A DNA stretch of 54,751 bases from a virus (lineage: Duplodnaviria; Heunggongvirae; Uroviricota; Caudoviricetes). The DNA is taken from the IMG/VR virus record IMGVR_UViG_2579779067_000001; one strand, written 5' to 3'. The translations under genes were made by a program, and so were the position numbers. Positions 1 through 54,751 of the stretch are shown here, in pieces. Below the pieces are notes generated by a model, which did no database searches, was not told the DNA's origin, and saw nothing but the letters and a program-made list of their open reading frames with translations. Positions within the stretch are counted from its first letter, which is position 1; every line of letters starts with the position of its first letter.

Positions 1-9492: not shown

Positions 9493-9983
9493 TCATGAGT
9501 CTGTTAAATGACGTTCAGAAATTCATTGAAGCCCATCCGGGGTGTACTTCCGGAGACATTGCTGATGCTTTTGCTGGTTACTCACGGCAGCGCGTTCTGC
9601 AGTCAGCAAGCAAGTTACGTCAGAGTGGGCGTGTGGCTCACCGTTGTGAAGGGGATACACGCAGACATTTCCCGCGCCTGACTGAGAGAGCGCAGGAGCC
9701 GGAACCACAACCAGTTCGTGAAACCAGACCTGTGCGCAATTTCTATGTCGGCACTAACGACCCCCGGGTGATTTTGTGCCTGACCCGCCAGGCTGAAGAA
9801 CTGGAGTCCAGGGGCTTATTCCGTCGAGCTGCAACGGTGTGGATGGAGGCATTCCGTGAAAGCCACTCCCAGCCAGAACGAAACAATTTTCTGGCGCATC
9901 GAGAGCGGTGCTTACGGAAAAGCAGCAAGCGCGCTGCATCGGGTGAAGAGTGGTATCTGTCAGGGAATTACGTGGGGGCTTAA
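9489..9983 (+). CDS. hypothetical regulator, C-terminal PerC/ANR-like motif
   Basis: 164 aa; LESRGLFRRAATVWMEAF resembles the PerC-family signature (memory). Confidence 0.4.
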   Translation: MIMSLLNDVQKFIEAHPGCTSGDIADAFAGYSRQRVLQSASKLRQSGRVAHRCEGDTRRHFPRLTERAQEPEPQPVRETRPVRNFYVGTNDPRVILCLTRQAEELESRGLFRRAATVWMEAFRESHSQPERNNFLAHRERCLRKSSKRAASGEEWYLSGNYVGA

Positions 9984-10636
9984 TGAGTAATAAATATTGC
10001 CAGGCGCTGGTGGAGCTGCGGAACAAACCAGCCCATGAACTGAAGGAAGTGGGCGATCAGTGGCGCACGCCGGACAACATTTTCTGGGGAATTAACACCC
10101 TGTTTGGCCCGTTTGTTCTGGATCTGTTCACTGATGGTGATAACGCCAAATGTGCCGCTTATTACACTGCGGAAGACAACGCGCTGGCGCATGACTGGTC
10201 AGAACGTCTTGTGGAGCTTAAAGGTGCTGCCTTTGGTAATCCCCCGTACAGCCGCGCCAGTCAGCATGAGGGGCAATACATCACCGGCATGCGTTACATC
10301 ATGAAACATGCCAGTGCTATGCGTGATAAAGGCGGGCGCTATGTTTTCCTGATCAAAGCTGCCACCAGCGAAGTTTGGTGGCCGGAAGATGCAGACCATA
10401 TTGCTTTTATTCGCGGGCGTATTGGTTTTGAACTGCCAGCCTGGTTTATCCCGAAGGATGAGAAGCAGGTGCCGACAGGAGCTTTCTTCGCTGGTGCTAT
10501 TGCTGTTTTCGACAAGACCTGGAAGGGACCGGCAATCAGCTACATCGGGCGCGATGAACTTGAGGCATGTGGTGAGGCCTTTCTGGCGCAGGTTCGCCAG
10601 CAGGCAGAAAAACTGGTCAGGGAGATGGTGGCATGA
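9983..10636 (+). CDS. phage DNA N6-adenine methyltransferase (Dam-like orphan MTase)
   Basis: internal ATG at 9983 (TAATG overlap, GGGGG SD); NPPY motif (FGNPPYS); phage N6-adenine-methyltransferase family look. Confidence 0.8.
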   Translation: MSNKYCQALVELRNKPAHELKEVGDQWRTPDNIFWGINTLFGPFVLDLFTDGDNAKCAAYYTAEDNALAHDWSERLVELKGAAFGNPPYSRASQHEGQYITGMRYIMKHASAMRDKGGRYVFLIKAATSEVWWPEDADHIAFIRGRIGFELPAWFIPKDEKQVPTGAFFAGAIAVFDKTWKGPAISYIGRDELEACGEAFLAQVRQQAEKLVREMVA

Positions 10637-10959
10637 CGACGTTAACTCAATGCCAGCAGCAGGTGCTGGATATGCTGATTTCTTATCAGAAAGAACGTGG
10701 CTTCCCGCCAACCAATCAGGAGGTGGCAACCATGCTGGGATACCGTTCAGTGAATGCAGCGGTAGAACATCTTCGCGCACTGGAGAAAAAAGGCGTCATC
10801 ACGATAAAGCGTGGCGTGGCCCTGGGCATCACGCTTCATACCGCGGTGAAGGACGACGACAGCGAGGCGGTCGGGATTATCCGCTCACTGCTTGTCGGTG
10901 AGGAAAACGCCAGGCTGCGTGCAGCCCACTGGTTACATGAGAGGGGCCTGAAAGTATGA
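10633..10959 (+). CDS. LexA N-terminal DNA-binding-domain protein (no peptidase domain)
   Basis: 108 aa; QQQVLDMLISYQKERGFPPTNQEVATMLGYRSVNAAVEHLRALEKKGVI parallels LexA [50 protein letters not shown]. Confidence 0.7.
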   Translation: MTTLTQCQQQVLDMLISYQKERGFPPTNQEVATMLGYRSVNAAVEHLRALEKKGVITIKRGVALGITLHTAVKDDDSEAVGIIRSLLVGEENARLRAAHWLHERGLKV

Positions 10960-11345
10960 AGCTGATCCTGCCTTTCCCGCCCAGCGTGAACACGTACTGG
11001 CGACACCCCAACAAAGGGGCGTTTGCAGGTAAGAGCCTGATAAGCGCGGCGGGGCGCAAATTCCAGAGCGCGGCGTGTGCAGCAATAGTTGAGCAGTTAC
11101 GTCGTCTGCCAAAACCAACGTCGGCACCTGCTTCAGTGGAGATCGTGTTGTTTCCTCCGGATAACCGGATCCGCGATCTGGACAACTATAACAAGGCGCT
11201 GTTTGACGCCCTGACCCACGCGGGTGTGTGGGAAGACGACAGTCAGGTGAAAAGAATGCTGGTGGAGTGGGGACCGGTTATCCCGGAAGGGAAGGTCGAG
11301 ATCACTATCAGTAAGTACGAGAAAACGGCGGGTGCAGCCGCCTGA
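10956..11345 (+). CDS. rusA: Holliday junction resolvase RusA
   Basis: 129 aa; typical RusA N-terminus MKLILPFPPSVNTYW and size. Confidence 0.85.
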   Translation: MKLILPFPPSVNTYWRHPNKGAFAGKSLISAAGRKFQSAACAAIVEQLRRLPKPTSAPASVEIVLFPPDNRIRDLDNYNKALFDALTHAGVWEDDSQVKRMLVEWGPVIPEGKVEITISKYEKTAGAAA

Positions 11346-11364
11346 TTAAGAGGAGAAACGAAGA

Positions 11365-12162
11365 ATGAATAATCTGATGGTCATTGATGGTATTGAAGTT
11401 CGTCGTGATGCTTATGGTCGTTACAGCCTGAACGATCTGCACAGGGCTGCCGGTTCTCTGGATAAGCATAAGCCTGCATTCTGGCTCCGCAATGAGCAAA
11501 CTGAACGTTTAATAAGCGAGTTGCAGATTTGCAACTCGGTCAATATAGAGCCAGTTAACGTTATTCGTGGCGGAAATAACCAGGGGACGTATGTCTGCAA
11601 AGAACTGGTGTATGCCTATGCAATGTGGATCAGCCCGTCATTCCATCTGAAGGTGATCCGTACTTTCGACATGGTAACCAGCGCACCTGAAAAATTATCC
11701 GGACAGGCTGCTGACAAGATGCAGGCTGGCGTGATTCTGCTGGACTTTATGCGCCGGGAATTAAACCTGTCTAACTCATCAGTGCTTGGTGCCTGTCAGA
11801 AACTCCAGGAGGCTGTTGGCTTACCGAATCTGGCACCGCGCTATGCCATTGATGCTCCTGCTGACGCGCCTGATGGCTCAAGTCGCCCCACGCTGTCGCT
11901 GAGTGCACTGCTGAAACAGTATGGTATCCGCCTGACGGCTAATCAGGCATATCACCAGATGGTGAAGCTGGGGATCGTCGAGCAGCGCGAACGATACAGC
12001 CGTACCGCGATTAACAACATCAAAAAATTCTGGTCGCTGACAGCGAAAGGCTGCATGTTCGGCAAGAACATCACCAGTCCCGCAAATCCGCGCGAGACGC
12101 AGCCGCATTTCTTCGAATCCCGATTCCCTGAGCTGTTAAAGCTGCTCGATACCGTTCATTGA
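11365..12162 (+). CDS. KilA-N domain protein (antirepressor-like)
   Basis: 265 aa; N-terminal KilA-N pattern (MVIDGIEVRRDAYGRYSLNDL). Confidence 0.65.
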   Translation: MNNLMVIDGIEVRRDAYGRYSLNDLHRAAGSLDKHKPAFWLRNEQTERLISELQICNSVNIEPVNVIRGGNNQGTYVCKELVYAYAMWISPSFHLKVIRTFDMVTSAPEKLSGQAADKMQAGVILLDFMRRELNLSNSSVLGACQKLQEAVGLPNLAPRYAIDAPADAPDGSSRPTLSLSALLKQYGIRLTANQAYHQMVKLGIVEQRERYSRTAINNIKKFWSLTAKGCMFGKNITSPANPRETQPHFFESRFPELLKLLDTVH

Positions 12163-12163
12163 G

Positions 12164-13159
12164 GTGACCGTGAGAGCACTACTGACTTCTGAAATTGCCC
12201 CGCGTATGGGGATCGTATTGTTCAGGCCAGGTTCAGAGCTGATGCCCCTGTTTATGCAGGGGCGTGTCCTGCTGGAGCCTGAGCCGGAACGTTATTCATC
12301 TTTCGCCAGTGGTGCCGTTCCGGCGGCATCACAACCGCTGGTGGATGATCCTGCCGTTCGGGCCGTGTTCCGCAATGAGGCAGTGATCCGTCGTGCTGGT
12401 GGCGTGGAATGTCTTGAAAGCTGGTTACTTCGTGAAAAGGGCTGTCAGTGGCCTCATTCCGACTGGCACAGCGAGAACATTACCACAATGCGACACGCTC
12501 CGGGCGCAATCCGTCTGTGCTGGCACTGCGATAACCAGCTGCGCGATCAGTTCACGGAACGGCTGGAATCAATGGCAACGGATAACTGTGCCCGCTGGGT
12601 GTTGTCTGTTGTGCGTCGGGATCTCGGTTTTGATGACAGTCACGTTGTGACAATGCCGGAACTGTGCTGGTGGCTGATTCGTAATGACCTGGCGGATGCC
12701 TTACCGGAAAGTGCAGCCCGTAAGGCACTGAGATTACCGAAGCCTGTTGTGCCGTCTGTCACCCGGGAAAGTGACCTTGTGCCTTCGGTTCCTGCCACCA
12801 GCATCATCCAGGATAAGGCGAAAAAGATGCTGGCGCTGAAAGTGGATCCGGAGTCGCCGGAGTCTTTTATGTTACGCCCCAAACGTCGCCGCTGGGTTAA
12901 TGAAAAGTACACGCGCTGGGTTAAGACGCAGCCGTGCGCATGTTGTGGAAAGCCTGCTGATGATGCCCACCACCTGATAGGTCACGGTCAGGGTGGAATG
13001 GGTACAAAAGCGCATGACCTTTTTGTGTTGCCTTTGTGCAGAAAGCATCACGACGAGCTGCATGCGGATACCGTGGTATTTGAAGAGAAGTATGGCTCCC
13101 AGTTGGAGCTGATATTTCGTTTTATTGATCGTGCGCTGGCAATTGGCGTGCTGGCCTGA
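12164..13159 (+). CDS. prophage protein with C-terminal Cys/His zinc-binding nuclease-like domain (DUF968/YbcO-like)
   Basis: 331 aa; GTG start; C-terminal CACCGKPADDAHHL...CRKHHDELH motif; nin-region position before Q. Confidence 0.5.
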   Translation: MTVRALLTSEIAPRMGIVLFRPGSELMPLFMQGRVLLEPEPERYSSFASGAVPAASQPLVDDPAVRAVFRNEAVIRRAGGVECLESWLLREKGCQWPHSDWHSENITTMRHAPGAIRLCWHCDNQLRDQFTERLESMATDNCARWVLSVVRRDLGFDDSHVVTMPELCWWLIRNDLADALPESAARKALRLPKPVVPSVTRESDLVPSVPATSIIQDKAKKMLALKVDPESPESFMLRPKRRRWVNEKYTRWVKTQPCACCGKPADDAHHLIGHGQGGMGTKAHDLFVLPLCRKHHDELHADTVVFEEKYGSQLELIFRFIDRALAIGVLA

Positions 13160-13173
13160 TTTGGTGGAGAAAG

Positions 13174-13524
13174 TTGATGCGTGATATGTATGAAGTATTG
13201 GACCGCTGGGGAGCATGGGCTGCAGCAGAAAATAGTGGTGTGGACTGGCAGCCGATAGCGGCTGGTTTCAAGGGACTTTTACCACACGGTAAAAAGTCAC
13301 GTCTCCAGTGTGATGATGATGAAGGCATCATGATAGATAGTTGTGTGGCTAGGTTGCGTAAATATAAGCCGGAAGAGTATGAGCTGATAATTGCTCACTT
13401 TGTTATCGGTATCTCATTACGCACTATTGCGAAGAAGAGAAAATGCTCTGATGGGACTATAAGAAAAAAGTTGCAAGCTGCATTGGGATTTATTGATGCA
13501 GTTATATATATAATACATGGGTAA
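13174..13524 (+). CDS. antitermination protein Q (QuuD-like small Q)
   Basis: 116 aa; strong resemblance to DLP12 QuuD (LERWGAWAA...IAAGFKGL...RLQCDDD); position just before lysis module. Confidence 0.75.
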   Translation: MMRDMYEVLDRWGAWAAAENSGVDWQPIAAGFKGLLPHGKKSRLQCDDDEGIMIDSCVARLRKYKPEEYELIIAHFVIGISLRTIAKKRKCSDGTIRKKLQAALGFIDAVIYIIHG

Positions 13525-13531
13525 TTTATTA

Positions 13532-13550
13532 GACGGCCATATTGGCCGTC
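13532..13550. terminator. bidirectional hairpin between convergent Q and moron genes
   Basis: perfect inverted repeat GACGGCCA-TAT-TGGCCGTC in AT-rich context. Confidence 0.5.
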
Positions 13551-14736
13551 AGCTAAATAAATATGTAATAGCATAAGGCGTAAGTAAAAAGTAGAATCTA
13601 AATGTAAGATATAAGCCACATAAAACTATAATTCCTAATGAGGCAAAAACAACTTTCTGAACAAGCAATCTTGTGGTTAAACTATCAAATGTATCCTTTA
13701 TATCTTCGTAAATAGCCTTGAAGTTATATTCTGCTTGTTGTTTTTTATGATTTAACTCATCATTTATTGCTGTTAAAGTTTGCCATTGATTAAATAGAAC
13801 AAATAGAATCATAATAGTGAAGAACAATGCACCCAACACTACAGCTGTGTTTATTAATGCTTGACTATCCCAACCATTAGCCTGCTTCATTTGAGTCGCA
13901 ACGATAATTGTTGCGACGGGGATACCTAATATCTGATTTTGTATGTCACTGAATACTTTATGTATTTTCCCCATCTCTTCTATTTTGGCTACTCGTAACT
14001 GATCCAGTATTTTCTCGTAAGAAAAACCAGAAACGAATACTTTGTATCCTTTTTGATAACTTTCATAAAGTTGTCCTAAATCCCTTAACATGAAGGAAAA
14101 AGAGGTTTCTTTAGTTTTAGATTCACATGATGATTTTATACTACTTGCTAAAATAGTAAGTTTTTGATCTTTATGCGTATCTTCTGCAAAGTTTGCGATC
14201 AAATTATGAATCAGATCTCCATTAACATTCATAAGATCATCGCTAGAATAATTTACTGGAATTTTTAGTACGTTGGATTCGACGAATACCAATTCAAAAT
14301 TTGTTTCATCTAAATAAGCAGAACAATCTTTGAATAAAGTAATTAAGCTCAAAACATCTCTGTACTTGGATATAATAGCAGGCGACTTTTTATCCCTGTT
14401 GTGATAATTAAGTTCGATTATAAAGAAGTTACTGGCTTCCTTTATCCTATTTTTAGGATTTTTTAAATACTCATTAAAAGAGAAATGTAGCTGCCCCAAT
14501 CGTAATTTGGGGGGGGTTATATGTAAGGTTATAGTTTGGCCTAACTCAATGTTGCCAGATTCAAGGGTGATGCCAAAATCATGGGGATTCTCTGTGATAT
14601 CGTTGATGATGTCACAGAGCTCCTCGTTTGAAAGAATGAGTGATGCTTCAGATAGGGTACCTGCAAATGTAGCGGCCTTGTAAATAGTCACTAAGTCTTT
14701 GAAGGTTCTCTGATTGTTACTGCTCATCCTCTTCAC
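13549..14736 (-). CDS. membrane protein of unknown function (soluble N-terminal domain + 2-3 C-terminal TM helices)
   Basis: 395-aa ORF; AT-rich; hydrophobic segments ALINTAVVLGALFFTIMILFVLF and VVFASLGIIVLCGLYLTFRFYFLL; 20-nt overlap with upstream gene. Confidence 0.7.
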   Translation of the reverse strand: MKRMSSNNQRTFKDLVTIYKAATFAGTLSEASLILSNEELCDIINDITENPHDFGITLESGNIELGQTITLHITPPKLRLGQLHFSFNEYLKNPKNRIKEASNFFIIELNYHNRDKKSPAIISKYRDVLSLITLFKDCSAYLDETNFELVFVESNVLKIPVNYSSDDLMNVNGDLIHNLIANFAEDTHKDQKLTILASSIKSSCESKTKETSFSFMLRDLGQLYESYQKGYKVFVSGFSYEKILDQLRVAKIEEMGKIHKVFSDIQNQILGIPVATIIVATQMKQANGWDSQALINTAVVLGALFFTIMILFVLFNQWQTLTAINDELNHKKQQAEYNFKAIYEDIKDTFDSLTTRLLVQKVVFASLGIIVLCGLYLTFRFYFLLTPYAITYLFS

Positions 14737-15751
14737 CTAATTCTGATAAGATCTCTGATCTTAGCGTATCCGGAATCTCGGTAAGTATCAATTTATCGTT
14801 TTCTGAATCATAAAGAACGCTGCCATCATGCAAGGCCGCACGCTCGAATTTCAGAGACCAATGTTTGGACTTTCCTTTGAAACTAACAAGCCCACGTATA
14901 ACGTTGCCATCAGGCACGAACCCATCAGAGAACTCCAGATCGTCATTGGTTAACTTTTCAACTAACAACTCAGGAGCAGTTGGCCATATCTCGTTTGCAA
15001 AAATTTGAGTGTCGAAAGTTTCACCAGAACGATTTAAATTTTTTAATTTTTCATGAGCCTTATTTAGGAACTCTTCACGTGCCTCTGGTTCAAAACCTCT
15101 TTCAGTAGCAAATTCTAAAAGTGCATTCCGTAATTTTGTTGTTTCTTGTTTGGCAATTAGAATATCGTTGCAACCTAAAAACTTTTTGAAATAACCTGCT
15201 ACTGAATTTTGCCCCTTTAGAAAGCTAATATATCTCTCTTTGCCATTCTGGCGCCCAGTTAAGTCAATTCGTCCCGCTACTCGAAGTTTAGCAATGTCTA
15301 GATATTCACTTTCTTGAATTTCAAAATCGTGGACTGAAGAGCCAACTGCTGATGTTAGGATTGCAACCATCAAATAATGATTTCCATTTACCTCATTATG
15401 GGCAATTATTACATAACCACCAGTAGACATTGATTCATCATCGGCTCTGGCTTTTAAATGATTGATCATTCGGATACTAGTATCATAAAAACTATGTGTT
15501 TTATTTACGAAATAATCATCAACGATATTACCCATAGGGTAACTATCGCGGTCATCTTCAAATTTCCCATATCCTTTACCTGCTCTCCCAGAGTACCTTT
15601 CAGTAAGTGCGTTAGAGAGGTCTTTTGATGCTTGCTGAACAGGTTTTTCTGAAGGACAAGGAATAATGGTGGCTAACCCCTGTTGTTCCTTGTTCATAAT
15701 GTGAACAATAAACTTATGAGTGATATTAGTGGGGGTCGCTGATGCAGTCAT
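14717..15751 (-). CDS. YejK/NdpA-family nucleoid-associated protein homolog
   Basis: 344 aa; by-eye alignment to E. coli YejK (GGYVIIAHNEVNGNHYLMVAILTS vs [30 protein letters not shown]...ERYISFLKG vs RIDLTE...TRYLTFLKG); AGGA SD before ATG. Confidence 0.75.
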   Translation of the reverse strand: MTASATPTNITHKFIVHIMNKEQQGLATIIPCPSEKPVQQASKDLSNALTERYSGRAGKGYGKFEDDRDSYPMGNIVDDYFVNKTHSFYDTSIRMINHLKARADDESMSTGGYVIIAHNEVNGNHYLMVAILTSAVGSSVHDFEIQESEYLDIAKLRVAGRIDLTGRQNGKERYISFLKGQNSVAGYFKKFLGCNDILIAKQETTKLRNALLEFATERGFEPEAREEFLNKAHEKLKNLNRSGETFDTQIFANEIWPTAPELLVEKLTNDDLEFSDGFVPDGNVIRGLVSFKGKSKHWSLKFERAALHDGSVLYDSENDKLILTEIPDTLRSEILSELGEEDEQ

Positions 15752-15867
15752 AACAACATCCTTTTAATGGTTTTGAACAATTGGTGTTGATAATACTTCA
15801 AAAAATACTAATGCGTACGCAAAAAATACAGTACTCTGTTAAGAGTGGTTACTTCGCCACACAGCTT

Positions 15868-15897
15868 AAACCCGCCGTCGAGCGGGTTTTGTCGTTT
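15868..15897 (+). terminator. tR'-like rho-independent terminator upstream of holin (Q target region)
   Basis: AACCCGC-CGTCGA-GCGGGTTTT hairpin plus T-run, about 150 nt upstream of holin. Confidence 0.5.
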
Positions 15898-16041
15898 CTG
15901 GGCTTTGGTATTCGTTGGGCTTGGTCTATCTAGCTCTTATCCATTGGCTCGGCTTCTTTTACGTTTCCGCTTCTGATTTGCGGTTCGTGGTACTCCCTCA
16001 ATTTGCACCTCTTGTATCGGCGAGGTGAGAGATAACTACAA

Positions 16042-16368
16042 ATGCCTCATAACCCAAATACTTGGCTGGAGTTGGTCCAGAGCTGGTGGCGTGGAGACAC
16101 ACCGCTGGGCGCAGTGATTATGTCGATTGTTATGGCTGGTTTGCGCATTGCCTATTTTGGCGGTGGTGGTGGCTGGAAGCGAAAAACACTCGAAATTCTA
16201 CTCTGTGGCGCTCTGACGCTGACTTTTGCATCCGCTCTTGAGTATGTCGGATGGCCTAAATCGCTTTCTGTTGCCATTGGTGGTGGGGTGGGGCTGATCG
16301 GTGTCGATGCTATTCGTGGGGCTGCAATGAGAGTAATCGGTAATAAGTTTGGTGGCTCTAAGGAGTAA
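16042..16368 (+). CDS. holin (lambda S-like)
   Basis: 108 aa; hydrophobic helices and charged C-terminus; precedes endolysin. Confidence 0.8.
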   Translation: MPHNPNTWLELVQSWWRGDTPLGAVIMSIVMAGLRIAYFGGGGGWKRKTLEILLCGALTLTFASALEYVGWPKSLSVAIGGGVGLIGVDAIRGAAMRVIGNKFGGSKE

Positions 16369-16371
16369 TTT

Positions 16372-16848
16372 ATGCAGGTACTAAATTCCCAGCGTAAAGC
16401 TTTCCTCGATATGGTGGCATGGTCAGAAGGAACGGATAACGGGCGACAACCGACACGTAACCACGGTTATGATGTGATTGTTGGTGGCGAACTGTTCACT
16501 GATTACTCCGATCACCCTCGCAAACTTGTCACGCTAAACCCAAAACTCAAATCAACAGCCGCCGGACGTTACCAGCTTCTTTCCCGTTGGTGGGATGCCT
16601 ACCGTAAGCAGCTTGGCCTGAAAGACTTCTCTCCAAAAAGCCAGGACGCTGTGGCATTGCAGCAGATTAAGGAGCGTGGCGCTTTACCGATGATTGATCG
16701 CGGTGATATTCGTCAGGCTATCGACCGTTGCAGCAATATCTGGGCTTCACTGCCGGGCGCTGGTTATGGCCAGTTCGAGCATAAGGCTGACAGCCTGATT
16801 GCAAAATTCAAAGAGGCTGGCGGAACGGTCAGAGAGATTAAGGTATGA
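16372..16848 (+). CDS. endolysin (lambda R-like lytic transglycosylase)
   Basis: 158 aa; near-identical in pattern to lambda R ([20 protein letters not shown]...). Confidence 0.95.
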
Positions 16849-17282
16849 GCAGAGTCACCGCGATTATCTCTGCTCTGATTATCTGCATCATCGTCTGCCT
16901 GTCATGGGCTGTTAATCATTACCGTGATAACGCCATCGCCTACAAAGAGCAGCGCGATAAAGCCACATCCATCATCGCTGACATGCAGAAGCGTCAACGT
17001 GATGTAGCAGAACTCGACGCCAGATATACAAAGGAGCTTGCTGATGCTAACGCGACTATCGAAAGTCTCCGTGCTGATGTTTCTGCTGGGCGTAAGCGCC
17101 TGCAAGTCGCCGCCACCTGTGCAAAGTCAACGACCGGAGCCAGCAGCATGGGCGATGGAGAAAGCCCAGGACTTACAGCAGATGCTGAACTCAATTATTA
17201 CCGTCTCCGAAGTGGAATCGACAGGATAACCGCGCAGGTTAACTACCTGCAGGAATACATCAGGACGCAATGCCTTCGATGA
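16845..17282 (+). CDS. i-spanin Rz
   Basis: 145 aa; N-terminal TM helix, coiled-coil; lambda Rz-like. Confidence 0.85.
17038..17229 (+). CDS. o-spanin Rz1 (embedded in Rz, +1 frame)
   Basis: lipobox LLGVSAC followed by Pro-rich stretch; embedded in Rz as in lambda. Confidence 0.6.
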
Positions 17283-17532
17283 TAGCGATAATTTTACTCA
17301 TCATCCTTCACATCTGGCTCTGTAGACAGGGTGGTGCTTACTTCTGGAGCGAATCCAGATTAAACATCTCATTGCTGATGCTTGATATTGAGCATCTGGC
17401 GCGCGGTAAGGGCTGTGTTGAGATAAGTGCCAGTTCATTACAAAGCTATATCTAATGGAGCCTGAAATAATTTGTCATTGTCATGACAAGAAAATTCATT
17501 AATGATGAGCTCTCATTATACGGGAGGTAGAT

Positions 17533-17781
17533 ATGGCATTTCGTTATTTTGAACTTACCGAAAATATTCCTTTTGAGGATGCAAGAGAGCTTCACGTACA
17601 GTTCAAACACCACTTAGAATATGTTGTAAAGGCGTTATTTATGCCAGGAACACATGAAAAGCATTTAATTGTTGAAGGCCGGGATGACGAATCGATAACA
17701 CAGATATTTGGTGGGCATGATGAAAAGTTTATGCATCTTTATCATATCGATGAATATGAAAAACGTGAAGACTTAATCTAA
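17533..17781 (+). CDS. hypothetical small acidic protein
   Basis: 82-aa ORF with GGGAGG SD; AT-rich; between lysis and packaging modules. Confidence 0.4.
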   Translation: MAFRYFELTENIPFEDARELHVQFKHHLEYVVKALFMPGTHEKHLIVEGRDDESITQIFGGHDEKFMHLYHIDEYEKREDLI

Positions 17782-17896
17782 CCTCCTACGACTGTTTTTA
17801 TTGCCATCATAAAAGCCATTCCTTGCAGAGTGGCTTTGATAATGGATATCCCAACAAGCGGATAAGACAATAAATATACCCACCAGGGGATAAACA

Positions 17897-18142
17897 ATGT
17901 CTAAAATCACGGTTACACCTGCATAGCAGATCCGCTTAAACCTGCTGGCGAAACTGAACTATGACACCGCCGCTGCAGCAGACGCGATTAAGTTTGTTGG
18001 TGAGGATCCGTTGAAGTATCAAATCTTTGTGAACCAGTTAAGCTGGGTAACATCTGAAAGCGGGCTGGTAGCCAGAACGACGAAAGCTATCAAAGAGTCG
18101 GAAGACACACTACTGTGGTTTGAAGCTGAATCTGGTTCATAA
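17897..18142 (+). pseudogene. hypothetical gene interrupted by in-frame TAG at codon 10 (17924-17926)
   Basis: ATG with AGGGGA SD; MSKITVTPA*QIRLNLLAKLNYDTAAAADAIKFVGEDPLKYQIFVNQLSWV...; frame open to TAA at 18140. Confidence 0.45.
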
Positions 18143-18190
18143 GTGAATGAATGTGGTAATTTAATCCTCCGCAAAAAAAAGGGGATAAAA

Positions 18191-18412
18191 ATGCCAAAGA
18201 ATGTCATAGCTATTTTACCGGGTGACGCGTTTGATCATGTTGTTGTCCAGGACGACCTGGAGATTGTTACCTTCAGGGGTGACAAGGGCGGCGTGCTTAC
18301 TATGCCTATCGAGGAGTACGAACTAGACGGGATAAGTTATAACGTCGCACGTTGTGACGGTATGGTCACTGACGAAAAAGTTGAGAAGGCTATCAGACAC
18401 TTCACCAAGTAA
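18191..18412 (+). CDS. hypothetical small protein
   Basis: internal ATG of track ORF 18143..18412 with AAGGGG SD; followed by terminator. Confidence 0.4.
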   Translation: MPKNVIAILPGDAFDHVVVQDDLEIVTFRGDKGGVLTMPIEEYELDGISYNVARCDGMVTDEKVEKAIRHFTK

Positions 18413-18430
18413 TAATCAGCTTCCGAACCA

Positions 18431-18453
18431 AGCCTCGCAATAGCGAGGCTTTT
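18431..18453 (+). terminator. rho-independent terminator
   Basis: GCCTCGC-AATA-GCGAGGC hairpin followed by TTTTT. Confidence 0.65.
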
Positions 18454-18466
18454 TAACGACAGAGGT

Positions 18467-18661
18467 ATGACAGTGGTTCTTACAGCTAAGCAGTTTGAAG
18501 ACCTTGCATCCTTCGCGAAGGAAGATAGCCAGCCTCAATACACCATCGCAACCGGAATAATCCTAGAATTCGAAGATGATTGTGAGTTTATCCCCGTTTA
18601 TGCCGGGCTCATCGCTTATTTAGAGTTACTGAATCACGGTGTATTGCAACTCGACCACTAG
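18467..18661 (+). CDS. hypothetical small protein
   Basis: 64-aa ORF with AGAGG SD. Confidence 0.35.
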   Translation: MTVVLTAKQFEDLASFAKEDSQPQYTIATGIILEFEDDCEFIPVYAGLIAYLELLNHGVLQLDH

Positions 18662-18735
18662 CGACATTACGCCAAGTATTCATCAAGTGCCTAGTTTAAT
18701 GTTAAATTATTCCCTCATTCATAAAAGGGAATGTT

Positions 18736-19137
18736 ATGAAAATAGATCACGAGTATTTGAAAGGTCTTTTGGAAGCTTTCGAGGCGTCTGAAGAGCCGCA
18801 TACTGATATAAAGCAGCTGCAGCTGGCTGGGTATGACTACAGCACCGATGAATTTTTATTCCATATGCGTTTATTGGCTGATCGTCAACTAATTGCTAGA
18901 ACAGACGGCAAGTATGGGTTTGGTTTCTCTGAGGCTGCTGATGGAGGATCATGGTTCGTTATACCGTTACGATTAACTTCAAGCGGTCATGACTTCCTTG
19001 AAGCTCTCAGGAATAAAGAGGTTTGGAATTCTCTCAAGACCGGCTTTAAAGATGCAAGCATTGGAACATTAGTTGACGTTTCAAGGCGTTTGCTGGATGG
19101 TTATATTCAGAAAAAAATTGACGACTTAATTGGCTAA
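18736..19137 (+). CDS. hypothetical phage protein (DUF2513-like, tentative)
   Basis: 133-aa ORF; own terminator downstream. Confidence 0.45.
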   Translation: MKIDHEYLKGLLEAFEASEEPHTDIKQLQLAGYDYSTDEFLFHMRLLADRQLIARTDGKYGFGFSEAADGGSWFVIPLRLTSSGHDFLEALRNKEVWNSLKTGFKDASIGTLVDVSRRLLDGYIQKKIDDLIG

Positions 19138-19155
19138 TATTTTATATAACCATCA

Positions 19156-19179
19156 GCCCCGCAATCGCGGGGCTTTTTT
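19156..19179 (+). terminator. rho-independent terminator
   Basis: GCCCCGC-AAT-CGCGGGGC hairpin followed by TTTTTT. Confidence 0.65.
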
Positions 19180-19271
19180 ATTGCCATTATGATGGCAGAT
19201 ACATTGCTATGGCGTAACAGGATTTCAACTATGAACCCAACAGAAGCAGCTACATCACCGAAGGACGGATA

Positions 19272-19622
19272 ATGCCACCACGCACACCAAAAGCCTGCAG
19301 TGTTCGCGGGTGCCGCCATACCACCACTGACCCGTCAGGTTATTGCGAAAGCCACAAAAGCGAAGGCTGGAAGCAATACAAGCCAGGACAATCCCGTCAT
19401 CAGCGCGGCTACGGTTCGAAGTGGGATGTTATCCGCGCGCGTGTGCTGAAGCGTGACAAAGGTTTATGTCAGTTATGTCTGCGTGCCGGTGTGGTGCGTG
19501 AGGCGAAAACCGTTGACCACATCATCCCTAAAGCGCATGGCGGCACTGATGCCGACAGCAATCTGCAGAGCCTGTGCTGGCCGTGTCATAAGGCGAAGAC
19601 GGCCCGTGAACGGTTGAAGTAA
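19272..19622 (+). CDS. HNH endonuclease (terminase-associated)
   Basis: 116 aa; Cys/His motif CQLC...VDHIIP...H...CWPCH; immediately upstream of terminase genes. Confidence 0.8.
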   Translation: MPPRTPKACSVRGCRHTTTDPSGYCESHKSEGWKQYKPGQSRHQRGYGSKWDVIRARVLKRDKGLCQLCLRAGVVREAKTVDHIIPKAHGGTDADSNLQSLCWPCHKAKTARERLK

Positions 19623-19738
19623 GAACCAGTTCCCACTGCCAGAGGGGAGGGGCGGGTCAAATCCCTGCGGCCTGACGTCTTCCGGACTGCCCGCCCCATC
19701 GTTTTTTTATACCCGCGAAAAATGAAATTTAACCAGGA

Positions 19739-20242
19739 GTGCCGCATATGGCTGGAACGGCGGGGCGTTCCGGGCGTCGCCCCAAGCCAACGGCGCGCAA
19801 GGCGCTGGCCGGAAACCCCGGCAAGCGAGCCCTGAATAAAGATGAACCTGTTTTTACGCCCATCAAAGGTGTTGAGCCACCGGAGTGGTTCGCTGAAGAA
19901 GATCTCCCTCTCGCCACGATCATGTGGCAACTGACAACCAAAGAACTCTGCGGTCAGGGCCTGCTGTGCGTGACTGACCTCGCGGTGCTTGAGCGGTGGT
20001 GTGTGGCCTATGAGTTCTGGCGACGTGCCGTGAAAAATATTGCCAGACAGGGCAACACCATCACCGGCGCAATGGGCGGTATGGTCAAAAATCCTGAGCT
20101 GACCGCCAAAAAAGAACAGGAGTCCGAGATGAGCAGTACGGGGGCAATGCTCGGACTCGACCCCAGCAGCCGCCAGCGTCTGATTGGCCTGGCGGGGCAG
20201 AAGAAAGCCACTAACCCGTTTCTGAAAATTATCGAATCATGA
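19739..20242 (+). CDS. terminase small subunit (P27 family)
   Basis: 167 aa; position and N-terminal basic region ([22 protein letters not shown]). Confidence 0.75.
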
Positions 20243-21972
20243 GCCGGAAATCTTACCCCAACGTAAATGCTGCCAATCAGTATGCCCGGGATGTCGTTCG
20301 CGGAAAGATTGTGGCCTGCCAGTTTGTGATTCAGGCCTGCCAGCGCCATCTTGATGACCTGATGGCGGAAAAAAGTAAGTCGTTTCGTTACCGCTTCGAC
20401 AAGGACCTGGCTGAACGGGCCGCCAAATTTATTCAGCTGTTGCCGCATACCAAGGGTGAGTGGGCATTCAAACGGATGCCCATCACGCTGGAGCCGTGGC
20501 AGCTCTTTGTGATCTGCTGTGCGTTTGGCTGGGTCAATAAAGGTACCCGGCTGCGCCGCTTCCGGGAGGTGTATACCGAAATCCCCCGTAAGAACGGCAA
20601 ATCGGCAATCTCTGCCGGTGTCGCCCTGTATTGTTTTGCCTGTGATAACGAGTTTGGCGCGGAAGTGTATTCCGGTGCCACGACAGAGAAACAGGCGTGG
20701 GAAGTCTTTCGCCCGGCGCGACTGATGTGTAAACGCACACCCATGCTGACGGAAGCGTTCGGGATTGAGGTTAACGCCTCAAACATGAACCGTCCGGAGG
20801 ATGGCGCGCGGTTTGAGCCGCTGATCGGTAACCCCGGTGATGGTTCATCACCCCACTGTGCGGTGGTGGATGAATATCACGAGCATGCCACCGATGCACT
20901 TTACACCACGATGCTTACCGGGATGGGGGCGCGACGTCAGCCACTGATGTGGGCCATCACCACCGCCGGGTACAACATTGAGGGGCCGTGCTACGACAAG
21001 CGGCGGGAAGTTCTCGAGATGCTCAACGGTTCGGTACCCAACGATGAACTGTTCGGGATCATCTATACCGTTGACGAAGGCGATGACTGGACCGACCCGC
21101 AGGTGCTGGAAAAAGCCAATCCAAATATTGGCGTGTCGGTTTATCGCGAATTTTTGTTAAGTCAGCAGCAGCGTGCGAAAAATAACGCCCGTCTGGCAAA
21201 CGTCTTTAAAACAAAACACCTCAATATCTGGGTGTCGGCGCGTTCGGCGTATTTCAACCTGGTGAGCTGGCAGAGCTGCGAGGATAAATCACTGACCCTT
21301 GAGCAGTTCGAGGGGCAGCCGTGCATTCTGGCCTTTGACCTGGCGCGTAAGCTGGATATGAACAGCATGGCGCGACTTTATACCCGAGAGATTGACGGTA
21401 AAACGCATTACTACAGTGTGGCCCCGCGTTTCTGGGTACCGTATGACACGGTGTACAGCGTCGAGAAAAATGAAGATCGACGGACAGCCGAACGCTTTCA
21501 GAAATGGGTGGAAATGGGCGTTCTGACCGTTACCGATGGTGCGGAAGTGGATTATCGCTACATCCTCGAGGAGGCCAAAGCGGCGAACAAAATCAGCCCG
21601 GTCAGTGAGTCACCCATCGACCCCTTCGGGGCGACCGGGTTGTCACATGACCTTGCTGATGAAGACCTGAATCCCGTCACTATCGTCCAGAACTTCACCA
21701 ATATGTCCGACCCGATGAAAGAGCTGGAAGCGGCGATTGAATCGGGACGTTTTCATCATGACGGCAATCCCATCATGACCTGGTGTATCGGCAACGTGGT
21801 CGGCAAAACCATTCCGGGTAACGATGATGTGGTGAAGCCCGTCAAAGAGCAGGCGGAAAACAAAATCGATGGTGCAGTTGCGCTGATTATGGCGGTTGGC
21901 AGAGCCATGCTGTACGAGAAAGAAGACACGCTGTCTGACCACATTGAGTCCTATGGGATCCGCTCGCTTTAA
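20239..21972 (+). CDS. terminase large subunit
   Basis: 577 aa; ATPase and nuclease regions; overlaps small subunit stop. Confidence 0.9.
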
Positions 21973-21983
21973 CTGAGGTAATT

Positions 21984-22166
21984 ATGATCATGCTGATTCT
22001 CGCGCCTCTGGTGGGCGTGCTGGGGGCGCTTTTGCTGGCGTATGGTGCCTGGCTGATTTATCCCCCAGCGGGGTTTGTTGTTGCCGGGGCGTTGTGCCTG
22101 TTCTGGTCGTGGCTGGTGGCGCGATATCTCGACCGTACACAGTCGTCTGCCGGCGGAGGTAAATAG
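21984..22166 (+). CDS. small membrane protein
   Basis: 60-aa ORF with two hydrophobic helices between terminase and portal. Confidence 0.4.
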
Positions 22167-23407
22167 TGTTCTTTTCGGGATTATTTCAACGAAAAAGTGA
22201 CGCACCGGTGACCACGCCAGCAGAGCTGGCGGATGCTATCGGGTTGTCCTACGACACCTATACCGGAAAGCAGATCAGCAGCCAGCGGGCCATGCGACTG
22301 ACGGCGGTTTTTTCCTGTGTCAGGGTGCTGGCGGAGTCGGTCGGGATGTTGCCCTGCAACCTGTATCACCTGAACGGCAGCCTGAAGCAGAGAGCCACTG
22401 GCGAACGTCTGCATAAGCTGATCTCCACGCATCCCAATGGCTATATGACGCCGCAGGAGTTCTGGGAGCTGGTGGTCACCTGTCTGTGCCTGCGGGGAAA
22501 CTTTTACGCCTACAAAGTGAAAGCATTTGGCGAAGTGGCTGAACTGCTGCCCGTCGATCCCGGCTGTGTGGTACCGAAGCTTAACAGTAGCTGGGAGCCG
22601 GTCTATCAGGTCACATTCCCGGATGGCTCCACGGATGTACTGAGCCAGGAGGATATCTGGCATGTGCGCACGCTGACGCTGGACGGACTGGTGGGGCTGA
22701 ATCCCATCGCCTATGCCCGCGAGGCAATATCGCTGGCGGCAGCGACCGAAGAGCACGGGGCCAGACTGTTCAGCAATGGCGCGGTGACGTCGGGTGTGTT
22801 GCGTACAGAGCAGACGCTGTCAGATCAGGCTTATGAGCGCCTGAAGAAAGATTTTGAGGAGCGTCACACCGGGCTTGGCAATGCTCACCGCCCGATGATC
22901 CTTGAGATGGGGCTGGACTGGAAGTCGATGGCGCTGAACGCCGAGGACAGCCAGTTCCTGGAAACCCGCAGGTTTCAGCTTGAAGAAATCTGTCGTCTGT
23001 TCCGGGTGCCGTTGCACATGGTGCAGAACACCGATCGCGCCACCTTCAACAATATCGAAGAGCTGGGGCTGGGATTTATCAACTATTCACTGGTGCCGTA
23101 TCTGACCCGCATCGAACAGCGGATCAACACCGGACTGGTACGAAAAAGTAAGCAGGGCGTTTATTACGCCAAATTTAACGCCGGGGCGTTACTGCGCGGG
23201 GATATGAAGTCCCGTTTTGAAGCCTACGCCACCGGGATCAACTGGGGAATTTACTCTCCCAATGACTGCCGCGACCTGGAAGATATGAATCCGCGTCCCG
23301 GTGGTGATGTCTATCTCACACCGATGAACATGACCACGAAACCCTCCGATGGCAGTAAAGCCGGTAAGCAGAAGGATAACGCCAATGCAGACGAAACAAC
23401 GTCTTGA
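22166..23407 (+). CDS. portal protein (HK97 family)
   Basis: 413 aa; position after terminase. Confidence 0.85.
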   Translation: MFFSGLFQRKSDAPVTTPAELADAIGLSYDTYTGKQISSQRAMRLTAVFSCVRVLAESVGMLPCNLYHLNGSLKQRATGERLHKLISTHPNGYMTPQEFWELVVTCLCLRGNFYAYKVKAFGEVAELLPVDPGCVVPKLNSSWEPVYQVTFPDGSTDVLSQEDIWHVRTLTLDGLVGLNPIAYAREAISLAAATEEHGARLFSNGAVTSGVLRTEQTLSDQAYERLKKDFEERHTGLGNAHRPMILEMGLDWKSMALNAEDSQFLETRRFQLEEICRLFRVPLHMVQNTDRATFNNIEELGLGFINYSLVPYLTRIEQRINTGLVRKSKQGVYYAKFNAGALLRGDMKSRFEAYATGINWGIYSPNDCRDLEDMNPRPGGDVYLTPMNMTTKPSDGSKAGKQKDNANADETTS

Positions 23408-24035
23408 TGTACCGCTGAGTCTGAAATCTGTCAGTGACTCCGGTGAGTTTGAAGGGTATGGCTCTGTCTTTGGTGTAAAGGACAGCCACGATGATGTGGT
23501 GATGTCCGGGGCATTTGCTGCTTCCCTGCGGGCGTGGAGTGACAGAAAAGCGTTACCTGCACTGCTCTGGCAGCACCGTATGGATGAGCCCATCGGTGTT
23601 TACACCGAAATGAAGGAAGACGATGTCGGGCTTTACGTCAGGGGGCGGTTGCTCATTGATGATGATCCCCTGGCAAAACGCGCACATGCACACATGAAGG
23701 CCGGTTCGCTAACCGGCCTTTCTATTGGGTACGTCCTGAAGGACTGGGAATACGACCGGACGAAAGAAGCCTTTCTGCTGAAAGAAATCGACCTCTGGGA
23801 AGTCAGTCTGGTGACGTTTCCGTCTAACGACGAGGCGCGGATCAGCGACGTCAAGAACGCGCTGGCCCGCGGGGAAATCCCCGAACAGAAAAAAATCGAA
23901 AGAGTCCTGCGTGATGTCGGACTCTCCCGTACCCAGGCCAAAGCATTCATGGCCGGGGGCTATGGCGCACTGTCCCTGCGCGACGCTGAGGATGTGGGCT
24001 CTGCACTGAATGCACTGAAAAATCTGAACTTCTAA
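23385..24035 (+). CDS. prohead protease (HK97 family)
   Basis: internal ATG 23385; position between portal and capsid. Confidence 0.75.
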   Translation: MQTKQRLDVPLSLKSVSDSGEFEGYGSVFGVKDSHDDVVMSGAFAASLRAWSDRKALPALLWQHRMDEPIGVYTEMKEDDVGLYVRGRLLIDDDPLAKRAHAHMKAGSLTGLSIGYVLKDWEYDRTKEAFLLKEIDLWEVSLVTFPSNDEARISDVKNALARGEIPEQKKIERVLRDVGLSRTQAKAFMAGGYGALSLRDAEDVGSALNALKNLNF

Positions 24036-24049
24036 TCAGGAGAAATACG

Positions 24050-25255
24050 ATGGCGGTTGATATTAAAGATGTCGAACAGGTCGCGCAGGAGCTGCAGCAG
24101 AAGTTTGACGACTTCAAAGCAAAGAACGACAAGCGCGTGGATGCGATTGAGCAGGAAAAAGGCAAGCTTGCCGGGCAGGTGGAAACCCTGAACGGGAAAC
24201 TCAGCGAGCTGGAAAATCTCAAAAGCGACCTTGAAAAAGAGCTGCTTGAGCTGAAACGTCCGGCAGGTGGTGCGCAAAATAAACTGGCCACCGAGCATAA
24301 AGAAGCGTTTGTGGGCTTCCTGCGTAAAGGCCGTGAAGACGGTCTGCGCGATCTGGAGCGTAAGGCATTGCAGGTGGGCACCGATGAAGACGGTGGCTAC
24401 GCCGTGCCGGAAGCGCTGGATCGCAACATTCTCAACCTGCTGAAAGATGAAGTGGTGATGCGTCAGGAAGCCACGGTGATCACCGTTGGCGGTTCCGACT
24501 ACAAAAAACTGGTGAATCTGGGCGGCACGGCTTCCGGATGGGTGGGGGAAACGGATACGCGATCCCAGACTGCCACCTCCAGACTGGAGCTGATTGAACC
24601 TCTCATGGGGGAAATCTACGGCAACCCGCAGGCTACCCAGAAAATGCTGGACGATGCCTTCTTCAACGTGGAAGCATGGATCAACAGCGAGCTGGCAACC
24701 GAATTTGCCGAACAGGAAGAAATTGCCTTTACCACCGGCGATGGTACCAAGAAGCCGAAAGGGTTCCTGGCGTATGAATCCACGGATGAAACCGATAAGG
24801 TCCGGGCGTTCGGCAAACTTCAGCATATTGTATCCGGCGACGCGACTGCGGTGACCGCTGATGCCATTATCAAACTGATTTACACGCTGCGAAAGGCACA
24901 CCGCACCGGCGCGAAGTTCATGATGAACAACAACAGCCTGTTTGCCATCCGTTTGCTGAAAGACACCGAGGGTAACTATCTGTGGCGTCCGGGGCTGGAA
25001 CTGGGGCAGCCGTCCTCTCTGGCGGGTTACGGTATCGCTGAAAACGAACAGATGCCGGATATCGCCGCTGATGCGAAAGCCATTGCATTTGGTAACTTCA
25101 AACGGGGTTACACCATCGTTGACCGTATCGGCACCCGCATTCTGCGTGACCCGTACACCAATAAACCGTTTGTCGGTTTTTATACCACCAAGCGCACCGG
25201 CGGGATGCTGGTCGATTCGCAGGCCATCAAACTGCTGAAGATTGCAGCGGCGTAA
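24050..25255 (+). CDS. major capsid protein (HK97 fold)
   Basis: 401 aa; N-terminal coiled-coil delta domain then capsid core; follows protease. Confidence 0.9.
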   Translation: MAVDIKDVEQVAQELQQKFDDFKAKNDKRVDAIEQEKGKLAGQVETLNGKLSELENLKSDLEKELLELKRPAGGAQNKLATEHKEAFVGFLRKGREDGLRDLERKALQVGTDEDGGYAVPEALDRNILNLLKDEVVMRQEATVITVGGSDYKKLVNLGGTASGWVGETDTRSQTATSRLELIEPLMGEIYGNPQATQKMLDDAFFNVEAWINSELATEFAEQEEIAFTTGDGTKKPKGFLAYESTDETDKVRAFGKLQHIVSGDATAVTADAIIKLIYTLRKAHRTGAKFMMNNNSLFAIRLLKDTEGNYLWRPGLELGQPSSLAGYGIAENEQMPDIAADAKAIAFGNFKRGYTIVDRIGTRILRDPYTNKPFVGFYTTKRTGGMLVDSQAIKLLKIAAA

Positions 25256-25304
25256 TCATTCAGGGGCGCGGAACCGCGCCCCCTGTTCTGACGGATGAAG
25301 AATC

Positions 25305-25505
25305 ATGATCCTGAAACAAGATCTGAAATGGTCACCGGACGGTATGCGTGTTGAGGTCATTCGGGCCGGTGAGTATGACGACGGGGCGCTGCCTGCCCGG
25401 GTGCAGGAGATTGCACTTCAGGCCGGGTTAGCAGAGCGCGGAACCAGTGCAAAAAGCAGTAAAGCGGCAAAAGAGAAAAAAGCCACGACCAGTAAAGAGG
25501 GCTGA
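25305..25505 (+). CDS. hypothetical small protein
   Basis: 66-aa ORF after capsid gene. Confidence 0.35.
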   Translation: MILKQDLKWSPDGMRVEVIRAGEYDDGALPARVQEIALQAGLAERGTSAKSSKAAKEKKATTSKEG

Positions 25506-25507
25506 GT

Positions 25508-25831
25508 ATGCTTCTGACAATGGAAGAGATTAAAGCCCAACTCCGGCTGGATGAGGATTTCGATACTGATGACCGTCATCTGCAACTGCTGGCCTGTGCG
25601 GCGCAAAAGCGGACGGAAACGTATCTGAACCGGAAGCTCTATGCACCGGATGAAAACATTCCGGACAGCGATCCGGACGGACTACACCTGCCGGATGATA
25701 TTCGTCTGGGGATGCTGATGCTTATCAGCCATTTTTACGAAAACCGCTCGTCGGTTACGGAAGTGGAGAAACTCGACATGCCGCAGAGTTTTGGCTGGCT
25801 TGTCAGCCCGTACAGGTACTTTCCGCAATGA
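25508..25831 (+). CDS. head-tail connector (gp6-like)
   Basis: 107 aa; typical N-terminus MLLTMEEIKAQLRLDEDFDTDD. Confidence 0.7.
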   Translation: MLLTMEEIKAQLRLDEDFDTDDRHLQLLACAAQKRTETYLNRKLYAPDENIPDSDPDGLHLPDDIRLGMLMLISHFYENRSSVTEVEKLDMPQSFGWLVSPYRYFPQ

Positions 25832-26238
25832 AAATTCGTCAGGCGCAGACCAGCGCAACCTACATCCTGCCGGACCCCGGCGAACTGAATAAACGCGTCC
25901 TGATCCGCCAGCGGGTGGATATGCCCGCGGATAACTTTGGCGTGGAGCCTCAATACCCGGTTGCGTTCCGGGCATGGGCGAAGGTTATCCAGACCAGTGC
26001 CACCACCTGGCAGGAAACCGCGCAGACCGGAGACGCCATCACCCATTACATCACCATTCGCTACCGCCGGGGGATCACTGCTGATTATGAGGTGGTCTGT
26101 GGTGACAGTGTGTACCGCGTGAAACGTCAGCGTGATCTGAACGGAGCGCGGCGCTTTCTGCTGCTGGAGTGTACGGAGCTGGGCGAATTTACGCAGAGTC
26201 ACGGAGGCAACAATGGCGACTTCCTTTTTGCACGTTGA
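25828..26238 (+). CDS. head-tail adaptor / head closure protein
   Basis: 136 aa; position and size. Confidence 0.65.
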   Translation: MKIRQAQTSATYILPDPGELNKRVLIRQRVDMPADNFGVEPQYPVAFRAWAKVIQTSATTWQETAQTGDAITHYITIRYRRGITADYEVVCGDSVYRVKRQRDLNGARRFLLLECTELGEFTQSHGGNNGDFLFAR

Positions 26239-26719
26239 TTTTCAGCAGCCCGCGGAGATGCGCTTTAACCGCGCCCGTGTCCGGCGGGCGTTTGTCACGA
26301 TTGGTCAGCGTCATATGCGTGATGCCCGTCGGCTGGTGATGCGCCGTGCGCGGTCGGCACCGGGTGAAAACCCCGGTTATCAGACCGGACGCCTGGCTCG
26401 TTCGATTGGTTACATGGTACCCAGAGCCAGTAAACATCGCCCTGGTTTTATGGCACGTATAGCCCCTAACCAGCGTAATGGAGAGGGAAACCGCCGTATC
26501 ACCGGTGATTTTTATCCGGCTTTTTTGTTCTATGGCGTGAGGCGAGGGGCAAAGCGTCGTCGCAGCCATCATCGTGGTGCATCCGGTGGCAGCGGCTGGC
26601 GACTGGCTCCACGTAATAACTTCATGGTGGAAACTCTTGAAAAGAACCGCAGCTGGACACGCTATTTTCTGGCGCGGGAATTGCGTAAATCACTGAAGCC
26701 GGAGCGACGACACAGATGA
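26213..26719 (+). CDS. tail component (HK97 gp10-like), basic
   Basis: 168-aa Arg-rich ORF; position. Confidence 0.5.
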   Translation: MATSFLHVDFQQPAEMRFNRARVRRAFVTIGQRHMRDARRLVMRRARSAPGENPGYQTGRLARSIGYMVPRASKHRPGFMARIAPNQRNGEGNRRITGDFYPAFLFYGVRRGAKRRRSHHRGASGGSGWRLAPRNNFMVETLEKNRSWTRYFLARELRKSLKPERRHR

Positions 26720-27276
26720 AACTGACGCCTGTTATTGCTGCACTGCGTGCCCGCTGTCCGTATTTTGAAAACCGGGTTGCAGGCGCGGCCCAGTTCAAAA
26801 ATCTGCCGGAGGTCGGAAAGCTGAAACTCCCGGCGGCATATGTTGTACCGGGTGATGATTCTCCGGGAGAAAACAAAAGCCAGACCGACTACTGGCAGGA
26901 GCTGAAAGAGGGTTTCTCCGTGGTTGTCATACTGAGTAACGGGCGTGATGAGCGCGGTCAGTTTGCCTCGTATGATGTGGTGGACGATGTCCGGCAGATG
27001 CTCTTTAAGGCTCTGCTGGGCTGGAACCCGGAGGCGTGCGGTAACCCGATTACCTATGACGGCGGCACGCTGCTGGATCTGAATCGTCATGAGCTGATTT
27101 ATCAGTTCGATTTTTCGGTCATCAGCGAGCTGACTGAAGACGATACCCGCCAGCAGGATGATCTGAACAGTCTGGATGAACTGCAAACGCTGGCGATTGA
27201 TGTTGATTATCTCGAGCCCGGTAACGGGCCTGACGGCGATATCGAACATCACACCGAAATAACCCTTCCTTCCTGA
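26716..27276 (+). CDS. tail terminator / tail completion protein
   Basis: 186 aa; precedes sheath. Confidence 0.5.
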   Translation: MKLTPVIAALRARCPYFENRVAGAAQFKNLPEVGKLKLPAAYVVPGDDSPGENKSQTDYWQELKEGFSVVVILSNGRDERGQFASYDVVDDVRQMLFKALLGWNPEACGNPITYDGGTLLDLNRHELIYQFDFSVISELTEDDTRQQDDLNSLDELQTLAIDVDYLEPGNGPDGDIEHHTEITLPS

Positions 27277-27284
27277 GGATCCTC

Positions 27285-27455
27285 ATGTTTGTCAAACCTG
27301 TTAAAGGGCGGTCAGTTCCTGACCCTGCCCGCGGCGACCTTTTGCCCGCCGAAGGGCGAAATGTTGACGAGAACAACTACTGGCTGCGCCGTGAAGCAGC
27401 GGGTGATATCCGGCGCGTGAATAAAAAGGTGAATACCGATGACGATAAGCTTTAA
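27285..27455 (+). CDS. small conserved Mu-like tail-region protein (about 56 aa)
   Basis: ATG 27285 to TAA 27453-27455; overlaps sheath start; below track cutoff. Confidence 0.4.
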   Translation: MFVKPVKGRSVPDPARGDLLPAEGRNVDENNYWLRREAAGDIRRVNKKVNTDDDKL

Positions 27456-28935
27456 CACCATTCCGTCGAATACGCTGGTTCCGTTGTTTTATGCGGAAAT
27501 GGATAACCAGGCGGCGAATACTGCACAGGACAGCGGAGCATCGCTGCTGATTGGTCATGCCAATAACGGTGCAGAGATTGTTGCCAACAGTCTGGTACTG
27601 ATGCCGTCGGCAGACTATGCACGCCAGATTTGTGGTGCGGGAAGTCAGCTGGCGCGTATGGTCGAGGCTTATCGCCAGACTGACCCGTTTGGCGAGCTGT
27701 ATGTGATTGCCGTTCCTGAATCCACAGGCGCGGCGGCAACGGTTACGCTGACGGTGACCGGGGCGGCAACCGAAACCGGCACGGTGAATGTGTATGTGGG
27801 ACGTACCCGCGTGCAGGCACCGGTGACTAACGGCGATAACGTCACGATGATTGCCAGCAGTATCCAGGATGCCATCAATGCCGTTCCGACCCTGCCGTTT
27901 ACGGCTTCATCTTCGGCAGGCGTGGTCACACTGGCCGCGCGTCATAAGGGGCTTTGCGGGAATGAAATTCCTGTCAGCCTCAATTACTACGGCTTTGGTG
28001 GGGGCGAAGTGCTGCCAGCGGGCGTACAGATTGCCGTGGCGACGGGTACCGCCGGAACGGGTGCTCCGGTTCTCACCGGCGCGGTAGCTGCAATGGCGGA
28101 TGAGCCGTTTGATTATATCGGCCTGCCGTTCAACGACACGGCCTCCGTTAACACGCTGGTGACCGAGATGAACGATACCAGCGGTCGCTGGAGCTATGCG
28201 CGTCAGCTGTATGGTCATGTGTATACGGCAAAGATCGGCACGCTGTCAGAACTGGTGACCGCAGGTGACCAGTTTAACCAGCAGCACATTACCCTGGCGG
28301 GGTACGAAAAAGACACCCAGACGCCTGCCGACGAGTTGGCGGCAAGCCGTACCGCCCGCGCAGCGGTGTTTATCCGCAACGATCCGGCACGTCCCACGCA
28401 GACCGGTGAGCTGGTGGGTATGCTGCCTGCGCCGAAGGGGAAACGGTTCACGATGACCGAACAACAGACCCTGCTGTCTCATGGCGTGGCAACGGCGTAT
28501 GTCGAAAGCGGGGTACTGCGCATTCAGCGTGATGTCACCACGTACAGGAAAAACGCTTACGGGGTTGCGGATAACAGCTACCTCGACAGCGAGACGCTGC
28601 ATACCAGCGCGTATGTACTGCGCAAACTGAAATCCGTCATTACCAGTAAGTACGGGCGTCACAAGCTTGCCAGTGACGGTACCCGCTTTGGTCCCGGTCA
28701 GGCGATTGTCACCCCGGCGGTGATCAAAGGGGAACTGCTGGCAACCTACCGTCAGCTCGAGCGTGCGGGGATCGTGGAAAACTACGAACTGTTCAAGCAG
28801 TACCTGGTTGTGGAGCGTGATGCCAGCGATCCGAACCGCCTGAACACGCTGTTCCCGCCTGACTATGTTAACCAGTTGCGTGTCTTTGCCGTGGTTAACC
28901 AGTTCCGTCTTCAGTATTCAGAGGAGTCTGCATAA
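27439..28935 (+). CDS. tail sheath protein (Mu gpL-like)
   Basis: 498 aa; order sheath-tube-chaperone-tape measure. Confidence 0.85.
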   Translation: MTISFNTIPSNTLVPLFYAEMDNQAANTAQDSGASLLIGHANNGAEIVANSLVLMPSADYARQICGAGSQLARMVEAYRQTDPFGELYVIAVPESTGAAATVTLTVTGAATETGTVNVYVGRTRVQAPVTNGDNVTMIASSIQDAINAVPTLPFTASSSAGVVTLAARHKGLCGNEIPVSLNYYGFGGGEVLPAGVQIAVATGTAGTGAPVLTGAVAAMADEPFDYIGLPFNDTASVNTLVTEMNDTSGRWSYARQLYGHVYTAKIGTLSELVTAGDQFNQQHITLAGYEKDTQTPADELAASRTARAAVFIRNDPARPTQTGELVGMLPAPKGKRFTMTEQQTLLSHGVATAYVESGVLRIQRDVTTYRKNAYGVADNSYLDSETLHTSAYVLRKLKSVITSKYGRHKLASDGTRFGPGQAIVTPAVIKGELLATYRQLERAGIVENYELFKQYLVVERDASDPNRLNTLFPPDYVNQLRVFAVVNQFRLQYSEESA

Positions 28936-29291
28936 TGGCCCGTATCGGGGGAACCTGTTATTTCAAAATTGACGGTCAGCAGCTATCGCTGACCGGTGGC
29001 ATTGAGGTGCCCATGAACAGGACGGTCAATGATGACATCATCGGCCTGGACGGTTCAGTGGACCGCAAGGAAACTCACCGTGCGCCTTATGTCAAAGGGA
29101 CCTTCAAGGTGCCGAAGAATTTTCCGGTGGGCAAAATCACCTCGTCTGATGAGATGACAATCACTGCCGAGCTGGCGAACGGTCAGGTCTATGTACTGTC
29201 GTCTGCCTGGCTGCACGGCGAAGCGAACCATAATGCCGAAGAAGGCACGGTTGATCTTGAGTTCCACGGTGAAGAAGGGGATTACCAGTAA
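28935..29291 (+). CDS. tail tube protein
   Basis: 118 aa after sheath. Confidence 0.8.
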   Translation: MARIGGTCYFKIDGQQLSLTGGIEVPMNRTVNDDIIGLDGSVDRKETHRAPYVKGTFKVPKNFPVGKITSSDEMTITAELANGQVYVLSSAWLHGEANHNAEEGTVDLEFHGEEGDYQ

Positions 29292-29560
29292 TGAAAGAGC
29301 TTGAGTTAAAGAAACCGATTACTGCGCATGGCGAGACACTCTCCGTACTGGAGTTTGATGAGCCCACCGGGAAGGATGTCCGCGAGCTGGGGTATCCCTA
29401 CCAGATGAATCAGGATGAGTCCGTCAGACTTCTGGCGCATGTGGTGTCGAAATACATTGTGCGGCTGGCGAAAGTGCCGCAAAGCTCTGTCGACCAGATG
29501 TCTCCGGCAGACCTGAATGCAGCGGCGTGGCTTGTGGCCGGTTTTTTCCTCCAGGCCTGA
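29291..29560 (+). CDS. tail assembly chaperone (frame 0 product)
   Basis: 89 aa; overlapping -1 frame ORF 29527..29709 with slippery site. Confidence 0.7.
   Translation: MKELELKKPITAHGETLSVLEFDEPTGKDVRELGYPYQMNQDESVRLLAHVVSKYIVRLAKVPQSSVDQMSPADLNAAAWLVAGFFLQA
29542..29548 (+). other. programmed -1 ribosomal frameshift slippery heptamer T_TTT_TTC
   Basis: in-frame GGT TTT TTC at the end of chaperone ORF; -1 frame continues to 29709. Confidence 0.65.
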
Positions 29561-29701
29561 CGGCTGAATACCTCACTGATCGCTTCTTTGACTGCGCCAG
29601 CTACTGGCGCATTAATCCTTTCGAATTGCTGAATATGTCGATCAGTGAAATTCCCTTACTGGTCAGTCAGGCAAACAGGATAGAGCAGGAGAAACGCACA
29701 C

Positions 29702-31534
29702 ATGGCTGAATTTGAGCTTAAGGCGTTGATCACCGGTGTCGACAGGCTTTCTCCCGCGCTGTCGAAAATGCAAAAGAAAATCCGGGGATTTAAACGCCAG
29801 GCGGAAGAAGCGTCACAGGGTGGGCTGGCGCTTGGTGGCGGACTGGCAGCGGGTCTGACGCTTTCCCTGAAATCTTATGCCGATCAGGAAAACGCCGCCA
29901 CCGGGCTGAAAGTCGCCATGATGGATGCGAACGGCGAGGTTGGAAAGAGCTTTCAGGACATCAATAAACTGGCTATTGGCCTGGGTAACCAGCTACCCGG
30001 TACAACGGCTGATTTCCAGAACATGATGCAGATGCTGGTGCGTCAGGGGATCCCGGCAGAAAACATTCTTGGCGGTGTGGGTAAAGCGACAGCTTATCTT
30101 GCGGTACAACTGAAAAAAACACCGGAAGCGGCTGCCGAGTTTGCCGCAAAGATGCAGGATGCTACCGGAACGGCGTCAGAAGACATGATGGGGCTGTTCG
30201 ACACTATCCAGAAGGCGTTTTATCTGGGCGTTGACGATACCAACATGTTGTCCTTCTTCACTAAAACCAGCTCTGTTCTGAAGATGGTGAACAAGGACGG
30301 TCTTCAGGCTGCACAGAGCCTTGCCCCCATCAGCGTCATGATGGATCAGATGGGGATGAACGGGGAGTCGGCAGGTAACGCCCTGCGAAAAGTTATCCAG
30401 TCCGGATTAAGCGTTAAGAAAATCAGGGACGTCAATAAAATCATGGCCCGCCAGAAACTCGGGGTACAGCTCGATTTTACTGACGGCAAAGGGAGTTTTG
30501 GCGGTCTTGATAACATGTTCAGGCAACTGGCAAAGCTGCGACAACTGACCGACGTTAAACGAACTGGTGTACTTAAGGCAATATTTGGTGATGATGCCGA
30601 AACCCTTCAGGTGGTCAATGCACTAATCGATAAAGGAAAGGATGGCTACGATCAGATCCAGCAGAAGATGAATAAACAGGCCAGCCTGAATAAACGTGTT
30701 CAGGCACAGCTTGGTACGCTGTCCAACCTGTGGGAGGCAATGACAGGGACCGCAACTAACGGCCTTGCGGCTATTGGCGGTGCATTTTCTGGTGACGCTA
30801 AAAATATCACGCAATGGCTGGGGGAGTTGGGGGAGAAATTCACGAAGTTTGCGGATGAAAATCCCCGGGTTATTCGCGGCGTCGTCGGGCTTGCTGCCGG
30901 TCTTGCGATTCTGAAACTGGGATTGATGGGCGTTGGCGGTGCCATCAGTATTGTCAGCAGGATCATGTCGATGACGCCGATTGGCATGATTGCGACGGCG
31001 ATAGCCCTGGCTGCGGGATTAATTATCACTAACTGGGATGTTGTCGGACCTTATTTTAAGAAACTCTGGGAAACCATTGGTCCTTATTTTGAGGCTGGCT
31101 GGGAACTCCTTAAGAAAGTTTTTGCCTGGTCGCCGCTGGGGATGGTGATCAATAACTGGGGGCCGGTTGTTAAGTGGTTTCAGGATATGTGGGACAAGCT
31201 GAAGCCAATTATTGAGTGGTTTACCGACAGTTCCGGTGACACGGTCGATGCCATTAACTCTGCGCAGTGGGGCGCGGGTGCTTATGATGCTTATGGGACG
31301 GGAATACCGGCGCGGGGATACACACCTTATCCGGCGGTGGATCTGGCTCAGTCAAACAACGCCTCCGATGCCACAGCCCCGAATCCCTTCATGATTAACA
31401 AAGCTTCTGCGCCAAAAGTTGATGGTGAGATCAAGGTCTCTTTTGTGAATTCGCCTCCGGGTATGCGGGTTATGGAAACACGTTCTAGTGACATTGATAT
31501 TAATCACGATGTTGGGTACACCAGATTTAGGTAA
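29702..31534 (+). CDS. tail tape measure protein
   Basis: 610 aa; Ala/Gly-rich with hydrophobic segments; follows chaperone. Confidence 0.85.
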   Translation: MAEFELKALITGVDRLSPALSKMQKKIRGFKRQAEEASQGGLALGGGLAAGLTLSLKSYADQENAATGLKVAMMDANGEVGKSFQDINKLAIGLGNQLPGTTADFQNMMQMLVRQGIPAENILGGVGKATAYLAVQLKKTPEAAAEFAAKMQDATGTASEDMMGLFDTIQKAFYLGVDDTNMLSFFTKTSSVLKMVNKDGLQAAQSLAPISVMMDQMGMNGESAGNALRKVIQSGLSVKKIRDVNKIMARQKLGVQLDFTDGKGSFGGLDNMFRQLAKLRQLTDVKRTGVLKAIFGDDAETLQVVNALIDKGKDGYDQIQQKMNKQASLNKRVQAQLGTLSNLWEAMTGTATNGLAAIGGAFSGDAKNITQWLGELGEKFTKFADENPRVIRGVVGLAAGLAILKLGLMGVGGAISIVSRIMSMTPIGMIATAIALAAGLIITNWDVVGPYFKKLWETIGPYFEAGWELLKKVFAWSPLGMVINNWGPVVKWFQDMWDKLKPIIEWFTDSSGDTVDAINSAQWGAGAYDAYGTGIPARGYTPYPAVDLAQSNNASDATAPNPFMINKASAPKVDGEIKVSFVNSPPGMRVMETRSSDIDINHDVGYTRFR

Positions 31535-31543
31535 AGACGAACA

Positions 31544-31561
31544 GGGAGGGCCGCCCCTCCC
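31544..31561. terminator. bidirectional hairpin between tape measure gene and antisense moron
   Basis: GGGAGGG-CCGC-CCCTCCC. Confidence 0.55.
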
Positions 31562-31566
31562 TGAAC

Positions 31567-31971
31567 TTACTGTGCGAACACGCAATTTCGGCCTGATGGG
31601 GAGCCGACAATTCTGGACATTTTTTCGCAAATAACAGTTACCTGTTCTCCTTTTTTAAGAGCAGCAGCTGTTGATTTTTCAGAGTCTTGCATCTCCATTC
31701 TTGCTGGCATGAATTCATTTTCAGTTCTGAATTTAATAATTATAGAGTCAGTAAAGTCCTTATCAATGGATTGTACGATACCTCTAACGGCGATTAATTT
31801 ACCTTTTAACTGTTCATCGGTAGCGACTTCATTTTCTTCATACTCTTTAAACAGCTGTCGAGCAGTAGTGTTGTAGATTTCTTTTTGCGGTGCCGCAGCT
31901 TCCGTATCGGATGAGTATGAAGAATTAGAGCCTTTATCGTTATTGCCTGCAAAATATCCAATAATCACCAA
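31567..31971 (-). CDS. antisense moron: putative secreted/membrane-anchored protein
   Basis: 134-aa track ORF (TTG start); frame stays open upstream to give KKLLKWILYIFIGLVIIGYFAG signal-anchor; AAGGTG SD 5 nt before an ATA codon at 32013-32011; AT-rich. Confidence 0.5.
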   Translation of the reverse strand: MVIIGYFAGNNDKGSNSSYSSDTEAAAPQKEIYNTTARQLFKEYEENEVATDEQLKGKLIAVRGIVQSIDKDFTDSIIIKFRTENEFMPARMEMQDSEKSTAAALKKGEQVTVICEKMSRIVGSPSGRNCVFAQ

Positions 31972-32123
31972 CCCGATGAAAATATATAAAATCCATTTTA
32001 ATAATTTCTTTATGTTATCACCTTAATGCTAATAATTTATATAGTTACAAATGGTAATGGCTACCACTACAAATTATGGCATTACCAGTAAATATTACTA
32101 CTGATAATAAATATGGGACTTAT

Positions 32124-33452
32124 ATGACGTGGAAAGACAGACTTCAGGATGCGTCATTTCGCGGCGTGCCGTTTAAGGTTGAAGAAGAAAGTGCGGGAAC
32201 CGGTCGTCGTGTGGAAACACATGAATACCCGAACCGCGACAAACCCTATACCGAAGACCTGGGGAAAATCACTTTCCGCCCGTCCATCACGGCTTATGTG
32301 GTGGGAGATGACTGCTTTGACCAGCGTGATCTCCTGATTGAAGCGCTGAATAAACCAGGTCCCGGCACGCTTGTCCACCCGACATACGGTGAGGTGAAAG
32401 TCTGTGTTGACGGGGAAGTCCGGGTCAGCACATCGAAGAGTGAAGGGCGTATTGTCCGCTTTGACCTGAAGTTTGTCGAAGCGGGAGAACTCTCTTACCC
32501 CACATCAGGCGTGGCGACGGCGCAGACGCTGATGTCATCCTGTTCTGCACTGGATGACTGCATCAGTGACAGCTTCAGCGGTTTCAGTATCGATGGCGTG
32601 GCGGATTTTGTGCAGAACGACGTTATCGGTAATGCCAGCACAATGCTTGGGTATGTTTCTGATGCGATGAAAGTGGTGGATTCTGCTGTATCGGATGCCG
32701 CCAGGCTGTTGCAGGGGGATATCTCGGTACTTCTGCCGCCGCCATCGTCAGGAAAAAATTTCGTTGAGCAGGTGCAGAAAATGTGGCGTACCGGTAAACG
32801 CCTTTATGGTAACGCCAGCGACCTGGTCACCATGATCAAAATGCTTTCTGGTGTCAGCCTCGGCAGCGATTTGCAACCGCGCGGCGTCTGGAAAACGGAC
32901 AGTAAAACCACCGCCACAGCGACGCAGCAGCGTAACGTGGTTGCCAGCACTCTTCGTACGACTGCAATCAGCGAAGCAGCGTATGCCGTCACACGATTGC
33001 CTGCGCCAACAACTCCCGCGGTGATGCAGAATGCCGCAGTGGGGCAGTCAACAACACCCGCGCAGAGCACCGGCTGGCCTTCCGTCACGCATCCGGCACT
33101 GAACAATGCACCTGCGGTGAAAAACACAGTTGACCTGCCAACGTGGGAAGAACTGACCGACATTCGCGACACACTGAATACGGCAATTGATAAGGAGTTG
33201 TCCCGTACAACCAGTGATGCGCTGTTTCTGGCGCTGCGCCGGGTGAAAGCAGATCTGAATGCGGATATCAACACGCGCCTTGAACAGTCTGCGCGGATCA
33301 TTCAGCGCACGCCGGATGAGGTTTTACCCGCGCTGGTGCTGGCGGCGACCTGGTTTGATAACGCGGCGCGTGACGTGGACCTTATCCGGCGTAATGCTAT
33401 TACGCATCCCGGCTTTGTGCCGGTGATCCCTCTGAAGGTGCCAGTGCAATGA
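32124..33452 (+). CDS. DNA circulation protein (Mu gp43-like)
   Basis: internal ATG at 32124 (MTWKDRLQDASFRGVPF...). Confidence 0.7.
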   Translation: MTWKDRLQDASFRGVPFKVEEESAGTGRRVETHEYPNRDKPYTEDLGKITFRPSITAYVVGDDCFDQRDLLIEALNKPGPGTLVHPTYGEVKVCVDGEVRVSTSKSEGRIVRFDLKFVEAGELSYPTSGVATAQTLMSSCSALDDCISDSFSGFSIDGVADFVQNDVIGNASTMLGYVSDAMKVVDSAVSDAARLLQGDISVLLPPPSSGKNFVEQVQKMWRTGKRLYGNASDLVTMIKMLSGVSLGSDLQPRGVWKTDSKTTATATQQRNVVASTLRTTAISEAAYAVTRLPAPTTPAVMQNAAVGQSTTPAQSTGWPSVTHPALNNAPAVKNTVDLPTWEELTDIRDTLNTAIDKELSRTTSDALFLALRRVKADLNADINTRLEQSARIIQRTPDEVLPALVLAATWFDNAARDVDLIRRNAITHPGFVPVIPLKVPVQ

Positions 33453-34528
33453 ACGACAATGTCACGCTACGGGTAAATGGCCGGGAGTGGAATGGCTGGA
33501 CATCGGTGCGCATCGGTGCCGGTATTGAACGGCTGGCACGGGATTTCAGTATGGAGATCACCCGCCAGTGGCCGGGAGATGAGGGTATCACCACGCTTCA
33601 GCCGCGTATTAAAAACGGTTCAAAAGTGGAAGTTCTGATTGGTGATGAGCTGGTGATCACCGGCTGGGTGGAGGCGACGCCCGTTCGTTACGATGCCCGT
33701 TCGGTCAGCACCGGTATTGCCGGACGCAGTCTGACCGCTGACCTGATTGACTGTGCAGCCGAACCGACACAGTTTAACGGACGATCGCTGGTACAGATTG
33801 CGCAGGCGCTTGCTGCGCCTTTCGGCATTGAGGTGGTGAACAACGGTGCGCCGTCGGGTGTTATTCCGGATGTCCAGCCTGATCACGGCGAAACGGTGAT
33901 CGAGGTGATCAACAAAATACTCGGTCAGCAGCAGGCACTGGCTTACGACGACCCGCACGGCAGGCTGGTGATTGGCGGTATTGGCTCAACGCGGGCACAT
34001 ACCGCGCTGGTACTTGGGGAAAACATCCTTTCCTGTGATACGGAGAAGAGTATCCGGGAGCGGTTTTCAGTTTACCAGGTGGCGGGGCAGCGTGCCGGAA
34101 ATGACGATGATTTCGGTGAGGCCACCACCACCGCGCTGCGGGCCCGCACAGAAGACGCATTTATTGCCCGTTACCGTCCGATGTATATCAGGCAGACAGG
34201 GCAGGCTACGGGGGCAGGCTGTATTGCCCGTGCGGACTTTGAAGCCCGGCAACGGGCGGCGCGGACGGATGAAACCACCTATGTGGTGCAGGGCTGGCGA
34301 CAGGGTAACGGTACGCTGTGGCAGCCCAACCAGCGGGTGATTGTCTTCGATCCGGTCTGTGGTTTCGACAATACCGAACTGCTTGTCTCGGAAGTCACGT
34401 TTACTCAGGACCAGAACGGCACCCTGACGGAAATCCGTGTCGGCCCACCTGATGCTTATCTGCCTGAACCCGAAGCCCCCGGCGCGCGGAAAAAGAAAAA
34501 AGCCAGAGTACAGGAGGACCCGTTCTGA
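33449..34528 (+). CDS. baseplate hub protein (Mu gp44/P-like)
   Basis: 359 aa; position in Mu-like tail order. Confidence 0.7.
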   Translation: MNDNVTLRVNGREWNGWTSVRIGAGIERLARDFSMEITRQWPGDEGITTLQPRIKNGSKVEVLIGDELVITGWVEATPVRYDARSVSTGIAGRSLTADLIDCAAEPTQFNGRSLVQIAQALAAPFGIEVVNNGAPSGVIPDVQPDHGETVIEVINKILGQQQALAYDDPHGRLVIGGIGSTRAHTALVLGENILSCDTEKSIRERFSVYQVAGQRAGNDDDFGEATTTALRARTEDAFIARYRPMYIRQTGQATGAGCIARADFEARQRAARTDETTYVVQGWRQGNGTLWQPNQRVIVFDPVCGFDNTELLVSEVTFTQDQNGTLTEIRVGPPDAYLPEPEAPGARKKKKARVQEDPF

Positions 34529-35076
34529 TGAGGACGATTGAAGCCATGCAGCGACAACTCCTCGGCCTGATTGGGCGGGCCGTGGTGAAAAGCATCAGTG
34601 CCGCCACGAAATGTCAGACCGTGGATGTGTCCCTGATTGCCGGTGAACCCAAAGCCGGGGTTGAACATCTTGAACCCTACGGTTTTACCGCAAGGGCAAA
34701 CAGCGGTGCGGAAGCGGTGGTGTTGTTTCCGGATGGCGATCGTTCTCATGCGGTGGTTGTTACGGTGTCGGACCGGCGCTACCGCCTGAAAGGGCTGCAG
34801 ACGGGTGAGGTGGCTGTCTATGACGATCAGGGGCAGTCCGTGACGCTGACCCGGGAGGGGATCGTGGTGGACGGTGCAGGTAAAACGATCACGTTTCGCA
34901 ATGCACCTGAAGCACGTTTTGAAATGGACCTTGAAGTGACCGGACAGGTGAAAGACCTGTGCGACTCCGGCGGCACCACCATGTCAGCGATGCGGCTTGC
35001 CTATAACGGGCATCGTCACAGAGAGAACGGTCAGGGCAGTAACACCGACAAACCTGATAAAGCGATGGAGGCATGA
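34528..35076 (+). CDS. baseplate spike / assembly protein V (Mu gp45-like)
   Basis: 182 aa; position. Confidence 0.7.
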   Translation: MRTIEAMQRQLLGLIGRAVVKSISAATKCQTVDVSLIAGEPKAGVEHLEPYGFTARANSGAEAVVLFPDGDRSHAVVVTVSDRRYRLKGLQTGEVAVYDDQGQSVTLTREGIVVDGAGKTITFRNAPEARFEMDLEVTGQVKDLCDSGGTTMSAMRLAYNGHRHRENGQGSNTDKPDKAMEA

Positions 35077-35501
35077 TGGAACTGTGGCTGACGGTGAACG
35101 GTAAACGCACCTGCGCCAGCGCACCGCTGGATCCGCTGACCCGCGCCGTGGTGATTTCCCTGTTTACCTGGCGGCGGGCGGAGCCTGATGACAATGCCGA
35201 CGTCCCGATGGGATGGTGGGGGGATACCTGGCCTACGGTACAGAATGACCGTTACGGCTCCCGACTGTGGCTGCTTCAGCGCAGCAAACTGACCAATCAA
35301 CTGGTGCAGGCGGTAAGGGGGTATATCCGCGAATGCCTGCAATGGATGATTGATGACGGCGTGGTGTCCCGCATTGATCTGGATATCCGCCGCACCGGGA
35401 TTAATGAACTGGGTAACAGTATCACTCTCTGGCGTCGTGACGGACCGGTAATGATTTCTTTTGATGATCTGTGGAGTGCGATAACGCATGGCGGACAGTG
35501 A
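35073..35501 (+). CDS. baseplate protein (Mu gp46 family)
   Basis: 142 aa; position. Confidence 0.7.
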   Translation: MMELWLTVNGKRTCASAPLDPLTRAVVISLFTWRRAEPDDNADVPMGWWGDTWPTVQNDRYGSRLWLLQRSKLTNQLVQAVRGYIRECLQWMIDDGVVSRIDLDIRRTGINELGNSITLWRRDGPVMISFDDLWSAITHGGQ

Positions 35502-36546
35502 ATTTCAGCGCCCGACGCTGGCAGAAAATATCAGTATGCTCCGTAACGATTTATTCGCCAGGCTGGACGTCAGCGACACGCTCCGGCGCATGGATGAAGA
35601 CGTGCGGGCAAAGGTGTATGCGGCGGCGCTGCATACGGTTTACGGGTACATCGATTATCTGGCAATGAACATGCTGCCTGACCTGTGCGATGAGTTCTGG
35701 CTGGCGCGACATGCTGCGATGAAACGGTGTCCGCGCAAGGGAGCCACGGTTGCCAGCGGGTATATGCGCTGGGAAGGTGTCAGCGATGGCCTGAAGGTGA
35801 CTGCCGGGAGTGTTATTCAGCGCGATGACCTGGTGCAGTACACGACAACTGACGATGCAATCAGCTCCGGTGGTGTCCTGCGCGTGCCGATCGCCTGCTC
35901 AAGTGCAGGTGCGGTCGGTAACGCTGACGACGGTACGGCATTAATCCTGGTCACGCCGGTGAATGGTCTGCCGTCTTCCGGTGTGGCTGACACCCTGACA
36001 GGCGGATTTGATACTGAAGAGCTGGAAACTTGGCGCGCCCGCGTCATTGAGCGGTATTACTGGACGCCGCAGGGCGGGGCTGACGGGGACTATGTCGTCT
36101 GGGCTAAAGAAGTGCCTGGCATTACCCGCGCATGGACATACCGACACTGGATGGGAACGGGGACTGTCGGTGTGATGATTGCCAGCAGTGACCTGATTAA
36201 TCCCATTCCGGAAGAATCAACGGAAACGGCGGCAAGACAACATATCGGGCCACTGGCCCCGGTGGCAGGCTCTGATTTGTATGTGTTCAGGCCGGTGGCA
36301 CATACGGTGGATTTTCATATCCGTGTGACGCCGGACACACCGGAAATACGGGCTGCCATCACCGCGGAGTTGCGTTCGTTCCTGCTGCGTGATGGTTATC
36401 CGCAGGGAGAACTGAAGGTGTCACGTATCAGTGAAGCGATTTCCGGTGCGAACGGGGAATACAGCCATCAGTTGCTTGCACCGGCGGACAATATCACCAT
36501 TGCGAAAAATGAACTGGCGGTTCTGGGGGCGATTTCATGGACGTGA
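35488..36546 (+). CDS. baseplate J-like protein (Mu gp47-like)
   Basis: 352 aa; position. Confidence 0.75.
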
Positions 36547-37121
36547 CAAACGATGATTACATCCGTCTGTTGTCAGCACTGTTGCCGCCCGGTCCGGCGT
36601 GGTCAGCCAGCGATCCGGCGATTGCCGGTGCGGCACCGTCATTAACCCGCGTTCATCAGCGTGCGGATGCCCTGATGCGGGAGCTGGATCCGCGCACCAC
36701 CACCGAACTGATAAATCGCTGGGAGCGTCTGTGCGGCCTGCCGGATGAATGTATTCCCGCAGGGACACAGACCCTTCGCCAGCGTCAGCAACGACTGGAT
36801 GCGAAGGTTAACCTGGCGGGCGGCATCAATGAGGATTTTTACCTTGCACAGCTTGCTGCCCTGGGCAGACCAGACGCTACCATCACGCGATACGACAAAA
36901 GCACGTTCACCTGCTCATCTGCCTGTACTGACGCGGTGAATGCGTCGGAATGGCGGTATTACTGGCGGGTCAACATGCCAGCCGCCACCAACACCACCTG
37001 GATGACATGTGGCGATCCCTGTGATTCCGCACTGCGTATCTGGGGGGACACCGTTGTCGAGTGCGTGCTTAACAAACTCTGCCCGTCGCATACCTACGTA
37101 ATTTTTAAATATCCGGAGTAA
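36537..37121 (+). CDS. tail protein (Mu gp48 / YmfQ-like, DUF2313)
   Basis: 194 aa; position before tail fiber. Confidence 0.7.
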
Positions 37122-37124
37122 TTC

Positions 37125-38051
37125 ATGCATCGTATAGACACGAAAACCGCGCAGAAGGATAAGTTCGGCGCGGGTAAGAACGGTTTTACCCGTGGTAACC
37201 CCCAGACCGGCACACCTGCCACCGATCTGGATGATGACTACTTTGACATGTTGCAGGAGGAACTTTGCAGTGTTGTGGAGGCATCCGGTGCCAGTCTGGA
37301 GAAGGGGCGGCACGATCAGTTGCTTACCGCACTTCGCGCGCTGCTGTTAAGCCGCAAGAATCCGTTTGGCGATATCAAATCGGACGGCACGGTGAAAACG
37401 GCTCTCGAAAACCTTGGTTTGGGAGATACAAGCGGATACGTGGGACGCTGGGTGAATACCCGGGTTTTCACGTCATCAGGTACGTACACCCCGACGCCAG
37501 GAACAAAACGGATCAGGGTCACAATAACGGGCGGCGGTGGCGGAGGGGGCGGCTGCAAGGCTATATCCAATAATGAAACGTTTTTCGGTGCTGGCGGCGG
37601 GGCAGGTGGGACAGTAATCACCACGCTGATCCTGACGAAGGATAGTTATCCTGTCACTATCGGCGCAGGTGGGGCCGGCGGCGTTAGTGCGACGAACGGC
37701 CTCAAGGGCGGTGATAGCTCGTTCGGATCGGTAATAGCCCCTGGTGGTGAAGGTGGTGGAAAATCAGGAGTCACAAACACGAACGGTGGTAACGGCGGTG
37801 TGCCAAGTACTGGCGGTATCAACATCATTGGTGGAAATGGAGGCGACGGTCAGTCCGGAAATATCGGCGTCAGCGGTGAAGGCGGAACATCGTACTGGGG
37901 GGGCGGTGGACGCGCAGGCGCTGGCGGTGGTGTTAGTGGTAAGGCATATGGTTCAGGTGGCGGTGGCGCATACGATGCCGGCTATAGCGGAACCAGTATG
38001 ACAGGCGGGAAAGGTGCTGCTGGGATTTGTATTATCGAGGAGTTTGCATAA
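37125..38051 (+). CDS. tail fiber protein (glycine-rich repeats)
   Basis: 308 aa; poly-Gly and GGxGG repeats; followed by tail fiber assembly gene. Confidence 0.7.
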
Positions 38052-38467
38052 TGAATGCGTCATATGCAGTTATTGAAAATGGGATGGTTGTGAATGTCAT
38101 TGTCTGGGATGGCGAGGCTGAATTCACAGTGCCGGATAATCAGCAGCTCATTGATATTTCTGATATCAGTGAGCATCCCGGAATCGGCTGGGGGTATTCA
38201 GACGGGGTATTTACTGCGCCGCTCCCTCCGGAACGTTCTCATGATGAACTGGTAGCTGACGCTGAACAGAAAAAACAGTCGCTGATAGACGCAGCAATGG
38301 CCAATATCAGCGTGATTCAGTTAAAGCTGCAGGCCGGGCGCAAACTGACGCAAGAAGAAACTACCAGACTTAACGTTGTGCTGGATTATATCGAGGCTGT
38401 GACGGCAACAGATACCAGCATTGCACCGGATATTGAGTGGCCGGATGAACCGTGCTTCGCTGAATAA
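38051..38467 (+). CDS. tail fiber assembly protein
   Basis: ATG at 38051 (TAATG overlap); [23 protein letters not shown] typical Tfa N-terminus. Confidence 0.75.
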   Translation: MNASYAVIENGMVVNVIVWDGEAEFTVPDNQQLIDISDISEHPGIGWGYSDGVFTAPLPPERSHDELVADAEQKKQSLIDAAMANISVIQLKLQAGRKLTQEETTRLNVVLDYIEAVTATDTSIAPDIEWPDEPCFAE

Positions 38468-38529
38468 AATCTGTTGAGGAGAAGCGGTTTAATTGTAACT
38501 CAATTCTTTTTGTGTAATAAAAGTAGGAT

Positions 38530-38572
38530 AAAACTGTGACACATAAAGCCTCGCAATGGTTTGCAAGGCTTT
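38530..38572. repeat. left copy of 43-bp imperfect direct repeat flanking cargo block
   Basis: AAAACTGTGACACATAAAGCCTCGCAATGGTTTGCAAGGCTTT; 3 mismatches to copy at 42483-42525. Confidence 0.7.
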
Positions 38573-38727
38573 GAACGCTTCTATATTGAGGATGTGACGC
38601 GGTTTCGTTTATTTCCATTCTATATATTGATGTCGATTTTTATGAATATAGAGCATACGGATAAACTGCAGTGTGATTAGAGTCAAAGTAATAGTTGTTG
38701 ACTCTAATCATTGCAAAGTGACTTTAC

Positions 38728-39795
38728 TTAATGAAATTTATCTCGGATGAATTGTTGCGATGGTTTTTCAATAAATATATATGACATATAGCTAATTGCC
38801 ATTAATGTAAGCATGAATAAAATGAATACCTTGGGGCTGTAAAAAAGATCGCGTCCATAGCCAATCTTGTCAGCTAAATAAACAACAATGATTTGCAAAG
38901 GAAAATGTAAAAGATAAGATGAATAACTGATATCGCCCAACCATTCAATTTTTTTTCCAAAATCGTTTCGTATTGCGCTAATTGATACAAGGAAAAAGAT
39001 TATGGAGGTAAATCCGAATAAGATAATTGAGAATATATCTGCTACTTGCAGGGTAAAGATAACTCCCCATGAGATCAATAGAAAAACACAAGCAAAAATA
39101 AAAAATAACTTTGCGCTAATATTTTTTATGGCCGCAATCGTAATTTTATAAGTCAGACCACCAATAAAGAAAGAGAATGCGCCGATCATTATGGGATTGT
39201 TAATTTTGAAAAAGTAGTACGACAATGCAACTATTAAAATTGATATGAATGTTGTTTTTGATGTGAACTTGCATAATATAAAAAATATCATGTACATAAG
39301 TACTTCAATCGACACGGACCATGTCGGGGCGTTGAAGGACCAACCTCGCTCAAATCCCCATGATTGAATCATCAATAAATTCAGAATGGCATGGTAAATG
39401 TCATTCATAGGATAAACAAAAAAATAATTATGACTTTTAAAGAAAATAATTTGTAATATTGCCACGGCAGCAAATGTAAATATATAAAGTGGATATAATC
39501 TACTGACACGGTTAACTATAAAAGTTTTTGCTGAGGTTTTATTGCTGTGTATATTGTCAGCGTATAGATAAAAAAATATGAATCCAGAAATCATAAAAAA
39601 CAATTCGACAGCATATAAACCGTAATGATAAAAGACGGAAAAAAATTCATAAAAAGGTTGGCGGTTTATGATTATGTCAGATGCAGCATTCTTTTTCATA
39701 AAAAAATGTTGCCAATGCCATAACACAACGGAAAGTGCGGCAAATCCTCTCAGAACATCCAGGGTATATATTCTCTTCCCAAAAACATTCGTCAC
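38728..39795 (-). CDS. acyltransferase family 3 membrane protein (O-antigen/LPS O-acetyltransferase-like)
   Basis: 355 aa; multi-TM; N-terminal LDVLRGFAALSVVLWHWQHFF signature; AT-rich; at prophage right end. Confidence 0.8.
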   Translation of the reverse strand: MTNVFGKRIYTLDVLRGFAALSVVLWHWQHFFMKKNAASDIIINRQPFYEFFSVFYHYGLYAVELFFMISGFIFFYLYADNIHSNKTSAKTFIVNRVSRLYPLYIFTFAAVAILQIIFFKSHNYFFVYPMNDIYHAILNLLMIQSWGFERGWSFNAPTWSVSIEVLMYMIFFILCKFTSKTTFISILIVALSYYFFKINNPIMIGAFSFFIGGLTYKITIAAIKNISAKLFFIFACVFLLISWGVIFTLQVADIFSIILFGFTSIIFFLVSISAIRNDFGKKIEWLGDISYSSYLLHFPLQIIVVYLADKIGYGRDLFYSPKVFILFMLTLMAISYMSYIFIEKPSQQFIRDKFH

Positions 39796-40266
39796 AACGA
39801 ACCTCTTTTAATAAAGTCAAGTGATAATGAAAGATAAATATTGTAAACGAAAAAGCACTGGACTGGAACATATATCTCTGCCTATAATTTAACCAGGATA
39901 ATTTTACTAACGCAGTCATAATTCGTTCATGTATACCAGATGAAAGTACATGTTCTATGAAATAGGGTTTTGCCTGGAGTTTGAAGGTTTTTAACGATTA
40001 TACCTGTTTAATCGACTCCCCATGTTTTTTGACATTATCCACCGCACACGATACTGGATGCCAGGCAAACTGATTTGCTGGCATAAAATCACTGAGAATT
40101 TTTTACCAACAATATCTTGCCACATCTTTTCCCGCACAGTTTCGGCAATAGAATCAGCGGGCAGCGGTCATCAATATTCATCAGACATTGATCTGCCGCA
40201 CTATCTGACCGATGTCCTGCTGAGAATACTAATTTCTTTTTTTGCAAGTGCTGTCCAATCATGATT

Positions 40267-40275
40267 GGGGGGGGG
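40267..40275. repeat. homopolymeric G9 tract
   Basis: nine consecutive G between GIY-YIG-like gene and acyltransferase gene. Confidence 0.8.
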
Positions 40276-40345
40276 CGGCGGAGTTGAAACCGCAGGTACG
40301 TTGTATGCAATAACGTGCTGCGGTTTAATCTTATCAATTGAATAC

Positions 40346-41215
<870 letters not shown>

Positions 41216-41757
41216 CTAACCCTTTGAATTTACATAGCGCAAAAAGATACCTTTCCTCATAATGTGAGCTAATTTTATGTTTCGTTTGATGATCGGATCG
41301 GTCTCGAAACCCGTAGCCACGTCGTATGCAAGAACGTGCTACGACTGGCTGGTGAACTTCCGATAGTGCGAGTATTGAATGATTTCCAACTGTTATCGAT
41401 TTTGCGTATTTTTTGCATGAGAGGATTTTTACCTCCTCCCACCGATCCTCCATGGCTTTACGCCAGTGTCTCTGGTCTGCTATGTGCCAGGAGCGGACGC
41501 TAACCTGATTGACGGGAAATCATATTAAGTCTGCATAAAAAATTAGAATATCTTTAGTTACTATTACTAATGTGTGTATAACTTATGCCTAATTTATCGC
41601 TCCGGCTGAGGGAATCTTGCCTCCGCTGTCACTTTTAGGCATGATAACGACTATTTTTACAGTGGTTCCGAGTTATACTATCTAACAGATTACTTGAACC
41701 GAGTCCGTTTATCAGTATGGCGTTTTATATGCTCAGAGTTCATCCAAGGAGTGACTT

Positions 41758-42234
41758 TTGAAATTTGAACGAATCTATAAAAATATTACTGGCCTTAGCT
41801 GTCCCATATTCGGGATTCAGTGGAACGCGCCAATAATAGAAGCTGACGAAGCAAAGAAGATCGTCATTTTTCTTGAGGACAAGCGCGTTCTTTTCAATCC
41901 TGTCGACATGGAGGGGGCTAGTCATTGCACTTCGAGTGTTATCAACATTAGATCTGAATTGACTAAAGTCCTACAAGGTTTGCCGAGCGATTCACATTTA
42001 GCGAAACAATTAAGGAAAATGAGAAAAGCATGCCAAGAATTCTGTGACAGCGTTGGCTCCCCTAACTTTATCCAACTTGATCATCCTGTTCAAATATCCA
42101 TACTTGAGCGAGCCCTTTTTAAACTGCGACAAAAGTGTGGTAACTCTCTGGCAGAAATAGCGGTTACCTATGGTCTTGATGTTGATGACGGATTAGCCAT
42201 TATTATCCCTTTTAATAATCCCAGTAACATATAG
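41758..42234 (+). CDS. hypothetical protein
   Basis: 158-aa ORF; TTG start preceded by AAGGAG SD; AT-rich cargo block. Confidence 0.45.
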   Translation: MKFERIYKNITGLSCPIFGIQWNAPIIEADEAKKIVIFLEDKRVLFNPVDMEGASHCTSSVINIRSELTKVLQGLPSDSHLAKQLRKMRKACQEFCDSVGSPNFIQLDHPVQISILERALFKLRQKCGNSLAEIAVTYGLDVDDGLAIIIPFNNPSNI

Positions 42235-42482
42235 CAATGACTATGAATTTGCTTGCTTGATTAATTATCATGCAATCGATAGTTTTGGGGCGGAAGCGGT
42301 TAGCAAATTAGTCATTAGTGAGTCGTTATGTCCGTTCATCGCTCATAACAGACATAAACTTCAGTTATGGCATAAAGGTATGCATGCTGGGTGGGGAAAG
42401 TATGAAGGAAAAGAAGACTGCTGCGCCGTTTGTCGTCACGTTTATCTTCATTGGCTATGCAAGTCGTAATACAAGGTGGGAC

Positions 42483-42525
42483 AAAACTGAGACACATAAG
42501 GCCTCGCAATGGCTTGCAAGGCTTT
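42483..42525. repeat. right copy of 43-bp imperfect direct repeat
   Basis: AAAACTGAGACACATAAGGCCTCGCAATGGCTTGCAAGGCTTT. Confidence 0.7.
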
Positions 42526-42601
42526 ACATGTTTTGATGTGGTGGGACGTGTGAGCGCAGTATTGATGGGGTAATGCTTTGAATTAGAAGCGGATTCTTAT
42601 A

Positions 42602-42647
42602 ATTCGTAATGCGAAGGTCGTAGGTTCGACTCCTATTATCGGCACCA
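42602..42647 (+). repeat. attR: 46-bp direct repeat of thrW 3' end
   Basis: identical to 1399-1444. Confidence 0.85.
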
Positions 42648-42811
42648 TCTCCACTTCTTCAAACATCCGTATTAATCCATAATCATACTGTTTTATAAAA
42701 GATTTTTTGTTCTTTTTGTCCATGTTAGTCCATAACCTTCCAGTGGAATCCAGTACTAAATGTGTATAGGATTATGTATATGTTCCTGTTCGATTATGGA
42801 ATTCTATACAC

Positions 42812-43978
42812 ATGCCCCTAAATGATATGCAGATTCGCCGTGCTAAACCTGAAGCTAAAGCCTATACACTTGGGGATGGGCAAGGGTTGTCTTTACTTGT
42901 AGAGCCAAATGGAAGTAAAAGTTGGCGATTTCGTTACCGCTATGCAGGTAAGCCTAAAATGATCTCGCTTGGTGTCTATCCAACGATCACACTTGCTGAA
43001 GCTCGTTCTCGCCGTGATGAGGCACGAAAAATAGTGGCCGAGGGAAAAAATCCTAGTGAGGTTCGAAAAGAACAAAAACTAGCATTAAGAATTCAATCTG
43101 AGAACGCATTCGAAAAGATTGCCAGAGAGTGGCATCAGATGAAATCGGCAAAATGGTCTGCTGGGTATGCCTCAGATATTATTGAAGCGTTCCAGAATGA
43201 TATTTTTCCGTATGTGGGGGCGAGGCCTGTAGGGGAAATTAAACCGCTAGAATTGCTAAATGTACTGCGTAAAATTGAGAAGCGTGGTGCATTGGAGAAA
43301 ATGCGCAAAGTGCGGCAACGTTGCTCAGAGGTTTTTCGATATGCCATTGCTACTGGAAGAGCAGAGTTTAATCCTGCGGCAGATCTGTCCAGTGCCCTTG
43401 AAGTTCATAAATCAAATCATTTTCCTTTCTTAAAATCAGATGAGATACCTGATTTTCTGCGTGCTTTAGATAGTTATACAGGAAGCCGACTTGTTCAGAT
43501 TGCCACAAAATTATTAATGGTTACGGGGGTTAGAACTATCGAGTTACGAGCAGCATTATGGCAAGAGTTTGATCTAGATAACGCTATTTGGGAAATTCCT
43601 GCTGAGAGAATGAAAATGCGTAGGCCGCACCTTGTCCCCTTATCGACGCAGGCGCTAGGCTTTCTTAATGAACTCAAATCTATGACAGGAAATTATCGTT
43701 ATGTTTTTCCTGGACGGAATGATCCAAATAAACCTATGAGTGAGGCAAGTGTTAATCAACTTATCAAACGAATAGGCTATGCTGGAAAACTTACAGGACA
43801 TGGGTTTAGGCATACATTATCAACAATTCTTCATGAAAATGGCTTTAATACCGCTTGGATTGAAATGCAACTTGCTCATGTAGATAAAAACTCTATAAGA
43901 GGAACATATAATCACGCCCAATATTTTGAAAAGCGAAAGGTGATGATGCAATGGTATTCAGATAATATTTTTAGTTAA
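42812..43978 (+). CDS. int: P4-type tyrosine integrase
   Basis: 388 aa; N-terminal GLSLLVEPNGSKSWRFRYRYAGK arm-binding pattern; C-terminal HGFRHT catalytic region. Confidence 0.9.
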   Translation: MPLNDMQIRRAKPEAKAYTLGDGQGLSLLVEPNGSKSWRFRYRYAGKPKMISLGVYPTITLAEARSRRDEARKIVAEGKNPSEVRKEQKLALRIQSENAFEKIAREWHQMKSAKWSAGYASDIIEAFQNDIFPYVGARPVGEIKPLELLNVLRKIEKRGALEKMRKVRQRCSEVFRYAIATGRAEFNPAADLSSALEVHKSNHFPFLKSDEIPDFLRALDSYTGSRLVQIATKLLMVTGVRTIELRAALWQEFDLDNAIWEIPAERMKMRRPHLVPLSTQALGFLNELKSMTGNYRYVFPGRNDPNKPMSEASVNQLIKRIGYAGKLTGHGFRHTLSTILHENGFNTAWIEMQLAHVDKNSIRGTYNHAQYFEKRKVMMQWYSDNIFS

Positions 43979-44024
43979 TATAATTGTTTTTTAGTTTTAG
44001 TATTTATTTTTTTATAAAAAAGAG

Positions 44025-44040
44025 AAGGGGCTAGCCCCTT
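44025..44040. terminator. bidirectional hairpin between convergent int and hotspot gene
   Basis: AAGGGGCTAGCCCCTT palindrome. Confidence 0.55.
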
Positions 44041-44049
44041 CGAAAATTA

Positions 44050-45645
44050 CTAATTATTGTCATCGTGAAATAAGTTTATGAAGACAATGTCATCCCTTTT
44101 CATATATTTATCTGCTATTGATTTTGTTTTTGTTATTAATTTTTTTGTGATATCTTCATTGTGATAACAATACATTATGTCTTCTAATTTTATACTGGGG
44201 TTAGACAGGTGATATTCATTTTTAGAGTAAACTCCTTTTCCGTTAATGGTGATTATAACAAGCACTATAAAATCACCTAGTTTAGTGGCGATAACTGCTA
44301 AACAACATGCATTTATTTCACTTGGAGGTGATTTTATTTTATTCTTAGATGTCAGTTTCATTGCTGGGGAATAATTTGGGTTACTTAGTAATTGCCCAAT
44401 TATGTTAGTATTATCACTATGTATACCCAATTTTGTAATAGTTGTCTTAACTTGCCCCTGAATACTTAATCGGTCAGATATAATAATAGCATTCTCTGTT
44501 GTATTTAATGCCTGAATACAGCTTTCAATTAATGAGGTGTCTTGTATTAGTTCTTTATTGGCATTTGTTATTAAAGTCATTGGGTTATGACTGTTAGAAA
44601 TATTTATTTCAAATTCCAGCATGTCCTTCTGTTCATAAATCCATCGCATGATGGTTAAATTATCTTTGATCTCAAATAGATTCAATATGTTGTCATATGA
44701 ATCAAATCGATATGTAAGGAGTCCTGTTTTAAGATAAATTAAAATGTCGAAATAAGAGGATTTTAATCTTGCTTTGATATGCTTATCTGGAGCATTGATG
44801 GATAGTGGACTAACATATAATTTACATTCGAGGCGAATGGTTTTTTTTGATGTCATGTTTGTTATTTTCAATATGGCATCTGTTTCAAAATTTTCAACCC
44901 CAAACGATAAATCGGCTTCAGAAAAACTCTTGTTCTCAAGAGGCATAGAGATATTAAATCGTTCGTCAAAGCACTTTATATTTCTAACTTTCGCTTTATT
45001 AACCCATCCAAGAGACGCATTGATCAGATTATCGTATTCAACTTCCGCTTTTGTCTGAAAAGTTAATTTATATCCTCCATTTTCATAACCTAAATTTTTT
45101 AAGTGATTTATTTTCTTTTCAGTATAAACTTCCATACCTTCATTTACGTATGATTCAATTGTAGACTTTAAATGTTCACCTGTTATTGCGTCTAATTTAT
45201 GGGTGCTGTCAAATGATACTGTAATGTTAATTTTGTTCAGTTTTTTGGGTTCTTTTAAAATAGAGTTTTCTCTGGCTCTTTGTAATGTTTTAAACATTAG
45301 ATTTTTATCAAAGTGTCTAACATAAACTGCTTGTGGAGTATTGCTTTTATTATACTCAATGAAAAAAAAGAAAGCGGGGAGCTTACTTCCGCATAAACGC
45401 ATCATATTTGATAAAGTAATTTGTACTTTTTTTGAAGTACCATCAGTTGCTTTGACTTGAATTTTACACTCGATAGGGGATGCACTTTTATCTATCATTG
45501 GGTGAGTTGAAAATTGTGTAGGGAAGTCAACAATGAAATCCCATCCAGCACTGTCTTTTAATGATGGGTTGTATATTAACCCAACAGATGCGCAAAGTTG
45601 CATAAATAATGCTTCGCCCATGCTTCCTAGATCCCGTTCTTGCAC
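44050..45645 (-). CDS. P4-hotspot protein of unknown function (possible N-terminal PD-(D/E)xK-like nuclease motif)
   Basis: 531 aa; very AT-rich; GTG start with AAGGTG SD; N-terminal GEALF...GWDFIVDF...ECKIQVK. Confidence 0.7.
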   Translation of the reverse strand: MQERDLGSMGEALFMQLCASVGLIYNPSLKDSAGWDFIVDFPTQFSTHPMIDKSASPIECKIQVKATDGTSKKVQITLSNMMRLCGSKLPAFFFFIEYNKSNTPQAVYVRHFDKNLMFKTLQRARENSILKEPKKLNKINITVSFDSTHKLDAITGEHLKSTIESYVNEGMEVYTEKKINHLKNLGYENGGYKLTFQTKAEVEYDNLINASLGWVNKAKVRNIKCFDERFNISMPLENKSFSEADLSFGVENFETDAILKITNMTSKKTIRLECKLYVSPLSINAPDKHIKARLKSSYFDILIYLKTGLLTYRFDSYDNILNLFEIKDNLTIMRWIYEQKDMLEFEINISNSHNPMTLITNANKELIQDTSLIESCIQALNTTENAIIISDRLSIQGQVKTTITKLGIHSDNTNIIGQLLSNPNYSPAMKLTSKNKIKSPPSEINACCLAVIATKLGDFIVLVIITINGKGVYSKNEYHLSNPSIKLEDIMYCYHNEDITKKLITKTKSIADKYMKRDDIVFINLFHDDNN

Positions 45646-46055
45646 ATTATCACCTTTCTAACAAATAATGTTCCATATCATCAGTTAACATCAAGTTTGA
45701 AAAACACAATTGATGCTGCGAACTAAGTTACAAGTATTCTAATAAAAAATTAAATTTGCAGGCAACAATGTATTGTAGTTGAACAAGATATGTAAAACAC
45801 GATGCAACATTGAAGTTATCCAATTCGAAACAAGTTTCCATTAACAGTGGCAGAATGCCTTTGCTGCAGTTGATTAAGATAACACCTTAGATGTCTTACG
45901 GAGCCAAGCCTTCTATGATCTATATCAGTTGTTTTCACACTATCTCCATTATGTAAAACATTATGTTTTATGACAGTTGAATGCGTTAGATTCCTTAGGC
46001 TCTTTTAGCTAAGGTATTTGGGGTTACTGGATTTCAATTTCCTTTTTAGCGCGCA

Positions 46056-46074
46056 GTGCTTTCCCCGCCTCGCC
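46056..46074 (-). other. P2/P4-type cos site (19-nt cohesive end sequence)
   Basis: GTGCTTTCCCCGCCTCGCC is the reverse complement of GGCGAGGCGGGGAAAGCAC (P2/P4 cos, memory). Confidence 0.5.
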
Positions 46075-46238
46075 CGCCCGCTTTGCGGGGCGGTTTTAAT
46101 GCAGTTGTACTGACACGCTCAGACTGCGCCGGGAATGGCGCGGTCTGCAGAAAATGAGGCAGGGAAACGCATGCAAAGCCATGCACCTTATCGATGCATG
46201 GCTTTTTTCAGTAAAAACGGGCGGATTTTCGGGGAATT

Positions 46239-46811
46239 TTACACAGACTGACGTGATGCCAGTTGCGCACTTTTACGCGAAAAAATCATGTTCTGCGCAG
46301 GGGTGAATTTTTCACGGCTGTCATCCACCGAAGCCGCGTCAGGCCTGAATCCGATGGTCGTTAAAATGTCGCTATCCTGTGCGGAATAATTAATTTTTTC
46401 CCCCTTCGCAAGCCAGGACAGAAGGGCTTCACGCAGGGCATCTGTGGCACGCTGTATGGCACAGTTTCGGGCAATGGCCGTCAGCTCACTGTAGCCCATC
46501 AGCTCCGGTGCCAGTGCCGCCGCCAGTGCTGTGCCGTGCTGCTGCATAAAATCATTCAGCCGGTCGCGGATGCTGATGTGCTGAACGGCTTCATGCGAAC
46601 GAATATAACGACCGGCGGCCTGATTCACCTGCCATTTTCTGACTTCGATAATATTGCGTAATTCGTCCAGGCGACTGACGTTTCTGCCTTCCCCGGACAG
46701 AAGCCGCAGATATTCCTGTTCGGCCGCAGCCAGCTCATTTTTGCGTTGCAGCCATGCTGCTTTGTTATTCTGACAGGTGTCAAAGGCCTGCTGTAAGGCT
46801 GTGCTTTCCAT
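46239..46811 (-). CDS. psu: polarity suppression protein Psu
   Basis: 190 aa, the size of P4 Psu; order sid-delta-psu. Confidence 0.8.
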   Translation of the reverse strand: MESTALQQAFDTCQNNKAAWLQRKNELAAAEQEYLRLLSGEGRNVSRLDELRNIIEVRKWQVNQAAGRYIRSHEAVQHISIRDRLNDFMQQHGTALAAALAPELMGYSELTAIARNCAIQRATDALREALLSWLAKGEKINYSAQDSDILTTIGFRPDAASVDDSREKFTPAQNMIFSRKSAQLASRQSV

Positions 46812-46884
46812 CGTTATCTCTTTCTCATCATGCTGAAGAATAAAAATACGGTGTGCGGCGACGGCCGGGGTTAACCGGCAGCCC

Positions 46885-47385
46885 TCATTCCAGACGCAGC
46901 GAATATGATTGTGTTTTTAACCGTACTGGCGGCAGTTCCTGTTTTTCATGCAGGCGTTCTGCCAGTTCGTCCGGCGTGACCGGGCGGACAATGAAGCGGG
47001 TGATGGTCTGAAGCGTTTTAAACACCAGACCACAGCCCGGATCCGTGCACACATAAAAACGCTCGGTGACTTCCTGAGACAGACGCCGCGATGTTCTTGA
47101 CAGTGCAAGGCCTTTACATCTCCGACAACAATATCCGGTAACAAGCATTCTTTTCGGGCGTTTCATGCTACCGGAGGCTGACGTCAGTGAATCGCGGTAT
47201 CTCTGTTTGCCTGAAATGTATTCCATTCCTGAATCTTTACAGTCAGAGAAAAAGCTTTCACTCGCTTCAAATGTCGCAGAGCAATAAATATTCCGGCACT
47301 GTGCAATCATTATCTTGGTGCCATCGTCCATGAAATGTGCGCGACGGGTGTGAGCAACATGTCCACACGACGGGCAGTAAATCAT
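46885..47385 (-). CDS. delta: late transcription activator Delta (tandem Ogr-type zinc fingers)
   Basis: 166 aa; CPSCGH...CRNIYCSATF repeated twice. Confidence 0.85.
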   Translation of the reverse strand: MIYCPSCGHVAHTRRAHFMDDGTKIMIAQCRNIYCSATFEASESFFSDCKDSGMEYISGKQRYRDSLTSASGSMKRPKRMLVTGYCCRRCKGLALSRTSRRLSQEVTERFYVCTDPGCGLVFKTLQTITRFIVRPVTPDELAERLHEKQELPPVRLKTQSYSLRLE

Positions 47386-48134
47386 GACAGCAGCCCTCTG
47401 GCCTTAAGCTCTGCTCCCTGCTGGTCTATTTTGTCCTGCCACACCTTGCGCTGTGCCGGTGTGCCTGCCACCTCATAATCCATGTGCGGAAGTGTTGCCG
47501 CTGACAGTCCGGTCAGCCGGAGAACCGGCTCGCCGGTGAGGCTGATTTGCATCTGTTTAATTTTCTGTTCCAGCGATGATTTCACCTGCTGCATGACAGC
47601 CTTTTCCGGTGCGACGCAGCCCTGATGGCCGGTGGTGTTGGCGAGCGGATTTTCCTGTACCAGGATACTCAGATGCATTGCCCGGACAAGCGCCTCACAG
47701 GTTTCATTCAGGGCGTGTTCCAGCTCATGCTCTGCATACAGACTCAGAAGGTGATGATGTGCCTTCCGGTAGGCGGTGGCCGTGCTGTCACACGCCCCTT
47801 TCAGGCGTTCACGTTCAAAATTCAGCACCACGGCCAGATTGTCATATTCCTGTACCAGCTCCCGGCGTGCCACGCGCTCAATGTGGCGCTGTTTCAGCTC
47901 GTCGCTCAGGACACCACCGGCTGCACGAAAGGCCGTGCGCCAGTCGTCAGCGTCGTTTCCGTCGGCCTGCGCCAGCGCATTTTTTTCCTGCTCTGCCCGT
48001 TCAATGGCCGTGACGGTCTCATCCATCAGGCGGGCGTTCTCAAGATGGGCGGCTCTGGCCTTTTCCAGTTGTGCCAGCGCGGGTTGCAGATATTCAGGGA
48101 TGGTGTTGTCAGACATTTTCCGGCTCCTCGTCAC
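47382..48134 (-). CDS. sid: capsid size determination protein Sid
   Basis: 250 aa, alpha-helical; position upstream of delta and psu. Confidence 0.75.
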   Translation of the reverse strand: MTRSRKMSDNTIPEYLQPALAQLEKARAAHLENARLMDETVTAIERAEQEKNALAQADGNDADDWRTAFRAAGGVLSDELKQRHIERVARRELVQEYDNLAVVLNFERERLKGACDSTATAYRKAHHHLLSLYAEHELEHALNETCEALVRAMHLSILVQENPLANTTGHQGCVAPEKAVMQQVKSSLEQKIKQMQISLTGEPVLRLTGLSAATLPHMDYEVAGTPAQRKVWQDKIDQQGAELKARGLLS

Positions 48135-48283
48135 TTCAGGTTAAGAAAATTGTGACGTACACCGGACAACAACACGACGCATTGCAGATGTGCCAGCCCT
48201 GACACAGGAGACTCATCCTCAGACCGGCAAGCCAGGAAAAGGTCGCAGGAAAAACCGGCTTACTGTTTGTTTTTTTATATTTT

Positions 48284-48390
48284 ACTGTTCACCTCTGTTC
48301 ACCATAAGAAAAAAGATAAGTAATACAGTAAGTTAAAGGGTGAACAATCGCAGTAATGACTGTTCACCGTCTGTTCACCACTGTTCACCC
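48284..48390. repeat. P4 ori-like iteron cluster (six TGTTCACC octamers)
   Basis: TGTTCACC at about 48286, 48295, 48338 (reverse), 48360, 48371, 48381. Confidence 0.65.
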
Positions 48391-48668
48391 GTTGATGGGC
48401 TTTTTGTGCTGTTTATTACTGTTTGTTTTTATTAATTCGCCGGGAATGAATAAGAAAAAACGATTTGTATTTCACTATAAAAATTACGAATTGCTTTAAG
48501 TGGCTTTAAATGACTTTAAGTGGAGATGAACAAAAAACACACAAGCATTGTAAGGCTGCCGGAACAAATCCCCCCTGTTGCGTCTGCTGAAAATATTCAC
48601 AAAATAAAGCGCTACCCGAAGCCGGACGGACTTATCCGGTGCTGTATGGACATTAACGAGGTAGCCCG

Positions 48669-48935
48669 ATGCAAGCTGTTTTTTCTTCCCCGTCTCCCGC
48701 CCCTGTGACGCCACTGATGCCGCTGCCGGACATCACGCAGGAGCGTTTTTTACGTCTGCCGGAAGTGATGCACCTGTGCGGCCTGTCACGCTCGACCATC
48801 TACGAACTCATCCGTAAGGGGGAATTTCCGCCGCAGGTGAGTCTTGGCGGTAAAAATGTGGCCTGGCTGCACTCTGAAGTCACCGCATGGATGGCCGGGC
48901 GCATTGCCGGACGCAAACGGGGGTACGACGCATGA
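48669..48935 (+). CDS. Vis/AlpA-family HTH regulator (P4 orf88-like)
   Basis: 88 aa; [28 protein letters not shown]lpA-type HTH. Confidence 0.7.
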
Positions 48936-49531
48936 TGATGCCTGTTCTGCAAAAAGTCCCTTTTTCTGGCTTGCCTTTTTCCGGCATTTGCGGATATAGT
49001 TTTTCCGCTGCCGCAAAATCGGCAGCCGGGCGTGAGAACCCGAGTATGTTATCGGCGACATATGACGCGCCATGCGTCTTTTTTTGTGTCGCAATCAACG
49101 CCACAGAGCGCCAGATTATGGTGTGGTGTGTGGTCAGTCGAGCAGATGGCACTCCGTGCATCCTGCCCGCGTCCGCTCATTATGCCGCAGAGTCAATGGT
49201 AGCTCAGGCGGGGCAGCCTCCGGGCTGGCCGGTATCCGTTAGAGCCGGTATTTCCACCCCCGTCTGGGCTATCGCCATCGAGCGTGGAAACTCCGGCGAT
49301 AGCGTAACCTGCTATCTAACGGAGGCTGCCATCATGGCTACAACCCTTACCCCTTCACACCCTGAATTTGTCTTTGTGTTTGCGGCTGTCCGTCGCGCAG
49401 ACCGTCATCCCCGTATCTGTATGCTTCGCACCGTCGCCGGTGATGAACGCAGTGCCCGCCGTTCCCTTGTCCGTGACTATGTGCTCTCCCTTGCTGCCCG
49501 TCTGCCGGTGGTGGAGGTGTCCCGTGCGTAA
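48932..49531 (+). CDS. hypothetical P4-like protein (199 aa from internal ATG)
   Basis: ATG at 48932 gives 199 aa, matching a P4 ORF size (memory). Confidence 0.4.
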
Positions 49532-49811
49532 TAAAAAAGCCCCTCAGACCGTCTCAGCACGTCATGACGCCCGTGAACACCTCAGCATTGAGGCTTACCA
49601 TAAGCTCAACCGCGCCAGCGCCGTATCCCAGTTTGTTGGGGGGGATTTGATTCACCGTGAACTCTCCGGCCTGCATCAGCTCTACATTCCGCATATTTTC
49701 AGCTACCTGAATGAAGATATTGATTTTGTGCTGAATGAGCTGAAAGCCAAAGGCCTGTGCCGCGATTTTCTCGCCCAGCAGAAAGACCGGGGAGACAGGA
49801 CGCATGTTTGA
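49524..49811 (+). CDS. hypothetical P4-like protein (about 95 aa, GTG start)
   Basis: GTG overlapping upstream stop; protein-like segment of track ORF 49368..49811. Confidence 0.4.
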
Positions 49812-50259
49812 TTTTCCCCAGCCCGGTGAGATTTACCGTTCTGCCGGTTTTCCCGATGTGGCCGTGGTCGGCATTCTGGAAGACGGTATTCCGTGGGAAA
49901 TGCCGTACCGCTGCCCGGAAATTGTCTGGAACCCGTACCGCCGTAAATTCAGTATCCTTGTGCGTATCCTCGCCGACGGGCGCACCACAGACATCCCGCT
50001 GGGGCGTTTTCTGCGGGAATTTACCTGTGACCGTCCTGACCTGTTTAAACGCAGCCCCGTAAACCGGCATGCGGTACTGAAAGAAATGGCCGGAGACCCG
50101 GAATTACAGAAATGGCGGGAGAAATATCTGGATATTTACCCGCAGGACCCTGTTCCGGCCAGCCGGGCGGCACCGGTGGCGCGGGAATGGCGGGAAATTC
50201 CCTGCACGGAGCCTGACCCGGAAATCACCCCGGATAACAGTTACCGCAATTATCTGTAA
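49804..50259 (+). CDS. hypothetical P4-like protein (151 aa)
   Basis: 151-aa ORF; size matches P4 orf151 (memory). Confidence 0.5.
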   Translation: MFDFPQPGEIYRSAGFPDVAVVGILEDGIPWEMPYRCPEIVWNPYRRKFSILVRILADGRTTDIPLGRFLREFTCDRPDLFKRSPVNRHAVLKEMAGDPELQKWREKYLDIYPQDPVPASRAAPVAREWREIPCTEPDPEITPDNSYRNYL

Positions 50260-50394
50260 TTAAAAAACGACACCCGAAAAATTAAATGTGCGTATTCGCG
50301 CAGGGATACGCACGTCTTCAGGAGACGCAGATATGCCTTATCAGTTAATGCAACCGGCACGGAATGCAGTCATCTGTCACAGGGAGGAACACAA

Positions 50395-50715
50395 ATGAAA
50401 ACACCCTTACCGCCCGTCTTACGCGCTGCCCTTTACCGTCGCGCTGTCGCCTGTGCCTGGTTGACCGTGTGCGAACGTCAGCACCGCTACCCGCATCTCA
50501 CCCTTGAGTCACTGGAGGCGGCCATCGCCGCTGAGCTGGAAGGCTTTTATCTGCGCCAGCACGGTGAGGAAAAAGGGCGTCAGATAGCCTGTGCCCTGCT
50601 GGAAGATTTAATGGAATCCGGCCCCCTGAAGGCCGCGCCGTCGCTGTCCTTTCTCGGGCTGGTTGTGATGGATGAACTCTGTGCCCGTCACATAAAAGCG
50701 CCGGTACTGCACTGA
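50395..50715 (+). CDS. hypothetical P4-like protein (106 aa)
   Basis: ORF directly upstream of alpha. Confidence 0.45.
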
Positions 50716-50729
50716 AGGAGAACAACACC

Positions 50730-53063
50730 ATGAAAATGAACGTAACCGCCACCGTCAGCCATGCGCTCGGCCACTGGCCGCGTATTCTCCCGGCGCTGGG
50801 GATTCAGGTGCTGAAAAACCGTCATCAGCCCTGTCCGGTCTGTGGCGGGAGTGACCGCTTCCGTTTTGATGACAGGGAGGGGCGCGGCACCTGGTACTGC
50901 AATCAGTGTGGTGCCGGTGACGGCCTGAAACTGGTTGAAAAGGTGTTTGGTGTTTCCCCGTCCGACGCGGCCACAAAGGTGGCTGCCGTGACCGGCAGTC
51001 TGCCCCCGGCTGACCCGGCAGTGACGGCTGCCGCCGTTGCTGAAACAGACGCTGCCCGGAAGAACGCTGCCGCACTGGCACAAACCCTGATGGCAAAAAC
51101 CCGTCCCGGAACCGGTAACGCCTACCTGACCCGCAAGGGCTTTCCCGACCGGGAATGCCGGATGCTGACCGGCACACACAGAGCCGGTGGCGTGAGCTGG
51201 CGCGCCGGTGACCTTGTGGTGCCACTGTATGACGACAGCGGCGAACTGGTTAACCTTCAGTTAATCAGTGCTGACGGCCGTAAGCGCACCCTGAAAGGCG
51301 GACAGGTCAGGGGCACCTGTCACACCCTTTAAGGACAGAATCAGGCCGGAAAACGTCTGTGGATAGCGGAGGGATACGCGACCGCACTTACCGTGCATCA
51401 CCTGACCGGTGAAACGGTGATGGTGGCGCTTTCTTCCGTGAACCTCCTTTCTCTGGCCAGCCTTGCCCGGCAGAAGCATCCGGCCTGTCAGATTGTCCTT
51501 GCCGCTGACCGTGACCTCAGTGGTGACGGCCAGACAAAAGCCGCCGCAGCCGCAGATGCGTGTGAAGGTGTTGTTGCCCTGCCGCCGGTCTTCGGTGACT
51601 GGAATGATGCCTTCACGCAGTACGGCGGGGAAGCCACCCGTAAGGCCATTTACGATGCCATCTGGCCACCGGCTGAAAGCCCGTTCGACACCATGAGCGA
51701 AGCGGAGTTTTCCGCCATGAGTACCAGCGAAAAGGCCATGCGTATCTATGAGCATTACGGCGAGGCGCTCGCGGTCGATGCCAACGGCCAGCTTCTGTCC
51801 CGCTATGAAAATGGTGTCTGGAAGGTGCTGCCGCCACAGGACTTTGCCCGGGATGTGGCCGGGCTGTTTCAGCGGCTGCGTGCGCCGTTCTCCTCCGGGA
51901 AGGTGGCCTCCGTGGTGGACACCCTGAAGCTGATTATTCCGCAGCAGGAAGCCCCCTCCCGCCGCCTGATTGGCTTTCGTAACGGCGTGCTCGACACGCA
52001 GAACGGCACGTTCCACCCGCACAGTCCGTCACACTGGATGCGCACCCTGTGCGATGTGGATTTCACCCCGCCGGTGGACGGTGAAACGCTGGAGACCCAC
52101 GCCCCCGCGTTCTGGCGCTGGCTTGACCGTGCCGCCGGTGGCCGTGCGGAAAAACGCGACGTGATTCTGGCCGCACTGTTTATGGTGCTGGCAAACCGCT
52201 ACGACTGGCAGCTCTTTCTGGAGGTGACCGGTCCCGGCGGCAGCGGCAAAAGTATCATGGCCGAAATCGCCACCCTGCTGGCCGGGGAGGATAACGCCAC
52301 GTCGGCCACCATCGAGACGCTGGAATCCCCGCGTGAACGTGCCGCGTTAACTGGCTTCTCACTGATACGCCTGCCGGACCAGGAAAAATGGAGCGGCGAC
52401 GGTGCCGGACTCAAGGCCATCACCGGCGGTGATGCGGTGTCCGTTGACCCGAAATACCGGGATGCGTACTCCACGCATATCCCGGCGGTGATTCTGGCCG
52501 TGAACAATAACCCGATGCGCTTCACCGACCGCAGCGGCGGCGTGTCACGCCGGCGGGTGATTATTCACTTCCCGGAACAGATAGCCCCGCAGGAGCGCGA
52601 CCCGCAGCTTAAGGACAAAATCACCCGCGAGCTGGCGGTCATCGTGCGTCACCTGATGCAGAAGTTCAGCGACCCGATGCTCGCCCGGTCACTGCTTCAG
52701 TCCCAGCAGAACTCAGACGAGGCGCTGAACATCAAACGGGATGCCGACCCGACGTTTGATTTTATCGGCTATCTGGAAACCCTGCCGCAGACCAGCGGCA
52801 TGTATATGGGGAACGCCAGTATCATCCCGCGTAATTACCGTAAATACCTCTATCACGCCTATCTGGCCTACATGGAGGCAAACGGCTACCGGAATGTACT
52901 CAGTCTGAAAATGTTCGGGCTGGGGCTGCCGGTGATGCTGAAGGAATACGGACTGAATTACGAGAAGCGCCATACCAAACAGGGGATACAGACCAACCTG
53001 ACGCTGAAAGAGGAAAGCTACGGCGACTGGCTGCCAAAATGTGACGACCCTGCAACAGCCTGA
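50730..53063 (+). pseudogene. alpha: P4 alpha primase-helicase with in-frame TAA at 51330-51332
   Basis: track ORFs 50730..51332 and 51393..53063 share one frame; total 777 codons, the size of P4 alpha; N-terminal zinc finger CPVCGGSDRFRFDD...CNQCG. Confidence 0.75.
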
Positions 53064-53070
53064 CCCACCT

Positions 53071-53096
53071 GACCGGCATCTGCCGGTCTTTTTTTA
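53071..53096 (+). terminator. rho-independent terminator after alpha
   Basis: GACCGGCA-TC-TGCCGGTC hairpin followed by T7. Confidence 0.7.
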
Positions 53097-53112
53097 TCCC
53101 TGAATTCCCCGA

Positions 53113-53412
53113 AGGTGAACAATCCACTGTTCACCCTTCACCGTGTATTCACCCGTTATCATACTGAAATTAGAAGAGAAAAACGAAAGGTGAACAGTGT
53201 GAACAATCAAATCAAAAAAAACTTTTTTCTTCCTGAGTGATTTCAGCACGGGAAATTAATCCCCTGCACGAGTCACACCGGCAGAATGCCGGAGGTGAAG
53301 AATCGAATGTTCACCCTTCACCCATTATTCACCACCTATCATACTGAAATAAAAGGAGAAAACAGAAAGGTGAACAGTGTGAACAGTTCTTCCGAAAAAA
53401 AACTTTTTTCTT
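53113..53412. repeat. P4 crr-like region: two about 120-bp direct repeats with TGTTCACC/GGTGAACA iterons
   Basis: 53113-53232 and 53293-53412 nearly identical, separated by about 60 bp. Confidence 0.75.
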
Positions 53413-53529
53413 ATTTTTAATTGTGTAAAAAACAAGCGATGCGCGCAGTGTGTATAGATATGTGTATAGTTATATTTTTTGAATATGATAATCTATTATA
53501 AATCAATGCTTTAACTTGTAATATTCATT

Positions 53530-53562
53530 CCTATTATCGCACCATTTAAATCAATAAGTTAC
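53530..53562 (+). repeat. degenerate copy of the thrW 3' end plus prophage-1 attL arm
   Basis: CCTATTATCG-CACCATTTAAATCAATAAGTTAC matches 1429-1462 with a 1-nt deletion. Confidence 0.75.
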
Positions 53563-53700
53563 CTCACATTTCAGTAAACTACGTTCTCCTCTTGTGCCTT
53601 TGATTTTGCTCGCGTGCGCGGTGAAATGCCTGACTGAAAGGTGAGCATATCGACGAACCATTTCGAGAGTTTCCCATCCGCTCATTTTTAAGTGCAAGCA
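53563..53700 (-). pseudogene. integrase 3' remnant
   Basis: minus-strand reading ...[14 protein letters not shown]...* parallels prophage-1 integrase ...[14 protein letters not shown]...; 28-bp identity to 1568-1595. Confidence 0.6.
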
Positions 53701-54136
53701 GGGAAACACCGGACTAAACCAATCAGCTGTTCGAAAATGGCAAGCGGATTAATATGCCATGGCGGCTTTGAGCCGCACGTATGGGGTGTGGCAAGCCTGA
53801 TGGATGTTGCTGTGCTTGTGGTGGCGTCTTTGCTGGTCTGGTTGTTGGTTAATCGCGAAAATCATTATGCCAGAGGAATACCACAGGACGTTCAGGTTTT
53901 GCATAAAAAAGCCCACCATTAAGGTGGGCAAAAGGAATGATTTATATTCTCTGAGAGAAACATTACATTTCTCCTTGTCACTTCTAACATAAAAATATGG
54001 AGAAATAATGGAGCTTATATTAATTGGCGATTAGGTAACCATGTGGTTATACAAAACAATACAGTTCTTTACATTTGCCTTGTTTTATGAATACTCCTGA
54101 AGAGGTGTACAACATAATTAAACAAACAGGGTAAAT

Positions 54137-54751
54137 ATGAATATATTTGAACAAACTCCACCGAACCGCAGACGTTATGGTCTTGCTGCATTCATTGGGC
54201 TGATTGCTGGCGTTGTTTCCGCATTTGTGAAGTGGGGGGCTGAAGTTCCATTGCCGCCACGTAGCCCGGTGGATATGTTTAATGCAGCGTGTGGTCCGGA
54301 ATCATTAATCAGGGCTGCTGGGCAAATTGATTGCTCCCGTAATTTTCTCAATCCTCCGTATATTTTTCTTCGAGACTGGCTGGGGCTGACAGATCCCAAT
54401 GCGGCTGTTTATACCTTTGCCGGGCATGTCTTTAACTGGGTTGGTGTTACGCACATTATCTTTTCGATAGTGTTTGCTGTCGGTTATTGTGTGGTCGCTG
54501 AAGTATTTCCAAAAATTAAACTCTGGCAGGGCTTACTGGCAGGTGCTTTAGCCCAACTTTTTGTTCATATGATTTCATTCCCTCTCATGGGACTGACGCC
54601 ACCTCTGTTTGATCTCCCTTGGTATGAGAATGTTTCTGAAATTTTTGGACATTTAGTCTGGTTCTGGTCCATTGAAATTATTCGCAGAGATTTACGAAAC
54701 AGAATTACTCATGAGCCAGACCCTGAGATCCCTTTAGGCTCAAACAGATAA
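54137..54751 (+). CDS. yagU: inner membrane protein YagU (DUF1440)
   Basis: 204-aa ORF recognisable as E. coli YagU; chromosomal flank. Confidence 0.8.

Follow-up and report, generated by a model that had tools for sequence, protein, structure and literature searches.

A stand-alone LexA-type DNA-binding protein encoded next to rusA in an SfII-like prophage, and its possible role as a RecA-insensitive occupant of SOS-type operators

What does a temperate phage do with the DNA-reading domain of LexA once the rest of the protein is gone? The window, by which we mean the whole stretch of 54,751 nucleotides analyzed here, encodes a protein of 108 amino acids that was read in a preliminary description as the N-terminal winged helix of LexA without the S24 autoprotease and dimerization domain. 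It was suggested there that a non-cleavable binder of this kind could occupy SOS boxes or link prophage gene expression to the SOS status of the host. The gene and the elements around its start are the following.

10633-10959, plus strand: gene of the stand-alone LexA-type DNA-binding protein, 108 aa from ATG to TGA (open reading frame call, Pfam, NCBIfam, PHROG)
10633-10839, plus strand: LexA-type winged helix-turn-helix, residues 1-69, with the recognition helix at residues 40-52 and the wing at residues 56-68
10620-10636, plus strand: GGGAG ribosome-binding site and ATGA overlap with the dam stop codon, read directly from the sequence

The reading frame is preceded by a Shine-Dalgarno sequence (GGGAG) 8 nt 5' of its ATG. 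A Pfam search, which the preliminary description had proposed as a check, places LexA_DNA_bind (PF01726) on residues 1-61 with E=4.1e-18 and 65.4 bits, well over the gathering threshold of 23.7. When aligned to E. coli LexA by BLASTP, the protein has 34/68 identities (50%) over residues 1-68 without a gap (E=2e-20), and all 9 of the 9 sequence matches in the PDB are LexA proteins. Two AF2 models, with pLDDT 76 and 80, predict helices at residues 6-22, 28-35 and 40-52 and a beta hairpin, and Foldseek superimposes them on the LexA structures 1LEA and 3JSO with an rmsd of 1.2-1.4 Å over 66-68 residues. Similarly, hhalign against the LexA profile returns a probability of 99.9%. Pfam found no match to Peptidase_S24 (PF00717) in the protein, and the chain stops at residue 108. 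The NCBIfam equivalog model for lexA (TIGR00498) gives 62.5 bits where its cutoff is 110.95, and is matched at positions 1-91 of 203; together with the missing S24 domain, this sets the protein apart from canonical LexA both in domain content and in whole-protein score. The match to PHROG 362 (phrog_362), in contrast, covers the full length, with residues 1-108 aligned to positions 1-106 of a 106-position profile (E=1.9e-57). The structural claim, a phage-borne LexA winged helix without the autoprotease and dimerization domain, is thus fully supported.

The surroundings of the gene are those of a temperate phage, and four neighboring genes are needed for the argument.

6606-7298, minus strand: cI-like repressor gene (HTH and S24)
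9983-10636, plus strand: Dam-type N6-adenine methyltransferase gene (neighbor annotation; Pfam Dam, E=1e-45)
10956-11345, plus strand: rusA, Holliday-junction resolvase (Pfam RusA), with a start that overlaps the stop of the LexA-like gene
13174-13524: Q

From the 5' end, the window contains a proA-like gene of the aldehyde-dehydrogenase family, a tRNA-Thr(CGT) at 1369-1444, an integrase, the cI-like repressor and cro. These are followed by a CII-like gene, an O-like replication gene, PerC/YfdN, Dam, the LexA-like gene, RusA, KilA-N, DUF968, Q, the lysis genes and terminase. The immunity region is 98.7% identical to that of Shigella phage SfII, and the element is an SfII-like prophage integrated at tRNA-Thr. 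The presence of integrase, cI/cro, replication, Q, lysis and terminase genes and the SfII-like immunity region bear out that the gene is phage-encoded. PADLOC gave no meaningful match to a defense system in the window.

The start codon of the LexA-like gene overlaps the TGA of dam and its stop codon overlaps the ATG of rusA. No sigma-70-like promoter was found upstream of the gene; over positions 6400-13700 the count of promoter-like sites lies below the shuffle expectation, and the early-right operon around the gene has practically no intergenic space. The lack of an own promoter, combined with the overlapping start and stop codons, places the LexA-like gene in the early rightward (pR, nin-like) transcript. 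We infer from this position that the product is made during lytic development and not for maintenance of the lysogen; the location in a lytic early operon is not what would be expected of an obvious regulator expressed in the lysogen.

The protein belongs to a family that is already catalogued as sequence, so that its value lies in function and not in the discovery of an ORF. The 327-bp gene is present in 2233 of 5426 complete E. coli genomes (~40%), annotated as 'LexA family transcriptional regulator', and also in mEp460, in Stx2a- and Stx2c-converting phages and in others. The SfII orthologue, SfII_44, is 96% identical and annotated as 'LexA DNA binding domain protein', residue 64 is the sole difference between the window protein and the RefSeq entry WP_000210173.1 ('LexA family transcriptional regulator'), and PHROG 362 carries the label 'transcriptional repressor'. 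In the literature we found annotation mentions only, and no functional study of the family of PHROG 362 and SfII_44. The catalogued status of the family, its coupling to rusA and its conserved tail are absent from the preliminary description.

Beyond the close relatives, an HMM search of 1.84 billion representatives returned 11,078 proteins at E≤0.001, for the most part genuine LexA; a small set of 104-135 aa aligns over the whole profile, including the tail. Intact orthologues of 104-118 aa, down to 37% identity, keep both the architecture and the genome position. A profile scan of the genome contigs with close relatives yielded Shigella and Citrobacter loci and genuine LexA genes only, and a Foldseek comparison with viral models showed that phages often encode stand-alone LexA-type DNA-binding proteins 65-150 aa long. 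Computed from 50 distinct alleles, pN/pS is 0.048 overall, 0.01 in the winged helix and 0.125 in the tail. The overall value indicates strong purifying selection, as expected for a working protein rather than debris.

The conservation extends to the residues with which LexA reads DNA. Of the DNA contacts listed for LexA helix 3 in PMC3091678 (S39, N41, A42, E44, E45), four of the five contacts, S39, N41, A42 and E45, are kept in the window protein and E44 is replaced by V. Across the phage family position 44 is occupied by V, A, T, F, L or Y, and Glu was never seen. Other changes relative to E. coli LexA in the window protein are P40 to V and R28 to N. Over the recognition helix, 10/15 residues are the same as in E. 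coli LexA, with N41 kept. All 20 of the 20 invariant or near-invariant positions of the winged helix in the family (L4, Q8, V11, G23, P25, P26, T27, E30, A32, G36, S39, N41, L50, K53, G54, I56, G61, R64, G65 and I66) have the same residue in E. coli LexA.

One of these positions is altered in the copy studied here.

10822-10824, plus strand: codon 64, CTG (Leu) where relatives have CGG (Arg); R64L at the tip of the wing

Arg is present at residue 64 in 79 of 80 IMG/VR loci and in 49 of 50 unique alleles, and R64 is invariant across 13 LexA sequences. The nearest complete E. coli genomes differ from the window gene solely at one base of codon 64. As judged from the sequence, the L64 allele of the window may be weakened and bind DNA less well than the common allele.

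If the winged helix still reads LexA-type half-sites, the loss of the S24 domain raises the question of how two such heads would be paired. Dimerization is required for binding by LexA, as noted in connection with lexA51, and operator-bound LexA has an extensive interface between its two N-terminal domains that is synergistic with DNA binding (PMC3159453). In view of this interface, paired or tethered N-terminal domains could in principle measure an SOS box without the C-terminal domain. The part of the phage protein that follows the wing is a candidate for such a tether.

10855-10941, plus strand: two-helix hairpin, residues 75-103 (helices 75-88 and 93-103), from the AF2 models and family conservation

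In the two AF2 models residues 69-74 have a pLDDT below 50 and are predicted to form a flexible linker ahead of the hairpin, the helices of which have a pLDDT of 79-88. With a pTM of 0.5, the arrangement of the winged helix relative to the tail is not fixed by the model. The pattern EAVxxIRxLLxxxxxARxRAxxxLxxxG is kept in relatives down to 37% identity, and A97 and L101 are invariant. It is conceivable, and we infer, that the hairpin stands in for the S24 domain as a dimerization module.

The profile-profile alignment with LexA (hhalign) reaches residue 91 of the phage protein and sets 'LLVGEE' opposite the stretch 'VAAGEP' in which LexA is cleaved. Close relatives read 'LLAGEE' at this place, and MAFFT puts them there as well. 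The Ala84-Gly85 site of LexA is not present as a functional site in the window protein, which also has no protease to use one. We considered the tail as a vestigial or decoy cleavage site and rejected this, as the AG does not persist in distant members and a helix is predicted for this segment. At most, the 'LLVGEE' stretch may be a vestige of the point at which an ancestral lexA was cut off.

The partner that accompanies the gene most strictly is rusA. In 80/80 close IMG/VR loci the start of rusA lies at +323, with the same 4-nt overlap with the LexA-like gene, whereas the upstream neighbor varies: about 50 of the 80 related loci have a dam gene. Among distant relatives, for which synteny was read in every lineage with a readable contig, rusA is the next or next-but-one gene on the same strand in all cases (L005-L010 and L091-L094). 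It also lies 3' on the same strand for P0123, P0127, P0131, P0137, P0150 and P0122, at 37-47% identity to the window protein, and in most of them it comes directly after the LexA-like gene. A 67-aa ORF precedes rusA in L009 and a gene on the opposite strand intervenes in L094. Upstream of the LexA-like gene, the distant lineages have a Dam, C5 or D12 methyltransferase, a replication gene or a small ORF. The invariant partner of the LexA-like gene is therefore rusA, and the upstream gene varies.

Possible targets of the protein were sought among the SOS boxes near the gene.

7070-7089, no strand assigned: strong LexA (SOS) operator TACTGTTTTTATATACAGTA, inside the linker codons of the cI-like gene, 18/20 positions in agreement with the textbook consensus

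With a matrix built from E. coli SOS boxes this is the sole strong SOS box in the window; its score of 27 bits is partly circular, because one of the boxes in the matrix has the same sequence as the window site. The half-sites are kept in five diverged cI alleles (down to ~70% nucleotide identity) and the flanking linker residues vary. That the half-sites persist while the linker changes argues that the box within cI is a selected operator. It is a candidate target of host LexA and possibly of the LexA-like protein as well. We also considered an obligatory pairing of this box with the LexA-like gene and rejected it, since each occurs without the other: ST64B and a Klebsiella phage carry the box but not the LexA-like gene, and in roughly half of the 80 related loci no SOS box within 6 kb reaches 17 bits. 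In the lineages L006-L008 and L092-L094 no SOS box of at least 13-14 bits was found.

A general enrichment of CTGT-N8-ACAG was not observed in the window (26 matches, against 17±4 expected). A search for palindromes with 5-nt arms and spacers of 0-14 nt, over about 6 kb in eight lineages, returned ACTGT-N8-ACAGT as the sole one common to five or more of them; among palindromes with 5-nt arms near the gene, none of a non-SOS type recurred across these eight lineages. Furthermore, L009 and L091, whose LexA-like proteins are 43% identical to each other, both have a strong SOS box 5' of the gene, at a distance of ~420-440 bp and with the same orientation, where a shuffled background gives 0.01 boxes of at least 20 bits per 55 kb. 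In L009 the box directly follows a promoter-like site (TTGCAA-17-AATAAT); in L091 the box is preceded by a terminator-like hairpin and, as we read the sequence, by a similar TTGCAT-17-AATACT element. In both cases the box heads a unit of a small ORF, the LexA-like gene, rusA, DUF968 and Q.

We tentatively favor the reading that the product is a RecA-insensitive surrogate of LexA that acts on SOS-type operators during lytic growth, and would put it a little short of even. The winged helix would still read SOS-type half-sites (CTGT), and the two-helix hairpin, held by the flexible linker, would pair two DNA-binding domains in place of S24. As a product of the early rightward (pR, nin-like) operon, with its translation coupled to that of dam and rusA, the surrogate would be made after prophage induction or infection, at the time when host LexA is destroyed. 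With neither a cleavage site nor a protease it could not be removed by RecA*. It would then re-occupy LexA operators, both at host SOS promoters and at phage boxes such as the one inside cI, and this re-occupation would damp or time-limit the SOS programme in lytic growth. This reading is favored by the LexA contacts that are kept, the match in fold, the conserved helical tail, the shared SOS palindrome, the boxes of L009 and L091 and the very low pN/pS of the winged helix. Weighing against it are the loss of E44, the changes at P40 and R28, the retargeting of a truncated LexA homologue in another phage (GIL01 gp6, see below), the many loci without an SOS box, the lack of a general enrichment of CTGT-N8-ACAG in the window, and the constant pairing with rusA rather than with SOS boxes. 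The functional part of the preliminary description, a non-cleavable SOS-box binder by which phage gene expression would follow the SOS status of the host, is a plausible hypothesis.

A more specific form of the surrogate, which we consider rather doubtful, is an SOS off-switch paired with rusA that would re-silence ruvAB, whose products are competitors of the co-encoded RusA, the SOS-controlled antirepressors of rival prophages, colicins and the operator in the phage's own cI gene. The ruvAB genes form an SOS operon, and RuvA has been reported to hinder RusA at junctions. Speculatively, the surrogate reading and a RusA-linked role could thus be combined: made together with RusA, a LexA surrogate might keep junctions free for the resolvase of the phage.

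The same winged helix could instead have been turned to a phage-specific operator, SOS-like yet distinct, at which it would activate or repress a phage promoter to time the lytic programme, with no effect on host SOS boxes. We hold this to be somewhat unlikely, though GIL01 gp6 provides a clear precedent (PMC6182141). The consistent loss of E44 and the changes at P40 and R28 in the phage family fit such retargeting, as do the label of PHROG 362 and the common occurrence of stand-alone LexA_DNA_bind proteins in phage proteomes. However, the eight lineages share no recurrent non-SOS palindrome with 5-nt arms, the early-right operon leaves almost no intergenic room for an operator, and the recognition helix is much nearer to that of host LexA than the one of gp6 is. 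Moreover, lambdoid phages leave late transcription to Q, and a Q gene is present here. The strict linkage to rusA, on the other hand, could indicate a small factor that binds or bends DNA and assists or regulates Holliday-junction resolution or recombination-dependent replication, while contributing little if any sequence-specific regulation. In lambda, NinH adjoins Rap in a genome position comparable to that of the LexA-like gene and rusA. The 4-nt overlap in all 80 close loci, the persistence of rusA in distant lineages despite variable upstream genes, and the frequent presence of DNA methyltransferases upstream, which suggests a DNA-metabolism cluster, are in line with such an accessory. 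Yet RusA is a stand-alone resolvase that sits behind unrelated genes in other prophages, and the intervening genes of L009 and L094 indicate that the coupling is not obligatory.

The synteny could also reflect a single mosaic module, and the very strong constraint at the positions with which LexA reads bases argues for sequence-specific recognition; taken together, we regard a role as a RusA-linked accessory as improbable. The private R64L change at a LexA-invariant position, and the many frameshifted or fused variants in the databases, could be taken as signs that the captured lexA is a non-functional remnant, be it in the whole family or in this copy. This is very improbable in view of the low pN/pS, both family-wide and in the winged helix, of the intact orthologues down to 37% identity, and of the intact ORF in the window.

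In E. coli, LexA lies on the path to prophage induction, to the release of Shiga toxin, to mutagenesis and to antibiotic tolerance. If the protein is indeed a LexA surrogate, a non-cleavable occupant of LexA operators would be present in about four out of ten complete E. coli genomes, including those with Stx2-converting phages. It would constitute an unrecognized phage-side brake or timer on SOS, and a player among competing co-resident prophages. If it is retargeted like gp6, it would be an unknown regulator within the best-studied class of temperate phages.

Among the known systems close to it is E. coli LexA itself (1LEA, 3JSO), with which the phage protein shares the fold and the residues S39, N41, A42, E45, K53, G54 and G65, as well as R64 in the family consensus. 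In contrast to LexA, the window protein lacks the S24 domain, the Ser119/Lys156 dyad and a functional Ala-Gly site. It has a 35-residue two-helix tail instead, and carries the changes E44V, P40V, R28N and R64L. LexA is encoded by an autoregulated host gene, whereas the window protein is encoded by a gene of the phage lytic operon.

LexA(Ind-) mutants and the LexA 1-84 fragment provide a functional model for a protein that would occupy SOS boxes irrespective of RecA*. The mutants differ from the phage protein in that they retain the dimer formed by the C-terminal domain. The 1-84 fragment is, like the phage protein, an N-terminal domain without the C-terminal one, but its termini differ from those of the phage protein, which carries a conserved tail of its own. 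The fragment binds weakly and is degraded fast. PHROG 362, SfII_44 and WP_000210173.1 represent the same protein family as the window protein and are annotation-only entries.

Two proteins of the Bacillus tectivirus GIL01 are relevant for comparison. One of them, gp7, is reported to keep LexA operators occupied despite RecA* (PMC4551915), the outcome proposed here for the surrogate; it is not a LexA homologue and acts by binding host LexA, not DNA. The second, gp6, is the nearest analogue with a characterized function: a LexA homologue truncated to the winged helix-turn-helix, 44% identical to the N-terminal domain of the host LexA (Fornelos et al. 2018, PMC6182141). Its target GaCACAC-GTGTGaC is a palindrome unlike LexA boxes and lies at -43.5 of the late promoter; gp6 can occupy DNA alongside LexA, it activates late transcription, and K38 is essential for its binding (PMC6182141). 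Retargeting of a truncated LexA homologue is thus possible, and so is the binding of palindromic DNA by such a protein in the absence of S24. Similar to gp6, the phage protein studied here is a LexA homologue lacking S24 and encoded in an early operon, predicted to be expressed after SOS induction, and it would likewise bind a palindrome without S24. In contrast, gp6 has 66 aa and neither the C-terminal hairpin nor the linkage to rusA, and belongs to another type of phage and another host phylum. In an alignment with a Bacillus LexA sequence, about 6/15 residues of the gp6 recognition helix are the same, and K38 falls at the site equivalent to N41; the window protein has Asn at this position. 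Judging from these alignments, the reading head of the phage family looks less diverged from that of the host LexA than the one of gp6. Among the truncated LexA homologues of phages, the family is distinguished by its conserved tail, its strict linkage to rusA and its very wide distribution.

LexA operators (SOS boxes) lie in the window and in some of the viral loci that carry related lexA-like genes, here numbered with the prefix L; L011-L090 are 80 close IMG/VR loci, and L009 and L091 represent distant lineages:

Window 7070-7089: near-consensus LexA operator TACTGTTTTTATATACAGTA, within the cI-like gene (6606-7298, - strand)
L009 5531-5579: strong SOS box at the head of the lexA-like gene unit
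L091 4476-4580: strong SOS box at the head of the lexA-like gene unit
L023 5453-5472: SOS box TACTGTAAAAATAAACAGTG at the start of a methyltransferase gene
L091 7739-7758: similar SOS box ahead of an N6_N4_Mtase gene
L086, locus position ~974-993: SOS box TACTGTATTTATGAACAGTG (21.5 bits), between rusA and a KilA-N-like gene

The operator within the cI-like gene lies inside the codons for the linker (S-N-T-V-Y-K-N-S-N-N) that joins the HTH domain of the prophage repressor to its S24 domain. Its CTGT and ACAG half-sites are retained in the five cI alleles compared (SfII type, L016 type, ST64B, Klebsiella phage 1 LV-2017 and L005), down to approximately 70% nucleotide identity, whereas the adjoining linker residues differ among these alleles. 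The retention of the half-sites while the neighboring residues vary implies selection on the operator at the DNA level. It could act as a roadblock or as a promoter under SOS control, either internal or antisense; no promoter-like site passed a simple scan.

In each of L009 and L091 the SOS box stands at the head of a unit made up of a homologous ORF of 75-82 aa, the lexA-like gene, rusA, DUF968 and Q. The box is preceded by a promoter-like element (TTGCAA-17-AATAAT) in L009 and by a terminator-like hairpin in L091. The Q-containing segment appears to be under direct LexA control in both phages. The repressor-like gene near the L009 box encodes a 128-aa protein consisting of an HTH only and lacking the S24 domain, and therefore the small ORF of this unit could be an antirepressor. 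The nin-like region of related loci also holds accessory cargo: in L009 (3863-5232) a faint match to CdiI_2 is paired with a bacterial RNase A gene, in what looks like a toxin/immunity module, and in L091 (8794-10357) an AcrVA2-like gene adjoins cas1.

A gene for a 350-aa DNA methyltransferase with a DPPY motif lies downstream of the Q region, and the recurrent box TACTGTAAAAATAAACAGTG overlaps its start. Counted downstream from the lexA-like gene, this box lies 3.9-5.9 kb away in about 20 of the loci L011-L090; it is absent from the window. Together with the similar box in L091, a distant locus, it suggests phage methyltransferases under LexA control. In one related viral contig, L086, the box lies approximately 764 nt downstream from the start of the lexA-like gene, and the KilA-N-like gene, a putative antirepressor-like gene, may be under LexA control there.

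Five natural proteins (P0136, P0139, P0160, P0126 and P0144; ~140-220 aa) contain two tandem LexA DNA-binding domains and no S24 domain. Such proteins are single-chain 'pseudo-dimers', a second S24-less means of pairing LexA N-terminal domains.

Several other features were located in the window:

1-1444: prophage integration site, adjoining a proA-like gene, at tRNA-Thr(CGT) (1369-1444)
1459-2622: integrase gene
10822-10824: R64L (CGG -> CTG), private substitution in the LexA-like protein's wing
13549-15751, - strand: two-gene insertion between Q and the holin gene, opposite to both
38728-39795, - strand: Acyl_transf_3 gene (355 aa), late region

Among the 80 related viral loci, 79 have Arg at residue 64, as do the complete E. 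coli genomes that match best and each of the 13 aligned LexA sequences; only L011 (IMG/VR contig IMGVR_UViG_2579778807_000002) has the Leu64 allele in common with the window.

The insertion encodes a 395-aa protein with no match in Pfam or PADLOC, and a 344-aa protein of the NA37/YejK family (E = 8e-69), homologous to the 37-kDa nucleoid-associated protein. In SfII, other genes occupy the corresponding position. The Acyl_transf_3 protein, in turn, is similar to the O-antigen acetyltransferases of serotype-converting phages.

Follow-up and report, generated by a model that had tools for sequence, protein, structure and literature searches.

What do two antisense genes do between the antiterminator and the lysis genes of a lambdoid prophage? 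The DNA that we analysed (54,751 nucleotides, hereafter the window) carries a cassette of two co-directional, overlapping minus-strand genes, rich in AT, in the Q-holin interval of an E. coli lambdoid prophage. An earlier note, made from the sequence alone, had described a YejK/NdpA-like protein coupled to a membrane protein at this place and had compared the pair with abortive infection systems.

The Q-holin interval and its cassette

The cassette and its flanks contain the following features.

13174..13524 (+): antiterminator Q, the left flank (PF06530, E 1e-44)
13532..13550 (strand not applicable): hairpin, GC-rich, set between the Q stop codon and that of the partner gene; it marks where the cassette ends
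13549..14727 (-): downstream gene, 392-aa membrane partner, WP_000097747.1
14717..14727 (-): gene overlap of 11 nt, ATGAGCAGTAA, read from the sequence; the RefSeq coordinates concur
14717..15751 (-): upstream gene, 344-aa NA37/YejK-family nucleoid-associated protein, WP_000127202.1
15752..15801 (-): cassette-specific upstream region with a ribosome-binding site inside
15802..16041 (+): conserved post-Q late-region module just before the holin gene, common to thousands of E. coli prophages

Read from its first possible start (GTG), the partner frame spans 13549-14736 on the minus strand and encodes 395 aa, the length given in the earlier note. There is hardly any doubt that translation really begins at the ATG at position 14727, which has AGGTG on its 5' side; a length of 392 aa is also given by RefSeq and by the gene calls of the metagenome. 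This reduces the overlap to 11 nt, from the 20 nt (14717-14736) first proposed, and implies that the two genes are probably translationally coupled. The Shine-Dalgarno sequence of the 344-aa gene, AAGGA, lies 8 nt 5' of its ATG. GC content is 0.30-0.43 over positions 13400-15800, compared with 0.50-0.58 in the flanks, and 0.356 in the cassette, compared with 0.495 in the whole window. Both the coupled minus-strand genes and the AT-rich block were thus found as the note had described them.

The position between Q, which ends at 13524, and the holin gene (PF05106), which begins at 16042, likewise agrees with the earlier description. The variable region has its right breakpoint at 15802/15831. 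On the left, the 3' part of Q is at times exchanged along with the cargo, and the breakpoint varies with the comparison used (13278 or 13494). The module at 15802-16041 is matched by 2,530 E. coli records and forms the right flank of all alternative cassettes. It contains the only terminator-like site called by the terminator scan (15868-15889), and in phage PhiR5_1, where the slot is free of cargo, it comes straight after the Q stop codon. Because this module directly follows Q in cargo-free phages, the cassette lies upstream of the late terminator and not downstream of it as stx does. The stx-type slot suggested before is therefore inexact: the cassette precedes the late promoter/terminator module, and the stx position follows it. 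The consensus scan gave neither a clear late promoter nor a promoter of the cassette, and minus-strand positions 15752-15801 showed no match to the sigma-70 consensus. We note that a conserved upstream block can be recognised by eye across six cassettes.

The hairpin that had been proposed to close the block exists (GACGGCC-ATATT-GGCCGTC), and its folding energy, flanks included, is -15 to -18 kcal/mol. A U-tract is lacking on both strands, and the terminator scan made no call there. The alternative cassettes of the slot each have a hairpin of their own at the matching place. Within the lineage of this prophage, the slot is also used by other AT-rich cargo in antisense orientation, among it a TIR protein as well as a DUF6650 protein that is likewise predicted by DefensePredictor to be defensive. 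SfII_49/50 and a pair of hypothetical genes are further cassettes of this gap. The cassette locus itself is present in 16 of 5,426 complete E. coli genomes. The gap between Q and the late module is a place where antisense cassettes rich in AT are swapped, and this observation suggests a simple route by which new defence genes could be sought in lambdoid prophages.

The two proteins and their spread

The 344-aa protein is a full-length member of the NA37 family (Pfam PF04245, residues 15-330, E 8e-69). It also matches the solved YejK structure (PDB 9be2, E 1.7e-19) and the PHROGs family phrog_3767, so the resemblance to YejK/NdpA that had been seen by eye is borne out. Its score with the NCBIfam YejK equivalog model (NF001557) is 164.8 bits against a cutoff of 341, and for this reason it is not YejK proper. 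It shares the NA37 fold family with chromosomal YejK/NdpA but falls below the equivalog cutoff, is carried on a mobile cassette and is paired with a membrane partner.

The partner begins with an acidic alpha/beta N-domain, which long helices follow, and has two to three membrane segments towards its C-terminus, in agreement with the soluble N-domain and two to three membrane helices described earlier:

14113..14727 (-): N-terminal alpha/beta domain, aa 1-205, acidic
13888..13932 (-): conserved hydrophobic stretch, aa 266-280, ILGIPVATIIVATQM, the most conserved part of the partner
13792..13860 (-): membrane segment 1, aa 290-312; hydropathy peaks at 2.7 (Kyte-Doolittle, 19-aa window)
13582..13653 (-): membrane segment 2, aa 359-382; hydropathy peaks at 2.3 (Kyte-Doolittle)

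The N-domain has a net charge of -7 and a pI of 5.4 (family median 5.0), a moderate acidity, and no solved structural relative of this domain was found. The short stretch at aa 266-280, which may be a half-membrane or re-entrant helix, contains five residues that are invariant in 86 partner homologs (L267, G268, P270, T278 and Q279), and is the best-conserved block in the alignment with DS-1B as well. N293, G299, N313 and Q314 are also invariant in these homologs, with N313-Q314 placed immediately after segment 1, and F361, G371 and Y379 are near-invariant. The AF2 model of the partner has a pLDDT of 80. A CorA/Mrs2-type channel was considered and rejected, as the combination of a fold match (cytosolic domain plus two TM helices) and a GMN motif after TM1 was not found.

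The partner matches phrog_5023 (E 4e-80) and has no Pfam or PADLOC 2.0 family; Pfam at E <= 0.1 gave a sub-threshold YbhQ match alone. The partner's family escapes Pfam, PADLOC 2.0 and the NCBIfam cutoffs alike, and annotation pipelines therefore label the pair as 'nucleoid-associated protein + hypothetical protein'. A dedicated profile for the family of the window pair (the window family) would recover many overlooked loci.

Genomic co-occurrence had been proposed as a check in the earlier note, and the coupling is strict: the NA37 gene lies immediately upstream of the partner gene, on the same strand, in 22 of 25 species-representative loci from Gamma-, Beta- and Alphaproteobacteria. Adjacency and gene order are thus kept, with junctions of -59 to +14 nt in the 22 loci. 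The distance matrices of the two proteins are correlated (r = 0.90, Mantel 0/2000). This tight operon coupling, together with the co-evolution, suggests a physical partnership of the two proteins.

The context is mobile and cargo-like. Neighbours of the pair include integrases, repressors, Mu, IS and conjugation genes and DNA methylases, with an occasional Zorya or type III restriction system, and the pair is also found in non-lambdoid settings (Mu-like, IS, conjugative and plasmid). Known defence genes are present in a minority of the neighbourhoods examined. At 90% identity, the partner's family comprises 369 clusters, about five times the 69 of DS-1; when the whole superfamily is clustered at 50% identity, 1,165 representatives are counted. 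In Cupriavidus, Acinetobacter and Pseudomonas, the partner also occurs alone, in short copies (residues ~213-371). We dropped the idea that they represent a separable effector module because the Cupriavidus copy, which adjoins metabolic genes, seems to be a truncated remnant.

A possible mode of action and its alternatives

In our view, the two genes of this prophage cassette are likely to form an anti-phage system with a nucleoid-associated sensor and a membrane effector, a sister family of DS-1 with the architecture of type II PANGU. Defence is suggested because the exact window proteins are listed by DefensePredictor, because they match the paired DS1_1 and DS1_2 models, and because the partner is homologous to DS-1B. 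DefensePredictor lists both as 'Predicted novel defense gene', with log-odds of 11.97 for WP_000097747.1 and 9.14 for WP_000127202.1; these entries are predictions, the two proteins being absent from the cloned units of that study (PMC13092281). The NCBIfam pair consists of NF053868 (DS1_1_antiphage, "nucleoid-associated anti-phage protein") and NF053869 (DS1_2_antiphage), with equivalog cutoffs of 330 and 315 bits. The 344-aa protein scores 56.2 bits with the former (E 3e-15) and the partner 70.3 bits with the latter (E 1.6e-19), neither reaching its cutoff. The partner is homologous to DS-1B over almost its whole length: hhalign of the two families gives a probability of 98.9% and an E value of 3e-17 for 346 aligned columns, which run from the N-domain up to and including membrane segment 1.

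Type II PANGU is composed of a YejK-like protein (Pag2A) and a membrane effector (Pag2B), and is defined as a bicistronic operon with genes <40 bp apart (bioRxiv 10.64898/2026.04.06.716658). In Pag2B, an acidic docking ('DMK') domain forms the N-terminal part and a TM region the C-terminal part, and Pag2A binds the N-domain with a KD of 19 nM. Defence by PANGU-Ecu requires both genes, neither of which is toxic alone, and type II PANGU gives an abortive-infection-like phenotype at an MOI of 10. During T4 infection, Pag2A-GFP exits the nucleoid, and T4 escapes through denA mutations. As described there, the DNA-binding protein quits the phage-degraded nucleoid and docks on the acidic N-domain of the effector, which leads to abortive infection; the action of the Pag2B membrane part 'remains to be determined' (bioRxiv 10.64898/2026.04.06.716658).

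We infer that the window family works as DS-1 and type II PANGU do, and this includes the action given below to the membrane part. The 344-aa protein is presumed to be a DNA-bound sensor, the counterpart of DS-1A and Pag2A, and the 392-aa protein the effector, the counterpart of DS-1B and Pag2B, with its N-domain as the presumed docking surface. In a lysogen, the NA37 protein would rest non-specifically on chromosomal DNA. Infection by a lytic phage would lead to degradation of the host chromosome and set the NA37 protein free, and the free protein would bind the acidic cytoplasmic N-domain of the membrane protein. The helical and membrane part of the partner would then become toxic, most likely as an oligomer that conducts ions or disrupts the membrane. 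Growth would stop before the invader finishes its cycle, and sibling lysogens would be protected.

Other roles have to be weighed against this one. The pair could act in superinfection exclusion, or otherwise benefit the lysogen without abortive infection, for example if the membrane protein blocked DNA entry or altered the envelope while the NA37 protein silenced incoming or resident DNA. Such a role would suit a prophage accessory cassette that is transcribed against the phage's own genes and contains a membrane protein; NA37 proteins do bind DNA non-specifically (bioRxiv 10.64898/2026.04.06.716658), and the protection by DS-1 was reported without a mode of action. We nevertheless regard it as unlikely, since operon coupling and co-evolution point to a physical partnership and not to independent activities, the similarly built type II PANGU behaves like abortive infection and needs both genes, and nothing in the data points to a receptor or an injection block. 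The partnership could also be that of a toxin and its neutraliser. In such an addiction or stabilisation module, similar to toxin-antitoxin systems, the membrane protein would be the toxin, the NA37 protein would neutralise it, and phage protection would be a side effect. The genes of type II PANGU, which are not toxic singly and are both needed for defence, argue against this, as do the upstream product, a large (344 aa) DNA-binding architectural protein unlike typical antitoxins, and the truncated partner-only copies that occur without obvious harm. Although an overlapping two-gene operon on many types of mobile element and polar residues within the hydrophobic helices of a membrane protein are in keeping with such a module, we find it very improbable.

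A role in the phage's own life cycle, in which the NA37 protein might compact or regulate DNA of the phage or of the host and lysis timing might be tuned by the membrane protein, deserves hardly any credence in our judgement. The cassette does have the late regulator Q and the lysis genes as neighbours, and both proteins belong to PHROGs phage families. However, the cassette is antisense, foreign in composition and limited to the 16 complete E. coli genomes mentioned above; the slot of sister prophages holds unrelated cargo (the TIR and DUF6650 proteins), and the pair also resides on Mu-like, IS, conjugative and plasmid elements.

Returning to the anti-phage reading, the high-confidence model of the N-domain and the short list of invariant membrane residues provide direct targets for mutagenesis of the effector step in nucleoid-sensor/membrane-effector systems. 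A more specific version is tentative and, in our view, somewhat doubtful. The window family would be a separate branch of the nucleoid-sensor/membrane-effector superfamily, in which the N-domain is a new fold that catches the freed NA37 protein and the conserved, polar-lined helices (N293, N313-Q314, E324, Q357) form a membrane pore. The gap between Q and the late promoter in SfII-like and lambdoid prophages would serve specifically for the exchange of antisense defence cassettes (the NA37 pair, TIR, DUF6650 and others), each bringing its own terminator hairpin. If this is true, a pore of polar-lined helices would supply the missing effector mechanism of type II PANGU-like systems.

Comparison with RexAB, PANGU and DS-1

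RexAB of phage lambda is a prophage two-gene system in which a cytoplasmic sensor tied to DNA events and a membrane effector bring about abortive infection; rexAB sits in the immunity region next to cI. The window cassette shares the prophage two-gene plan of sensor and membrane effector but lies between Q and the late module and not beside cI. The RexAB-type logic put forward in the earlier note fits the protection by DS-1 and the abortive infection by type II PANGU, and it holds as an analogy only, no sequence relation to RexAB having been found. Homology to RexAB was rejected because the Pfam scan (E <= 0.1) gives NA37 for the first protein and the sub-threshold YbhQ match for the second.

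Type I PANGU (Pag1A and the GRel toxSAS Pag1B) is similar in that its sensor, also YejK-like, is freed when the nucleoid is degraded and then binds an acidic domain by which the effector is docked. Its effector is a soluble alarmone synthetase and not a membrane protein, and the Pfam scan detected no toxSAS domain in the window proteins. As judged by architecture, the layout of the cassette is that of type II PANGU: a YejK-like protein, a tight bicistronic operon (here with the 11-nt overlap), an acidic N-domain, and two to three membrane segments. Type II PANGU occurs in E. coli, as the window family does, and is spread across phyla by horizontal transfer. The two differ in that the type II PANGU clusters were defined from operons near known defence genes, whereas the window copy lies in a prophage cargo slot.

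DS-1 (system D390, WP_000355468.1 and WP_000150292.1) has been validated and protects E. coli; under its native promoter, the -log EOP was 7.6 for Bas1, 2.7 for Bas26, 1.7 for Bas3 and T3, and 1.0 for T5 (PMC13092281). Both systems are found in E. coli as two-gene operons with NA37 first and a second protein of ~400 aa (alpha/beta N-domain, long helices, hydrophobic segments at the C-terminus); each of the two proteins has its homologue in the other system, and neither system was in the defence catalogues before 2025. BLASTP of the two window proteins against the DS-1 proteins gives E values of 3e-10 and 4e-7, with 25-28% identity over partial length. The 344-aa protein is 25% identical to DS-1A across 197 aa, and the partner family is 15% identical to DS-1B at the profile level. 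DS-1A has an N-terminal CxxC...CxxC zinc ribbon (MDITCLECG...CDKCG), whereas the 344-aa protein has one Cys in its first 40 residues and no such extension. The window family is also larger and more widely spread than DS-1, and it is predicted where DS-1 is experimentally validated. As judged from these alignments, the cassette is a distant relative of DS-1, a separate sister family.

The earlier note had recognised no named defence system in the pairing and had counted a match to one as evidence against its proposal. Such a match did appear, through the DS1_1 and DS1_2 models, the homology to DS-1B and the DefensePredictor entries, in the form of remote homology with scores far below the DS1_1 and DS1_2 cutoffs. 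The pairing is no longer unnamed, and the kind of system is known from DS-1 and type II PANGU, described in 2025-26.

The cassette and its two proteins

The DNA of the window is that of an E. coli prophage, whose integrase lies at 1459-2622. Around the cassette, 2.6 kb (13400-16000) match part of a prophage in the chromosome of E. coli strain MEI7BO1-21 with 100% identity. A tRNA-Thr (CGT) at 1369-1444 directly adjoins this tyrosine integrase and probably served the prophage as its attachment site. The cassette and its neighbours are arranged as follows:

Ending at 13524: antiterminator Q (PF06530), left flank
13549-14736, minus: downstream cassette ORF in its longest reading, co-directional with the next
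14717-15751, minus: upstream cassette ORF, 344 aa
Starting at 16042: holin (PF05106), right side

For the downstream gene, the most probable start is the ATG at 14727, with AGGTG ahead of it; RefSeq (WP_000097747.1, 392 aa) and metagenome gene calls place the start there too. With this start, the genes do overlap as an earlier note on this DNA had described, but by 11 nt and not 20. The GC content is 0.30-0.43 in the cassette versus 0.50-0.58 in both flanks, in line with the AT-richness that the note had seen. The hairpin said to close the block is real (13532-13550, -15 to -18 kcal/mol), but it contains no U-run, and the terminator scan made no call there.

The 344-aa protein is a full-length member of the NA37/YejK family (Pfam E 8e-69) and matches the solved YejK 9be2 (E 1.7e-19), which bears out the likeness noticed by eye. 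Assignment as the chromosomal YejK itself was rejected, as the equivalog cutoff is 341 bits and the protein scores 165. The 392-aa partner has no match in Pfam or PADLOC and is included in phrog_5023. In its AlphaFold2 model (86 homologs; pLDDT 80), residues 1-205 form an alpha/beta domain, and very long helices come after it. Hydropathy and conservation indicate two strong membrane segments (aa 290-312 and 359-382) and a short hydrophobic stretch of extreme conservation (aa 266-280), in agreement with the 2-3 C-terminal transmembrane helices proposed earlier. Invariant polar residues (N293, N313-Q314, E324, and Q357) lie in or beside the membrane helices. The N-terminal domain is acidic, with a net charge of -7 and a pI of 5.4 (family median pI 5.0).

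Coupling and distribution of the pair

The partner family comprises 369 clusters at 90% identity, within a superfamily of 1,165 representatives at 50% identity (E <= 1e-3). The earlier note had proposed co-occurrence of the pair as a check: a partner homolog was present in 25 species-representative genomes, and in 22 of these an NA37 gene lies directly upstream on the same strand. The junctions of these 22 loci range from -59 to +14 nt, and the loci cover Gamma-, Beta- and Alphaproteobacteria. In the other three genomes the partner match is half-length (two genomes) or weak (one, E 2e-7). The distance matrices of the NA37 proteins and partners are correlated (r = 0.90, Mantel 0/2000). Neighbouring genes include many kinds of mobile-element genes and some restriction-modification and Zorya genes. 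The partner family is scarce in sequenced phages and in plasmids (6 records per collection), and the locus is present in 16 of 5,426 complete E. coli genomes.

Copies that consist of only the partner's C-terminal membrane half (residues 213-371, approximately) are found in Cupriavidus, Acinetobacter, and Pseudomonas (loci L023/L024, 6004-6630; plasmid matches H85-H87; phage matches H80-H81). In the Cupriavidus chromosomal neighbourhoods, the ones examined, no NA37 gene adjoins the half copy, which looks like a truncated remnant.

The cargo slot and other possible accessory regions

A junction query, with Q joined to the region upstream of the holin, was searched against E. coli prophages. In many of them the DUF968-Q and holin flanks are constant, and the cargo between them differs.

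Other cargo in the slot, each antisense and AT-rich:
TIR-domain protein
DUF6650 protein, also predicted by DefensePredictor
Two-gene hypothetical pair
SfII_49/50 of Shigella phage SfII

In related prophages, the interval from Q to the conserved late module (13279-15801 in the window; comparison loci L027, L028, L029, L031/L032, and L033) serves as a site where antisense, AT-rich cassettes are exchanged. The variable region is limited on the left at 13278 or 13494 and on the right at 15802/15831, and each cassette has a separate GC hairpin beside Q. Klebsiella phage Kp4865-4 contains the family of the pair in the same slot. The conserved right flank (15802-16041) holds the sole terminator-like site (15868-15889), and in phage PhiR5_1 this module directly follows the Q stop. 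The insertion point of the cassette therefore lies after Q and ahead of the late promoter/terminator module. The comparison with the stx slot in the earlier note is not exact, since stx lies downstream of that terminator and the cassette upstream of the module.

Just ahead of the terminator-like hairpin, block 15802-15867 is conserved in all cassette types (L027-L033) and holds GCGTACGCAAAAA and TGTTAAGAGTGGTTACTTCGCCACACAGCTTAAACCC. It may be the late promoter with the Q-binding site, or a divergent promoter common to the cargo; a consensus promoter was found on neither strand of the block.

Between the lysis genes and terminase, 17300-19200 has low GC (0.37-0.46), is less AT-rich than the cassette, and may hold further accessory genes; its several small ORFs have no family, except for a DUF2513 protein (18736-19137). 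Very AT-rich DNA (GC 0.32) at the right prophage end encodes an Acyl_transf_3 protein (38728-39795, minus, E 2e-24) resembling the O-antigen acetyltransferases of serotype-converting Shigella phages. Beyond the prophage, a second small AT-rich island (40346-45645) may be a defence islet:

40346-41170, minus: LEM-3-like GIY-YIG protein
41758-42234, plus: DUF6650 fragment
42812-43978, plus: P4-type integrase
44050-45645, minus: 531-aa ORF, GC 0.30, without Pfam or NCBIfam match

Probable function and comparison with known systems

The window proteins match, one each, an NCBIfam model pair, DS1_1 ("nucleoid-associated anti-phage protein") and DS1_2 ("anti-phage protein"), with E 3e-15 and 1.6e-19, far under the equivalog cutoffs. 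These models derive from DS-1 of DefensePredictor (Science 2026, PMC13092281), whose first protein, WP_000355468.1, is an NA37 protein that has a zinc ribbon at its N-terminus; the second, WP_000150292.1, has 404 aa and a hydrophobic C-terminus. DS-1 was cloned in MG1655 with its native promoter, in replicate (PMC13092281).

Protection by DS-1, as -log EOP (Table S7, PMC13092281):
Bas1: 7.6
Bas26: 2.7
Bas3: 1.7
T3: 1.7
T5: 1.0

In pairwise alignment, the DS-1 proteins have little similarity to those of the window (25% over 197 aa; 28% over 104 aa). The profiles of the partner family and of the family of DS-1B, the second DS-1 protein, align over 346 columns (98.9% probability, E 3e-17). The two are sister families of one superfamily with a common architecture. 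The earlier note had left the pairing unnamed, a view overtaken by the 2025-26 work given these model matches and the homology to DS-1B. The exact window proteins carry the label "Predicted novel defense gene" in DefensePredictor Table S10 (log-odds 11.97 and 9.14) and are absent among the cloned units (PMC13092281).

PANGU systems were defined in a preprint of 6 April 2026 (10.64898/2026.04.06.716658). Type II consists of YejK-like Pag2A and the membrane effector Pag2B, which has an acidic N-terminal docking domain and a transmembrane C-terminal region; Pag2A binds the N-domain with a KD of 19 nM. An E. coli type II operon lowers T4 plating by 3-4 logs, requires both genes, is non-toxic, and shows abortive-infection behaviour at high MOI. 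Upon T4 infection, Pag2A-GFP departs from the nucleoid, and T4 escapes via mutations in denA (EndoII) (all 10.64898/2026.04.06.716658).

These comparisons suggest that the cassette is probably a DS-1/type II PANGU-like abortive-infection system, the best-supported reading. Three rival readings, namely non-abortive exclusion, an addiction module, and a task within the life cycle of the phage itself, agree less well with the coupled genes, the exchange of cargo at this slot, and the phenotypes in the literature. Lambdoid phages are not known to degrade the chromosome of their host. We therefore infer that a prophage could carry such a nucleoid sensor without setting it off at its own induction.

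The analysis bears out what the earlier note observed, and the note's intuition on function was sound. The likeness of the pair to type II PANGU is one of architecture, and the operon tested there may belong to the family of the window pair, that of DS-1, or another. The value that remains lies in the cargo slot and in the effector step, still unsolved: the action of Pag2B "remains to be determined" (10.64898/2026.04.06.716658). The window pair is a predicted, so far unannotated member of the DS-1/type II PANGU-like kind.

What the first reader, a model, noticed from the sequence alone, without database searches (positions are those of the whole stretch)
14509..14516. G8/C8 homopolymer inside the coding sequence of the moron membrane protein
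Eight consecutive G (C8 on the coding strand, encoding the PP of ...ITPPKLRLGQ...) lie in an otherwise AT-rich gene. Tracts of this length are prone to slipped-strand frameshifts, a possible ON/OFF contingency switch for the membrane protein.
Basis: partly seen in the sequence, partly recalled or inferred. Interest (0 to 1): 0.4.

Follow-up and report, generated by a model that had tools for sequence, protein, structure and literature searches.

The report
Slippage-prone C8 run in defence gene
A run of eight G/C bases inside a prophage-borne anti-phage defence gene really does change length (6, 7 or 9) in a few percent of sequenced E. coli strains and then cuts the protein short, so it is a genuine frameshift hotspot, but nothing yet shows that it is a fast, evolved on/off switch.

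Summary
The G8 (C8 on the coding strand) is exactly at 14509-14516. It encodes ACC CCC CCC = T71-P72-P73 of a 392-aa, 33 % GC, minus-strand gene.

The gene is the downstream partner of a YejK/NA37-like nucleoid-associated protein gene, in a two-gene moron between antiterminator Q and the holin. The pair matches type II PANGU (Pag2A sensor + Pag2B membrane effector) in architecture. It is remotely homologous to the validated DS-1 system, and DefensePredictor lists both proteins by accession as predicted defence genes.

- Public assemblies hold C9, C7 and C6 alleles that truncate the protein to 83-87 aa.
- The −1 and +1 alleles each occur on two allelic backgrounds, so there were at least 4 events.
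- About 17 contigs are off-length against at least 416 in frame (4 % or less).

All 16 complete RefSeq carriers are in frame: 11 C8, and 5 with a synonymous C7A4.

About 100 orthologous loci encode the PP without a run. One Citrobacter-type lineage evolved C8 independently.

Best reading: a real, recurrent slippage hotspot that knocks out an abortive-infection effector, at most a slow switch. Switching rate, reversibility and phenotype are untested.

The parts
14509..14516 (-). C8 homopolymer (G8 on + strand): last two bases of ACC(T71) plus CCC(P72) plus CCC(P73). This is the slippage-prone tract.
   Evidence: Length variants C6, C7 and C9, and the substitution variant C7A4, were found in other strains.
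14506..14508 (-). AAA (K74) immediately 3' of the tract on the coding strand. The recurrent synonymous CCC->CCA change turns C8A3 into C7A4. One contig has C7A5.
   Evidence: P0137.
13549..14727 (-). Effector gene (392 aa from the ATG at 14727; an upstream in-frame GTG at 14736 would give 395 aa). RefSeq WP_000097747.1, 'hypothetical protein'. N-terminal alpha/beta domain plus long C-terminal helices. Pag2B-like and a remote relative of DS-1B.
   Evidence: DefensePredictor lists the accession.
13774..13866 (-). Hydrophobic segment aa 288-318 (predicted TM helix), lost in all frameshift alleles.
   Evidence: Kyte-Doolittle mean 2.72; the AF2 model has helix 288-335.
13576..13680 (-). Hydrophobic segment aa 350-384 (predicted TM helix), lost in all frameshift alleles.
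   Evidence: Kyte-Doolittle mean 2.26; the AF2 model has helix 337-382.
14717..15751 (-). Upstream partner gene: YejK/NA37-like nucleoid-associated protein (344 aa, WP_000127202.1). It overlaps the effector's start by 11 nt. Pag2A-like sensor.
   Evidence: Pfam PF04245, E 8.3e-69. NCBIfam YejK, E 2.9e-48, and DS1_1_antiphage, E 2.8e-15. It lies directly upstream of the effector in every orthologous locus that has upstream sequence.
13174..13524 (+). Antiterminator Q gene; left border of the moron (context).
   Evidence: Pfam Phage_antitermQ, E 1.2e-44.
16042..16368 (+). Lambda-family holin S gene; right border of the moron (context).
   Evidence: Pfam Phage_holin_3_1, E 5.7e-25; RefSeq annotation.

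Best explanation
The C8 run is a replication-slippage hotspot in the effector gene of a prophage-encoded two-gene abortive-infection system. That system pairs a YejK-like nucleoid-associated sensor with a membrane effector. It has the architecture of type II PANGU and is a remote relative of DS-1.

Gain or loss of one C shifts the frame after P73. Translation then stops after 11-14 foreign residues, giving an 84- or 87-aa fragment. The fragment lacks the conserved core and both transmembrane helices. The sensor gene is untouched but, by analogy with PANGU, cannot defend alone.

Such OFF alleles arise repeatedly in nature, are inherited clonally, and stay rare, so the in-frame state is normally favoured. 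The run looks like a by-product of codon drift at a conserved Pro-Pro, perhaps helped by misalignment-driven 'healing' of interrupted runs, rather than a conserved device. It can act as a slow and in principle reversible ON/OFF switch. From E. coli mutation-accumulation data I infer about 1e-4 per generation without mismatch repair, and roughly two orders of magnitude less with it.

Shown: the tract, its natural length alleles, their recurrence, and the truncated products. Inferred: slippage as the cause, the rates, reversibility, and loss of defence.
For: Length alleles:
- C9 in L011, L014 and L015; C7 in L012; C6 in L013. C8 or C7A4 in 16 complete genomes and 7 IMG/metagenome loci.
- L011 and L015 have no other homopolymer indel across 5.3 kb, so they are not error-prone assemblies.

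Exact-sequence look-ups:
- 87-aa (C7) fragment on the N4 and K4 allelic backgrounds (3 + 5 contigs, including HAN3815922/HAN4749083/HAN4777566, with the adjacent 267-aa C-terminal ORF HAN3815923...).
- 84-aa (C9) fragment on both backgrounds (3 + 2 contigs, including the adjacent pair KHI42620/KHI42619).
- 83-aa (C6) fragment, 1 + 1 contigs.
- In-frame 392-aa alleles, at least 416 contigs.

Recurrence: off-length tracts sit on three different DNA haplotypes.

Dominant lesion: apart from these tract-linked fragments (83-91 aa N-terminal; 267/316 aa C-terminal) and two unexamined ones, all shortened cluster members listed are contig-end partials.

Rate context: in MMR-deficient E. coli, 95 indels hit four 8-G.C runs in about 250,000 generations, and indel rate rises exponentially with run length (PMC8510543).

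Defence context:
- NA37 partner.
- NCBIfam DS1_1/DS1_2 hits.
- hhalign to DS-1B, probability 94 %.
- DefensePredictor lists WP_000097747.1 and WP_000127202.1 as predicted defence genes.
- In the PANGU preprint both genes are needed for defence.
Against: - No read-level or experimental data were available. Rates in mismatch-repair-proficient cells are my extrapolation.
- Some off-length assemblies are suspect. L013 has three other homopolymer indels. L012 and L014 each have another G3->G2 deletion. Both C6 look-ups are single short Logan contigs.
- No OFF-to-ON reversion was demonstrated, so one-way decay of a cryptic prophage explains the same data. L011 and L015 also carry a frameshift in the DUF968 gene, and L014 one in the NA37 gene.
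- Contig counts mix sources and clones and are not independent samples.
- The independent origin of the same C8 in a Citrobacter-type lineage hints at more than accident.
Confidence: 0.62

Rival explanations
1. True contingency locus. The run is maintained by selection for switchability, so lysogens stochastically turn a costly abortive-infection effector OFF and ON again, as with phase-variable restriction-modification genes of Neisseria or Haemophilus.
For: - Both +1 and -1 alleles recur on different backgrounds.
- The tract lies early in the gene (nt 212 of 1179), so OFF is a clean null.
- An identical C8 arose independently at the same two Pro codons in a lineage only 74.5 % identical in DNA. 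That lineage's nearest relatives have CCA CCA or CCA CCG, and there is no shared recombination patch.
- The chance of such a run under family codon usage is 0.0017.
- Homopolymers of only 7-9 nt are accepted as phase-variation sites in M. tuberculosis, even at about 3e-8 per generation (PMC10334774).
Against: - The run is absent from about 90 other orthologous loci.
- OFF alleles are 4 % or less, and 0 of 16 in complete genomes.
- The run-shortening synonymous allele C7A4 is frequent and itself recurrent, which argues against selection to keep C8.
- No reversion events were seen.
- E. coli has active mismatch repair, so rates are expected to be far below classical contingency loci.
- No frameshift fragments were found for the Citrobacter-type lineage, though only about 4 contigs exist.
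Confidence: 0.2
2. The tract is biologically inert, and the length differences are sequencing or assembly errors at a homopolymer.
For: - L013 (C6) carries three more homopolymer indels within 5 kb, and L012 and L014 carry further 1-nt deletions in G3 runs.
- The C6 fragments come from single short Logan contigs.
- All RefSeq complete genomes are in frame.
Against: - The same C7 or C9 allele recurs in several independent isolates and submissions, with adjacent split ORFs annotated (HAN3815922/3, HAN4749083/4, HAN4777566/7; KHI42619/20).
- L015's contig was seen in 4 samples. L011 was seen in 2 samples, with 4 similar places.
- L011 and L015 show no other homopolymer indel, despite many A/T runs of 6-8 nt in the region.
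Confidence: 0.08
3. The run acts at RNA or protein level rather than as a DNA switch, for example through transcriptional slippage, or through Pro-Pro ribosome stalling that tunes effector dosage.
For: - P73 is invariant and P72 common in the family, so a PP dipeptide is conserved.
- Homopolymers can cause RNA polymerase slippage (general knowledge, not tested here).
Against: - Orthologues keep PP without any run, so the run itself is not needed for a PP-related effect.
- Transcriptional slippage is best known for A/T runs of 9 or more, not C8 (my knowledge).
- Nothing in the data requires it.
Confidence: 0.03

Closest known systems
Simple-sequence contingency loci (poly-G/C tracts inside ORFs of Neisseria, Haemophilus, Campylobacter and Helicobacter, including phase-variable restriction-modification genes)
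   Same: - A mononucleotide G/C run sits inside the 5' part of an ORF.
- A +/-1 slippage gives a truncated null product.
- Length alleles differ between strains.
- The gene concerns interaction with phages.
   Different: - The run is only 8 nt long, in a mismatch-repair-proficient enterobacterium.
- OFF alleles are rare (4 % or less) and clonally stable.
- The tract is not conserved among orthologues.
- No switching rate or reversion has been measured.
Homopolymer-tract 'phase variation' in the Mycobacterium tuberculosis complex (e.g. glpK 7C; PMC10334774)
   Same: - Short (7-9 nt) G/C runs in ordinary genes.
- Homoplasic frameshift alleles detected by comparing many genomes.
- A low absolute rate (3.1e-8 per generation measured for a 7G tract), yet recurrent.
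   Different: - There, thousands of genomes, a formal homoplasy statistic, experiments and reversions are available.
- Here there are only about 17 off-length contigs, and at least 4 inferred events.
8-G.C runs of E. coli leuP/Q/V/T tRNA genes as indel hotspots (PMC8510543)
   Same: Same organism and same run length and composition. This gives the only direct rate estimate: 95 indels in 4 runs over about 250,000 generations, or about 1e-4 per run per generation in MMR-deficient lines.
   Different: - Those runs are in essential RNA genes and were measured in MMR-defective laboratory lines.
- The present run is in a dispensable, horizontally acquired protein gene.
Type II PANGU (Pag2A NAP sensor + Pag2B transmembrane effector; bioRxiv 10.64898/2026.04.06.716658) and DS-1 of DefensePredictor (WP_000355468.1 + WP_000150292.1; PMC13092281)
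   Same: - A bicistronic operon with the YejK/NA37-like protein first, then a protein of about 400 aa with a soluble N-terminal domain and C-terminal TM helices.
- Found on mobile elements.
- Sequence relation to DS-1: NCBIfam DS1_1 E 2.8e-15, DS1_2 E 1.6e-19; hhalign probability 94 %.
   Different: - Scores are far below the NCBIfam equivalog cut-offs (56 vs 330 bits, 70 vs 315 bits).
- BLASTP identity to DS-1B is 28 % over 104 aa.
- The N-terminal domain here is only mildly acidic (net -6).
- Neither paper's main text (searched only for other terms) nor the DefensePredictor supplement passages retrieved mention a homopolymer or phase variation.

Membership tests
Slipped-strand (simple-sequence) contingency locus | Mononucleotide or short tandem repeat within the ORF or promoter, positioned so that a length change alters expression | tested here: met
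   C8 at nt 212-219 of a 1179-nt ORF. C7 gives 87 aa, C9 gives 84 aa and C6 gives 83 aa.
Slipped-strand (simple-sequence) contingency locus | Tract length polymorphic among strains | tested here: met
   C6, C7, C8 and C9 are seen in DNA loci. The matching truncated proteins occur in at least 17 contigs on two allelic backgrounds and on three DNA haplotypes. Caveat: a few assemblies are error-prone.
Slipped-strand (simple-sequence) contingency locus | High-frequency (roughly 1e-5 per generation or more), reversible switching within a clonal population | not testable with these tools
   No reads or cultures were available. The only indirect figure is about 1e-4 per 8-G.C run per generation in MMR-deficient E. 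coli (PMC8510543). Expected rates are much lower with MMR (my extrapolation).
Slipped-strand (simple-sequence) contingency locus | Tract maintained by selection (conserved or over-represented beyond coding need) | tested here: inconclusive
   The run is absent from about 90 orthologous loci that encode the same PP with CCA/CCT/CCG, and the C7A4 allele is common. Against that, C8 arose independently in a Citrobacter-type lineage, and it is improbable under family codon usage (P = 0.0017).
Type II PANGU (Pag2A/Pag2B) | YejK-like nucleoid-associated protein gene | tested here: met
   Pfam NA37, E 8.3e-69; NCBIfam YejK, E 2.9e-48.
Type II PANGU (Pag2A/Pag2B) | Bicistronic operon (gap below 40 bp) with a downstream effector | tested here: met
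   The genes overlap by 11 nt (14717-14727). The same adjacency is seen in all orthologous loci with upstream sequence.
Type II PANGU (Pag2A/Pag2B) | Effector with a C-terminal transmembrane domain and an N-terminal acidic 'DNA-mimic' (DMK) domain | tested here: inconclusive
   TM segments at aa 288-318 and 350-384 and an N-terminal alpha/beta domain are present. The N-terminal part is only mildly acidic (pI 5.7, net -6). DNA mimicry cannot be judged.
Type II PANGU (Pag2A/Pag2B) | Sequence homology to a published Pag2A/Pag2B pair | not testable with these tools
   The preprint gives no sequences or accessions in the held text, and no supplements are held.
Type II PANGU (Pag2A/Pag2B) | Both genes required for phage defence (abortive infection) | not tested
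   Prediction only. DefensePredictor lists both accessions as 'Predicted novel defense gene' (scores about 12.0 and 9.1).
DS-1 (DefensePredictor; NCBIfam NF053868/NF053869) | Both proteins reach the equivalog cut-offs of DS1_1 and DS1_2 | tested here: not met
   56.2 bits against a cut-off of 330, and 70.3 bits against 315. These are remote relatives, not equivalogs. hhalign probability is 94 % and BLASTP E is 4e-7.

The most novel reading that the evidence does not exclude
A prophage-borne abortive-infection system of Enterobacteriaceae (NAP sensor + membrane effector) is under genuine slipped-strand phase variation. A C8 run has been recruited independently in the E. coli-type and Citrobacter-type lineages. 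It lets lysogen populations hedge between immunity and the cost of a suicidal effector. This would be an SSM-type contingency locus in E. coli, a species whose known phase variation relies on inversion and Dam methylation.
Probability: 0.17. Interest if true: 0.6.

Novelty: new member of a known kind. Interest (0 to 1): 0.4.

Why it matters
If the run switches at a useful rate, carriage of an abortive-infection system in E. coli lysogens would be heterogeneous within clones. That bears on phage-therapy escape, on the cost of suicidal immunity, and on how defence genes are lost from prophages.

Even as a plain hotspot it has practical value. Genome surveys will mis-score this defence system as absent or 'hypothetical' in a few percent of strains, because the effector is split into 84-87-aa and 267-aa ORFs. 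Homopolymer errors in long-read assemblies can mimic the same lesion.

The independent origin of the same run in two lineages is a small natural experiment on whether mutable tracts in defence genes are selected or merely tolerated.

Tried and rejected
- **PADLOC-DB:** no hit for either protein.
- **Plasmid collection:** no match.
- **Phage collection:** only one 76 %-identical Klebsiella phage, which lacks the run.
- **PDB Foldseek:** the AF2 model (pLDDT 80.9) gave nothing below E 0.27, so the effector fold stays unassigned.
- **Window-level enrichment of G8:** not significant.
- **Other tract alleles:** exact look-ups for in-frame C5 (391 aa) and C11 (393 aa), for C10 (88 aa) on both backgrounds, and for C7/C9 fragments of the Citrobacter-type lineage all returned nothing.
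- **Recombination patch:** I tested whether the two C8 lineages share one. They do not. Flanks differ, and local identity is 76-79 %.
- **Other truncating lesions:** I looked for one that would rival the tract. Of the shortened cluster members listed, all but four were contig-end partials or tract-linked. Two of those four are probable alternative start calls or were not examined (326-aa and 250-aa NA37 forms). P0142 (113 aa) and P0167 (85 aa) were also not examined.
- **PANGU preprint supplements:** none are held, so no sequence comparison was possible.
- **Literature search for a named 'DS-1' paper:** it resolved to DefensePredictor.
- **Programmed frameshifting or transcriptional slippage:** considered, but nothing supports it.

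Full report
**Observation**

The + strand has eight consecutive G at 14509-14516. They lie in a minus-strand ORF, 14727..13549: 392 aa from the ATG that RefSeq uses, or 395 aa from an upstream GTG. On the coding strand the run is nt 212-219, read as ACC CCC CCC AAA = T71-P72-P73-K74. The gene has 33.2 % GC in a 49.5 % GC window.

The only other G/C run of 8 or more in the window is a G9 at 40267-40275. Against dinucleotide shuffles of the whole window the run is not remarkable: 3 pattern matches against 1.36 +/- 1.65 expected, with 18 of 100 shuffles reaching 3. Within this gene it is unlikely. P is 0.0012 by base shuffling, and 0.0017 if the protein is back-translated with the codon usage of orthologues that lack the run. 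P is 0.05 if the gene's own codons, which include the tract's two CCC, are permuted.

**What the gene is**

Upstream, overlapping by 11 nt, is a 344-aa protein of the NA37/YejK nucleoid-associated family (Pfam E 8.3e-69; NCBIfam YejK E 2.9e-48). The pair lies on the opposite strand between antiterminator Q (13174-13524) and holin S (16042-16368) of a lambdoid prophage. That is a classical moron position.

The tract-bearing protein has no Pfam or PADLOC match and belongs to PHROG 5023, of unknown function. It has two strongly hydrophobic C-terminal segments, aa 288-318 and 350-384. The AlphaFold2 model (pLDDT 80.9) shows an N-terminal alpha/beta domain followed by three very long helices. No solved structure resembles it.

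In about 100 related loci from Gamma- and Betaproteobacteria, the NA37 gene is directly upstream wherever upstream sequence exists. The unit is therefore a conserved two-gene operon.

Three lines tie it to anti-phage defence.
1. A 2026 preprint defines 'type II PANGU' as exactly this architecture: Pag2A, a YejK-like sensor that leaves the nucleoid when phage degrades the chromosome, plus Pag2B, with an N-terminal domain and a C-terminal TM region. Both genes are required, and the phenotype is abortive infection (bioRxiv 10.64898/2026.04.06.716658).
2. DefensePredictor's supplementary table lists WP_000097747.1 and WP_000127202.1, the very accessions annotated on this cassette, as 'Predicted novel defense gene'.
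3. NCBIfam models built for that paper's validated system DS-1 hit both proteins weakly: DS1_1 E 2.8e-15 and DS1_2 E 1.6e-19, both far below the equivalog cut-offs. A profile of the family aligns to DS-1B over 277 columns at 94 % probability.

Membership in PANGU type II could not be tested by sequence, because none is given.

**Does the tract vary?**

Sixteen of 5,426 complete RefSeq E. coli genomes carry the cassette. All have the same length and an intact annotated gene. Eleven have C8. Five have C7A4, a synonymous CCC->CCA change that shortens the run.

The protein search, however, returned a 267-aa C-terminal fragment that is 100 % identical, with 30 member sequences. The contigs encoding it show the gene split by a tract of C9 (L011, L014, L015), C7 (L012) or C6 (L013).

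The assemblies differ in reliability:
- L011 and L015 have no other homopolymer indel over 5.3 kb. They share a non-homopolymer 1-nt deletion in the DUF968 gene.
- L013 has three further homopolymer indels, so it is unreliable.
- L012 and L014 each have another G3->G2 deletion.

Exact look-ups of the predicted truncated products gave these counts:

| Allele | Product | Contigs | Notes |
|---|---|---|---|
| C7 | 87 aa | 3 (N4 background) + 5 (K4 background) | three NCBI isolates, each with the 267-aa ORF annotated next to it |
| C9 | 84 aa | 3 + 2 on the same two backgrounds | includes the adjacent pair KHI42620/KHI42619 |
| C6 | 83 aa | 1 + 1 | short Logan contigs |
| C7A5 | 84 aa | 1 | |
| Doubly shifted | 91 aa | 1 | |
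| C5, C10, C11 | none | 0 | |

In-frame 392-aa alleles listed sum to at least 416 contigs. Off-length alleles are therefore about 17 contigs, 4 % or less. Only some of the 111 cluster members were listed, and contigs are not independent.

A SNP table of the 2.5-kb cassette puts C9, C7 and C6 on three different haplotypes, and C7A4 on two. I infer at least four independent slippage events: -1 and +1, each on two backgrounds. The border substitution also recurred, as expected from transient misalignment at a run end (my knowledge, not tested).

**Is the run conserved?**

P73 is invariant and P72 frequent in the family, but the run is not conserved. About 90 orthologous loci encode these residues as CCA CCA, CCG CCT, CCT CCA and so on, with C runs of 4 or less.

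There is one exception, a lineage found in Citrobacter (P0003/P0171; L038-40) that has GCC CCC CCC. It is only 74.5 % identical in DNA to the E. coli type. It nests among relatives with GCC CCA CCA or GCA CCA CCG, and it shares no recombination patch. The same C8 therefore arose twice. This could reflect selection for mutability. It could also reflect a mutational tendency to merge interrupted C runs (CCCC-A-CC).

**Mechanism and rate**

The products are computed, not assumed. Seventy-three native residues are followed by 11 (+1) or 14 (-1) foreign ones. The conserved core and both TM helices are lost.

For rate, the only direct E. coli figure I found is from mismatch-repair-defective mutation-accumulation lines. 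There were 95 indels in the four 8-G.C runs of leuPQVT over about 250,000 generations, or about 1e-4 per run per generation, with an exponential dependence on run length (PMC8510543). With functional mismatch repair I expect roughly two orders of magnitude less. This is from my recollection of the same laboratory's earlier work and was not checked here. For comparison, a 7G tract accepted as 'phase-variable' in mycobacteria slips at 3.1e-8 per generation (PMC10334774).

**Verdict**

The run is a genuine, recurrent frameshift hotspot that inactivates the effector of a probable abortive-infection system.

It should not yet be called a contingency switch:
- OFF alleles are rare and clonal.
- No reversion or within-culture heterogeneity could be examined.
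- A run-shortening synonymous allele is common.
- Almost all orthologues do without the run.

The independent second origin keeps the adaptive reading alive, at about 0.2. This is a new example of a known phenomenon, in an interesting and recently recognised class of defence genes.

Noticed in passing
window 40267-40275 (+): A G9 run, the only other G/C homopolymer of 8 or more in the window. It is intergenic, about 70 nt beyond the stop of ORF 40346..41170(-), which has a LEM-3-like GIY-YIG nuclease domain (Pfam E 2.7e-14). The 121-nt surround matches 8 complete E. coli genomes at 99 % or more. Tract length in them was not examined.
   Followed up: partly
L038-L040 (gene at 2501-3679; 2258-3436 in L040); relative P0171 from Citrobacter sp. 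CK196: An independent C8 run (GCC CCC CCC) at the same Pro-Pro codons, in a lineage 74.5 % identical in DNA to the window gene. Its closest relatives have GCC CCA CCA or GCA CCA CCG, and no shared recombination patch is seen.
   Followed up: yes
window 14509 (coding-strand CCC->CCA); loci L001, L002, L008-L010, L084: A synonymous substitution at the tract/A-run border turns C8A3 into C7A4. It occurs in 5 of 16 complete genomes and on two different haplotypes, which suggests recurrent misalignment-type substitution. One contig has C7A5 (P0137).
   Followed up: partly
window 13549-15751 and about 100 related loci (L007, L018-L130): The NA37-like gene and the membrane-protein gene are always adjacent and in the same order across Enterobacterales, Pseudomonas, Shewanella and several Betaproteobacteria. 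They are often flanked by phage Q and lysis genes. This is a widespread mobile two-gene module.
   Followed up: partly
window ~12797 (DUF968 gene 12164-13159) and ~15589 (NA37 gene); L001 2365-2760: Some carriers show further decay of the prophage. L011 and L015 have a 1-nt deletion in the DUF968 gene. L014 has a G3->G2 deletion that splits the NA37 gene. L001 has a truncated methyltransferase/DUF968 junction.
   Followed up: no
window 15868-15889 (+): A terminator-like GC-rich hairpin followed by a T-rich tail, between the moron and the holin gene. It may be the late-leader (tR'-like) terminator on which Q acts.
   Followed up: no
L016 and L017 (contig ends at window ~14388 and ~14370); partial proteins P0131, P0133, P0143-P0152: Many draft assemblies break inside this AT-rich gene, 120-140 nt from the tract or elsewhere. 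This produces numerous 'partial' protein records that could be mistaken for truncations.
   Followed up: no

Follow-up and report, generated by a model that had tools for sequence, protein, structure and literature searches.

In the window (the whole stretch of 54,751 nucleotides analysed here, IMG/VR record IMGVR_UViG_2579779067_000001), a short frame begins at an ATG, meets an amber codon after nine codons and then stays open in the same frame for another 71. Is this a real gene inactivated by a nonsense mutation, a gene whose stop is read through, a shorter gene that starts past the stop, or an intact gene with an error in its sequence?

An interrupted frame between lysis and packaging genes

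The letters read directly as an earlier note on this DNA had described them. A Shine-Dalgarno-like AGGGGA (17885-17890) lies 6 nt 5' of the ATG at 17897-17899, the translation runs MSKITVTPA up to a TAG at 17924-17926, and 71 sense codons follow up to the TAA at 18140-18142. The note had also held that the frame is absent from the list of open reading frames for want of a Met past the stop, and there is indeed no in-frame ATG downstream; the mechanical list gives for this frame a single 43-aa ORF from a TTG (18011-18142). At the local base composition, 71 codons in a row without a stop would arise by chance with a probability of about 0.028. The features of the locus, including the family assignment discussed below, are as follows.

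17885..17890, + strand: Shine-Dalgarno-like AGGGGA, read directly
17897..18142, + strand: whole DUF2560 (PF10834 / PHROG 571) gene, probable pseudogene allele, 81 codons and stop (Pfam, homologues, PHROG)
17897..17923, + strand: nine codons, MSKITVTPA, still expected to be translated (the family N-terminus MSEITVTPA except for E3K)
17924..17926, + strand: amber codon TAG, ancestral CAG for Gln10 (homologues, outgroup DNA and 20 copies of the lineage)
17927..18139, + strand: 71 open codons past the TAG, homologous to DUF2560 residues 11-81 (alignment)
18140..18142, + strand: original stop TAA, changed to TAC in two copies (L002 and L033)

A promoter scan for a promoter of the gene's own scored below the shuffle expectation, and the comparison with Rfam for structured RNA at the locus gave no score near the gathering thresholds.

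The interrupted gene belongs to the DUF2560 family

The stop-bridged sequence of 81 aa matched the Pfam family DUF2560 (PF10834) with an E value of 1.6e-13 and 51.1 bits (cut-off 25), residues 5-72 being aligned to profile positions 2-69 of 72 with the TAG position inside the match. Among the 5.8 billion protein clusters searched, there were 32 homologues. The 26 intact ones, from prophages of Enterobacter, Leclercia, Silvania, Phytobacter, Salmonella and E. coli, have 78-82 aa, mostly 81, and are 69-89% identical to the stop-bridged sequence; they share the N-terminus MSEITVTPAQQIRL, and their consensus N-terminus is MSEITVTPAQQIRLNLL. The homology, in the Pfam match as well as in the full-length homologues, bridges the stop and is the decisive evidence that the interrupted frame is a real gene. 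The check that the earlier note had suggested, whether homologues span the stop, thus came out positive, and its view that a real small gene is broken by an amber at codon 10 is borne out by the colinearity of the 26 intact proteins from Met1 to the C-terminus.

The length and colinearity of the known DUF2560 proteins (the 81-aa P0002 and P0040 of Enterobacter prophages, and WP_279796255.1) are shared by the window allele, and so is the start context of the family, MSxITVTPAQQIRL, apart from the TAG at Gln10. The frame of the window allele differs in being interrupted at codon 10, where the homologues have Gln or Glu; in addition, it carries E3K, R50W and L74W at columns which are invariant in the family. 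An intact homologue was assigned to PHROG 571, and the AlphaFold model of an intact member is a small 4-helix protein (pLDDT 91.9) with helices at residues 8-19, 24-34, 38-50 and 57-79. Most of the domain therefore lies past the TAG, helix 1 of the predicted fold starting at residue 8. Pairs of intact DUF2560 genes gave dN/dS values of 0.06-0.18, with a mean of 0.11. DUF2560 is a family of real, constrained proteins.

Searches for the role of the family gave little. The PDB sequence search found no relatives, Foldseek of the model against the PDB gave nothing at or below an E value of 0.001 and generic helical matches only, and the structural matches in BFVD were uncharacterised phage proteins only. 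PHROG 571 is placed in the category 'unknown function', PADLOC had no match for DUF2560, and in the literature covered the name is mentioned in passing, with nothing informative on function. In the relatives examined, the gene occupies a slot 3' of the lysis cassette and 5' of the HNH and terminase genes, and the same arrangement of lysis, DUF2560 and packaging genes occurs in the window, L015/L016, L025, L026 and L027. In two relatives (L023, 251-487; L029, 1-112), a gene of the Acb2/Tad1-hairpin family (anti-CBASS/anti-Thoeris sponges) lies directly upstream of an intact DUF2560 gene. This suggests that the gap between lysis and terminase genes is an anti-defence or cargo hotspot; the Acb2/Tad1 neighbours mark the slot as a cargo region and say nothing definite about the role of DUF2560 itself.

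The prophage and its cargo

The element is a prophage of about 41 kb at thrW, where the last 28 bases of the tRNA-Thr gene are repeated exactly (att copies at 1417-1444 and 42620-42647). Its main landmarks and the adjoining chromosomal genes are listed below; the gene under study comes after the lysis cassette and before the terminase genes, downstream of the Q antiterminator, which agrees with its earlier description as a late-region gene.

1-1254: proA
1369-1444: tRNA-Thr(CGU), thrW
1459-2622: integrase
10956-11345: RusA
11365-12162: KilA-N
12164-13159: DUF968
13174-13524: Q antiterminator
16042-16368: holin
16372-16848: endolysin
16845-17282: Rz
18736-19137: DUF2513
19272-19622: HNH
within the ORF 19739-20242: P27-type small terminase
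20239-21972: large terminase

With the Shigella/Escherichia phages SfV, SfII, SfI, SfIV and vB_EcoM-689R6 the element shares its packaging, head and tail genes (19271-31000) at about 97% identity, and the block from packaging to tail aligns to the record of vB_EcoM-689R6 without a break at 97.6% identity. In contrast, megablast of the segment 17500-18500, which holds the DUF2560 gene, against phage records gave no match, and the best tblastn matches to DUF2560 in phages were from Klebsiella phages at 58-60% identity. The element thus looks like an otherwise intact SfV/SfII-like temperate myovirus prophage, a member of a known group, and the DUF2560 gene is in a variable cargo region of this mosaic phage family.

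Several other regions of the window also carry accessory genes. Between the Q antiterminator and the holin, a two-gene cassette is found on the minus strand (13549-15751); its 395-aa protein had no Pfam or PADLOC match, its second gene encodes a 344-aa NA37 (YejK/NdpA-like nucleoid-associated) protein, and a different 340-aa gene takes its slot in L012/L013. The cassette looks like a moron or possible defence cargo. At the tail-fibre end (38728-41170, minus strand) there are cargo genes for a membrane acyltransferase of the Acyl_transf_3 family (38728-39795) and for a protein with a GIY-YIG nuclease domain (40346-41170), and by analogy with serotype-converting Shigella phages the former may be O-antigen acetylase-like. 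Directly past the right att copy lies a second integrase (42812-43978), and P4-type genes occur in 42620-48134, namely those for the Psu polarity suppression protein (46239-46811) and Ogr/Delta (46885-47385), with an unassigned ORF at 47382-48134; this region has the appearance of a P4-like satellite, inserted at thrW in tandem with the prophage. Moreover, two similar GC-rich hairpins stand in the late region, one 3' of orf73 (18430-18454, AAGCCTCGC-AATA-GCGAGGCTT followed by TTT) and one 3' of DUF2513 (19155-19184, AGCCCCGC-AATC-GCGGGGCT followed by TTTTT). The consensus terminator scan reported the hairpin at 19155-19184 only, and both look like moron-style terminators within the late operon.

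Origin and spread of the amber codon

At position 10, Gln is found in 25 of the 26 intact homologues and Glu in the remaining one. A scan of genome contigs with the family alignment gave two loci, one of them irrelevant, and the intact DNA relatives were fetched individually; codon 10 is CAG in all six outgroups and in the nearest intact gene. Taking the Gln of the homologues and the CAG of the relatives together, the TAG goes back to a single C>T transition from CAG. The stop falls at codon 10 of 81, where every intact relative has a sense codon. We consider it very probable that the DUF2560 gene was inactivated by this one change of the Gln codon from CAG to TAG and that the allele is an inherited, fixed pseudogene.

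The TAG is present in all 20 copies examined (the window and 19 others), which represent six haplotypes and two mosaic phage backgrounds and form one lineage of at least 98.4% identity. The 19 other copies are from six complete E. coli chromosomes (of wastewater, soil, water, sediment and chicken sources), eight draft assemblies, four IMG/VR contigs and one human-gut metagenome contig. The pattern scans of the collections left the first base of codon 10 free, and T was the sole base found; no sense allele of at least 90% identity occurs among the 5.8 billion protein clusters. A sequencing or assembly error in an intact gene, as another source of the TAG, has next to no probability, as the same base stands in 20 independent records. 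These differ in laboratory, type of sample and sequencing project, and six of them are RefSeq assemblies at the level of complete genomes.

The second background is that of L012/L013, in which the flanking holin, HNH and terminase genes diverge by about 7.5% and a different gene lies upstream of the holin. The occurrence of the same TAG allele in two diverged backgrounds indicates that it has been moved by phage recombination. In four other E. coli prophages (H7-H10), the homology to the window stops at 17894 (in H10 at 17865, so that 17865-17894 spans these end points), and no DUF2560 gene is annotated in H7 downstream of that end. A mosaic recombination boundary thus coincides with the start of the gene, since the prophage homology ends just 5' of the ATG.

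Further changes are seen in one or two copies. In L002 (the 2c3 copy), the Shine-Dalgarno sequence AGGGGA is mutated to AAGGGA, and in L002 and L033 the TAA at 18140 has become TAC, by which the frame continues into the next gene, which is in the same frame. Two other candidates for further decay were rejected: P0036 is short because a contig end cuts it, and P0037 comes from a prophage remnant with a deletion endpoint inside the DUF2560 gene. In L017 (1-3201), a prophage remnant, all that lay to the left of the DUF2560 remnant is deleted, the deletion ending inside the gene, and bacterial sugar-transferase genes abut it.

Selection on the amber lineage

Three private substitutions of the amber lineage, all radical (E3K, R50W and L74W), fall at columns invariant in the 26 homologues, versus 0-2 such changes in comparably diverged homologues, and three further private substitutions fall at near-invariant columns. 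The lineage-specific substitutions within 17927-18139 are N19K, R50W, E70D, A71T and L74W, to which the window adds D36E. When the differences from the nearest intact gene were polarised with six outgroups, almost all of them fell on the amber branch. The dN/dS between the amber lineage and the nearest intact gene, at 0.31, is roughly threefold the family mean of 0.11. The binomial P for this value is 0.007 against an omega of 0.11 and 0.019 against an omega of 1, as would be seen on a branch under constraint up to the mutation and evolving neutrally from then on.

The polymorphism within the lineage past the TAG consists of N21Y, D36E, T52I and the stop-loss TAA>TAC, versus one synonymous change (P 0.016-0.05 under constraint at the family level). 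In addition, the density of segregating sites is 2.0% in the DUF2560 gene versus 0.78% in seven neighbouring genes of the same low-diversity block, a 2.6-fold excess (Poisson P 0.046). These tests of relaxed constraint use small counts (about 21 branch substitutions and six polymorphisms), and the branch dN/dS is still below 1. From the sequence comparisons, the amber allele looks to be under relaxed constraint, with neutral-looking polymorphism, and we take this as supportive, not conclusive. According to the branch estimates, about 10 neutral substitutions are expected since the mutation, each with a chance of about 5% of making a new stop. The frame past the TAG is thus presumably still open because little time has passed since the mutation, and its openness is not evidence of function.

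Readthrough, reinitiation and the annotated proteins

Apart from loss of the gene, the TAG could be leaky: near-cognate tRNA-Gln might read it at a low rate, or a host with a supE-like suppressor might read it efficiently. A little full-length DUF2560 protein with Gln10 would then still be made, throttled by the stop. When supE or near-cognate tRNAs read UAG in E. coli, they insert Gln, which is the ancestral residue 10, and a trace of near-native protein is thus plausible; UAG followed by C is a relatively weak stop in the literature on termination contexts in E. coli. All 20 copies keep the downstream frame open and nearly all keep the Shine-Dalgarno sequence and ATG, the allele has survived its transfer by recombination into two phage backgrounds, and the branch dN/dS is below 1. 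However, at such low divergence a 71-codon open frame would be expected to last by chance, and one copy has the weakened Shine-Dalgarno sequence. The stop is confined to one shallow lineage of at least 98.4% identity, while a sense codon takes this position in each of the 26 diverged homologues. The changes past the TAG are mostly nonsynonymous, at near-invariant residues (D36E and T52I), with a stop-loss besides, and R50W, L74W and E3K are radical changes at invariant positions; purifying selection past the stop, as programmed readthrough would leave it, was not seen within the lineage, in a small sample. Nor does the window carry a suppressor tRNA, as ARAGORN found in its 54.7 kb only the tRNA-Thr(CGU). 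Taken together, a leaky TAG is unlikely. That the amber is in fact kept as an expression throttle, with trace Gln readthrough or full suppression in an occasional suppressor host, is clearly less likely still; if it were true, the throttle would give a small, possibly dosage-sensitive amount of DUF2560 protein and would account for the survival of the start signals and of the 71-codon frame in every copy and in both mosaic backgrounds.

It is also conceivable that an N-truncated protein is made by reinitiation, of 70 aa from ATC 17930, of 51 aa from ATT 17987 or of 43 aa from TTG 18011. For the same locus, on DNA with 98.4-99.6% identity across the gene, RefSeq holds the following proteins, which PGAP labels as DUF2560 family proteins.

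WP_226234448.1: 70 aa, 17930-18142, ATC start; RefSeq, DUF2560 family protein
WP_435366616.1: 51 aa, 17987-18142, ATT start; RefSeq, DUF2560 family protein
WP_489816917.1: 141-aa fusion with the next gene, at 3488-3913 of L002, TAA 18140 changed to TAC; RefSeq

Besides, in the window haplotype a C>G at 18004, which turns a near-invariant Asp into Glu (D36E), creates a GAGGA 4 nt 5' of TTG 18011. Against reinitiation, ATC and ATT are very poor starts and neither has an upstream Shine-Dalgarno sequence, there is no AUG, GUG or UUG near the TAG for a coupled restart, and the GAGGA is present in only 2 of the 20 copies. The D36E change is found in the window haplotype, in L031 and in the protein P0034 (18 contigs), and the gain of GAGGA is probably coincidental. 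Judged from the model, helix 1 (in part or in full), or both helices 1 and 2, would moreover be missing from the compact 4-helix domain in any such product. The same DNA has been given three different N-termini, and this disagreement means that the starts were picked by homology and not from a signal. Reinitiation past the stop is accordingly very improbable. The RefSeq records already carry the family name and none of them is flagged as a pseudogene; they hide the amber by means of non-canonical starts past the TAG, whereas the ATG at 17897 with its premature stop is not represented. The annotations of 70, 51 and 141 aa are therefore likely artefacts which mask the pseudogene. Annotated truncated proteins from the amber allele occur on 75, 71, 18 and 7 contigs. 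A single nonsense allele appears to have given rise to hundreds of artefactual DUF2560 proteins in the databases (70, 51 and 141 aa), which should be flagged as pseudogenes.

Proposed consequence and meaning of the mutation

With inactivation by the nonsense mutation as the preferred reading, ribosomes would start at ATG 17897 and make the 9-residue MSKITVTPA, which RF1 would release at the UAG; the DUF2560 protein would not be made, because the first predicted helix only begins at residue 8. The phage would tolerate the loss, since DUF2560 is presumably cargo that it can spare, placed in the variable stretch which separates the lysis from the packaging genes. The next gene (18191-18412) is served by a Shine-Dalgarno sequence of its own (AAGGGGATAAAAATG, gene start 18191). 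In lambda, Q makes RNA polymerase resistant to terminators. If late transcription here is likewise driven by the Q antiterminator (13174-13524), the nonsense codon should have no polar effect on the expression of terminase and head genes, because Q antitermination suppresses termination.

The lesion is a textbook amber mutation and nothing new in kind, and the locus is already in RefSeq. The classical amber mutants of temperate phages are laboratory CAG>TAG alleles that are suppressible by supE. The lesion in the window is the same, a Gln codon changed to UAG, for which a glutamine-inserting suppressor would restore the wild-type residue. Unlike the laboratory ambers, the window allele is natural, lies in a presumably non-essential accessory gene and is fixed in a wild prophage lineage, with no suppressor evident. 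The value of the finding lies in the correction of the annotation and in a naturally occurring null allele for a conserved phage gene; this allele could serve as a ready-made control in tests of DUF2560 function, for example against a CAG revertant. For the biology of the phage, it means that a widespread lineage of E. coli prophages can do without DUF2560, a conserved and constrained cargo gene, a conclusion of little biological weight.

What the first reader, a model, noticed from the sequence alone, without database searches (positions are those of the whole stretch)
29291..29709. Programmed -1 frameshift site in the tail assembly chaperone
The chaperone ORF (29291..29560) contains GGT TTT TTC, giving the heptamer T_TTT_TTC at 29542-29548 about 4 codons before its stop. 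The overlapping -1 frame ORF (29527..29709) continues from exactly this point (...AGFF then PPGLTAEY...). This is the conserved G/GT-type arrangement upstream of the tape measure gene.
Basis: partly seen in the sequence, partly recalled or inferred. Interest (0 to 1): 0.4.

Follow-up and report, generated by a model that had tools for sequence, protein, structure and literature searches.

The report
Tail chaperone programmed -1 frameshift site
This is the well-known ribosomal slip site that lets a phage make a short and a long tail-assembly chaperone from one gene start, here in an SfV-like E. coli/Shigella prophage: real and strongly conserved, but ordinary, and missing from the public annotations I inspected.

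Summary
The 89-codon ORF 29291-29560 (Pfam PF10109, the P2 gpE / Mu gp41 chaperone family) lies between the tail tube gene and the tape measure gene. It carries one in-frame slippery heptamer, T_TTT_TTC, at 29542-29548. A -1 slip there gives a 139-aa fusion (...AGFF|PPGLTAEY...) that ends at 29709 and overlaps the tape measure start at 29702.

One heptamer alone is not improbable (0.19 expected in the overlap). The comparative evidence is what decides:
- In 21 distinct relatives, down to about 40% protein identity, the bases NNT TTT TTY are invariant at the homologous position.
- The 50-59-aa -1 extension is conserved as protein. Substitutions concentrate at its third codon positions.
- In 15 of 24 relatives the -1 frame has no start codon upstream of the heptamer, and three have none at all.
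- In the window, no candidate start in that frame has a Shine-Dalgarno sequence.

Phage P2 E/E+E', the characterised case in the same Pfam family, slips at GGTTTTTTG at the same domain boundary.

I found no conserved stimulatory RNA structure. None of the ten annotated public records I opened for this lineage marks the frameshift.

Verdict: a genuine programmed -1 frameshift and a routine member of a known class. Low novelty.

The parts
27439..28935 (+). Tail sheath gene (context)
   Evidence: PF04984 and PF17482; phrog_165 tail sheath
28935..29291 (+). Tail tube gene. Its stop overlaps the chaperone start (TAATG).
   Evidence: PF10618 at E 9.5e-33; phrog_185
29291..29560 (+). Short chaperone ORF (G/E-type), 89 aa, 9.9 kDa; the zero-frame product
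   Evidence: PF10109 Phage_TAC_7 at E 1.9e-16, residues 4-86 covering profile positions 2-78 of 79. Anti-SD pairing -7.9 kcal/mol upstream of the ATG. Mass.
29542..29548 (+). Slippery heptamer T_TTT_TTC, the proposed site of tandem -1 tRNA-Phe slippage
   Evidence: In phase and unique in the ORF. NNT TTT TTY is invariant in 21 of 21 distinct relatives. GGTTTTTTC is present in 77 of 80 IMG/VR contigs.
29548..29709 (+). -1 frame extension (T/E'-type), 53 aa plus stop. The fusion CDS is join(29291..29548, 29548..29709), 139 aa, 15.8 kDa.
   Evidence: Translation. Conserved as protein in relatives: FDCAxYWRINP...QANRI. Pairwise differences at codon positions 1/2/3 are 609/383/1137, and 49% of differing codon pairs are synonymous in this frame against 9-11% in the other two. 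Matches phrog_32181 'unknown function' at E 4.7e-40.
29554..29565 (+). Weak 4-bp hairpin, 5 nt 3' of the heptamer; probably not functional
   Evidence: Predicted. Only 66% of cells are paired across relatives and there is no covariation. The 60 nt downstream of the heptamer fold no better than shuffles (z = +0.15).
29593..29611 (+). 8-bp GC-rich hairpin UGCGCCAG-CUA-CUGGCGCA, 44 nt 3' of the heptamer; role unknown
   Evidence: Predicted. Four degenerate codons in it keep an invariant third base in 11 near-clade sequences. No compensatory changes were seen, and it is broken in more distant relatives.
29687..29691 (+). AGGAG Shine-Dalgarno of the tape measure gene, embedded in the extension's coding sequence
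   Evidence: Sequence. Anti-SD pairing -7.4 kcal/mol.
29702..31534 (+). Tape measure gene. Its start overlaps the end of the extension by 8 nt (ATGGCTGA).
   Evidence: PF10145 at E 2.4e-26; phrog_28 and phrog_17727. P2 shows the same 8-nt overlap of E+E' with T.

Best explanation

Proposed mechanism:
1. Ribosomes start at ATG 29291. Most of them terminate at TGA 29558 and make the 89-aa chaperone.
2. A minority have tRNA-Phe in both the P site (UUU 29543-45) and the A site (UUC 29546-48). These slip back one base onto UUU UUU (29542-47).
3. They then read CCU CCA GGC... in the -1 frame, making a 139-aa fusion that ends at 29709, just inside the tape measure gene.

By analogy with lambda gpG/gpGT and P2 gpE/gpE+E', the shared N-terminal domain would coat the tape measure protein, and the extension on the rare long form would recruit the tube protein. 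A fixed short:long ratio would then guide tail assembly, with neither protein ending up in the virion.

What is shown here: the anatomy, the family membership of the N-terminal domain, nucleotide-level conservation of the slip site, purifying selection on the -1 extension, and the lack of an independent start.

What is inferred: that slippage happens on the ribosome, its efficiency, and the assembly role.
For: - Anatomy is confirmed.
- Gene order is sheath, tube, chaperone (PF10109), tape measure (PF10145).
- The region is 98.6% identical to phage SfV.
- 20 genome loci at 40-100% protein identity, plus ST64B, phiP27, SfIV, F1055 and AH07, all carry T_TTT_TTC or T_TTT_TTT at the homologous position. 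The distance to the zero-frame stop varies from 9 to 63 nt. All have a 50-59-aa -1 extension that ends at the tape measure start.
- Wobble bases are fixed in 21 of 21 distinct relatives: the codon before the run always ends in T even when it changes from Gly to Asn or Arg, and the first Phe codon is always TTT. Elsewhere in the same genes TTT:TTC is 11:13 and GGT is 38 of 107 Gly codons.
- The region outside both gene overlaps evolves as coding in the -1 frame. Pairwise differences at codon positions 1/2/3 are 609/383/1137, and 49% of differing codon pairs are synonymous, against 9-11% in the other frames. That frame has no stops, while the other frames have 1-6.
- In 15 of 24 relatives (11 of 19, 4 of 5) there is no ATG, GTG or TTG in the -1 frame upstream of the heptamer. 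Three have none anywhere in that ORF.
- In the window, the candidate -1 frame starts pair with the anti-SD at +0.4, -1.5 and +0.1 kcal/mol. The tube, chaperone and tape measure starts give -7.4 to -8.6.
- P2 E/E+E' is annotated with a -1 frameshift at GGTTTTTTG, which lies at the end of its PF10109 domain as here. That case is described as a -1 shift producing E and E+E' in PMC3091744.
- U_UUU_UUC belongs to the efficient H_HHU_UUY class of heptamers in E. coli (PMC4066793).
Against: - There are no protein, ribosome-profiling or reporter data, so slippage itself is inferred.
- I found no conserved stimulator. The 60 nt downstream fold no better than shuffles (z = +0.15), and the candidate hairpins show no covariation.
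- No conserved SD-like sequence is apparent by eye in the 40 nt upstream of the heptamer (context printed). This was not scored.
- In a reporter, bare U_UUU_UUC shifted only 0.12%. It reached 0.9-7.6% only with IS911 or IS3 stimulators (PMC4066793 Table S3).
- The extension does not match Pfam PF06528 (the P2 E' domain) at E <= 1. Its profile similarity to P2 E' is weak: hhalign E 0.0038, probability 8.7%.
- Rare alleles lack the full heptamer: 3 of 80 IMG/VR contigs and a T4C3 allele.
Confidence: 0.9

Rival explanations
1. The downstream ORF is a separate small gene, translated from its own start (GTG 29527, or internal TTG 29626 or ATG 29635). The heptamer would then be incidental.
For: - A GTG lies in the -1 frame 15 nt upstream of the heptamer.
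- Some annotations call this ORF a separate hypothetical protein: ON470584.1 and one PGAP record.
- It has its own PHROG, phrog_32181.
Against: - None of the three candidate starts has a Shine-Dalgarno sequence (+0.4, -1.5 and +0.1 kcal/mol).
- 15 of 24 relatives have no start codon in that frame upstream of the heptamer, and three have none at all. The peptide is conserved in all of them.
- This model does not explain the invariance of NNT TTT TTY at synonymous positions.
Confidence: 0.03
2. The fusion is made by transcriptional slippage. RNA polymerase would drop one U (or add two) in the T6 run, and ordinary translation of the edited mRNA would give the long form.
For: - The site is a homopolymer run.
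- Homopolymer runs are reported to cause indels in mRNA (PMC4066793).
- Conservation of the T run cannot by itself separate the two mechanisms.
Against: - The run is only 6-7 T in every relative and never longer.
- From my own knowledge, marked as such, efficient bacterial transcriptional slippage needs runs of about 8-9 or more.
- The run always sits in the exact X_XXY_YYZ phase, and the same GGTTTTTT context in P2 is attributed to translational frameshifting.
Confidence: 0.04
3. There is no recoding. The -1 ORF is an untranslated overlap or relic, and the heptamer is chance.
For: - One in-frame heptamer in a 46-codon overlap is expected 0.19 times by chance.
- None of the ten annotated public records I opened for this lineage marks a frameshift.
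Against: - The -1 frame shows a protein-coding substitution pattern and has no stops in any relative.
- The peptide motif is conserved down to about 40% identity.
- The heptamer is invariant.
- The architecture matches P2 E/E+E'.
Confidence: 0.02

Closest known systems
Bacteriophage P2 gpE / gpE+E' (-1 frameshift at T_TTT_TTG in the FETUD tail operon; Christie et al. 2002, cited in PMC3091744)
   Same: - Same Pfam family for the N-terminal domain (PF10109).
- Same position, between the tube gene and the tape measure gene.
- Same local sequence GGTTTTTT at the end of the PF10109 domain.
- Similar sizes: 89 and 139 aa here, 91 and 142 aa in P2.
- Same 8-nt overlap of the extension with the tape measure start.
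- No stimulatory hairpin is reported for P2 (PMC3091744), and none was found here.
   Different: - The last base of the heptamer is C here and G in P2.
- The extension is not a detectable PF06528 (P2 GpE) member and resembles P2 E' only weakly (BLASTP E 0.099).
- The rest of the tail is Mu-like, not P2-like.
Bacteriophage lambda gpG / gpGT (-1 frameshift at G_GGA_AAG; Levin et al. 1993; Xu, Hendrix and Duda 2004, 2013, 2014)
   Same: - The same logic: two proteins share an N-terminus, are made at a fixed ratio, and are encoded just upstream of the tape measure gene.
- Function is described in PMC5009743: G binds the tape measure, T binds the major tail subunit, and neither is in virions.
   Different: - Lambda has a non-contractile tail.
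- The heptamer is different.
- I tested no sequence relationship to lambda gpG; the window protein belongs to PF10109.
Bacteriophage Mu gp41 tail assembly chaperone (-2 frameshift; Xu et al. 2004, as cited in PMC5009743)
   Same: - The neighbouring genes are Mu-type: sheath, tube, DNA-circulation (gpN-like) and gpP-like baseplate genes.
- Mu gp41 also touches PF10109.
   Different: - Mu's extension lies in the -2/+1 frame, after a G-rich stretch (CGG GGG CGA) near the end of gp41, and is reported as a -2 shift.
- Here the extension is in the -1 frame, after a T run.

Membership tests
Conserved tail-assembly-chaperone frameshift of long-tailed dsDNA phages (G/GT type) | Two overlapping ORFs located between the major tail/tube gene and the tape measure gene | tested here: met
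   Tube 28935-29291, chaperone 29291-29560, -1 ORF to 29709, tape measure 29702-31534
Conserved tail-assembly-chaperone frameshift of long-tailed dsDNA phages (G/GT type) | A slippery sequence in the correct phase inside the overlap of the two frames | tested here: met
   T_TTT_TTC at 29542-29548; the -1 frame is open from 29419
Conserved tail-assembly-chaperone frameshift of long-tailed dsDNA phages (G/GT type) | The downstream ORF lacks its own translation start | tested here: met
   No SD before any candidate start. No start codon in that frame upstream of the heptamer in 15 of 24 relatives.
Conserved tail-assembly-chaperone frameshift of long-tailed dsDNA phages (G/GT type) | The slip site and the extension are conserved among relatives | tested here: met
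   Heptamer kept in 21 of 21 distinct relatives. The extension is under purifying selection.
Conserved tail-assembly-chaperone frameshift of long-tailed dsDNA phages (G/GT type) | Both the short and the frameshifted long protein are made, and both are needed for tail assembly | not testable with these tools
   Needs protein detection and genetics
Pfam PF10109 Phage_TAC_7 (P2 gpE, Mu gp41) | Score above the curated gathering cut-off (25 bits) | tested here: met
   60.3 bits, E 1.9e-16, residues 4-86. P2 E+E' scores 47.8 bits over residues 7-85.
Pfam PF06528 Phage_P2_GpE (the E' extension of P2) | The extension matches the profile | tested here: not met
   No hit at E <= 1 for the extension or the fusion. 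P2 E+E' hits at 1.2e-21. The hhalign match to P2 E' is weak: E 0.0038, probability 8.7%.
Mu-type -2 frameshift | The extension lies in the -2/+1 frame relative to the chaperone | tested here: not met
   The extension is in the -1 frame here. Mu's is in the -2/+1 frame.
Stimulated -1 frameshift signals of the dnaX / IS3 / IS911 type | Heptamer plus an upstream SD-like element and/or a downstream hairpin or pseudoknot 5-9 nt away | tested here: not met
   The heptamer is present. The 60 nt downstream are not more structured than shuffles, and the candidate hairpins show no covariation. No conserved upstream SD-like sequence is apparent by eye in the context printed; this was not scored. No Rfam match.

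The most novel reading that the evidence does not exclude
The recoding site in this prophage lineage may be evolutionarily plastic and unconventional.

1. A T4C3 allele (GGTTTTCCCTCC) is found in some E. coli genomes that are about 97% identical to the window here. It places the same extension in the +1 frame. It could be expressed by a +1 slip at UUU_C or CCC_U, giving ...AGFPPSLTAEY. Near-identical phages would then switch the direction of frameshifting.
2. The -1 allele has no canonical stimulator. It might instead depend on the hairpin 44 nt downstream, whose synonymous sites are conserved.
Probability: 0.1. Interest if true: 0.45.

Novelty: new member of a known kind. Interest (0 to 1): 0.15.

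Why it matters
Practically, it corrects annotation.
- This prophage type occurs in 919 of 5,426 complete E. coli genomes, and in SfV, SfI, SfII, SfIV, ST64B and phiP27.
- None of the ten annotated public records I opened for this lineage marks the frameshift. The extension is either left unannotated or called a 'hypothetical protein'. It also forms a PHROG of 'unknown function'.

Biologically it adds one more clean example of the conserved chaperone frameshift. It shows that Mu-type tails can use the P2-type T-run -1 site rather than Mu's own -2 site. It does not open a new question.

Tried and rejected
- **Downstream stimulatory structure.** I folded 92 nt and 60 nt downstream in the window and in 13 relatives including P2. 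I also ran a consensus fold and pair counts. Nothing was conserved or covarying. Individual relatives have their own local hairpins, for example a 7-8-bp stem starting 1-2 nt after the heptamer in L020 and a stem 8 nt after it in L025. There is no common element.
- **Rfam** search of 29200-29900 gave only a sub-threshold CRISPR-repeat hit.
- **NCBIfam** gave no family for the fusion or for P2 E+E'.
- **Homology of the extension to P2 E'.** The alignment is suggestive, with a shared W/P/EL pattern, but statistically weak. I do not claim it.
- **Solved structures.** The only hits were light-harvesting complex proteins, matching a short W..G..PP.LT.EY..DR.FD motif that spans the junction. I judge these spurious.
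- **Naturally fused proteins.** P0001-P0006 from the protein search looked like natural fusions, but they are singleton assemblies with scrambled segments around the junction. I read them as assembly errors, not genuine fusions.
- **Structure prediction.** The single-sequence model of the fusion had mean pLDDT 46 and is unusable.
- **Literature.** I could not open Xu et al. 2004, Christie et al. 2002 or Allison et al. 2002. I therefore could not check whether SfV is already on a published list of frameshifting phages. The SfI and SfIV genome papers do not contain the phrase 'translational frameshift'.
Full report
**What is in the sequence.** The window around the finding is a phage tail operon on the + strand.
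- The genes in order are: tail sheath 27439-28935 (PF04984, PF17482); tail tube 28935-29291 (PF10618); a small ORF 29291-29560; a tape measure gene 29702-31534 (PF10145); then Mu-type DNA-circulation and gpP-like baseplate genes.
- The small ORF encodes 89 aa and matches Pfam PF10109, 'Phage tail assembly chaperone proteins, E, or 41 or 14'. The match is E 1.9e-16, with residues 4-86 covering profile positions 2-78 of 79.
- The region is 98.6% identical to Shigella phage SfV, and similar to SfI, SfII and several E. coli phages.
- The chaperone segment 29291-29709 is found in 919 of 5,426 complete E. coli genomes.

**Checking the observation.**
- The zero-frame codons are GGT TTT TTC CTC CAG GCC TGA. 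T_TTT_TTC at 29542-29548 is therefore in the X_XXY_YYZ phase, three sense codons before the stop.
- It is the only canonical heptamer in the ORF.
- The -1 frame is open from 29419 to the TGA at 29707-29709.
- Slipping on the heptamer gives ...AAWLVAGFF|PPGLTAEYLTDRFFDCASYWRINPFELL..., 139 aa and 15.8 kDa, against 9.9 kDa for the short form.
- The extension ends 8 nt inside the tape measure gene (ATGGCTGA). The tape measure's AGGAG ribosome-binding site lies within the extension.

**Is it more than chance?** A heptamer alone is weak evidence.
- In the window's 59 long ORFs there are 62 in-frame XXXYYYZ heptamers in 14,882 codons. That predicts 0.19 in the 46-codon overlap.
- None of those 62 opens onto a -1 frame that runs 30 or more codons beyond the zero-frame stop.

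**Comparative evidence.** This is what makes the case.
- *Slip site.* I collected 20 genome loci spanning 40-100% protein identity, from Edwardsiella, Buttiauxella, Citrobacter, Pantoea, Kosakonia and Derxia among others. I added the phages ST64B, phiP27, SfIV, F1055 and AH07. Every one carries T_TTT_TTC or T_TTT_TTT at the homologous Phe-Phe position. The distance to the zero-frame stop varies from 9 to 63 nt. So the heptamer is the conserved feature, not the stop.
- *Synonymous positions.* In 21 distinct sequences the pattern NNT TTT TTY never varies. This holds even where the preceding codon changes from Gly to Asn or Arg. Elsewhere in the same genes TTT:TTC is 11:13, and GGT is 38 of 107 Gly codons. 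In the DNA alignment, GGTTTTTT is the longest invariant run.
- *Extension.* It is 50-59 aa long and conserved as protein, with the motif FDCAxYWRINP...QANRI. I analysed the part that overlaps neither gene in 11 near-clade sequences. Pairwise differences at codon positions 1/2/3 of the -1 frame are 609/383/1137. Of differing codon pairs, 49% are synonymous in that frame, against 9-11% in the other two. The -1 frame has no stops, while the other frames have 1-6.
- *No independent start.* In 15 of 24 relatives the -1 frame has no ATG, GTG or TTG between its upstream stop and the heptamer. That is 11 of 19 and 4 of 5. Three relatives have none anywhere in that ORF. In the window, the possible starts GTG 29527, TTG 29626 and ATG 29635 pair with the anti-Shine-Dalgarno at +0.4, -1.5 and +0.1 kcal/mol. 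The tube, chaperone and tape measure starts give -8.6, -7.9 and -7.4.
- *Viral contigs.* Of 80 IMG/VR contigs (35 distinct DNA sequences), 77 keep GGTTTTTTC.

**Mechanism.** The best-supported reading is tandem -1 slippage of the two tRNA-Phe from UUU UUC onto UUU UUU, followed by decoding of CCU CCA GGC.
- U_UUU_UUC belongs to the H_HHU_UUY class, which Sharma et al. rank among the most efficient heptamers in E. coli (PMC4066793).
- In their reporter the bare motif gave only 0.12%. It rose to 0.9% with the IS911 stimulator and 7.6% with the IS3 stimulator (Table S3).
- I found no stimulator here. The 60 nt downstream fold no better than shuffles (z = +0.15). The same is true of P2 (z = -0.01) and of most relatives. 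A 4-bp hairpin 5 nt downstream is paired in only 66% of cells. Neither candidate helix shows covariation. Rfam finds nothing. No conserved SD-like sequence is apparent by eye upstream of the heptamer, though I did not score this.
- This matches what is reported for P2 and its relatives (PMC3091744). The efficiency of the shift therefore remains unknown.
- The assembly role is inferred from lambda: the shared N-terminal domain binds the tape measure, the extension recruits the tube subunit, and neither protein is in the virion (PMC5009743). It was not tested here.
- This has a practical consequence.

**Comparison with known systems.** The closest characterised case is P2 gpE/gpE+E'.
- The RefSeq record for P2 annotates a -1 frameshift.
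- The P2 site is GTC GGT TTT TTG, the same GGTTTTTT context. It lies at residues 84-85, the end of its PF10109 match (residues 7-85). In the window the site is at residues 85-86, the end of a match covering residues 4-86.
- Product sizes are alike: 91 and 142 aa in P2, 89 and 139 aa here. The 8-nt overlap with the tape measure gene is also the same.
- The extensions differ. P2 E' is Pfam PF06528, which the window's extension does not match. Profile similarity is weak.
- Mu supplies the closest relatives of the neighbouring tail genes. Its extension lies in the -2/+1 frame, after a G-rich stretch near the end of gp41, and Mu is reported to use -2 frameshifting (PMC5009743).
- This lineage therefore combines a Mu-type tail with a P2-type slip site.

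**Rival explanations.** Three were considered.
- Independent initiation of the second ORF is contradicted by the missing starts and ribosome-binding sites.
- Transcriptional slippage cannot be excluded by sequence alone. It is unlikely for a run of only 6-7 T.
- A non-expressed overlap is contradicted by the coding-type substitution pattern.

**Novelty.** The phenomenon is textbook. The family, PF10109, includes the experimentally studied P2 case.
- What is new is only that none of the ten annotated records I opened for this lineage marks the frameshift. These are SfV (GenBank and RefSeq), vB_EcoM-689R6, two PGAP-annotated E. coli genomes, ST64B, phiP27, SfIV, F1055 and AH07. In them the extension is unannotated or 'hypothetical'. 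PHROGs lists it as a family of unknown function.
- I could not open Xu et al. 2004, so I could not check whether SfV is already on their list.
- My verdict is a genuine, ordinary programmed -1 frameshift.

**Side observations.**
- *T4C3 allele.* An allele with GGTTTTCCCTCC in place of GGTTTTTTCCTCC puts the extension in the +1 frame. It occurs in 3 complete E. coli genomes. Its exact protein products are each seen on 1,000 or more contigs. Related protein variants show the same junction in other sequence backgrounds. These are either defective prophages or users of a +1 slip.
- *Downstream hairpin.* An 8-bp hairpin at 29593-29611 has four degenerate codons whose third base is invariant across the 11 near-clade sequences. 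Elsewhere in the extension, outside the gene overlaps, nearly all third positions vary. A rough clustering estimate gives p about 0.03 after correcting for position. There is no covariation, and the hairpin lies too far from the slip site to be a canonical stimulator.
- *Inserted gene.* A low-GC, opposite-strand gene at 31567-31971 (PF12869, tRNA_anti-like OB fold) sits between the tape measure and baseplate genes. SfV has only a 45-nt gap there.

Noticed in passing
window 31567-31971 (- strand): A 134-aa ORF with a tRNA_anti-like OB fold (PF12869, E 1.4e-16). It sits in a 33-42% GC island on the opposite strand, between the tape measure gene (ends 31534) and the DNA-circulation/baseplate hub gene (starts 32076). 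SfV has only a 45-nt gap at this point, so it looks like an accessory gene ('moron') inserted into the tail operon.
   Followed up: partly
L005:1440-1476 (E. coli JNEC-KY176); homologous to window 29536-29560: An allele GGTTTTCCCTCC (T4C3) replaces GGTTTTTTCCTCC, which puts the conserved extension in the +1 frame of the chaperone. It is present in 3 complete E. coli genomes. Its exact 91-aa and 63-aa products are each recorded on 1,000 or more contigs, and related protein variants show the same junction in other sequence backgrounds. These are either defective prophages or a switch to +1 slippage at UUU_C or CCC_U.
   Followed up: partly
window 29593-29611: A GC-rich 8-bp hairpin UGCGCCAG-CUA-CUGGCGCA, 44 nt downstream of the slip site. 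The codons TGC, GCC, TAC and CGC keep invariant third bases in 11 near-clade sequences, while nearly all other third positions of the extension outside the gene overlaps vary. There are no compensatory changes, and it is broken in distant relatives. Its role is unknown.
   Followed up: partly
window 29527-29709: The -1 frame ORF matches phrog_32181 ('unknown function', E 4.7e-40), and some records annotate it as a stand-alone hypothetical protein. That PHROG appears to be the frameshift extension miscalled as a separate gene.
   Followed up: yes
L032:2553-3131 (phage Mu gp41 and downstream): In Mu the equivalent extension (DIEKAATAIGVILKSGPEW...) lies in the -2/+1 frame, after a G-rich stretch CGG GGG CGA near the end of gp41. 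This agrees with the -2 frameshift reported in the literature. The RefSeq record annotates only gp41.
   Followed up: partly
L034-L113 (IMG/VR contigs), position about 947-964: Three of 80 contigs carry variants of the run: two with GGGTTTTTC and one with GGGTTTTTTCTCC. These lack the full T_TTT_TTC heptamer but keep a U_UUY tetramer. I did not resolve whether they are real variants or sequencing errors.
   Followed up: no
window 26521-26527: An in-frame T_TTT_TTG heptamer inside ORF 26213-26719, 65 codons before its stop. No long -1 extension follows it, so it is probably incidental.
   Followed up: no

What the first reader, a model, noticed from the sequence alone, without database searches (positions are those of the whole stretch)
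31567..32013. Antisense moron inside the tail module encoding a signal-anchored protein, with ATA where the start codon should be
A minus-strand AT-rich gene sits between the tape measure gene and the DNA circulation gene, closed by a hairpin at 31544-31561. The track ORF begins at a TTG (31971), but the frame stays open upstream to a TAA and encodes a classic signal/anchor (KKLLKWILYIFIGLVIIGYFAG). A strong SD (AAGGTG) lies 5 nt upstream of an ATA codon at 32013-32011, the context expected for an ATG start. Small envelope proteins encoded antisense within tail regions are typical superinfection-exclusion factors (Cor/Llp-like logic).
Basis: partly seen in the sequence, partly recalled or inferred. 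Interest (0 to 1): 0.55.

Follow-up and report, generated by a model that had tools for sequence, protein, structure and literature searches.

The report
Prophage moron gene with mutated start
A small add-on gene inside the tail genes of an E. coli prophage encodes a membrane-tethered periplasmic protein of unknown, probably phage-blocking, function. In this strain its ATG start codon has mutated to ATA, and the same mutation has arisen several times independently in related prophages.

Summary
Window 31538-32119 is a 582-bp AT-rich cassette on the minus strand, with a promoter, a gene and a terminator. It sits between the tape-measure and DNA-circularization genes of an SfV/SfII-like prophage integrated at thrW. 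The same slot is empty in phages SfV, SfI and SfII, so the cassette is a textbook moron.

The gene (31567-32013) encodes a 148-aa protein. It has an N-terminal signal-anchor helix, a disordered Ser/Thr-rich linker and an OB-fold domain (Pfam PF12869; closest solved structure 3F1Z). The codon at 32013-32011 is ATA here. It is ATG in 51 of 56 complete E. coli genomes with this 5' region, and in every more distant homologue. ATA is therefore a point-mutated start, not a programmed one, and should cut translation to a few percent of normal or less.

The same G-to-A change sits on five prophage backbones, and at least three of those events are independent. Other knock-outs of the gene also occur (W7*, Q109*, a 143-bp 5' deletion, a frameshift, an IS1 insertion).

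Function is not shown. In other prophages, homologues lie directly downstream of CI repressors or antisense beside tape-measure genes. That placement points to expression in the lysogen. A superinfection-exclusion or other envelope role is the best guess. The protein is not related to Cor or Llp.

The parts
31538..32119 (-). Moron cassette (582 bp), made up of a terminator, the gene and a promoter region. It replaces a 53-bp intergenic stretch found in phage SfII.
   Evidence: Homology to SfII stops at window 31537 and resumes at 32120. GC is 34-40% against 50-60% in the flanks.
31542..31563 (-). Intrinsic-terminator-like hairpin (9-bp stem, 7 G-C) followed by a T-rich tail, 3 nt after the stop codon.
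   Evidence: -20.4 kcal/mol, z = -3.4.
31567..32013 (-). Coding sequence as annotated in ATG-bearing relatives: 148 aa plus stop, RefSeq WP_000734912.1 'OB-fold protein'. In this window the first codon is ATA.
   Evidence: Pfam PF12869 at 2.9e-19.
32011..32013 (-). ATA at the position of the start codon. It is ATG in 51 of 56 complete E. coli genomes and in all distant homologues.
32019..32024 (-). Shine-Dalgarno sequence AAGGTG, 5 nt upstream of the ATA. The in-frame upstream stop TAA (32025-32023) overlaps it.
   Evidence: AGGTG or AAGGA is conserved at this spacing in homologues.
32073..32081 (-). Candidate extended -10 promoter element TGCCATAAT. It is the only conserved block in the upstream region across homologous cassettes (TGCTATAAAT, TGCGATAAAT). 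The inferred transcription start is near 32066.
   Evidence: The simple sigma-70 scan found nothing upstream. The E. coli 042 deletion allele starts exactly here.
31945..31995 (-). Codons 7-23, WILYIFIGLVIIGYFAG: the signal-anchor transmembrane helix. It is preceded by MKKLLK (+3 charge).
   Evidence: AlphaFold2 helix at residues 2-21. Kyte-Doolittle maximum of 2.18 at residue 7 and the flanking charges. Conserved in homologues.
31882..31944 (-). Codons 24-44: a variable, Ser/Thr-rich, disordered linker.
   Evidence: pLDDT below 50 for residues 24-39. Length and sequence vary among homologues.
31570..31881 (-). Codons 45-148: the OB-fold domain (PF12869). It carries the invariant motifs NEVA-DE and QSIDKDF and two invariant cysteines (C129, C144).
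31966..31971 (-). In-frame TTG (31971-31969) and GTG (31968-31966), used by ORF callers and by PGAP when the ATG is lost. The 134- or 133-aa product would lack the charged N-terminus and half of the helix.
29702..31534 (+). Left-flanking gene: tail tape measure protein.
   Evidence: Pfam PhageMin_Tail in relatives.
32124..33452 (+). Right-flanking gene: DNA circularization protein (Mu gpN-like).
   Evidence: DNA_circ_N.

Best explanation
This is a genuine prophage moron.

Anatomy (shown from sequence and comparison):
- It is a self-contained, AT-rich minus-strand transcription unit at window 31538-32119.
- It is inserted between the tape-measure and DNA-circularization genes of an SfV/SfII-like prophage with a Mu-like tail, integrated at thrW.
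- It encodes a 148-aa protein of the uncharacterized PF12869 ('tRNA_anti-like' OB-fold) family.

Topology (inferred, not measured):
- The protein is a type II inner-membrane protein.
- The short positively charged N-terminus stays in the cytoplasm.
- One helix anchors the protein in the membrane.
- A flexible linker of about 20 residues holds the OB-fold domain in the periplasm.

The ATA allele (the sequence difference is shown; its effect is inferred):
- In this window the ATG start has mutated to ATA by a single G-to-A transition.
- AUA initiates at roughly 0.02-3% of AUG in E. coli, so this copy is a strong hypomorph or an effective null.
- The downstream TTG and GTG would only give a product without a working membrane anchor.

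Function (inferred, about 40-45% likely):
- The gene is placed where it would be transcribed from the repressed prophage.
- The protein most likely acts at the envelope against incoming phages, as superinfection exclusion at the tail-penetration or DNA-entry step.
- This would resemble how HK97 gp15 works, although the two proteins are unrelated.

Recurrent loss (shown as a pattern; its cause is inferred):
- The start codon has been lost independently several times, and other knock-outs exist.
- This suggests that expression is dispensable or costly in many hosts.

The confidence of 0.5 is for the whole statement including the functional guess. The anatomy, the true start position and the mutant status of ATA are each above 0.9.
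For: Moron status:
- The slot is empty in SfII, SfI, SfV and vB_EcoM-689R6, whose flanks are 96-97% identical to the window. Other phages carry unrelated genes in the same slot.
- GC drops across the cassette.
- A terminator hairpin follows the gene.
- A conserved TGn-extended -10 block lies upstream.

Protein family and fold:
- PF12869 scores 69.5 bits against a cutoff of 23.5.
- The AlphaFold2 model has mean pLDDT 85, with a helix at 2-21, disorder at 24-39 and an OB fold at 46-146.

True start:
- ATG occupies this codon in 51 of 56 complete genomes.
- All 90 database homologues, and all IMG/VR homologues with an intact 5' end, begin M-K-K plus a helix at this position behind a Shine-Dalgarno sequence.

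Periplasmic topology:
- There are three positive charges before the helix and a net negative charge after it.
- Some homologues replace the helix with a lipobox...ISGC in P0067 and ...LSGC in L072.
- Others add an N-terminal zinc-ribbon before the helix.
- Two cysteines are invariant.

Expression in the lysogen:
- The gene is antisense to the late operon here and in diverged relatives, where the OB protein is 72%, the tape measure protein 71% and the DNA circularization protein 66% identical.
- In P2/186-like prophages it lies 16 nt downstream of, and co-oriented with, a CI repressor gene.
- In Burkholderia phage Carl1 it lies in the repressor operon.
- In an E217-like myovirus it sits antisense between the tail chaperone and tape-measure genes.

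Functional hints:
- The closest PHROG (8545, E 1.5e-49) carries the label 'superinfection exclusion Sie-like'.
- One viral structural neighbour is named 'Host cell surface-exposed lipoprotein'.

Effect of ATA:
- AUA initiates at 1-2% (range 0.02-3%) of AUG (bioRxiv 10.1101/063800).

Recurrence:
- Five groups of ATA sequences differ from one another at 71-103 sites in 3.6 kb.
- Three of these groups have ATG-bearing relatives only 1, 5 and 12 differences away.
Against: - No experiment on any family member was found in the searchable literature.
- The PHROG label could not be traced to data.
- There was no PADLOC hit and no NCBIfam hit.
- The OB fold resembles nucleic-acid-binding OB folds, which have no obvious ligand in the periplasm. 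The domain's pI varies from 5.1 to 9.4 among homologues, so the ligand is unknown.
- Some Pantoea homologues sit in a chromosomal island with no obvious phage genes, so a host-physiology role is possible.
- Frequent inactivation argues that the gene gives little benefit in many strains.
- The promoter is inferred from conservation only, and the sigma-70 consensus scan missed it.
- The topology and the disulfide bond are predictions.
Confidence: 0.5

Rival explanations
1. The protein is a lysogenic-conversion or host-fitness factor of the envelope that has nothing to do with phage exclusion. Examples would be stress, serum, colicin or antimicrobial-peptide tolerance, or modulation of an outer-membrane protein. 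The prophage simply carries it as cargo.
For: - The topology is periplasmic and membrane-tethered.
- The gene is expressed from lysogeny-type positions.
- Pantoea homologues sit in a chromosomal island without recognisable phage genes.
- The Serratia homologue lies next to an O-antigen acyltransferase-type conversion gene.
- There is no PADLOC hit.
- From general knowledge, other periplasmic OB-fold proteins of enterobacteria (the YgiW/YdeI BOF family) act in stress tolerance. This was not tested here.
Against: - The gene is repeatedly placed next to CI repressors and tape-measure genes in unrelated phage backbones.
- The closest PHROG is labelled Sie-like.
- The family is strongly prophage-associated.
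Confidence: 0.25
2. The ATA allele is not a dead copy but a selected low-expression allele. Near-cognate initiation at AUA behind the strong Shine-Dalgarno sequence would supply a small, sufficient amount of protein. Recurrent ATG-to-ATA changes would then reflect tuning expression down, not losing the gene.
For: - The same nucleotide changed in at least three, and up to five, prophage lineages, while the rest of the gene, its Shine-Dalgarno sequence and its promoter stay intact.
- In complete genomes, IMG/VR contigs and draft assemblies together, ATA accounts for about as many independent events as all other null lesions combined (W7*, Q109*, the 143-bp deletion, a frameshift, IS1). Yet it is a single mutational target.
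- AUA does initiate measurably in E. coli.
- Selection on start-codon strength has been shown for E. coli lacI (PMC11445065).
Against: - Clear nulls of the same gene are also common. The 143-bp deletion that removes the promoter, start and helix occurs in about 16 of 72 complete genomes.
- G-to-A is the commonest mutation class, so ATA is the expected start-loss outcome.
- Part of the sample was found by searching for the truncated protein, which favours 5' lesions.
- There are no expression data.
Confidence: 0.25
3. The protein is an abortive-infection effector of the AbiP/PdpSau type. A membrane-anchored OB fold would face the cytoplasm, bind phage nucleic acid and trigger membrane damage or a replication block.
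For: - AbiP and PdpSau are prophage- or plasmid-encoded proteins with an N-terminal membrane anchor and an OB-fold domain, and they cause abortive infection (PMC10127798).
- The nearest folds after 3F1Z are nucleic-acid-binding OB domains.
- TcdC, which has a related domain, binds DNA in vitro (PMC3575817).
Against: - The charge distribution predicts that the C-terminus lies outside the cytoplasm.
- Homologues with a lipobox in place of the helix must be extracytoplasmic.
- Homologues with an N-terminal zinc-ribbon before the helix place the OB domain on the opposite, outer side.
- The invariant cysteine pair fits a periplasmic disulfide.
- No sequence match to PADLOC Abi models was found.
Confidence: 0.07
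4. There is no real gene here. The ORF is a chance open frame in AT-rich intergenic DNA, or the ATA is a sequencing or assembly error.
For: Nothing beyond the missing canonical start in this window.
Against: - The Pfam match is strong and the fold prediction is confident.
- There are 90 homologues down to 39% identity with conserved motifs.
- The exact ATG-initiated protein occurs on at least 1000 contigs.
- The ATA allele is reproduced in many independent assemblies.
Confidence: 0.01

Closest known systems
Pfam PF12869 'tRNA_anti-like' OB-fold family. Its founding structure is PDB 3F1Z, a putative nucleic-acid-binding lipoprotein of Klebsiella pneumoniae. RefSeq names members 'OB-fold protein' or 'OB-fold putative lipoprotein'.
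   Different: This member uses an uncleaved transmembrane helix rather than a lipobox. No function is known for any member, so membership says nothing about mechanism.
HK97 gp15, the first described moron. It is an inner-membrane superinfection-exclusion protein encoded in the tail operon beside the tape-measure gene (Cumby et al. 2012; reviewed in PMC3594210).
   Same: Both are small inner-membrane proteins encoded by a self-contained cassette next to the tape-measure gene and expressed from the prophage. One homologue (L069) even occupies the same slot between the chaperone and tape-measure genes.
   Different: The proteins are not homologous. gp15 is YebO-like, and no such Pfam hit was found here. 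This protein has a folded periplasmic OB domain of about 100 residues and is antisense to the tail operon. Exclusion has been demonstrated for gp15 and is untested here.
Cor (phi80, N15, HK022) and T5 Llp, which are outer-membrane lipoprotein exclusion factors that block FhuA.
   Same: Both are small prophage- or phage-encoded envelope proteins encoded in or near tail genes.
   Different: This protein has no lipobox cysteine, and the first cysteine is C129. No sequence similarity appeared in the Pfam or PHROG scans. The predicted location is the inner membrane facing the periplasm, not the outer membrane, and no link to a receptor is known.
PHROG 8545, labelled 'superinfection exclusion Sie-like'.
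   Same: The profile match is strong and full-length (E 1.5e-49, positions 14-176 of 177).
   Different: The label is an inherited annotation. I could not trace it to an experiment, and close relatives are almost absent from the GenBank phage set searched.
AbiP (Lactococcus) and PdpSau (S. aureus prophage), which are membrane-anchored OB-fold abortive-infection proteins.
   Same: Both have an N-terminal membrane anchor followed by an OB-fold domain, are carried by mobile elements and act against phages.
   Different: Their OB domain is described as cytoplasmic and nucleic-acid binding. Here the domain is predicted to be periplasmic. No sequence relationship was detected.
C. difficile TcdC.
   Same: It has an N-terminal membrane anchor plus a C-terminal OB domain, and profile comparison matches that domain to PF12869 (PMC3575817).
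   Different: TcdC belongs to a Gram-positive toxin-regulation locus and has a dimerisation region. It is not prophage cargo and is not a close homologue.

Membership tests
Pfam PF12869 (tRNA_anti-like OB fold) | Profile HMM score above the curated gathering threshold | tested here: met
   69.5 bits against a cutoff of 23.5, E 2.9e-19, residues 2-130. All 89 of 90 homologues with precomputed Pfam domains carry PF12869.
Pfam PF12869 (tRNA_anti-like OB fold) | OB-fold beta-barrel resembling the family structure 3F1Z | tested here: met
Pfam PF12869 (tRNA_anti-like OB fold) | N-terminal membrane tether (lipobox or hydrophobic helix) placing the domain outside the cytoplasm | tested here: inconclusive
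   The helix at residues 7-23, the positive-inside charge pattern and the lipobox variants in homologues all predict this. Localisation was not measured.
Moron (Juhala/Hendrix definition) | Extra DNA that is present in one phage and absent at the same site in close relatives | tested here: met
   SfII, SfI, SfV and vB_EcoM-689R6 match both flanks at 96-97% identity and have 53 bp where the window has 582 bp.
Moron (Juhala/Hendrix definition) | Own terminator and own promoter | tested here: inconclusive
   The terminator hairpin is clear. The promoter is inferred from a conserved TGn plus -10 block, and the consensus scan found none. No transcript data are available.
Moron (Juhala/Hendrix definition) | Base composition unlike the surrounding genes | tested here: met
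   GC is 34-40% against 50-60%.
PHROG 8545 ('superinfection exclusion Sie-like') | Profile match | tested here: met
   E 1.5e-49, 169 bits, near full length.
PHROG 8545 ('superinfection exclusion Sie-like') | Exclusion of superinfecting phage by the expressed protein | not testable with these tools
   Needs phage challenge of strains carrying the ATG allele.
Cor/Llp outer-membrane lipoprotein exclusion factors | Lipoprotein signal peptide with a lipobox cysteine | tested here: not met
   There is no cysteine before residue 129, and the N-terminus is MKKLLKWILYIFIGLVIIGYFAGNND.
Cor/Llp outer-membrane lipoprotein exclusion factors | Sequence homology to Cor or Llp | tested here: not met
   The only Pfam hits at E <= 1 are PF12869 and a chance KOW match. 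No Cor or Llp PHROG appears among the hits.
HK97 gp15 / YebO family | Sequence homology to gp15/YebO | tested here: not met
   No such family appears in the Pfam or PHROG scans.
AbiP/PdpSau-type membrane-anchored OB-fold Abi proteins | OB domain on the cytoplasmic side, binding nucleic acid | tested here: not met
   This is a prediction only. The charge bias, the lipobox homologues and the zinc-ribbon-helix-OB homologues all place the domain outside the cytoplasm.
Genes with a programmed non-AUG start (such as infC AUU) | The unusual start codon is conserved among orthologues | tested here: not met
   ATG is found in 51 of 56 complete genomes, in 15 of 17 IMG/VR copies with an intact 5' end, and in every more distant homologue.

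The most novel reading that the evidence does not exclude
PF12869 proteins may be a widespread, so far unrecognised class of prophage-encoded exclusion factors with a periplasmic OB fold. Tethered to the inner membrane, they would intercept the incoming tail tip, tape measure protein or DNA. The repeated, site-specific ATG-to-ATA change would then be adaptive down-tuning of a costly envelope protein through start-codon strength, rather than plain gene decay.
Probability: 0.2. Interest if true: 0.6.

Novelty: new member of a known kind. Interest (0 to 1): 0.38.

Why it matters
If the ATG form of this protein blocks phage entry, it would give a function to a whole uncharacterized Pfam family. 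That family is common in prophages of Enterobacterales, Burkholderia and other bacteria. It would also add a structurally new type of exclusion factor, a periplasmic OB fold.

The repeated start-codon loss provides natural pairs of lysogens that differ by one to a dozen bases across the 3.6 kb compared. These pairs are ready-made material for testing what a prophage moron costs and what it gives.

On the practical side, annotation pipelines handle the ATA allele inconsistently. The same gene is called as 148 aa from ATA or as 133 aa from GTG, which hides the fact that these copies are start-codon mutants.

Tried and rejected
- Megablast of the cassette against GenBank phages gave no match. A protein search there found only five distant records, and a second search with the Carl1 homologue added little.
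- PADLOC, NCBIfam and a sequence search of PDB chains gave nothing useful.
- Literature searches for the family name, the Pfam accession and 'OB-fold lipoprotein' found only the TcdC paper and two unrelated Klebsiella genomics papers. A search for 'Sie-like' did not explain the PHROG label, and the Burkholderia prophage paper does not mention the gene.
- Tab and Tai, the tail-assembly-blocking morons, were considered and rejected. They are unrelated cytoplasmic proteins encoded elsewhere in the genome.
- The consensus sigma-70 scan found no promoter upstream of the gene, so I relied on comparative conservation instead.
- I considered a programmed non-AUG start and rejected it, because the ATA is not conserved.
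- I considered a single origin of ATA spread by descent and rejected it. The five ATA groups differ at 71-103 sites, while some have ATG relatives 1-12 differences away. Gene conversion over a very short tract cannot be excluded.
Full report
**1. What is in the sequence**

On the minus strand the frame that ends at the stop 31569-31567 stays open upstream to TAA at 32025-32023. It reads GDN-I-KKLLKWILYIFIGLVIIGYFAGNNDK.... The mechanical ORF list starts this frame at TTG 31971, giving 134 aa. AAGGTG lies at 32024-19 and is separated by ATAAC from ATA at 32013-11.

Three bases after the stop there is a 9-bp, G+C-rich hairpin at 31563-31542 with a T-rich tail. Its folding energy is -20.4 kcal/mol, z = -3.4, and none of 200 shuffles folds as well. 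GC falls to 34-40% across the gene, against 50-60% on both sides.

**2. Identity of the locus**

The 701 bp around the gene match 111 complete E. coli chromosomes, and 54 of these matches are full-length. RefSeq annotates the three genes there as 'phage tail tape measure protein', 'OB-fold protein' (minus strand) and 'DNA circularization protein'.

The window as a whole reads as follows:
- proA;
- tRNA-Thr(CGT), with an integrase next to it;
- a prophage with a CI-type repressor, a terminase and a Mu-like tail module;
- an O-antigen acyltransferase-like gene;
- a PD-T4-3 defence gene and a P4-like satellite.

The tail genes are 96-97% identical to those of the Shigella serotype-converting phages SfII, SfI and SfV.

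**3. It is a moron in the strict sense**

In SfII, homology to the window runs up to 31537 and resumes at 32120. SfII has 53 bp where the window has 582 bp. SfI, SfV and vB_EcoM-689R6 show the same two-piece match. Phage SKA5 and Pantoea phage AH07 carry unrelated genes of 170 and 164 aa in the same slot.

The cassette ends in its own terminator. The simple sigma-70 scan found no promoter upstream. However, an alignment of the upstream regions of four homologous cassettes shows one conserved block: TGCCATAAT here (32081-32073), and TGCTATAAAT or TGCGATAAAT elsewhere. This has the form of an extended -10 element. It would place the transcription start near 32066. This promoter is inferred, not shown.

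**4. The protein**

With M at codon 1 the product is 148 aa. It matches Pfam PF12869 (tRNA_anti-like) at 69.5 bits against a cutoff of 23.5. It also matches PHROG 8545, labelled 'superinfection exclusion Sie-like', at E 1.5e-49. Nothing matched in PADLOC or NCBIfam.

**5. Topology (inferred)**

Four observations agree that the N-terminus is inside and the OB domain is periplasmic:
- MKKLLK (+3) precedes a 17-residue hydrophobic segment, and the 21 residues after it are net acidic.
- There is no acceptable signal-peptidase site (-3 is F or Y; read directly from the sequence), so the helix most likely remains as an anchor.
- Some homologues replace the helix with a lipobox (P0067 ...LISGC; L072 ...TLSGC). 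Others place a zinc-ribbon in front of the helix.
- Two cysteines (C129, C144) are invariant. That fits a periplasmic disulfide, but I could not measure their distance in the model.

**6. The ATA is a mutated ATG**

Aligned to four near-identical loci, the window differs at the start codon only: three of the four have ATG. A 61-nt probe centred on the codon is matched perfectly by 5 of 56 complete genomes: UMNK88, ETEC1749, ETEC4085, and FDAARGOS_1277, whose record has the same length and match coordinates as CREC_5. The other 51 show one mismatch.

All 90 database homologues begin M-K-K plus a helix at the equivalent position. So do the IMG/VR homologues with an intact 5' end, usually 5-8 nt after AGGTG or AAGGA.

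AUA initiates at 1-2% (range 0.02-3%) of AUG in E. coli reporters (bioRxiv 10.1101/063800). The in-frame TTG and GTG at codons 15 and 16 have no proper Shine-Dalgarno sequence. Their product would lack the charged N-terminus and half of the helix. I therefore read this copy as a strong hypomorph or a null. That is an inference, since no expression data exist.

PGAP is inconsistent on this allele. It aa from ATA in UMNK88 and 133 aa from GTG in ETEC1749 and FDAARGOS_1277.

**7. The same mutation arose repeatedly, and other knock-outs exist**

I aligned 3.6 kb around the gene from 31 copies. ATA sequences fall into five groups:
- the window with L018 and L027;
- UMNK88, ETEC1749 and L043;
- FDAARGOS_1277 (L005);
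- L019;
- L020.

These groups differ from each other at 71-103 sites. Three of them have ATG-bearing relatives only 1, 5 and 12 differences away. That means at least three, and possibly five, independent G-to-A events at one nucleotide, unless conversion tracts of a few bases moved the change between backbones.

Other lesions in the same gene:
- TGG to TGA at codon 7 (L017);
- CAA to TAA at codon 109 in strain ET474;
- a 143-bp deletion that removes the -10 block, Shine-Dalgarno sequence, start codon and helix, found in E. coli 042 and about 16 of 72 complete genomes, and in 5 IMG/VR contigs;
- a 3' frameshift (P0002);
- an IS1 insertion that truncates the 3' end.

The exact ATG protein is on at least 1000 contigs. 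The two 133-aa forms are on 31 and 60 contigs, and the deletion form is on 152.

Two caveats apply. Part of the sample was retrieved by looking up the truncated protein, which favours 5' lesions. G-to-A is also the commonest mutation class. Even so, one nucleotide accounts for about as many independent events as all other null lesions together. This points to selection against full expression or to a locally mutable site. The cassette is also less variable than its flanks: 19 of 585 sites vary, against 250 of 3017.

**8. Where relatives sit**

- A 73%-identical gene occupies the same antisense slot in a Buttiauxella prophage.
- Homologues about 72% identical occupy the same slot in diverged Mu-like-tail prophages. 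Their tape measure protein is 71% and their DNA circularization protein 66% identical, so the moron has travelled with this tail module for a long time.
- In P2/186-like prophages the gene lies 16 nt downstream of, and co-oriented with, a CI repressor (PF07022 plus PF16452), divergent from CII.
- In Burkholderia phage Carl1 it is the third gene of the immunity-repressor operon and ends in a terminator facing the tail genes.
- In an E217-like myovirus it lies antisense between the tail chaperone and the tape-measure gene.
- Other copies lie next to an integrase, an HTH repressor or an AAA_15/AAA_21 ATPase, or at a prophage end beside an O-antigen acyltransferase.
- Pantoea copies lie in a chromosomal island without obvious phage genes.

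The common theme is placement where a repressed prophage is transcribed.

**9. Most likely mechanism and its rivals**

Shown:
- the moron anatomy;
- family membership and fold;
- the true start position;
- the mutant status and recurrence of ATA.

Inferred:
- periplasmic topology;
- expression in the lysogen;
- loss of expression from the ATA allele.

Best functional guess (about 40-45%): the protein is an envelope-level block to superinfecting phages. It would act as HK97 gp15 does. That moron is also encoded beside the tape-measure gene, its product inserts into the inner membrane, and it blocks genome entry in a way that depends on the invading phage's tail (PMC3594210).

Rivals:
- an envelope fitness factor unrelated to phages (0.25);
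- an AbiP/PdpSau-like abortive-infection protein (0.07), which the predicted topology disfavours;
- on the nature of the allele, a selected low-expression variant rather than a null (0.25).

**10. Comparison with known systems and novelty**

The gene is a member of PF12869 and PHROG 8545. It is not a member of the Cor/Llp, gp15/YebO, Tab/Tai or AbiP families.

The sequence itself is already in RefSeq under a generic name. No experimental work on any member was found. I class it as a new, uncharacterized member of a known kind: a prophage moron encoding a small envelope protein.

The part that is not in the literature I could search is the repeated start-codon loss. It is moderately interesting and easy to test.

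Noticed in passing
window 40346-41170 (-): A 274-aa GIY-YIG protein matches the PADLOC model for the known defence gene PD-T4-3 at E 2.6e-140. It lies between the end of the SfV-like prophage and the integrase of a P4-like satellite.
   Followed up: partly
window 42812-53063: A second mobile element resembling a P4-like satellite. It has an integrase (42812-43978), Psu (46239-46811, minus), C4 antisense RNA with its a1b1 targets and isrK (48994-49279), and a D5/Toprim primase (51393-53063).
   Followed up: partly
window 13549-15751 (-): Two overlapping minus-strand genes lie inside the prophage, between the early genes and the terminase. One is a 344-aa NA37 nucleoid-associated-family protein. 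The other is a 395-aa protein with no Pfam or PADLOC match. This may be another antisense cargo insert.
   Followed up: partly
window 38728-39795 (-): An Acyl_transf_3 protein sits just after the tail-fibre genes, at the position of the O-antigen acetyltransferase conversion genes of Shigella phages. A Serratia homologue of the OB-fold gene also lies near such an acyltransferase (L013).
   Followed up: no
window 1-2622: proA (Aldedh family), tRNA-Thr(CGT) at 1369-1444 and an integrase at 1459-2622 (minus). From general knowledge this is the thrW attachment site used by SfV/SfII-type phages.
   Followed up: partly
window 31739-31766 (-): A near-consensus sigma-70-like site (TTGATA, 16 nt, TATAAT; 11 of 12 matches) lies inside the OB-fold gene on its own strand. 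It may be a chance match in AT-rich DNA.
   Followed up: no
L089 1417-1929 (phage SKA5); L090 1547-2041 (Pantoea phage AH07): The same slot between the tape-measure and DNA-circularization genes holds unrelated genes of 170 and 164 aa with no Pfam match, co-oriented with the tail genes. The slot is a hot spot for cargo.
   Followed up: partly
L015 (E. coli 042) against window 31938-32081: A 143-bp deletion allele removes the -10 block, Shine-Dalgarno sequence, start codon and membrane helix. PGAP still calls a 128-aa 'OB-fold protein' from another ATA codon. The allele is found in about 16 of 72 complete genomes and on 152 contigs.
   Followed up: yes
window 31538-32119 compared with its flanks, across 31 related loci: The cassette is less polymorphic than the flanking tail genes: 3.2% of sites vary, against 8.3%. 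This is despite the recurrent knock-outs. It suggests that the cassette spread or was exchanged more recently than the backbone diverged.
   Followed up: partly
L010 about 5896-5920; L055 about 145-170: In the Buttiauxella locus and one IMG/VR locus, a hairpin plus T-run lies just upstream of the conserved -10 block on the moron strand. It could insulate the cassette from antisense read-through. The window has no equivalent.
   Followed up: no

Follow-up and report, generated by a model that had tools for sequence, protein, structure and literature searches.

Acetylation of O-antigens by phage-borne enzymes is well known in Shigella and Salmonella. Phage SfII of S. flexneri carries oacD, and its product, OacD, is responsible for 6-O-acetylation of GlcNAc (PMC9558356). 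The Oac enzyme of phage Sf6 carries out 2-O-acetylation of rhamnose, and this O-acetylation blocks superinfection (PMC9558356). Both are acyltransferase-3 (AT3) enzymes, a group whose substrates are highly diverse (PMC9558356) and whose motifs are R/K-X10-H in the first transmembrane helix (TMH1), FFXISG in TMH2 and RXXR at the TMH2-3 loop or in TMH3 (PMC7448272). These motifs were defined, and proven essential, in Oac and OafA (PMC7448272, PMC9558356). OafA/OafB (GtrC family II, Salmonella) are likewise O-antigen acetylation enzymes, some of them prophage-borne, with an AT3 domain that carries all three motifs, but they are AT3-SGNH fusions of ~600 or more residues with an 11th helix. Here we describe an AT3 gene in a prophage closely related to SfII that lies in the same slot as oacD, and we ask which polysaccharide its product would modify.

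A prophage at thrW with a replaced right end

The window, a 54,751-nt stretch of viral DNA (IMG/VR record IMGVR_UViG_2579779067_000001), contains a prophage of ~41 kb bounded by two copies of a 47-nt repeat. The left copy (attL, 1399-1445) is the 3' part of thrW, a tRNA-Thr(CGT) gene located by ARAGORN at 1369-1444 on the + strand, and direct sequence comparison places the right copy (attR) at 42602-42648 on the + strand, where it marks the right prophage boundary. Just inside attL is an SfV/SfII-type integrase gene (1459-2622, - strand), which matches PHROG integrase families at 8e-120 and aligns with the int region of SfII and SfV. Most of the prophage aligns with SfII, SfI, SfV and SfIV at ~97% identity. 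The SfV-like architecture and the integration at thrW that had been proposed in a sequence-only reading of this DNA are both borne out by these comparisons.

Homology to SfII and SfV ends at position 37426, inside the tail-fibre gene (37125-38051, + strand; Pfam and PHROG tail-fibre families), and is back from 42477 with a terminator element and the att core. The N-terminal ~100 residues of the fibre are common to SfV and SfII, and from 37427 onwards the gene encodes a different, glycine-rich tip (PF21722). In SfV, the slot that corresponds to the replaced block (37427-42476, ~5 kb) holds a fibre tip, the tail fibre assembly gene tfa and gtrV-gtrB-gtrA; in SfII it holds a fibre tip, tfa, the AT3 ORF SfII_25 (oacD), an IS and gtrII-gtrB-gtrA. 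In the window, it holds the glycine-rich tip, tfa (38027-38467, + strand; Caudo_TAP, PF02413, 9.5e-21, with the same RefSeq annotation in relatives), a convergent AT3 gene (38728-39795, - strand), a GIY-YIG gene, an ORF of 92 aa and a DUF6650 gene. The block has no homology to the gtr region of SfV or SfII and contains no Gtr glucosylation cassette, in agreement with the earlier suggestion that cargo has taken the place of gtr genes.

A repeat search revealed that the cargo is bracketed by two copies of a 72-nt direct repeat that are 79% identical. The left copy (38520-38591) separates tfa from the 3' end of the AT3 gene and holds a stem-loop, and positions 38527-38572 align with the terminator element of SfII and SfV, which is annotated in SfII as a rho-independent terminator. 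The right copy (42473-42544) is the terminator element itself. A perfect 12-bp hairpin (GATTAGAGTCAA / TTGACTCTAATC; 38675-38709), found by direct reading, lies 18 nt past the AT3 stop codon. Since the AT3 gene follows tfa and lies 2.8 kb inside attR, it belongs to the right-end cargo block, where it had originally been placed. Its location between the tail-fibre genes and the att-int end, together with a conserved leader of its own, is the arrangement expected of a conversion module with transcription separate from that of the late operon.

The remaining cargo genes include one for anti-phage defence. The gene of the GIY-YIG nuclease-domain protein (40346-41170, - strand; RefSeq start at 41119) is identified as the defence gene PD-T4-3 (PADLOC PDLC04031, 2.6e-140; Pfam PF22945), and an inverted-repeat search found a hairpin after its stop codon at 40282-40331. 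The 92-aa ORF (41175-41453) has no Pfam or PADLOC match, and the last gene (41758-42234, + strand) encodes a DUF6650 protein (PF20355, 2.1e-16; PHROG 29952). In relatives, the stretch next to PD-T4-3 contains type II restriction-modification, SIR2, HEPN or nuclease and UvrD genes instead, and this variety marks the slot as a swap-site for anti-phage cargo.

An intact AT3-only membrane acyltransferase

The AT3 gene is exactly the ORF at 38728-39795 on the - strand that was singled out from the sequence. It starts with GTG, with AAGAGG 6 nt upstream, and encodes 355 aa; RefSeq annotates this 1068-nt CDS too in related, near-identical loci. The Pfam search that had been suggested as a check returned PF01757 (Acyl_transf_3) at 86.6 bits (E=2.2e-24; gathering score 31 bits), with a match that spans residues 10-334 and profile positions 2-320 of 326. 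PHROG 3333, 'O-acetyltransferase', matches at 2e-40, and searches of the NCBIfam and PADLOC models gave no match. At 31.9%, the GC content of the gene is below that of the late genes (55%).

All three AT3 signature motifs are present, as R16-X10-H27, FFMISG at residues 66-71 and RVSR at residues 96-99. Across 36 aligned relatives (39-86% identity), R16, H27, F66, F67, S70, G71, R96 and R99 are invariant, as are W159, S160, S162 and E164 and, further along, S290, Y291, Y294 and H297. The AlphaFold2 model (pLDDT 89.2, pTM 0.88) is all-helical and multi-spanning, with 10-11 long helices, and its best fold matches in the PDB are HGSNAT (prob 0.99, TMq 0.42) and GWT1, both of them transmembrane acyltransferases; a PDB sequence search with the protein returned nothing at E<=1 and hence no bacterial AT3 structure. 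The dN/dS ratio is 0.17 both against the 97%-identical allele of strain IAI1 and against a Citrobacter allele (86% protein identity), with dS in these comparisons reaching 0.41. The gene is under purifying selection, and the ORF is no chance reading frame but a functional gene that codes for protein. Its product is an intact AT3-only member of the PF01757 membrane acyltransferases, for which acyl transfer is the predicted activity. The description of an AT-rich, multi-TM acyltransferase-3 gene therefore stands, on its GC content, its PF01757 match and its all-helical model.

The further label 'Oac/OafA type' holds in part. The protein is AT3-only, as Oac is, but it lacks the SGNH domain: at 355 aa, with a single Pfam domain that ends at residue 334, it is not an AT3-SGNH fusion of the OafA, OafB or OatA type. 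Pairwise BLASTP comparisons were made with Sf6 Oac, SfII_25, WecH and OpgC of K-12 and the annotated O-acetyltransferase of phage TL-2011b. Orthology to Oac or OacD was rejected, with E=0.07 for Oac (C-terminal 86 aa) and E=0.56 for SfII_25 (11 aa). The K-12 proteins gave E=2.6e-6 for WecH, the ECA acetylase, within the N-terminal 117 aa only, and E=0.6 for OpgC (83 aa). The TL-2011b protein, which ranks first among the matches listed from named, cultured phages, aligns over its full length at 26.5% identity and E=3e-14, a relationship at the level of the superfamily. Its gene adjoins that of a large putative tail protein, and the protein is, as far as we found, annotated and not characterised; TL-2011b and phiV10, whose Oac acetylates the O157 antigen, are presumably both epsilon15-like phages. 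Proven O-antigen acetylases are mutually undetectable by the same measure (Oac vs OacD, E=2.6), so that sequence distance neither supports nor excludes an O-antigen role, and the substrate must come from context.

Both Shigella systems supply such context. The prophage shares with SfII the ~97% identical backbone, the thrW-type int and att, and the placement of an AT3-only gene (349 aa for SfII_25) in the same slot, in convergent orientation directly after tfa. It differs in that pairwise similarity between the two enzymes is undetectable, in that SfII keeps gtrA, gtrB and gtrII alongside whereas the prophage has no gtr genes, and in its hosts, which are E. coli O8 and O9 and not S. flexneri. 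Sf6 Oac is likewise AT3-only, with ~10 TMHs and the FFXISG and RXXR motifs, and its gene is also convergent with a receptor-binding protein gene and located between that gene and the int/att end (tailspike, then oac on the opposite strand, then int). Similarity between the two proteins is, however, barely detectable, and Sf6 is a podovirus with an endorhamnosidase tailspike whereas the phage described here is a myovirus with a fibre.

A leader of ~500 nt (39796-40295, - strand), conserved in a four-strain alignment, accompanies the AT3 gene even in IAI1, where the upstream gene differs. It contains a perfect TATAAT at 40002-39997, a candidate -10 element. Its poly-A (40237-40243) and poly-C (40267-40275) tracts vary in length among strains, differences that could be assembly noise. 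In a promoter and terminator scan, sites were no more numerous than in shuffled sequence, and no clear sigma-70 promoter for the gene emerged. A phase-variation switch of the gtr/OxyR-Dam type is unsupported, with a single GATC upstream of the gene.

Carriers, their O-antigens and relatives in other bacteria

The AT3 gene is present in 48-49 of 5426 complete E. coli genomes, at 97-99.8% identity, and occupies at least four integration sites in at least two prophage types. It is found at thrW in NCTC11129 and in the window, at dusA in AH02, where a 43.7-kb circular copy was also assembled, at yfhH in a different type of prophage in IAI1, and at a site close to the O locus in RMDEC332. The 43.7-kb circle, recorded for strains AH02 and CT01, may be the prophage in excised form, and if so the element would be capable of excision. 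In 47 of 48 genomes it comes after the same glycine-rich fibre tip and tfa. The tip itself is present in 303 genomes, 47 of which have the AT3 gene. Some copies of the tip are on ~90-kb plasmids, judged P1-like from their size alone. A tblastn search of phage genomes with the tip gave no match, probably owing to the low-complexity filter, and hence no link to the receptor of a characterised phage. A truncated allele cluster (P0004, 331 aa) and a remnant that amounts to 32% of the gene, in Z0117EC0116, also occur.

Because IAI1 and 16F5M1D1 are O8 strains, the carriers were typed. The literature gives 16F5M1D1 as O8:H8 and NCTC11129 as ST155. Among 24 typed carriers, 17 were O8, 5 were O9 and 2 were of other types, against an O8 plus O9 background of 11.9%, although 17 of the 24 typings came via O8 or O9 searches and are ascertainment-biased, and the carriers are not phylogenetically independent. 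The O8 cluster of IAI1 is present in 353 genomes (6.5%); the top 60 O8 genomes by rank include 10 AT3 carriers, and an evenly spaced set of 60 includes 6, where ~0.5 would be expected. An O9-family cluster is present in 292 genomes, and its PBS4 subtype accounts for 39 genomes, 5 of them AT3 carriers. The his-gnd region is O8 in NCTC11129 and 1297KP and O9 in PBS4, a15 and MY732, all one lineage; the carriers PC-NDM34 and 22AR0322 are of other types, the latter with a degraded O locus. When only typings free of ascertainment bias are counted, 5 of 7 genomes (p ~4e-4) and 3 of 5 lineages (p ~0.014) are O8 or O9.

The association between the AT3 gene and O8/O9 is evident, in data made up mostly of biased typings, uncorrected for phylogeny and with the fibre tip's own host range as a confounder. 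Where the AT3 gene is absent, fibre-tip genomes are likewise frequently O8 or O9 (e.g., E2, D7, MLI107, Ec-U9-2, PK-F-10122, J3 and one O9:H10 strain; strain HS is O9), so the association could reflect phage host range and not enzyme substrate. Strains of O8 and O9 have, in addition, an extra Wzx/Wzy polysaccharide cluster between galF and gnd. The polymannans of O8 and O9 are textbook models of ABC-transporter O-antigen synthesis. A review (PMC7685785) describes no O-acetylation of them, and our literature search found no report of O-acetylated O8/O9 polymannan or of phage conversion of O8 or O9.

Relatives outside E. coli separate into two settings. Enterobacterial relatives (46-86% identity) are mostly prophage cargo beside receptor-binding genes. 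In Citrobacter freundii (86%), the gene is the last of a prophage with a Mu-like tail, after fibre and tfa; a metagenomic relative (79%) is at a prophage end after lambdoid fibre genes; in K. aerogenes (46%) it is flanked by a fibre adaptor and beta-helix tailspikes; in S. marcescens (49%) it is within the tail module, and in S. plymuthica (50%) in a P2-like remnant. The sole exception examined was a lone chromosomal gene of uninformative context in Kluyvera (59%).

The non-phage relatives were inside ABC-transporter O-polysaccharide loci in four of four cases examined, namely Pseudomonas savastanoi, P. putida, Xanthomonas albilineans and Massilia (40-44% identity over the full length, E ~1e-81 to 1e-90). 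Present in these loci are wzm, a wzt whose product has the Wzt_C domain, and multi-domain GT4 polymerases, and three of the four have a WbdD-like terminating methyltransferase. Their AT3 genes share the invariant residues, and the loci have the architecture of the E. coli O8/O9 pathway. They differ from the gene in the window in that those of the P. syringae/putida group, X. albilineans and Massilia are chromosomal members of biosynthetic loci and not phage cargo, and their polymers are probably rhamnans or other glycans, not mannans. As far as we found, none of these AT3 genes is characterised.

The likely acceptor and a possible cassette

Modification of the O-antigen, as proposed from the sequence alone, is the reading best supported by independent context, namely the position shared with oacD, the relatives in O-polysaccharide loci and the enrichment in O8/O9 hosts. 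The enzyme probably acetylates the O-antigen of its host. We accordingly favour, with moderate confidence, the interpretation that the gene encodes an O-acyltransferase for lysogenic conversion whose acceptor is the O-polysaccharide of the host, most likely the O8 and O9 polymannans.

It is also conceivable, though rather unlikely, that a functional AT3 acyltransferase acts on another envelope glycan, perhaps with a non-acetyl acyl group, in which case the link to O8/O9 would reflect only which hosts are infected by phages that bear this fibre tip. Candidate acceptors would be ECA (for a WecH-like enzyme), osmoregulated periplasmic glucans (OpgC-like), the LPS core, a capsule or the product of the galF-gnd Wzx/Wzy cluster. 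The diversity of AT3 substrates (PMC9558356), the extra galF-gnd cluster of O8/O9 strains, the two carriers without O8/O9 clusters and the enrichment of the fibre tip alone in O8/O9 hosts are consistent with such an acceptor. WecH is the closest characterised E. coli AT3 protein, but that match is weak and partial and OpgC is undetectable, and the E. coli chromosome already has wecH and opgC. Moreover, all four non-phage relatives are in O-polysaccharide loci, not in ECA, OPG or capsule loci, and the slot holds O-antigen modification genes in SfII, SfV and Sf6.

Less probable still is that the gene is a mere passenger, intact but either silent or of no consequence in E. coli, which moves with the mobile fibre-tip and tfa cassette and leaves the lysogen's surface unaffected. 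AT-rich foreign genes are typically H-NS-silenced, and the AT3 gene is AT-rich (32% GC); the absence of a good match in the promoter scan, its presence in just 47 of the 303 fibre-tip genomes and the existence of the truncated allele and the remnant point in the same direction. Silent carriage, however, fits poorly with a dN/dS of 0.17 over dS up to 0.41, the invariance of all catalytic motifs, a good ribosome binding site, a leader kept even where the upstream gene differs, and an intact gene in 48 genomes at no fewer than four integration sites. Finally, an orthologue of S. flexneri Oac, OacB, OacC or OacD that acetylates rhamnose or GlcNAc of a flexneri-type O-antigen is most improbable even though the backbone and integration site match SfII and SfV and the slot is identical to that of oacD, since similarity to Oac and SfII_25 is not significant (weak evidence, given the distance between Oac and OacD themselves), Shigella phages are absent from the tblastn matches listed and the identified hosts are E. 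coli with mannan O-antigens.

Under the O-antigen interpretation, for which Sf6 Oac is the proposed functional model, the product would be a stand-alone, AT3-only inner-membrane O-acyltransferase, carried as lysogenic-conversion cargo and expressed in the lysogen. By analogy with characterised AT3 enzymes, acetyl-CoA would enter a pore formed by ~10 helices from the cytoplasmic side and would be held by the arginines of R-X10-H and RXXR. At the periplasmic face, the acyl group would then pass to a sugar hydroxyl of the O-polysaccharide, either before this polysaccharide is ligated to lipid A-core or afterwards. The likeliest acceptor would be the host O-antigen, which in E. coli would be the O8 and O9 polymannans made by ABC transporters. 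The O-epitope would be expected to change, and phages that rely on this polysaccharide would be expected to adsorb less, in parallel with Sf6 Oac; the affected phages would include those with the same glycine-rich fibre tip. The AT3 gene would thus travel with a receptor-binding tip that targets O8/O9-bearing hosts. Polymannose O-antigens are established as a phage receptor, bound by the L-shaped fibres of T5, according to work cited in PMC10743462, and with the superinfection block by Oac this gives the proposed mechanism a precedent at each step. Going further, we tentatively suggest that tip, tfa and AT3 gene may form a portable 'recognise-and-mask' cassette for polymannan O-antigens made by ABC transporters.

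Conversion of this kind is already known; what is added is the testable prediction that an uncharacterised AT3 clade modifies the O8/O9 polymannans. If this is true, there would be hidden antigenic heterogeneity within serogroups O8 and O9, of relevance to serotyping, vaccines and the host range of phages used in therapy, and the enzyme would exemplify, in E. coli, the modification of ABC-exported O-chains in the periplasm. A receptor-binding tip that moves between unrelated prophages jointly with a receptor-masking enzyme would then also be known from nature. Should the cassette suggestion hold, an O-acetylated mannan absent from O-antigen catalogues would be displayed by about a tenth of E. 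coli O8 strains and by some of type O9, and the dedicated task of the whole AT3 clade, in Pseudomonas and Xanthomonas loci as well as in enterobacterial prophages, would be to acylate, in the periplasm, homopolymers that are capped and exported by Wzm/Wzt.

Sequence elements around the acyltransferase gene

The conserved leader of the acyltransferase gene, a region of about 500 nt upstream of the ORF, contains a poly-A tract (40237-40243) and a poly-C tract (40267-40275), placed approximately 440-480 nt upstream of the start codon. Among four strains, the poly-A tract varied in length from 7 to 9 and the poly-C tract from 6 to 9; these differences could reflect slipped-strand variation or homopolymer assembly error. 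At the other end of the gene, a perfect 12-bp hairpin (38675-38709) lies 18 nt downstream of the stop codon and is not followed by a T-run.

The bracketed cargo and its neighbour gene

The acyltransferase gene is adjoined by a PD-T4-3 anti-phage defence gene (40346-41170, minus strand), which PADLOC matched over its full length (2.6e-140) and whose product is a GIY-YIG nuclease-domain protein. In related prophages, this neighbouring slot is occupied instead by R-M, SIR2, HEPN or nuclease+UvrD genes. The cargo genes are enclosed by two copies of a 72-nt direct repeat (38520-38591 and 42473-42544) that share 79% identity, and both are the counterpart of the SfII stem-loop beside attP, which is annotated as a rho-independent terminator. 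The repeat may be a recombination scar or a hotspot of cargo exchange.

Further inserts, a tandem satellite and possible excision of a relative

An AT-rich, two-gene insert (13549-15751, minus strand; 36-39% GC) is also present inside the prophage. One gene encodes a 395-aa protein with no match in Pfam or PADLOC, and the second a 344-aa NA37/YejK-like nucleoid-associated protein (PF04245, 8e-69). Directly after attR, a P4-like satellite (42812 to approximately 53000) is integrated in tandem. Its genes include those for an integrase (42812-43978) and for Psu (46239-46811), together with a primase-helicase gene and an Icd-like gene. Between its int and psu lies a 531-aa ORF of 30% GC (44050-45645, minus strand), which had no match in Pfam or PADLOC and may be a defence-hotspot gene.

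For a relative prophage that integrates at dusA, a separate 43.7-kb circular 'plasmid' was assembled in strains AH02 (NZ_CP081704.1) and CT01 (NZ_CP081794.1), both of which also have the same prophage in the chromosome. Such circular records would be expected if the phage is active and excises spontaneously.

The fibre tip and tfa as a mobile unit

The glycine-rich tip of the tail fibre and the tail fibre assembly gene tfa (37427-38467) form a mobile unit present in 303 E. coli genomes, with some copies on plasmids of approximately 90 kb that resemble P1 by size only. Hosts with the polymannan O-antigens O8/O9 appear overrepresented among its carriers even where the acyltransferase gene is absent. 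This enrichment suggests that the tip is a receptor-binding protein, predicted to bind polymannan.
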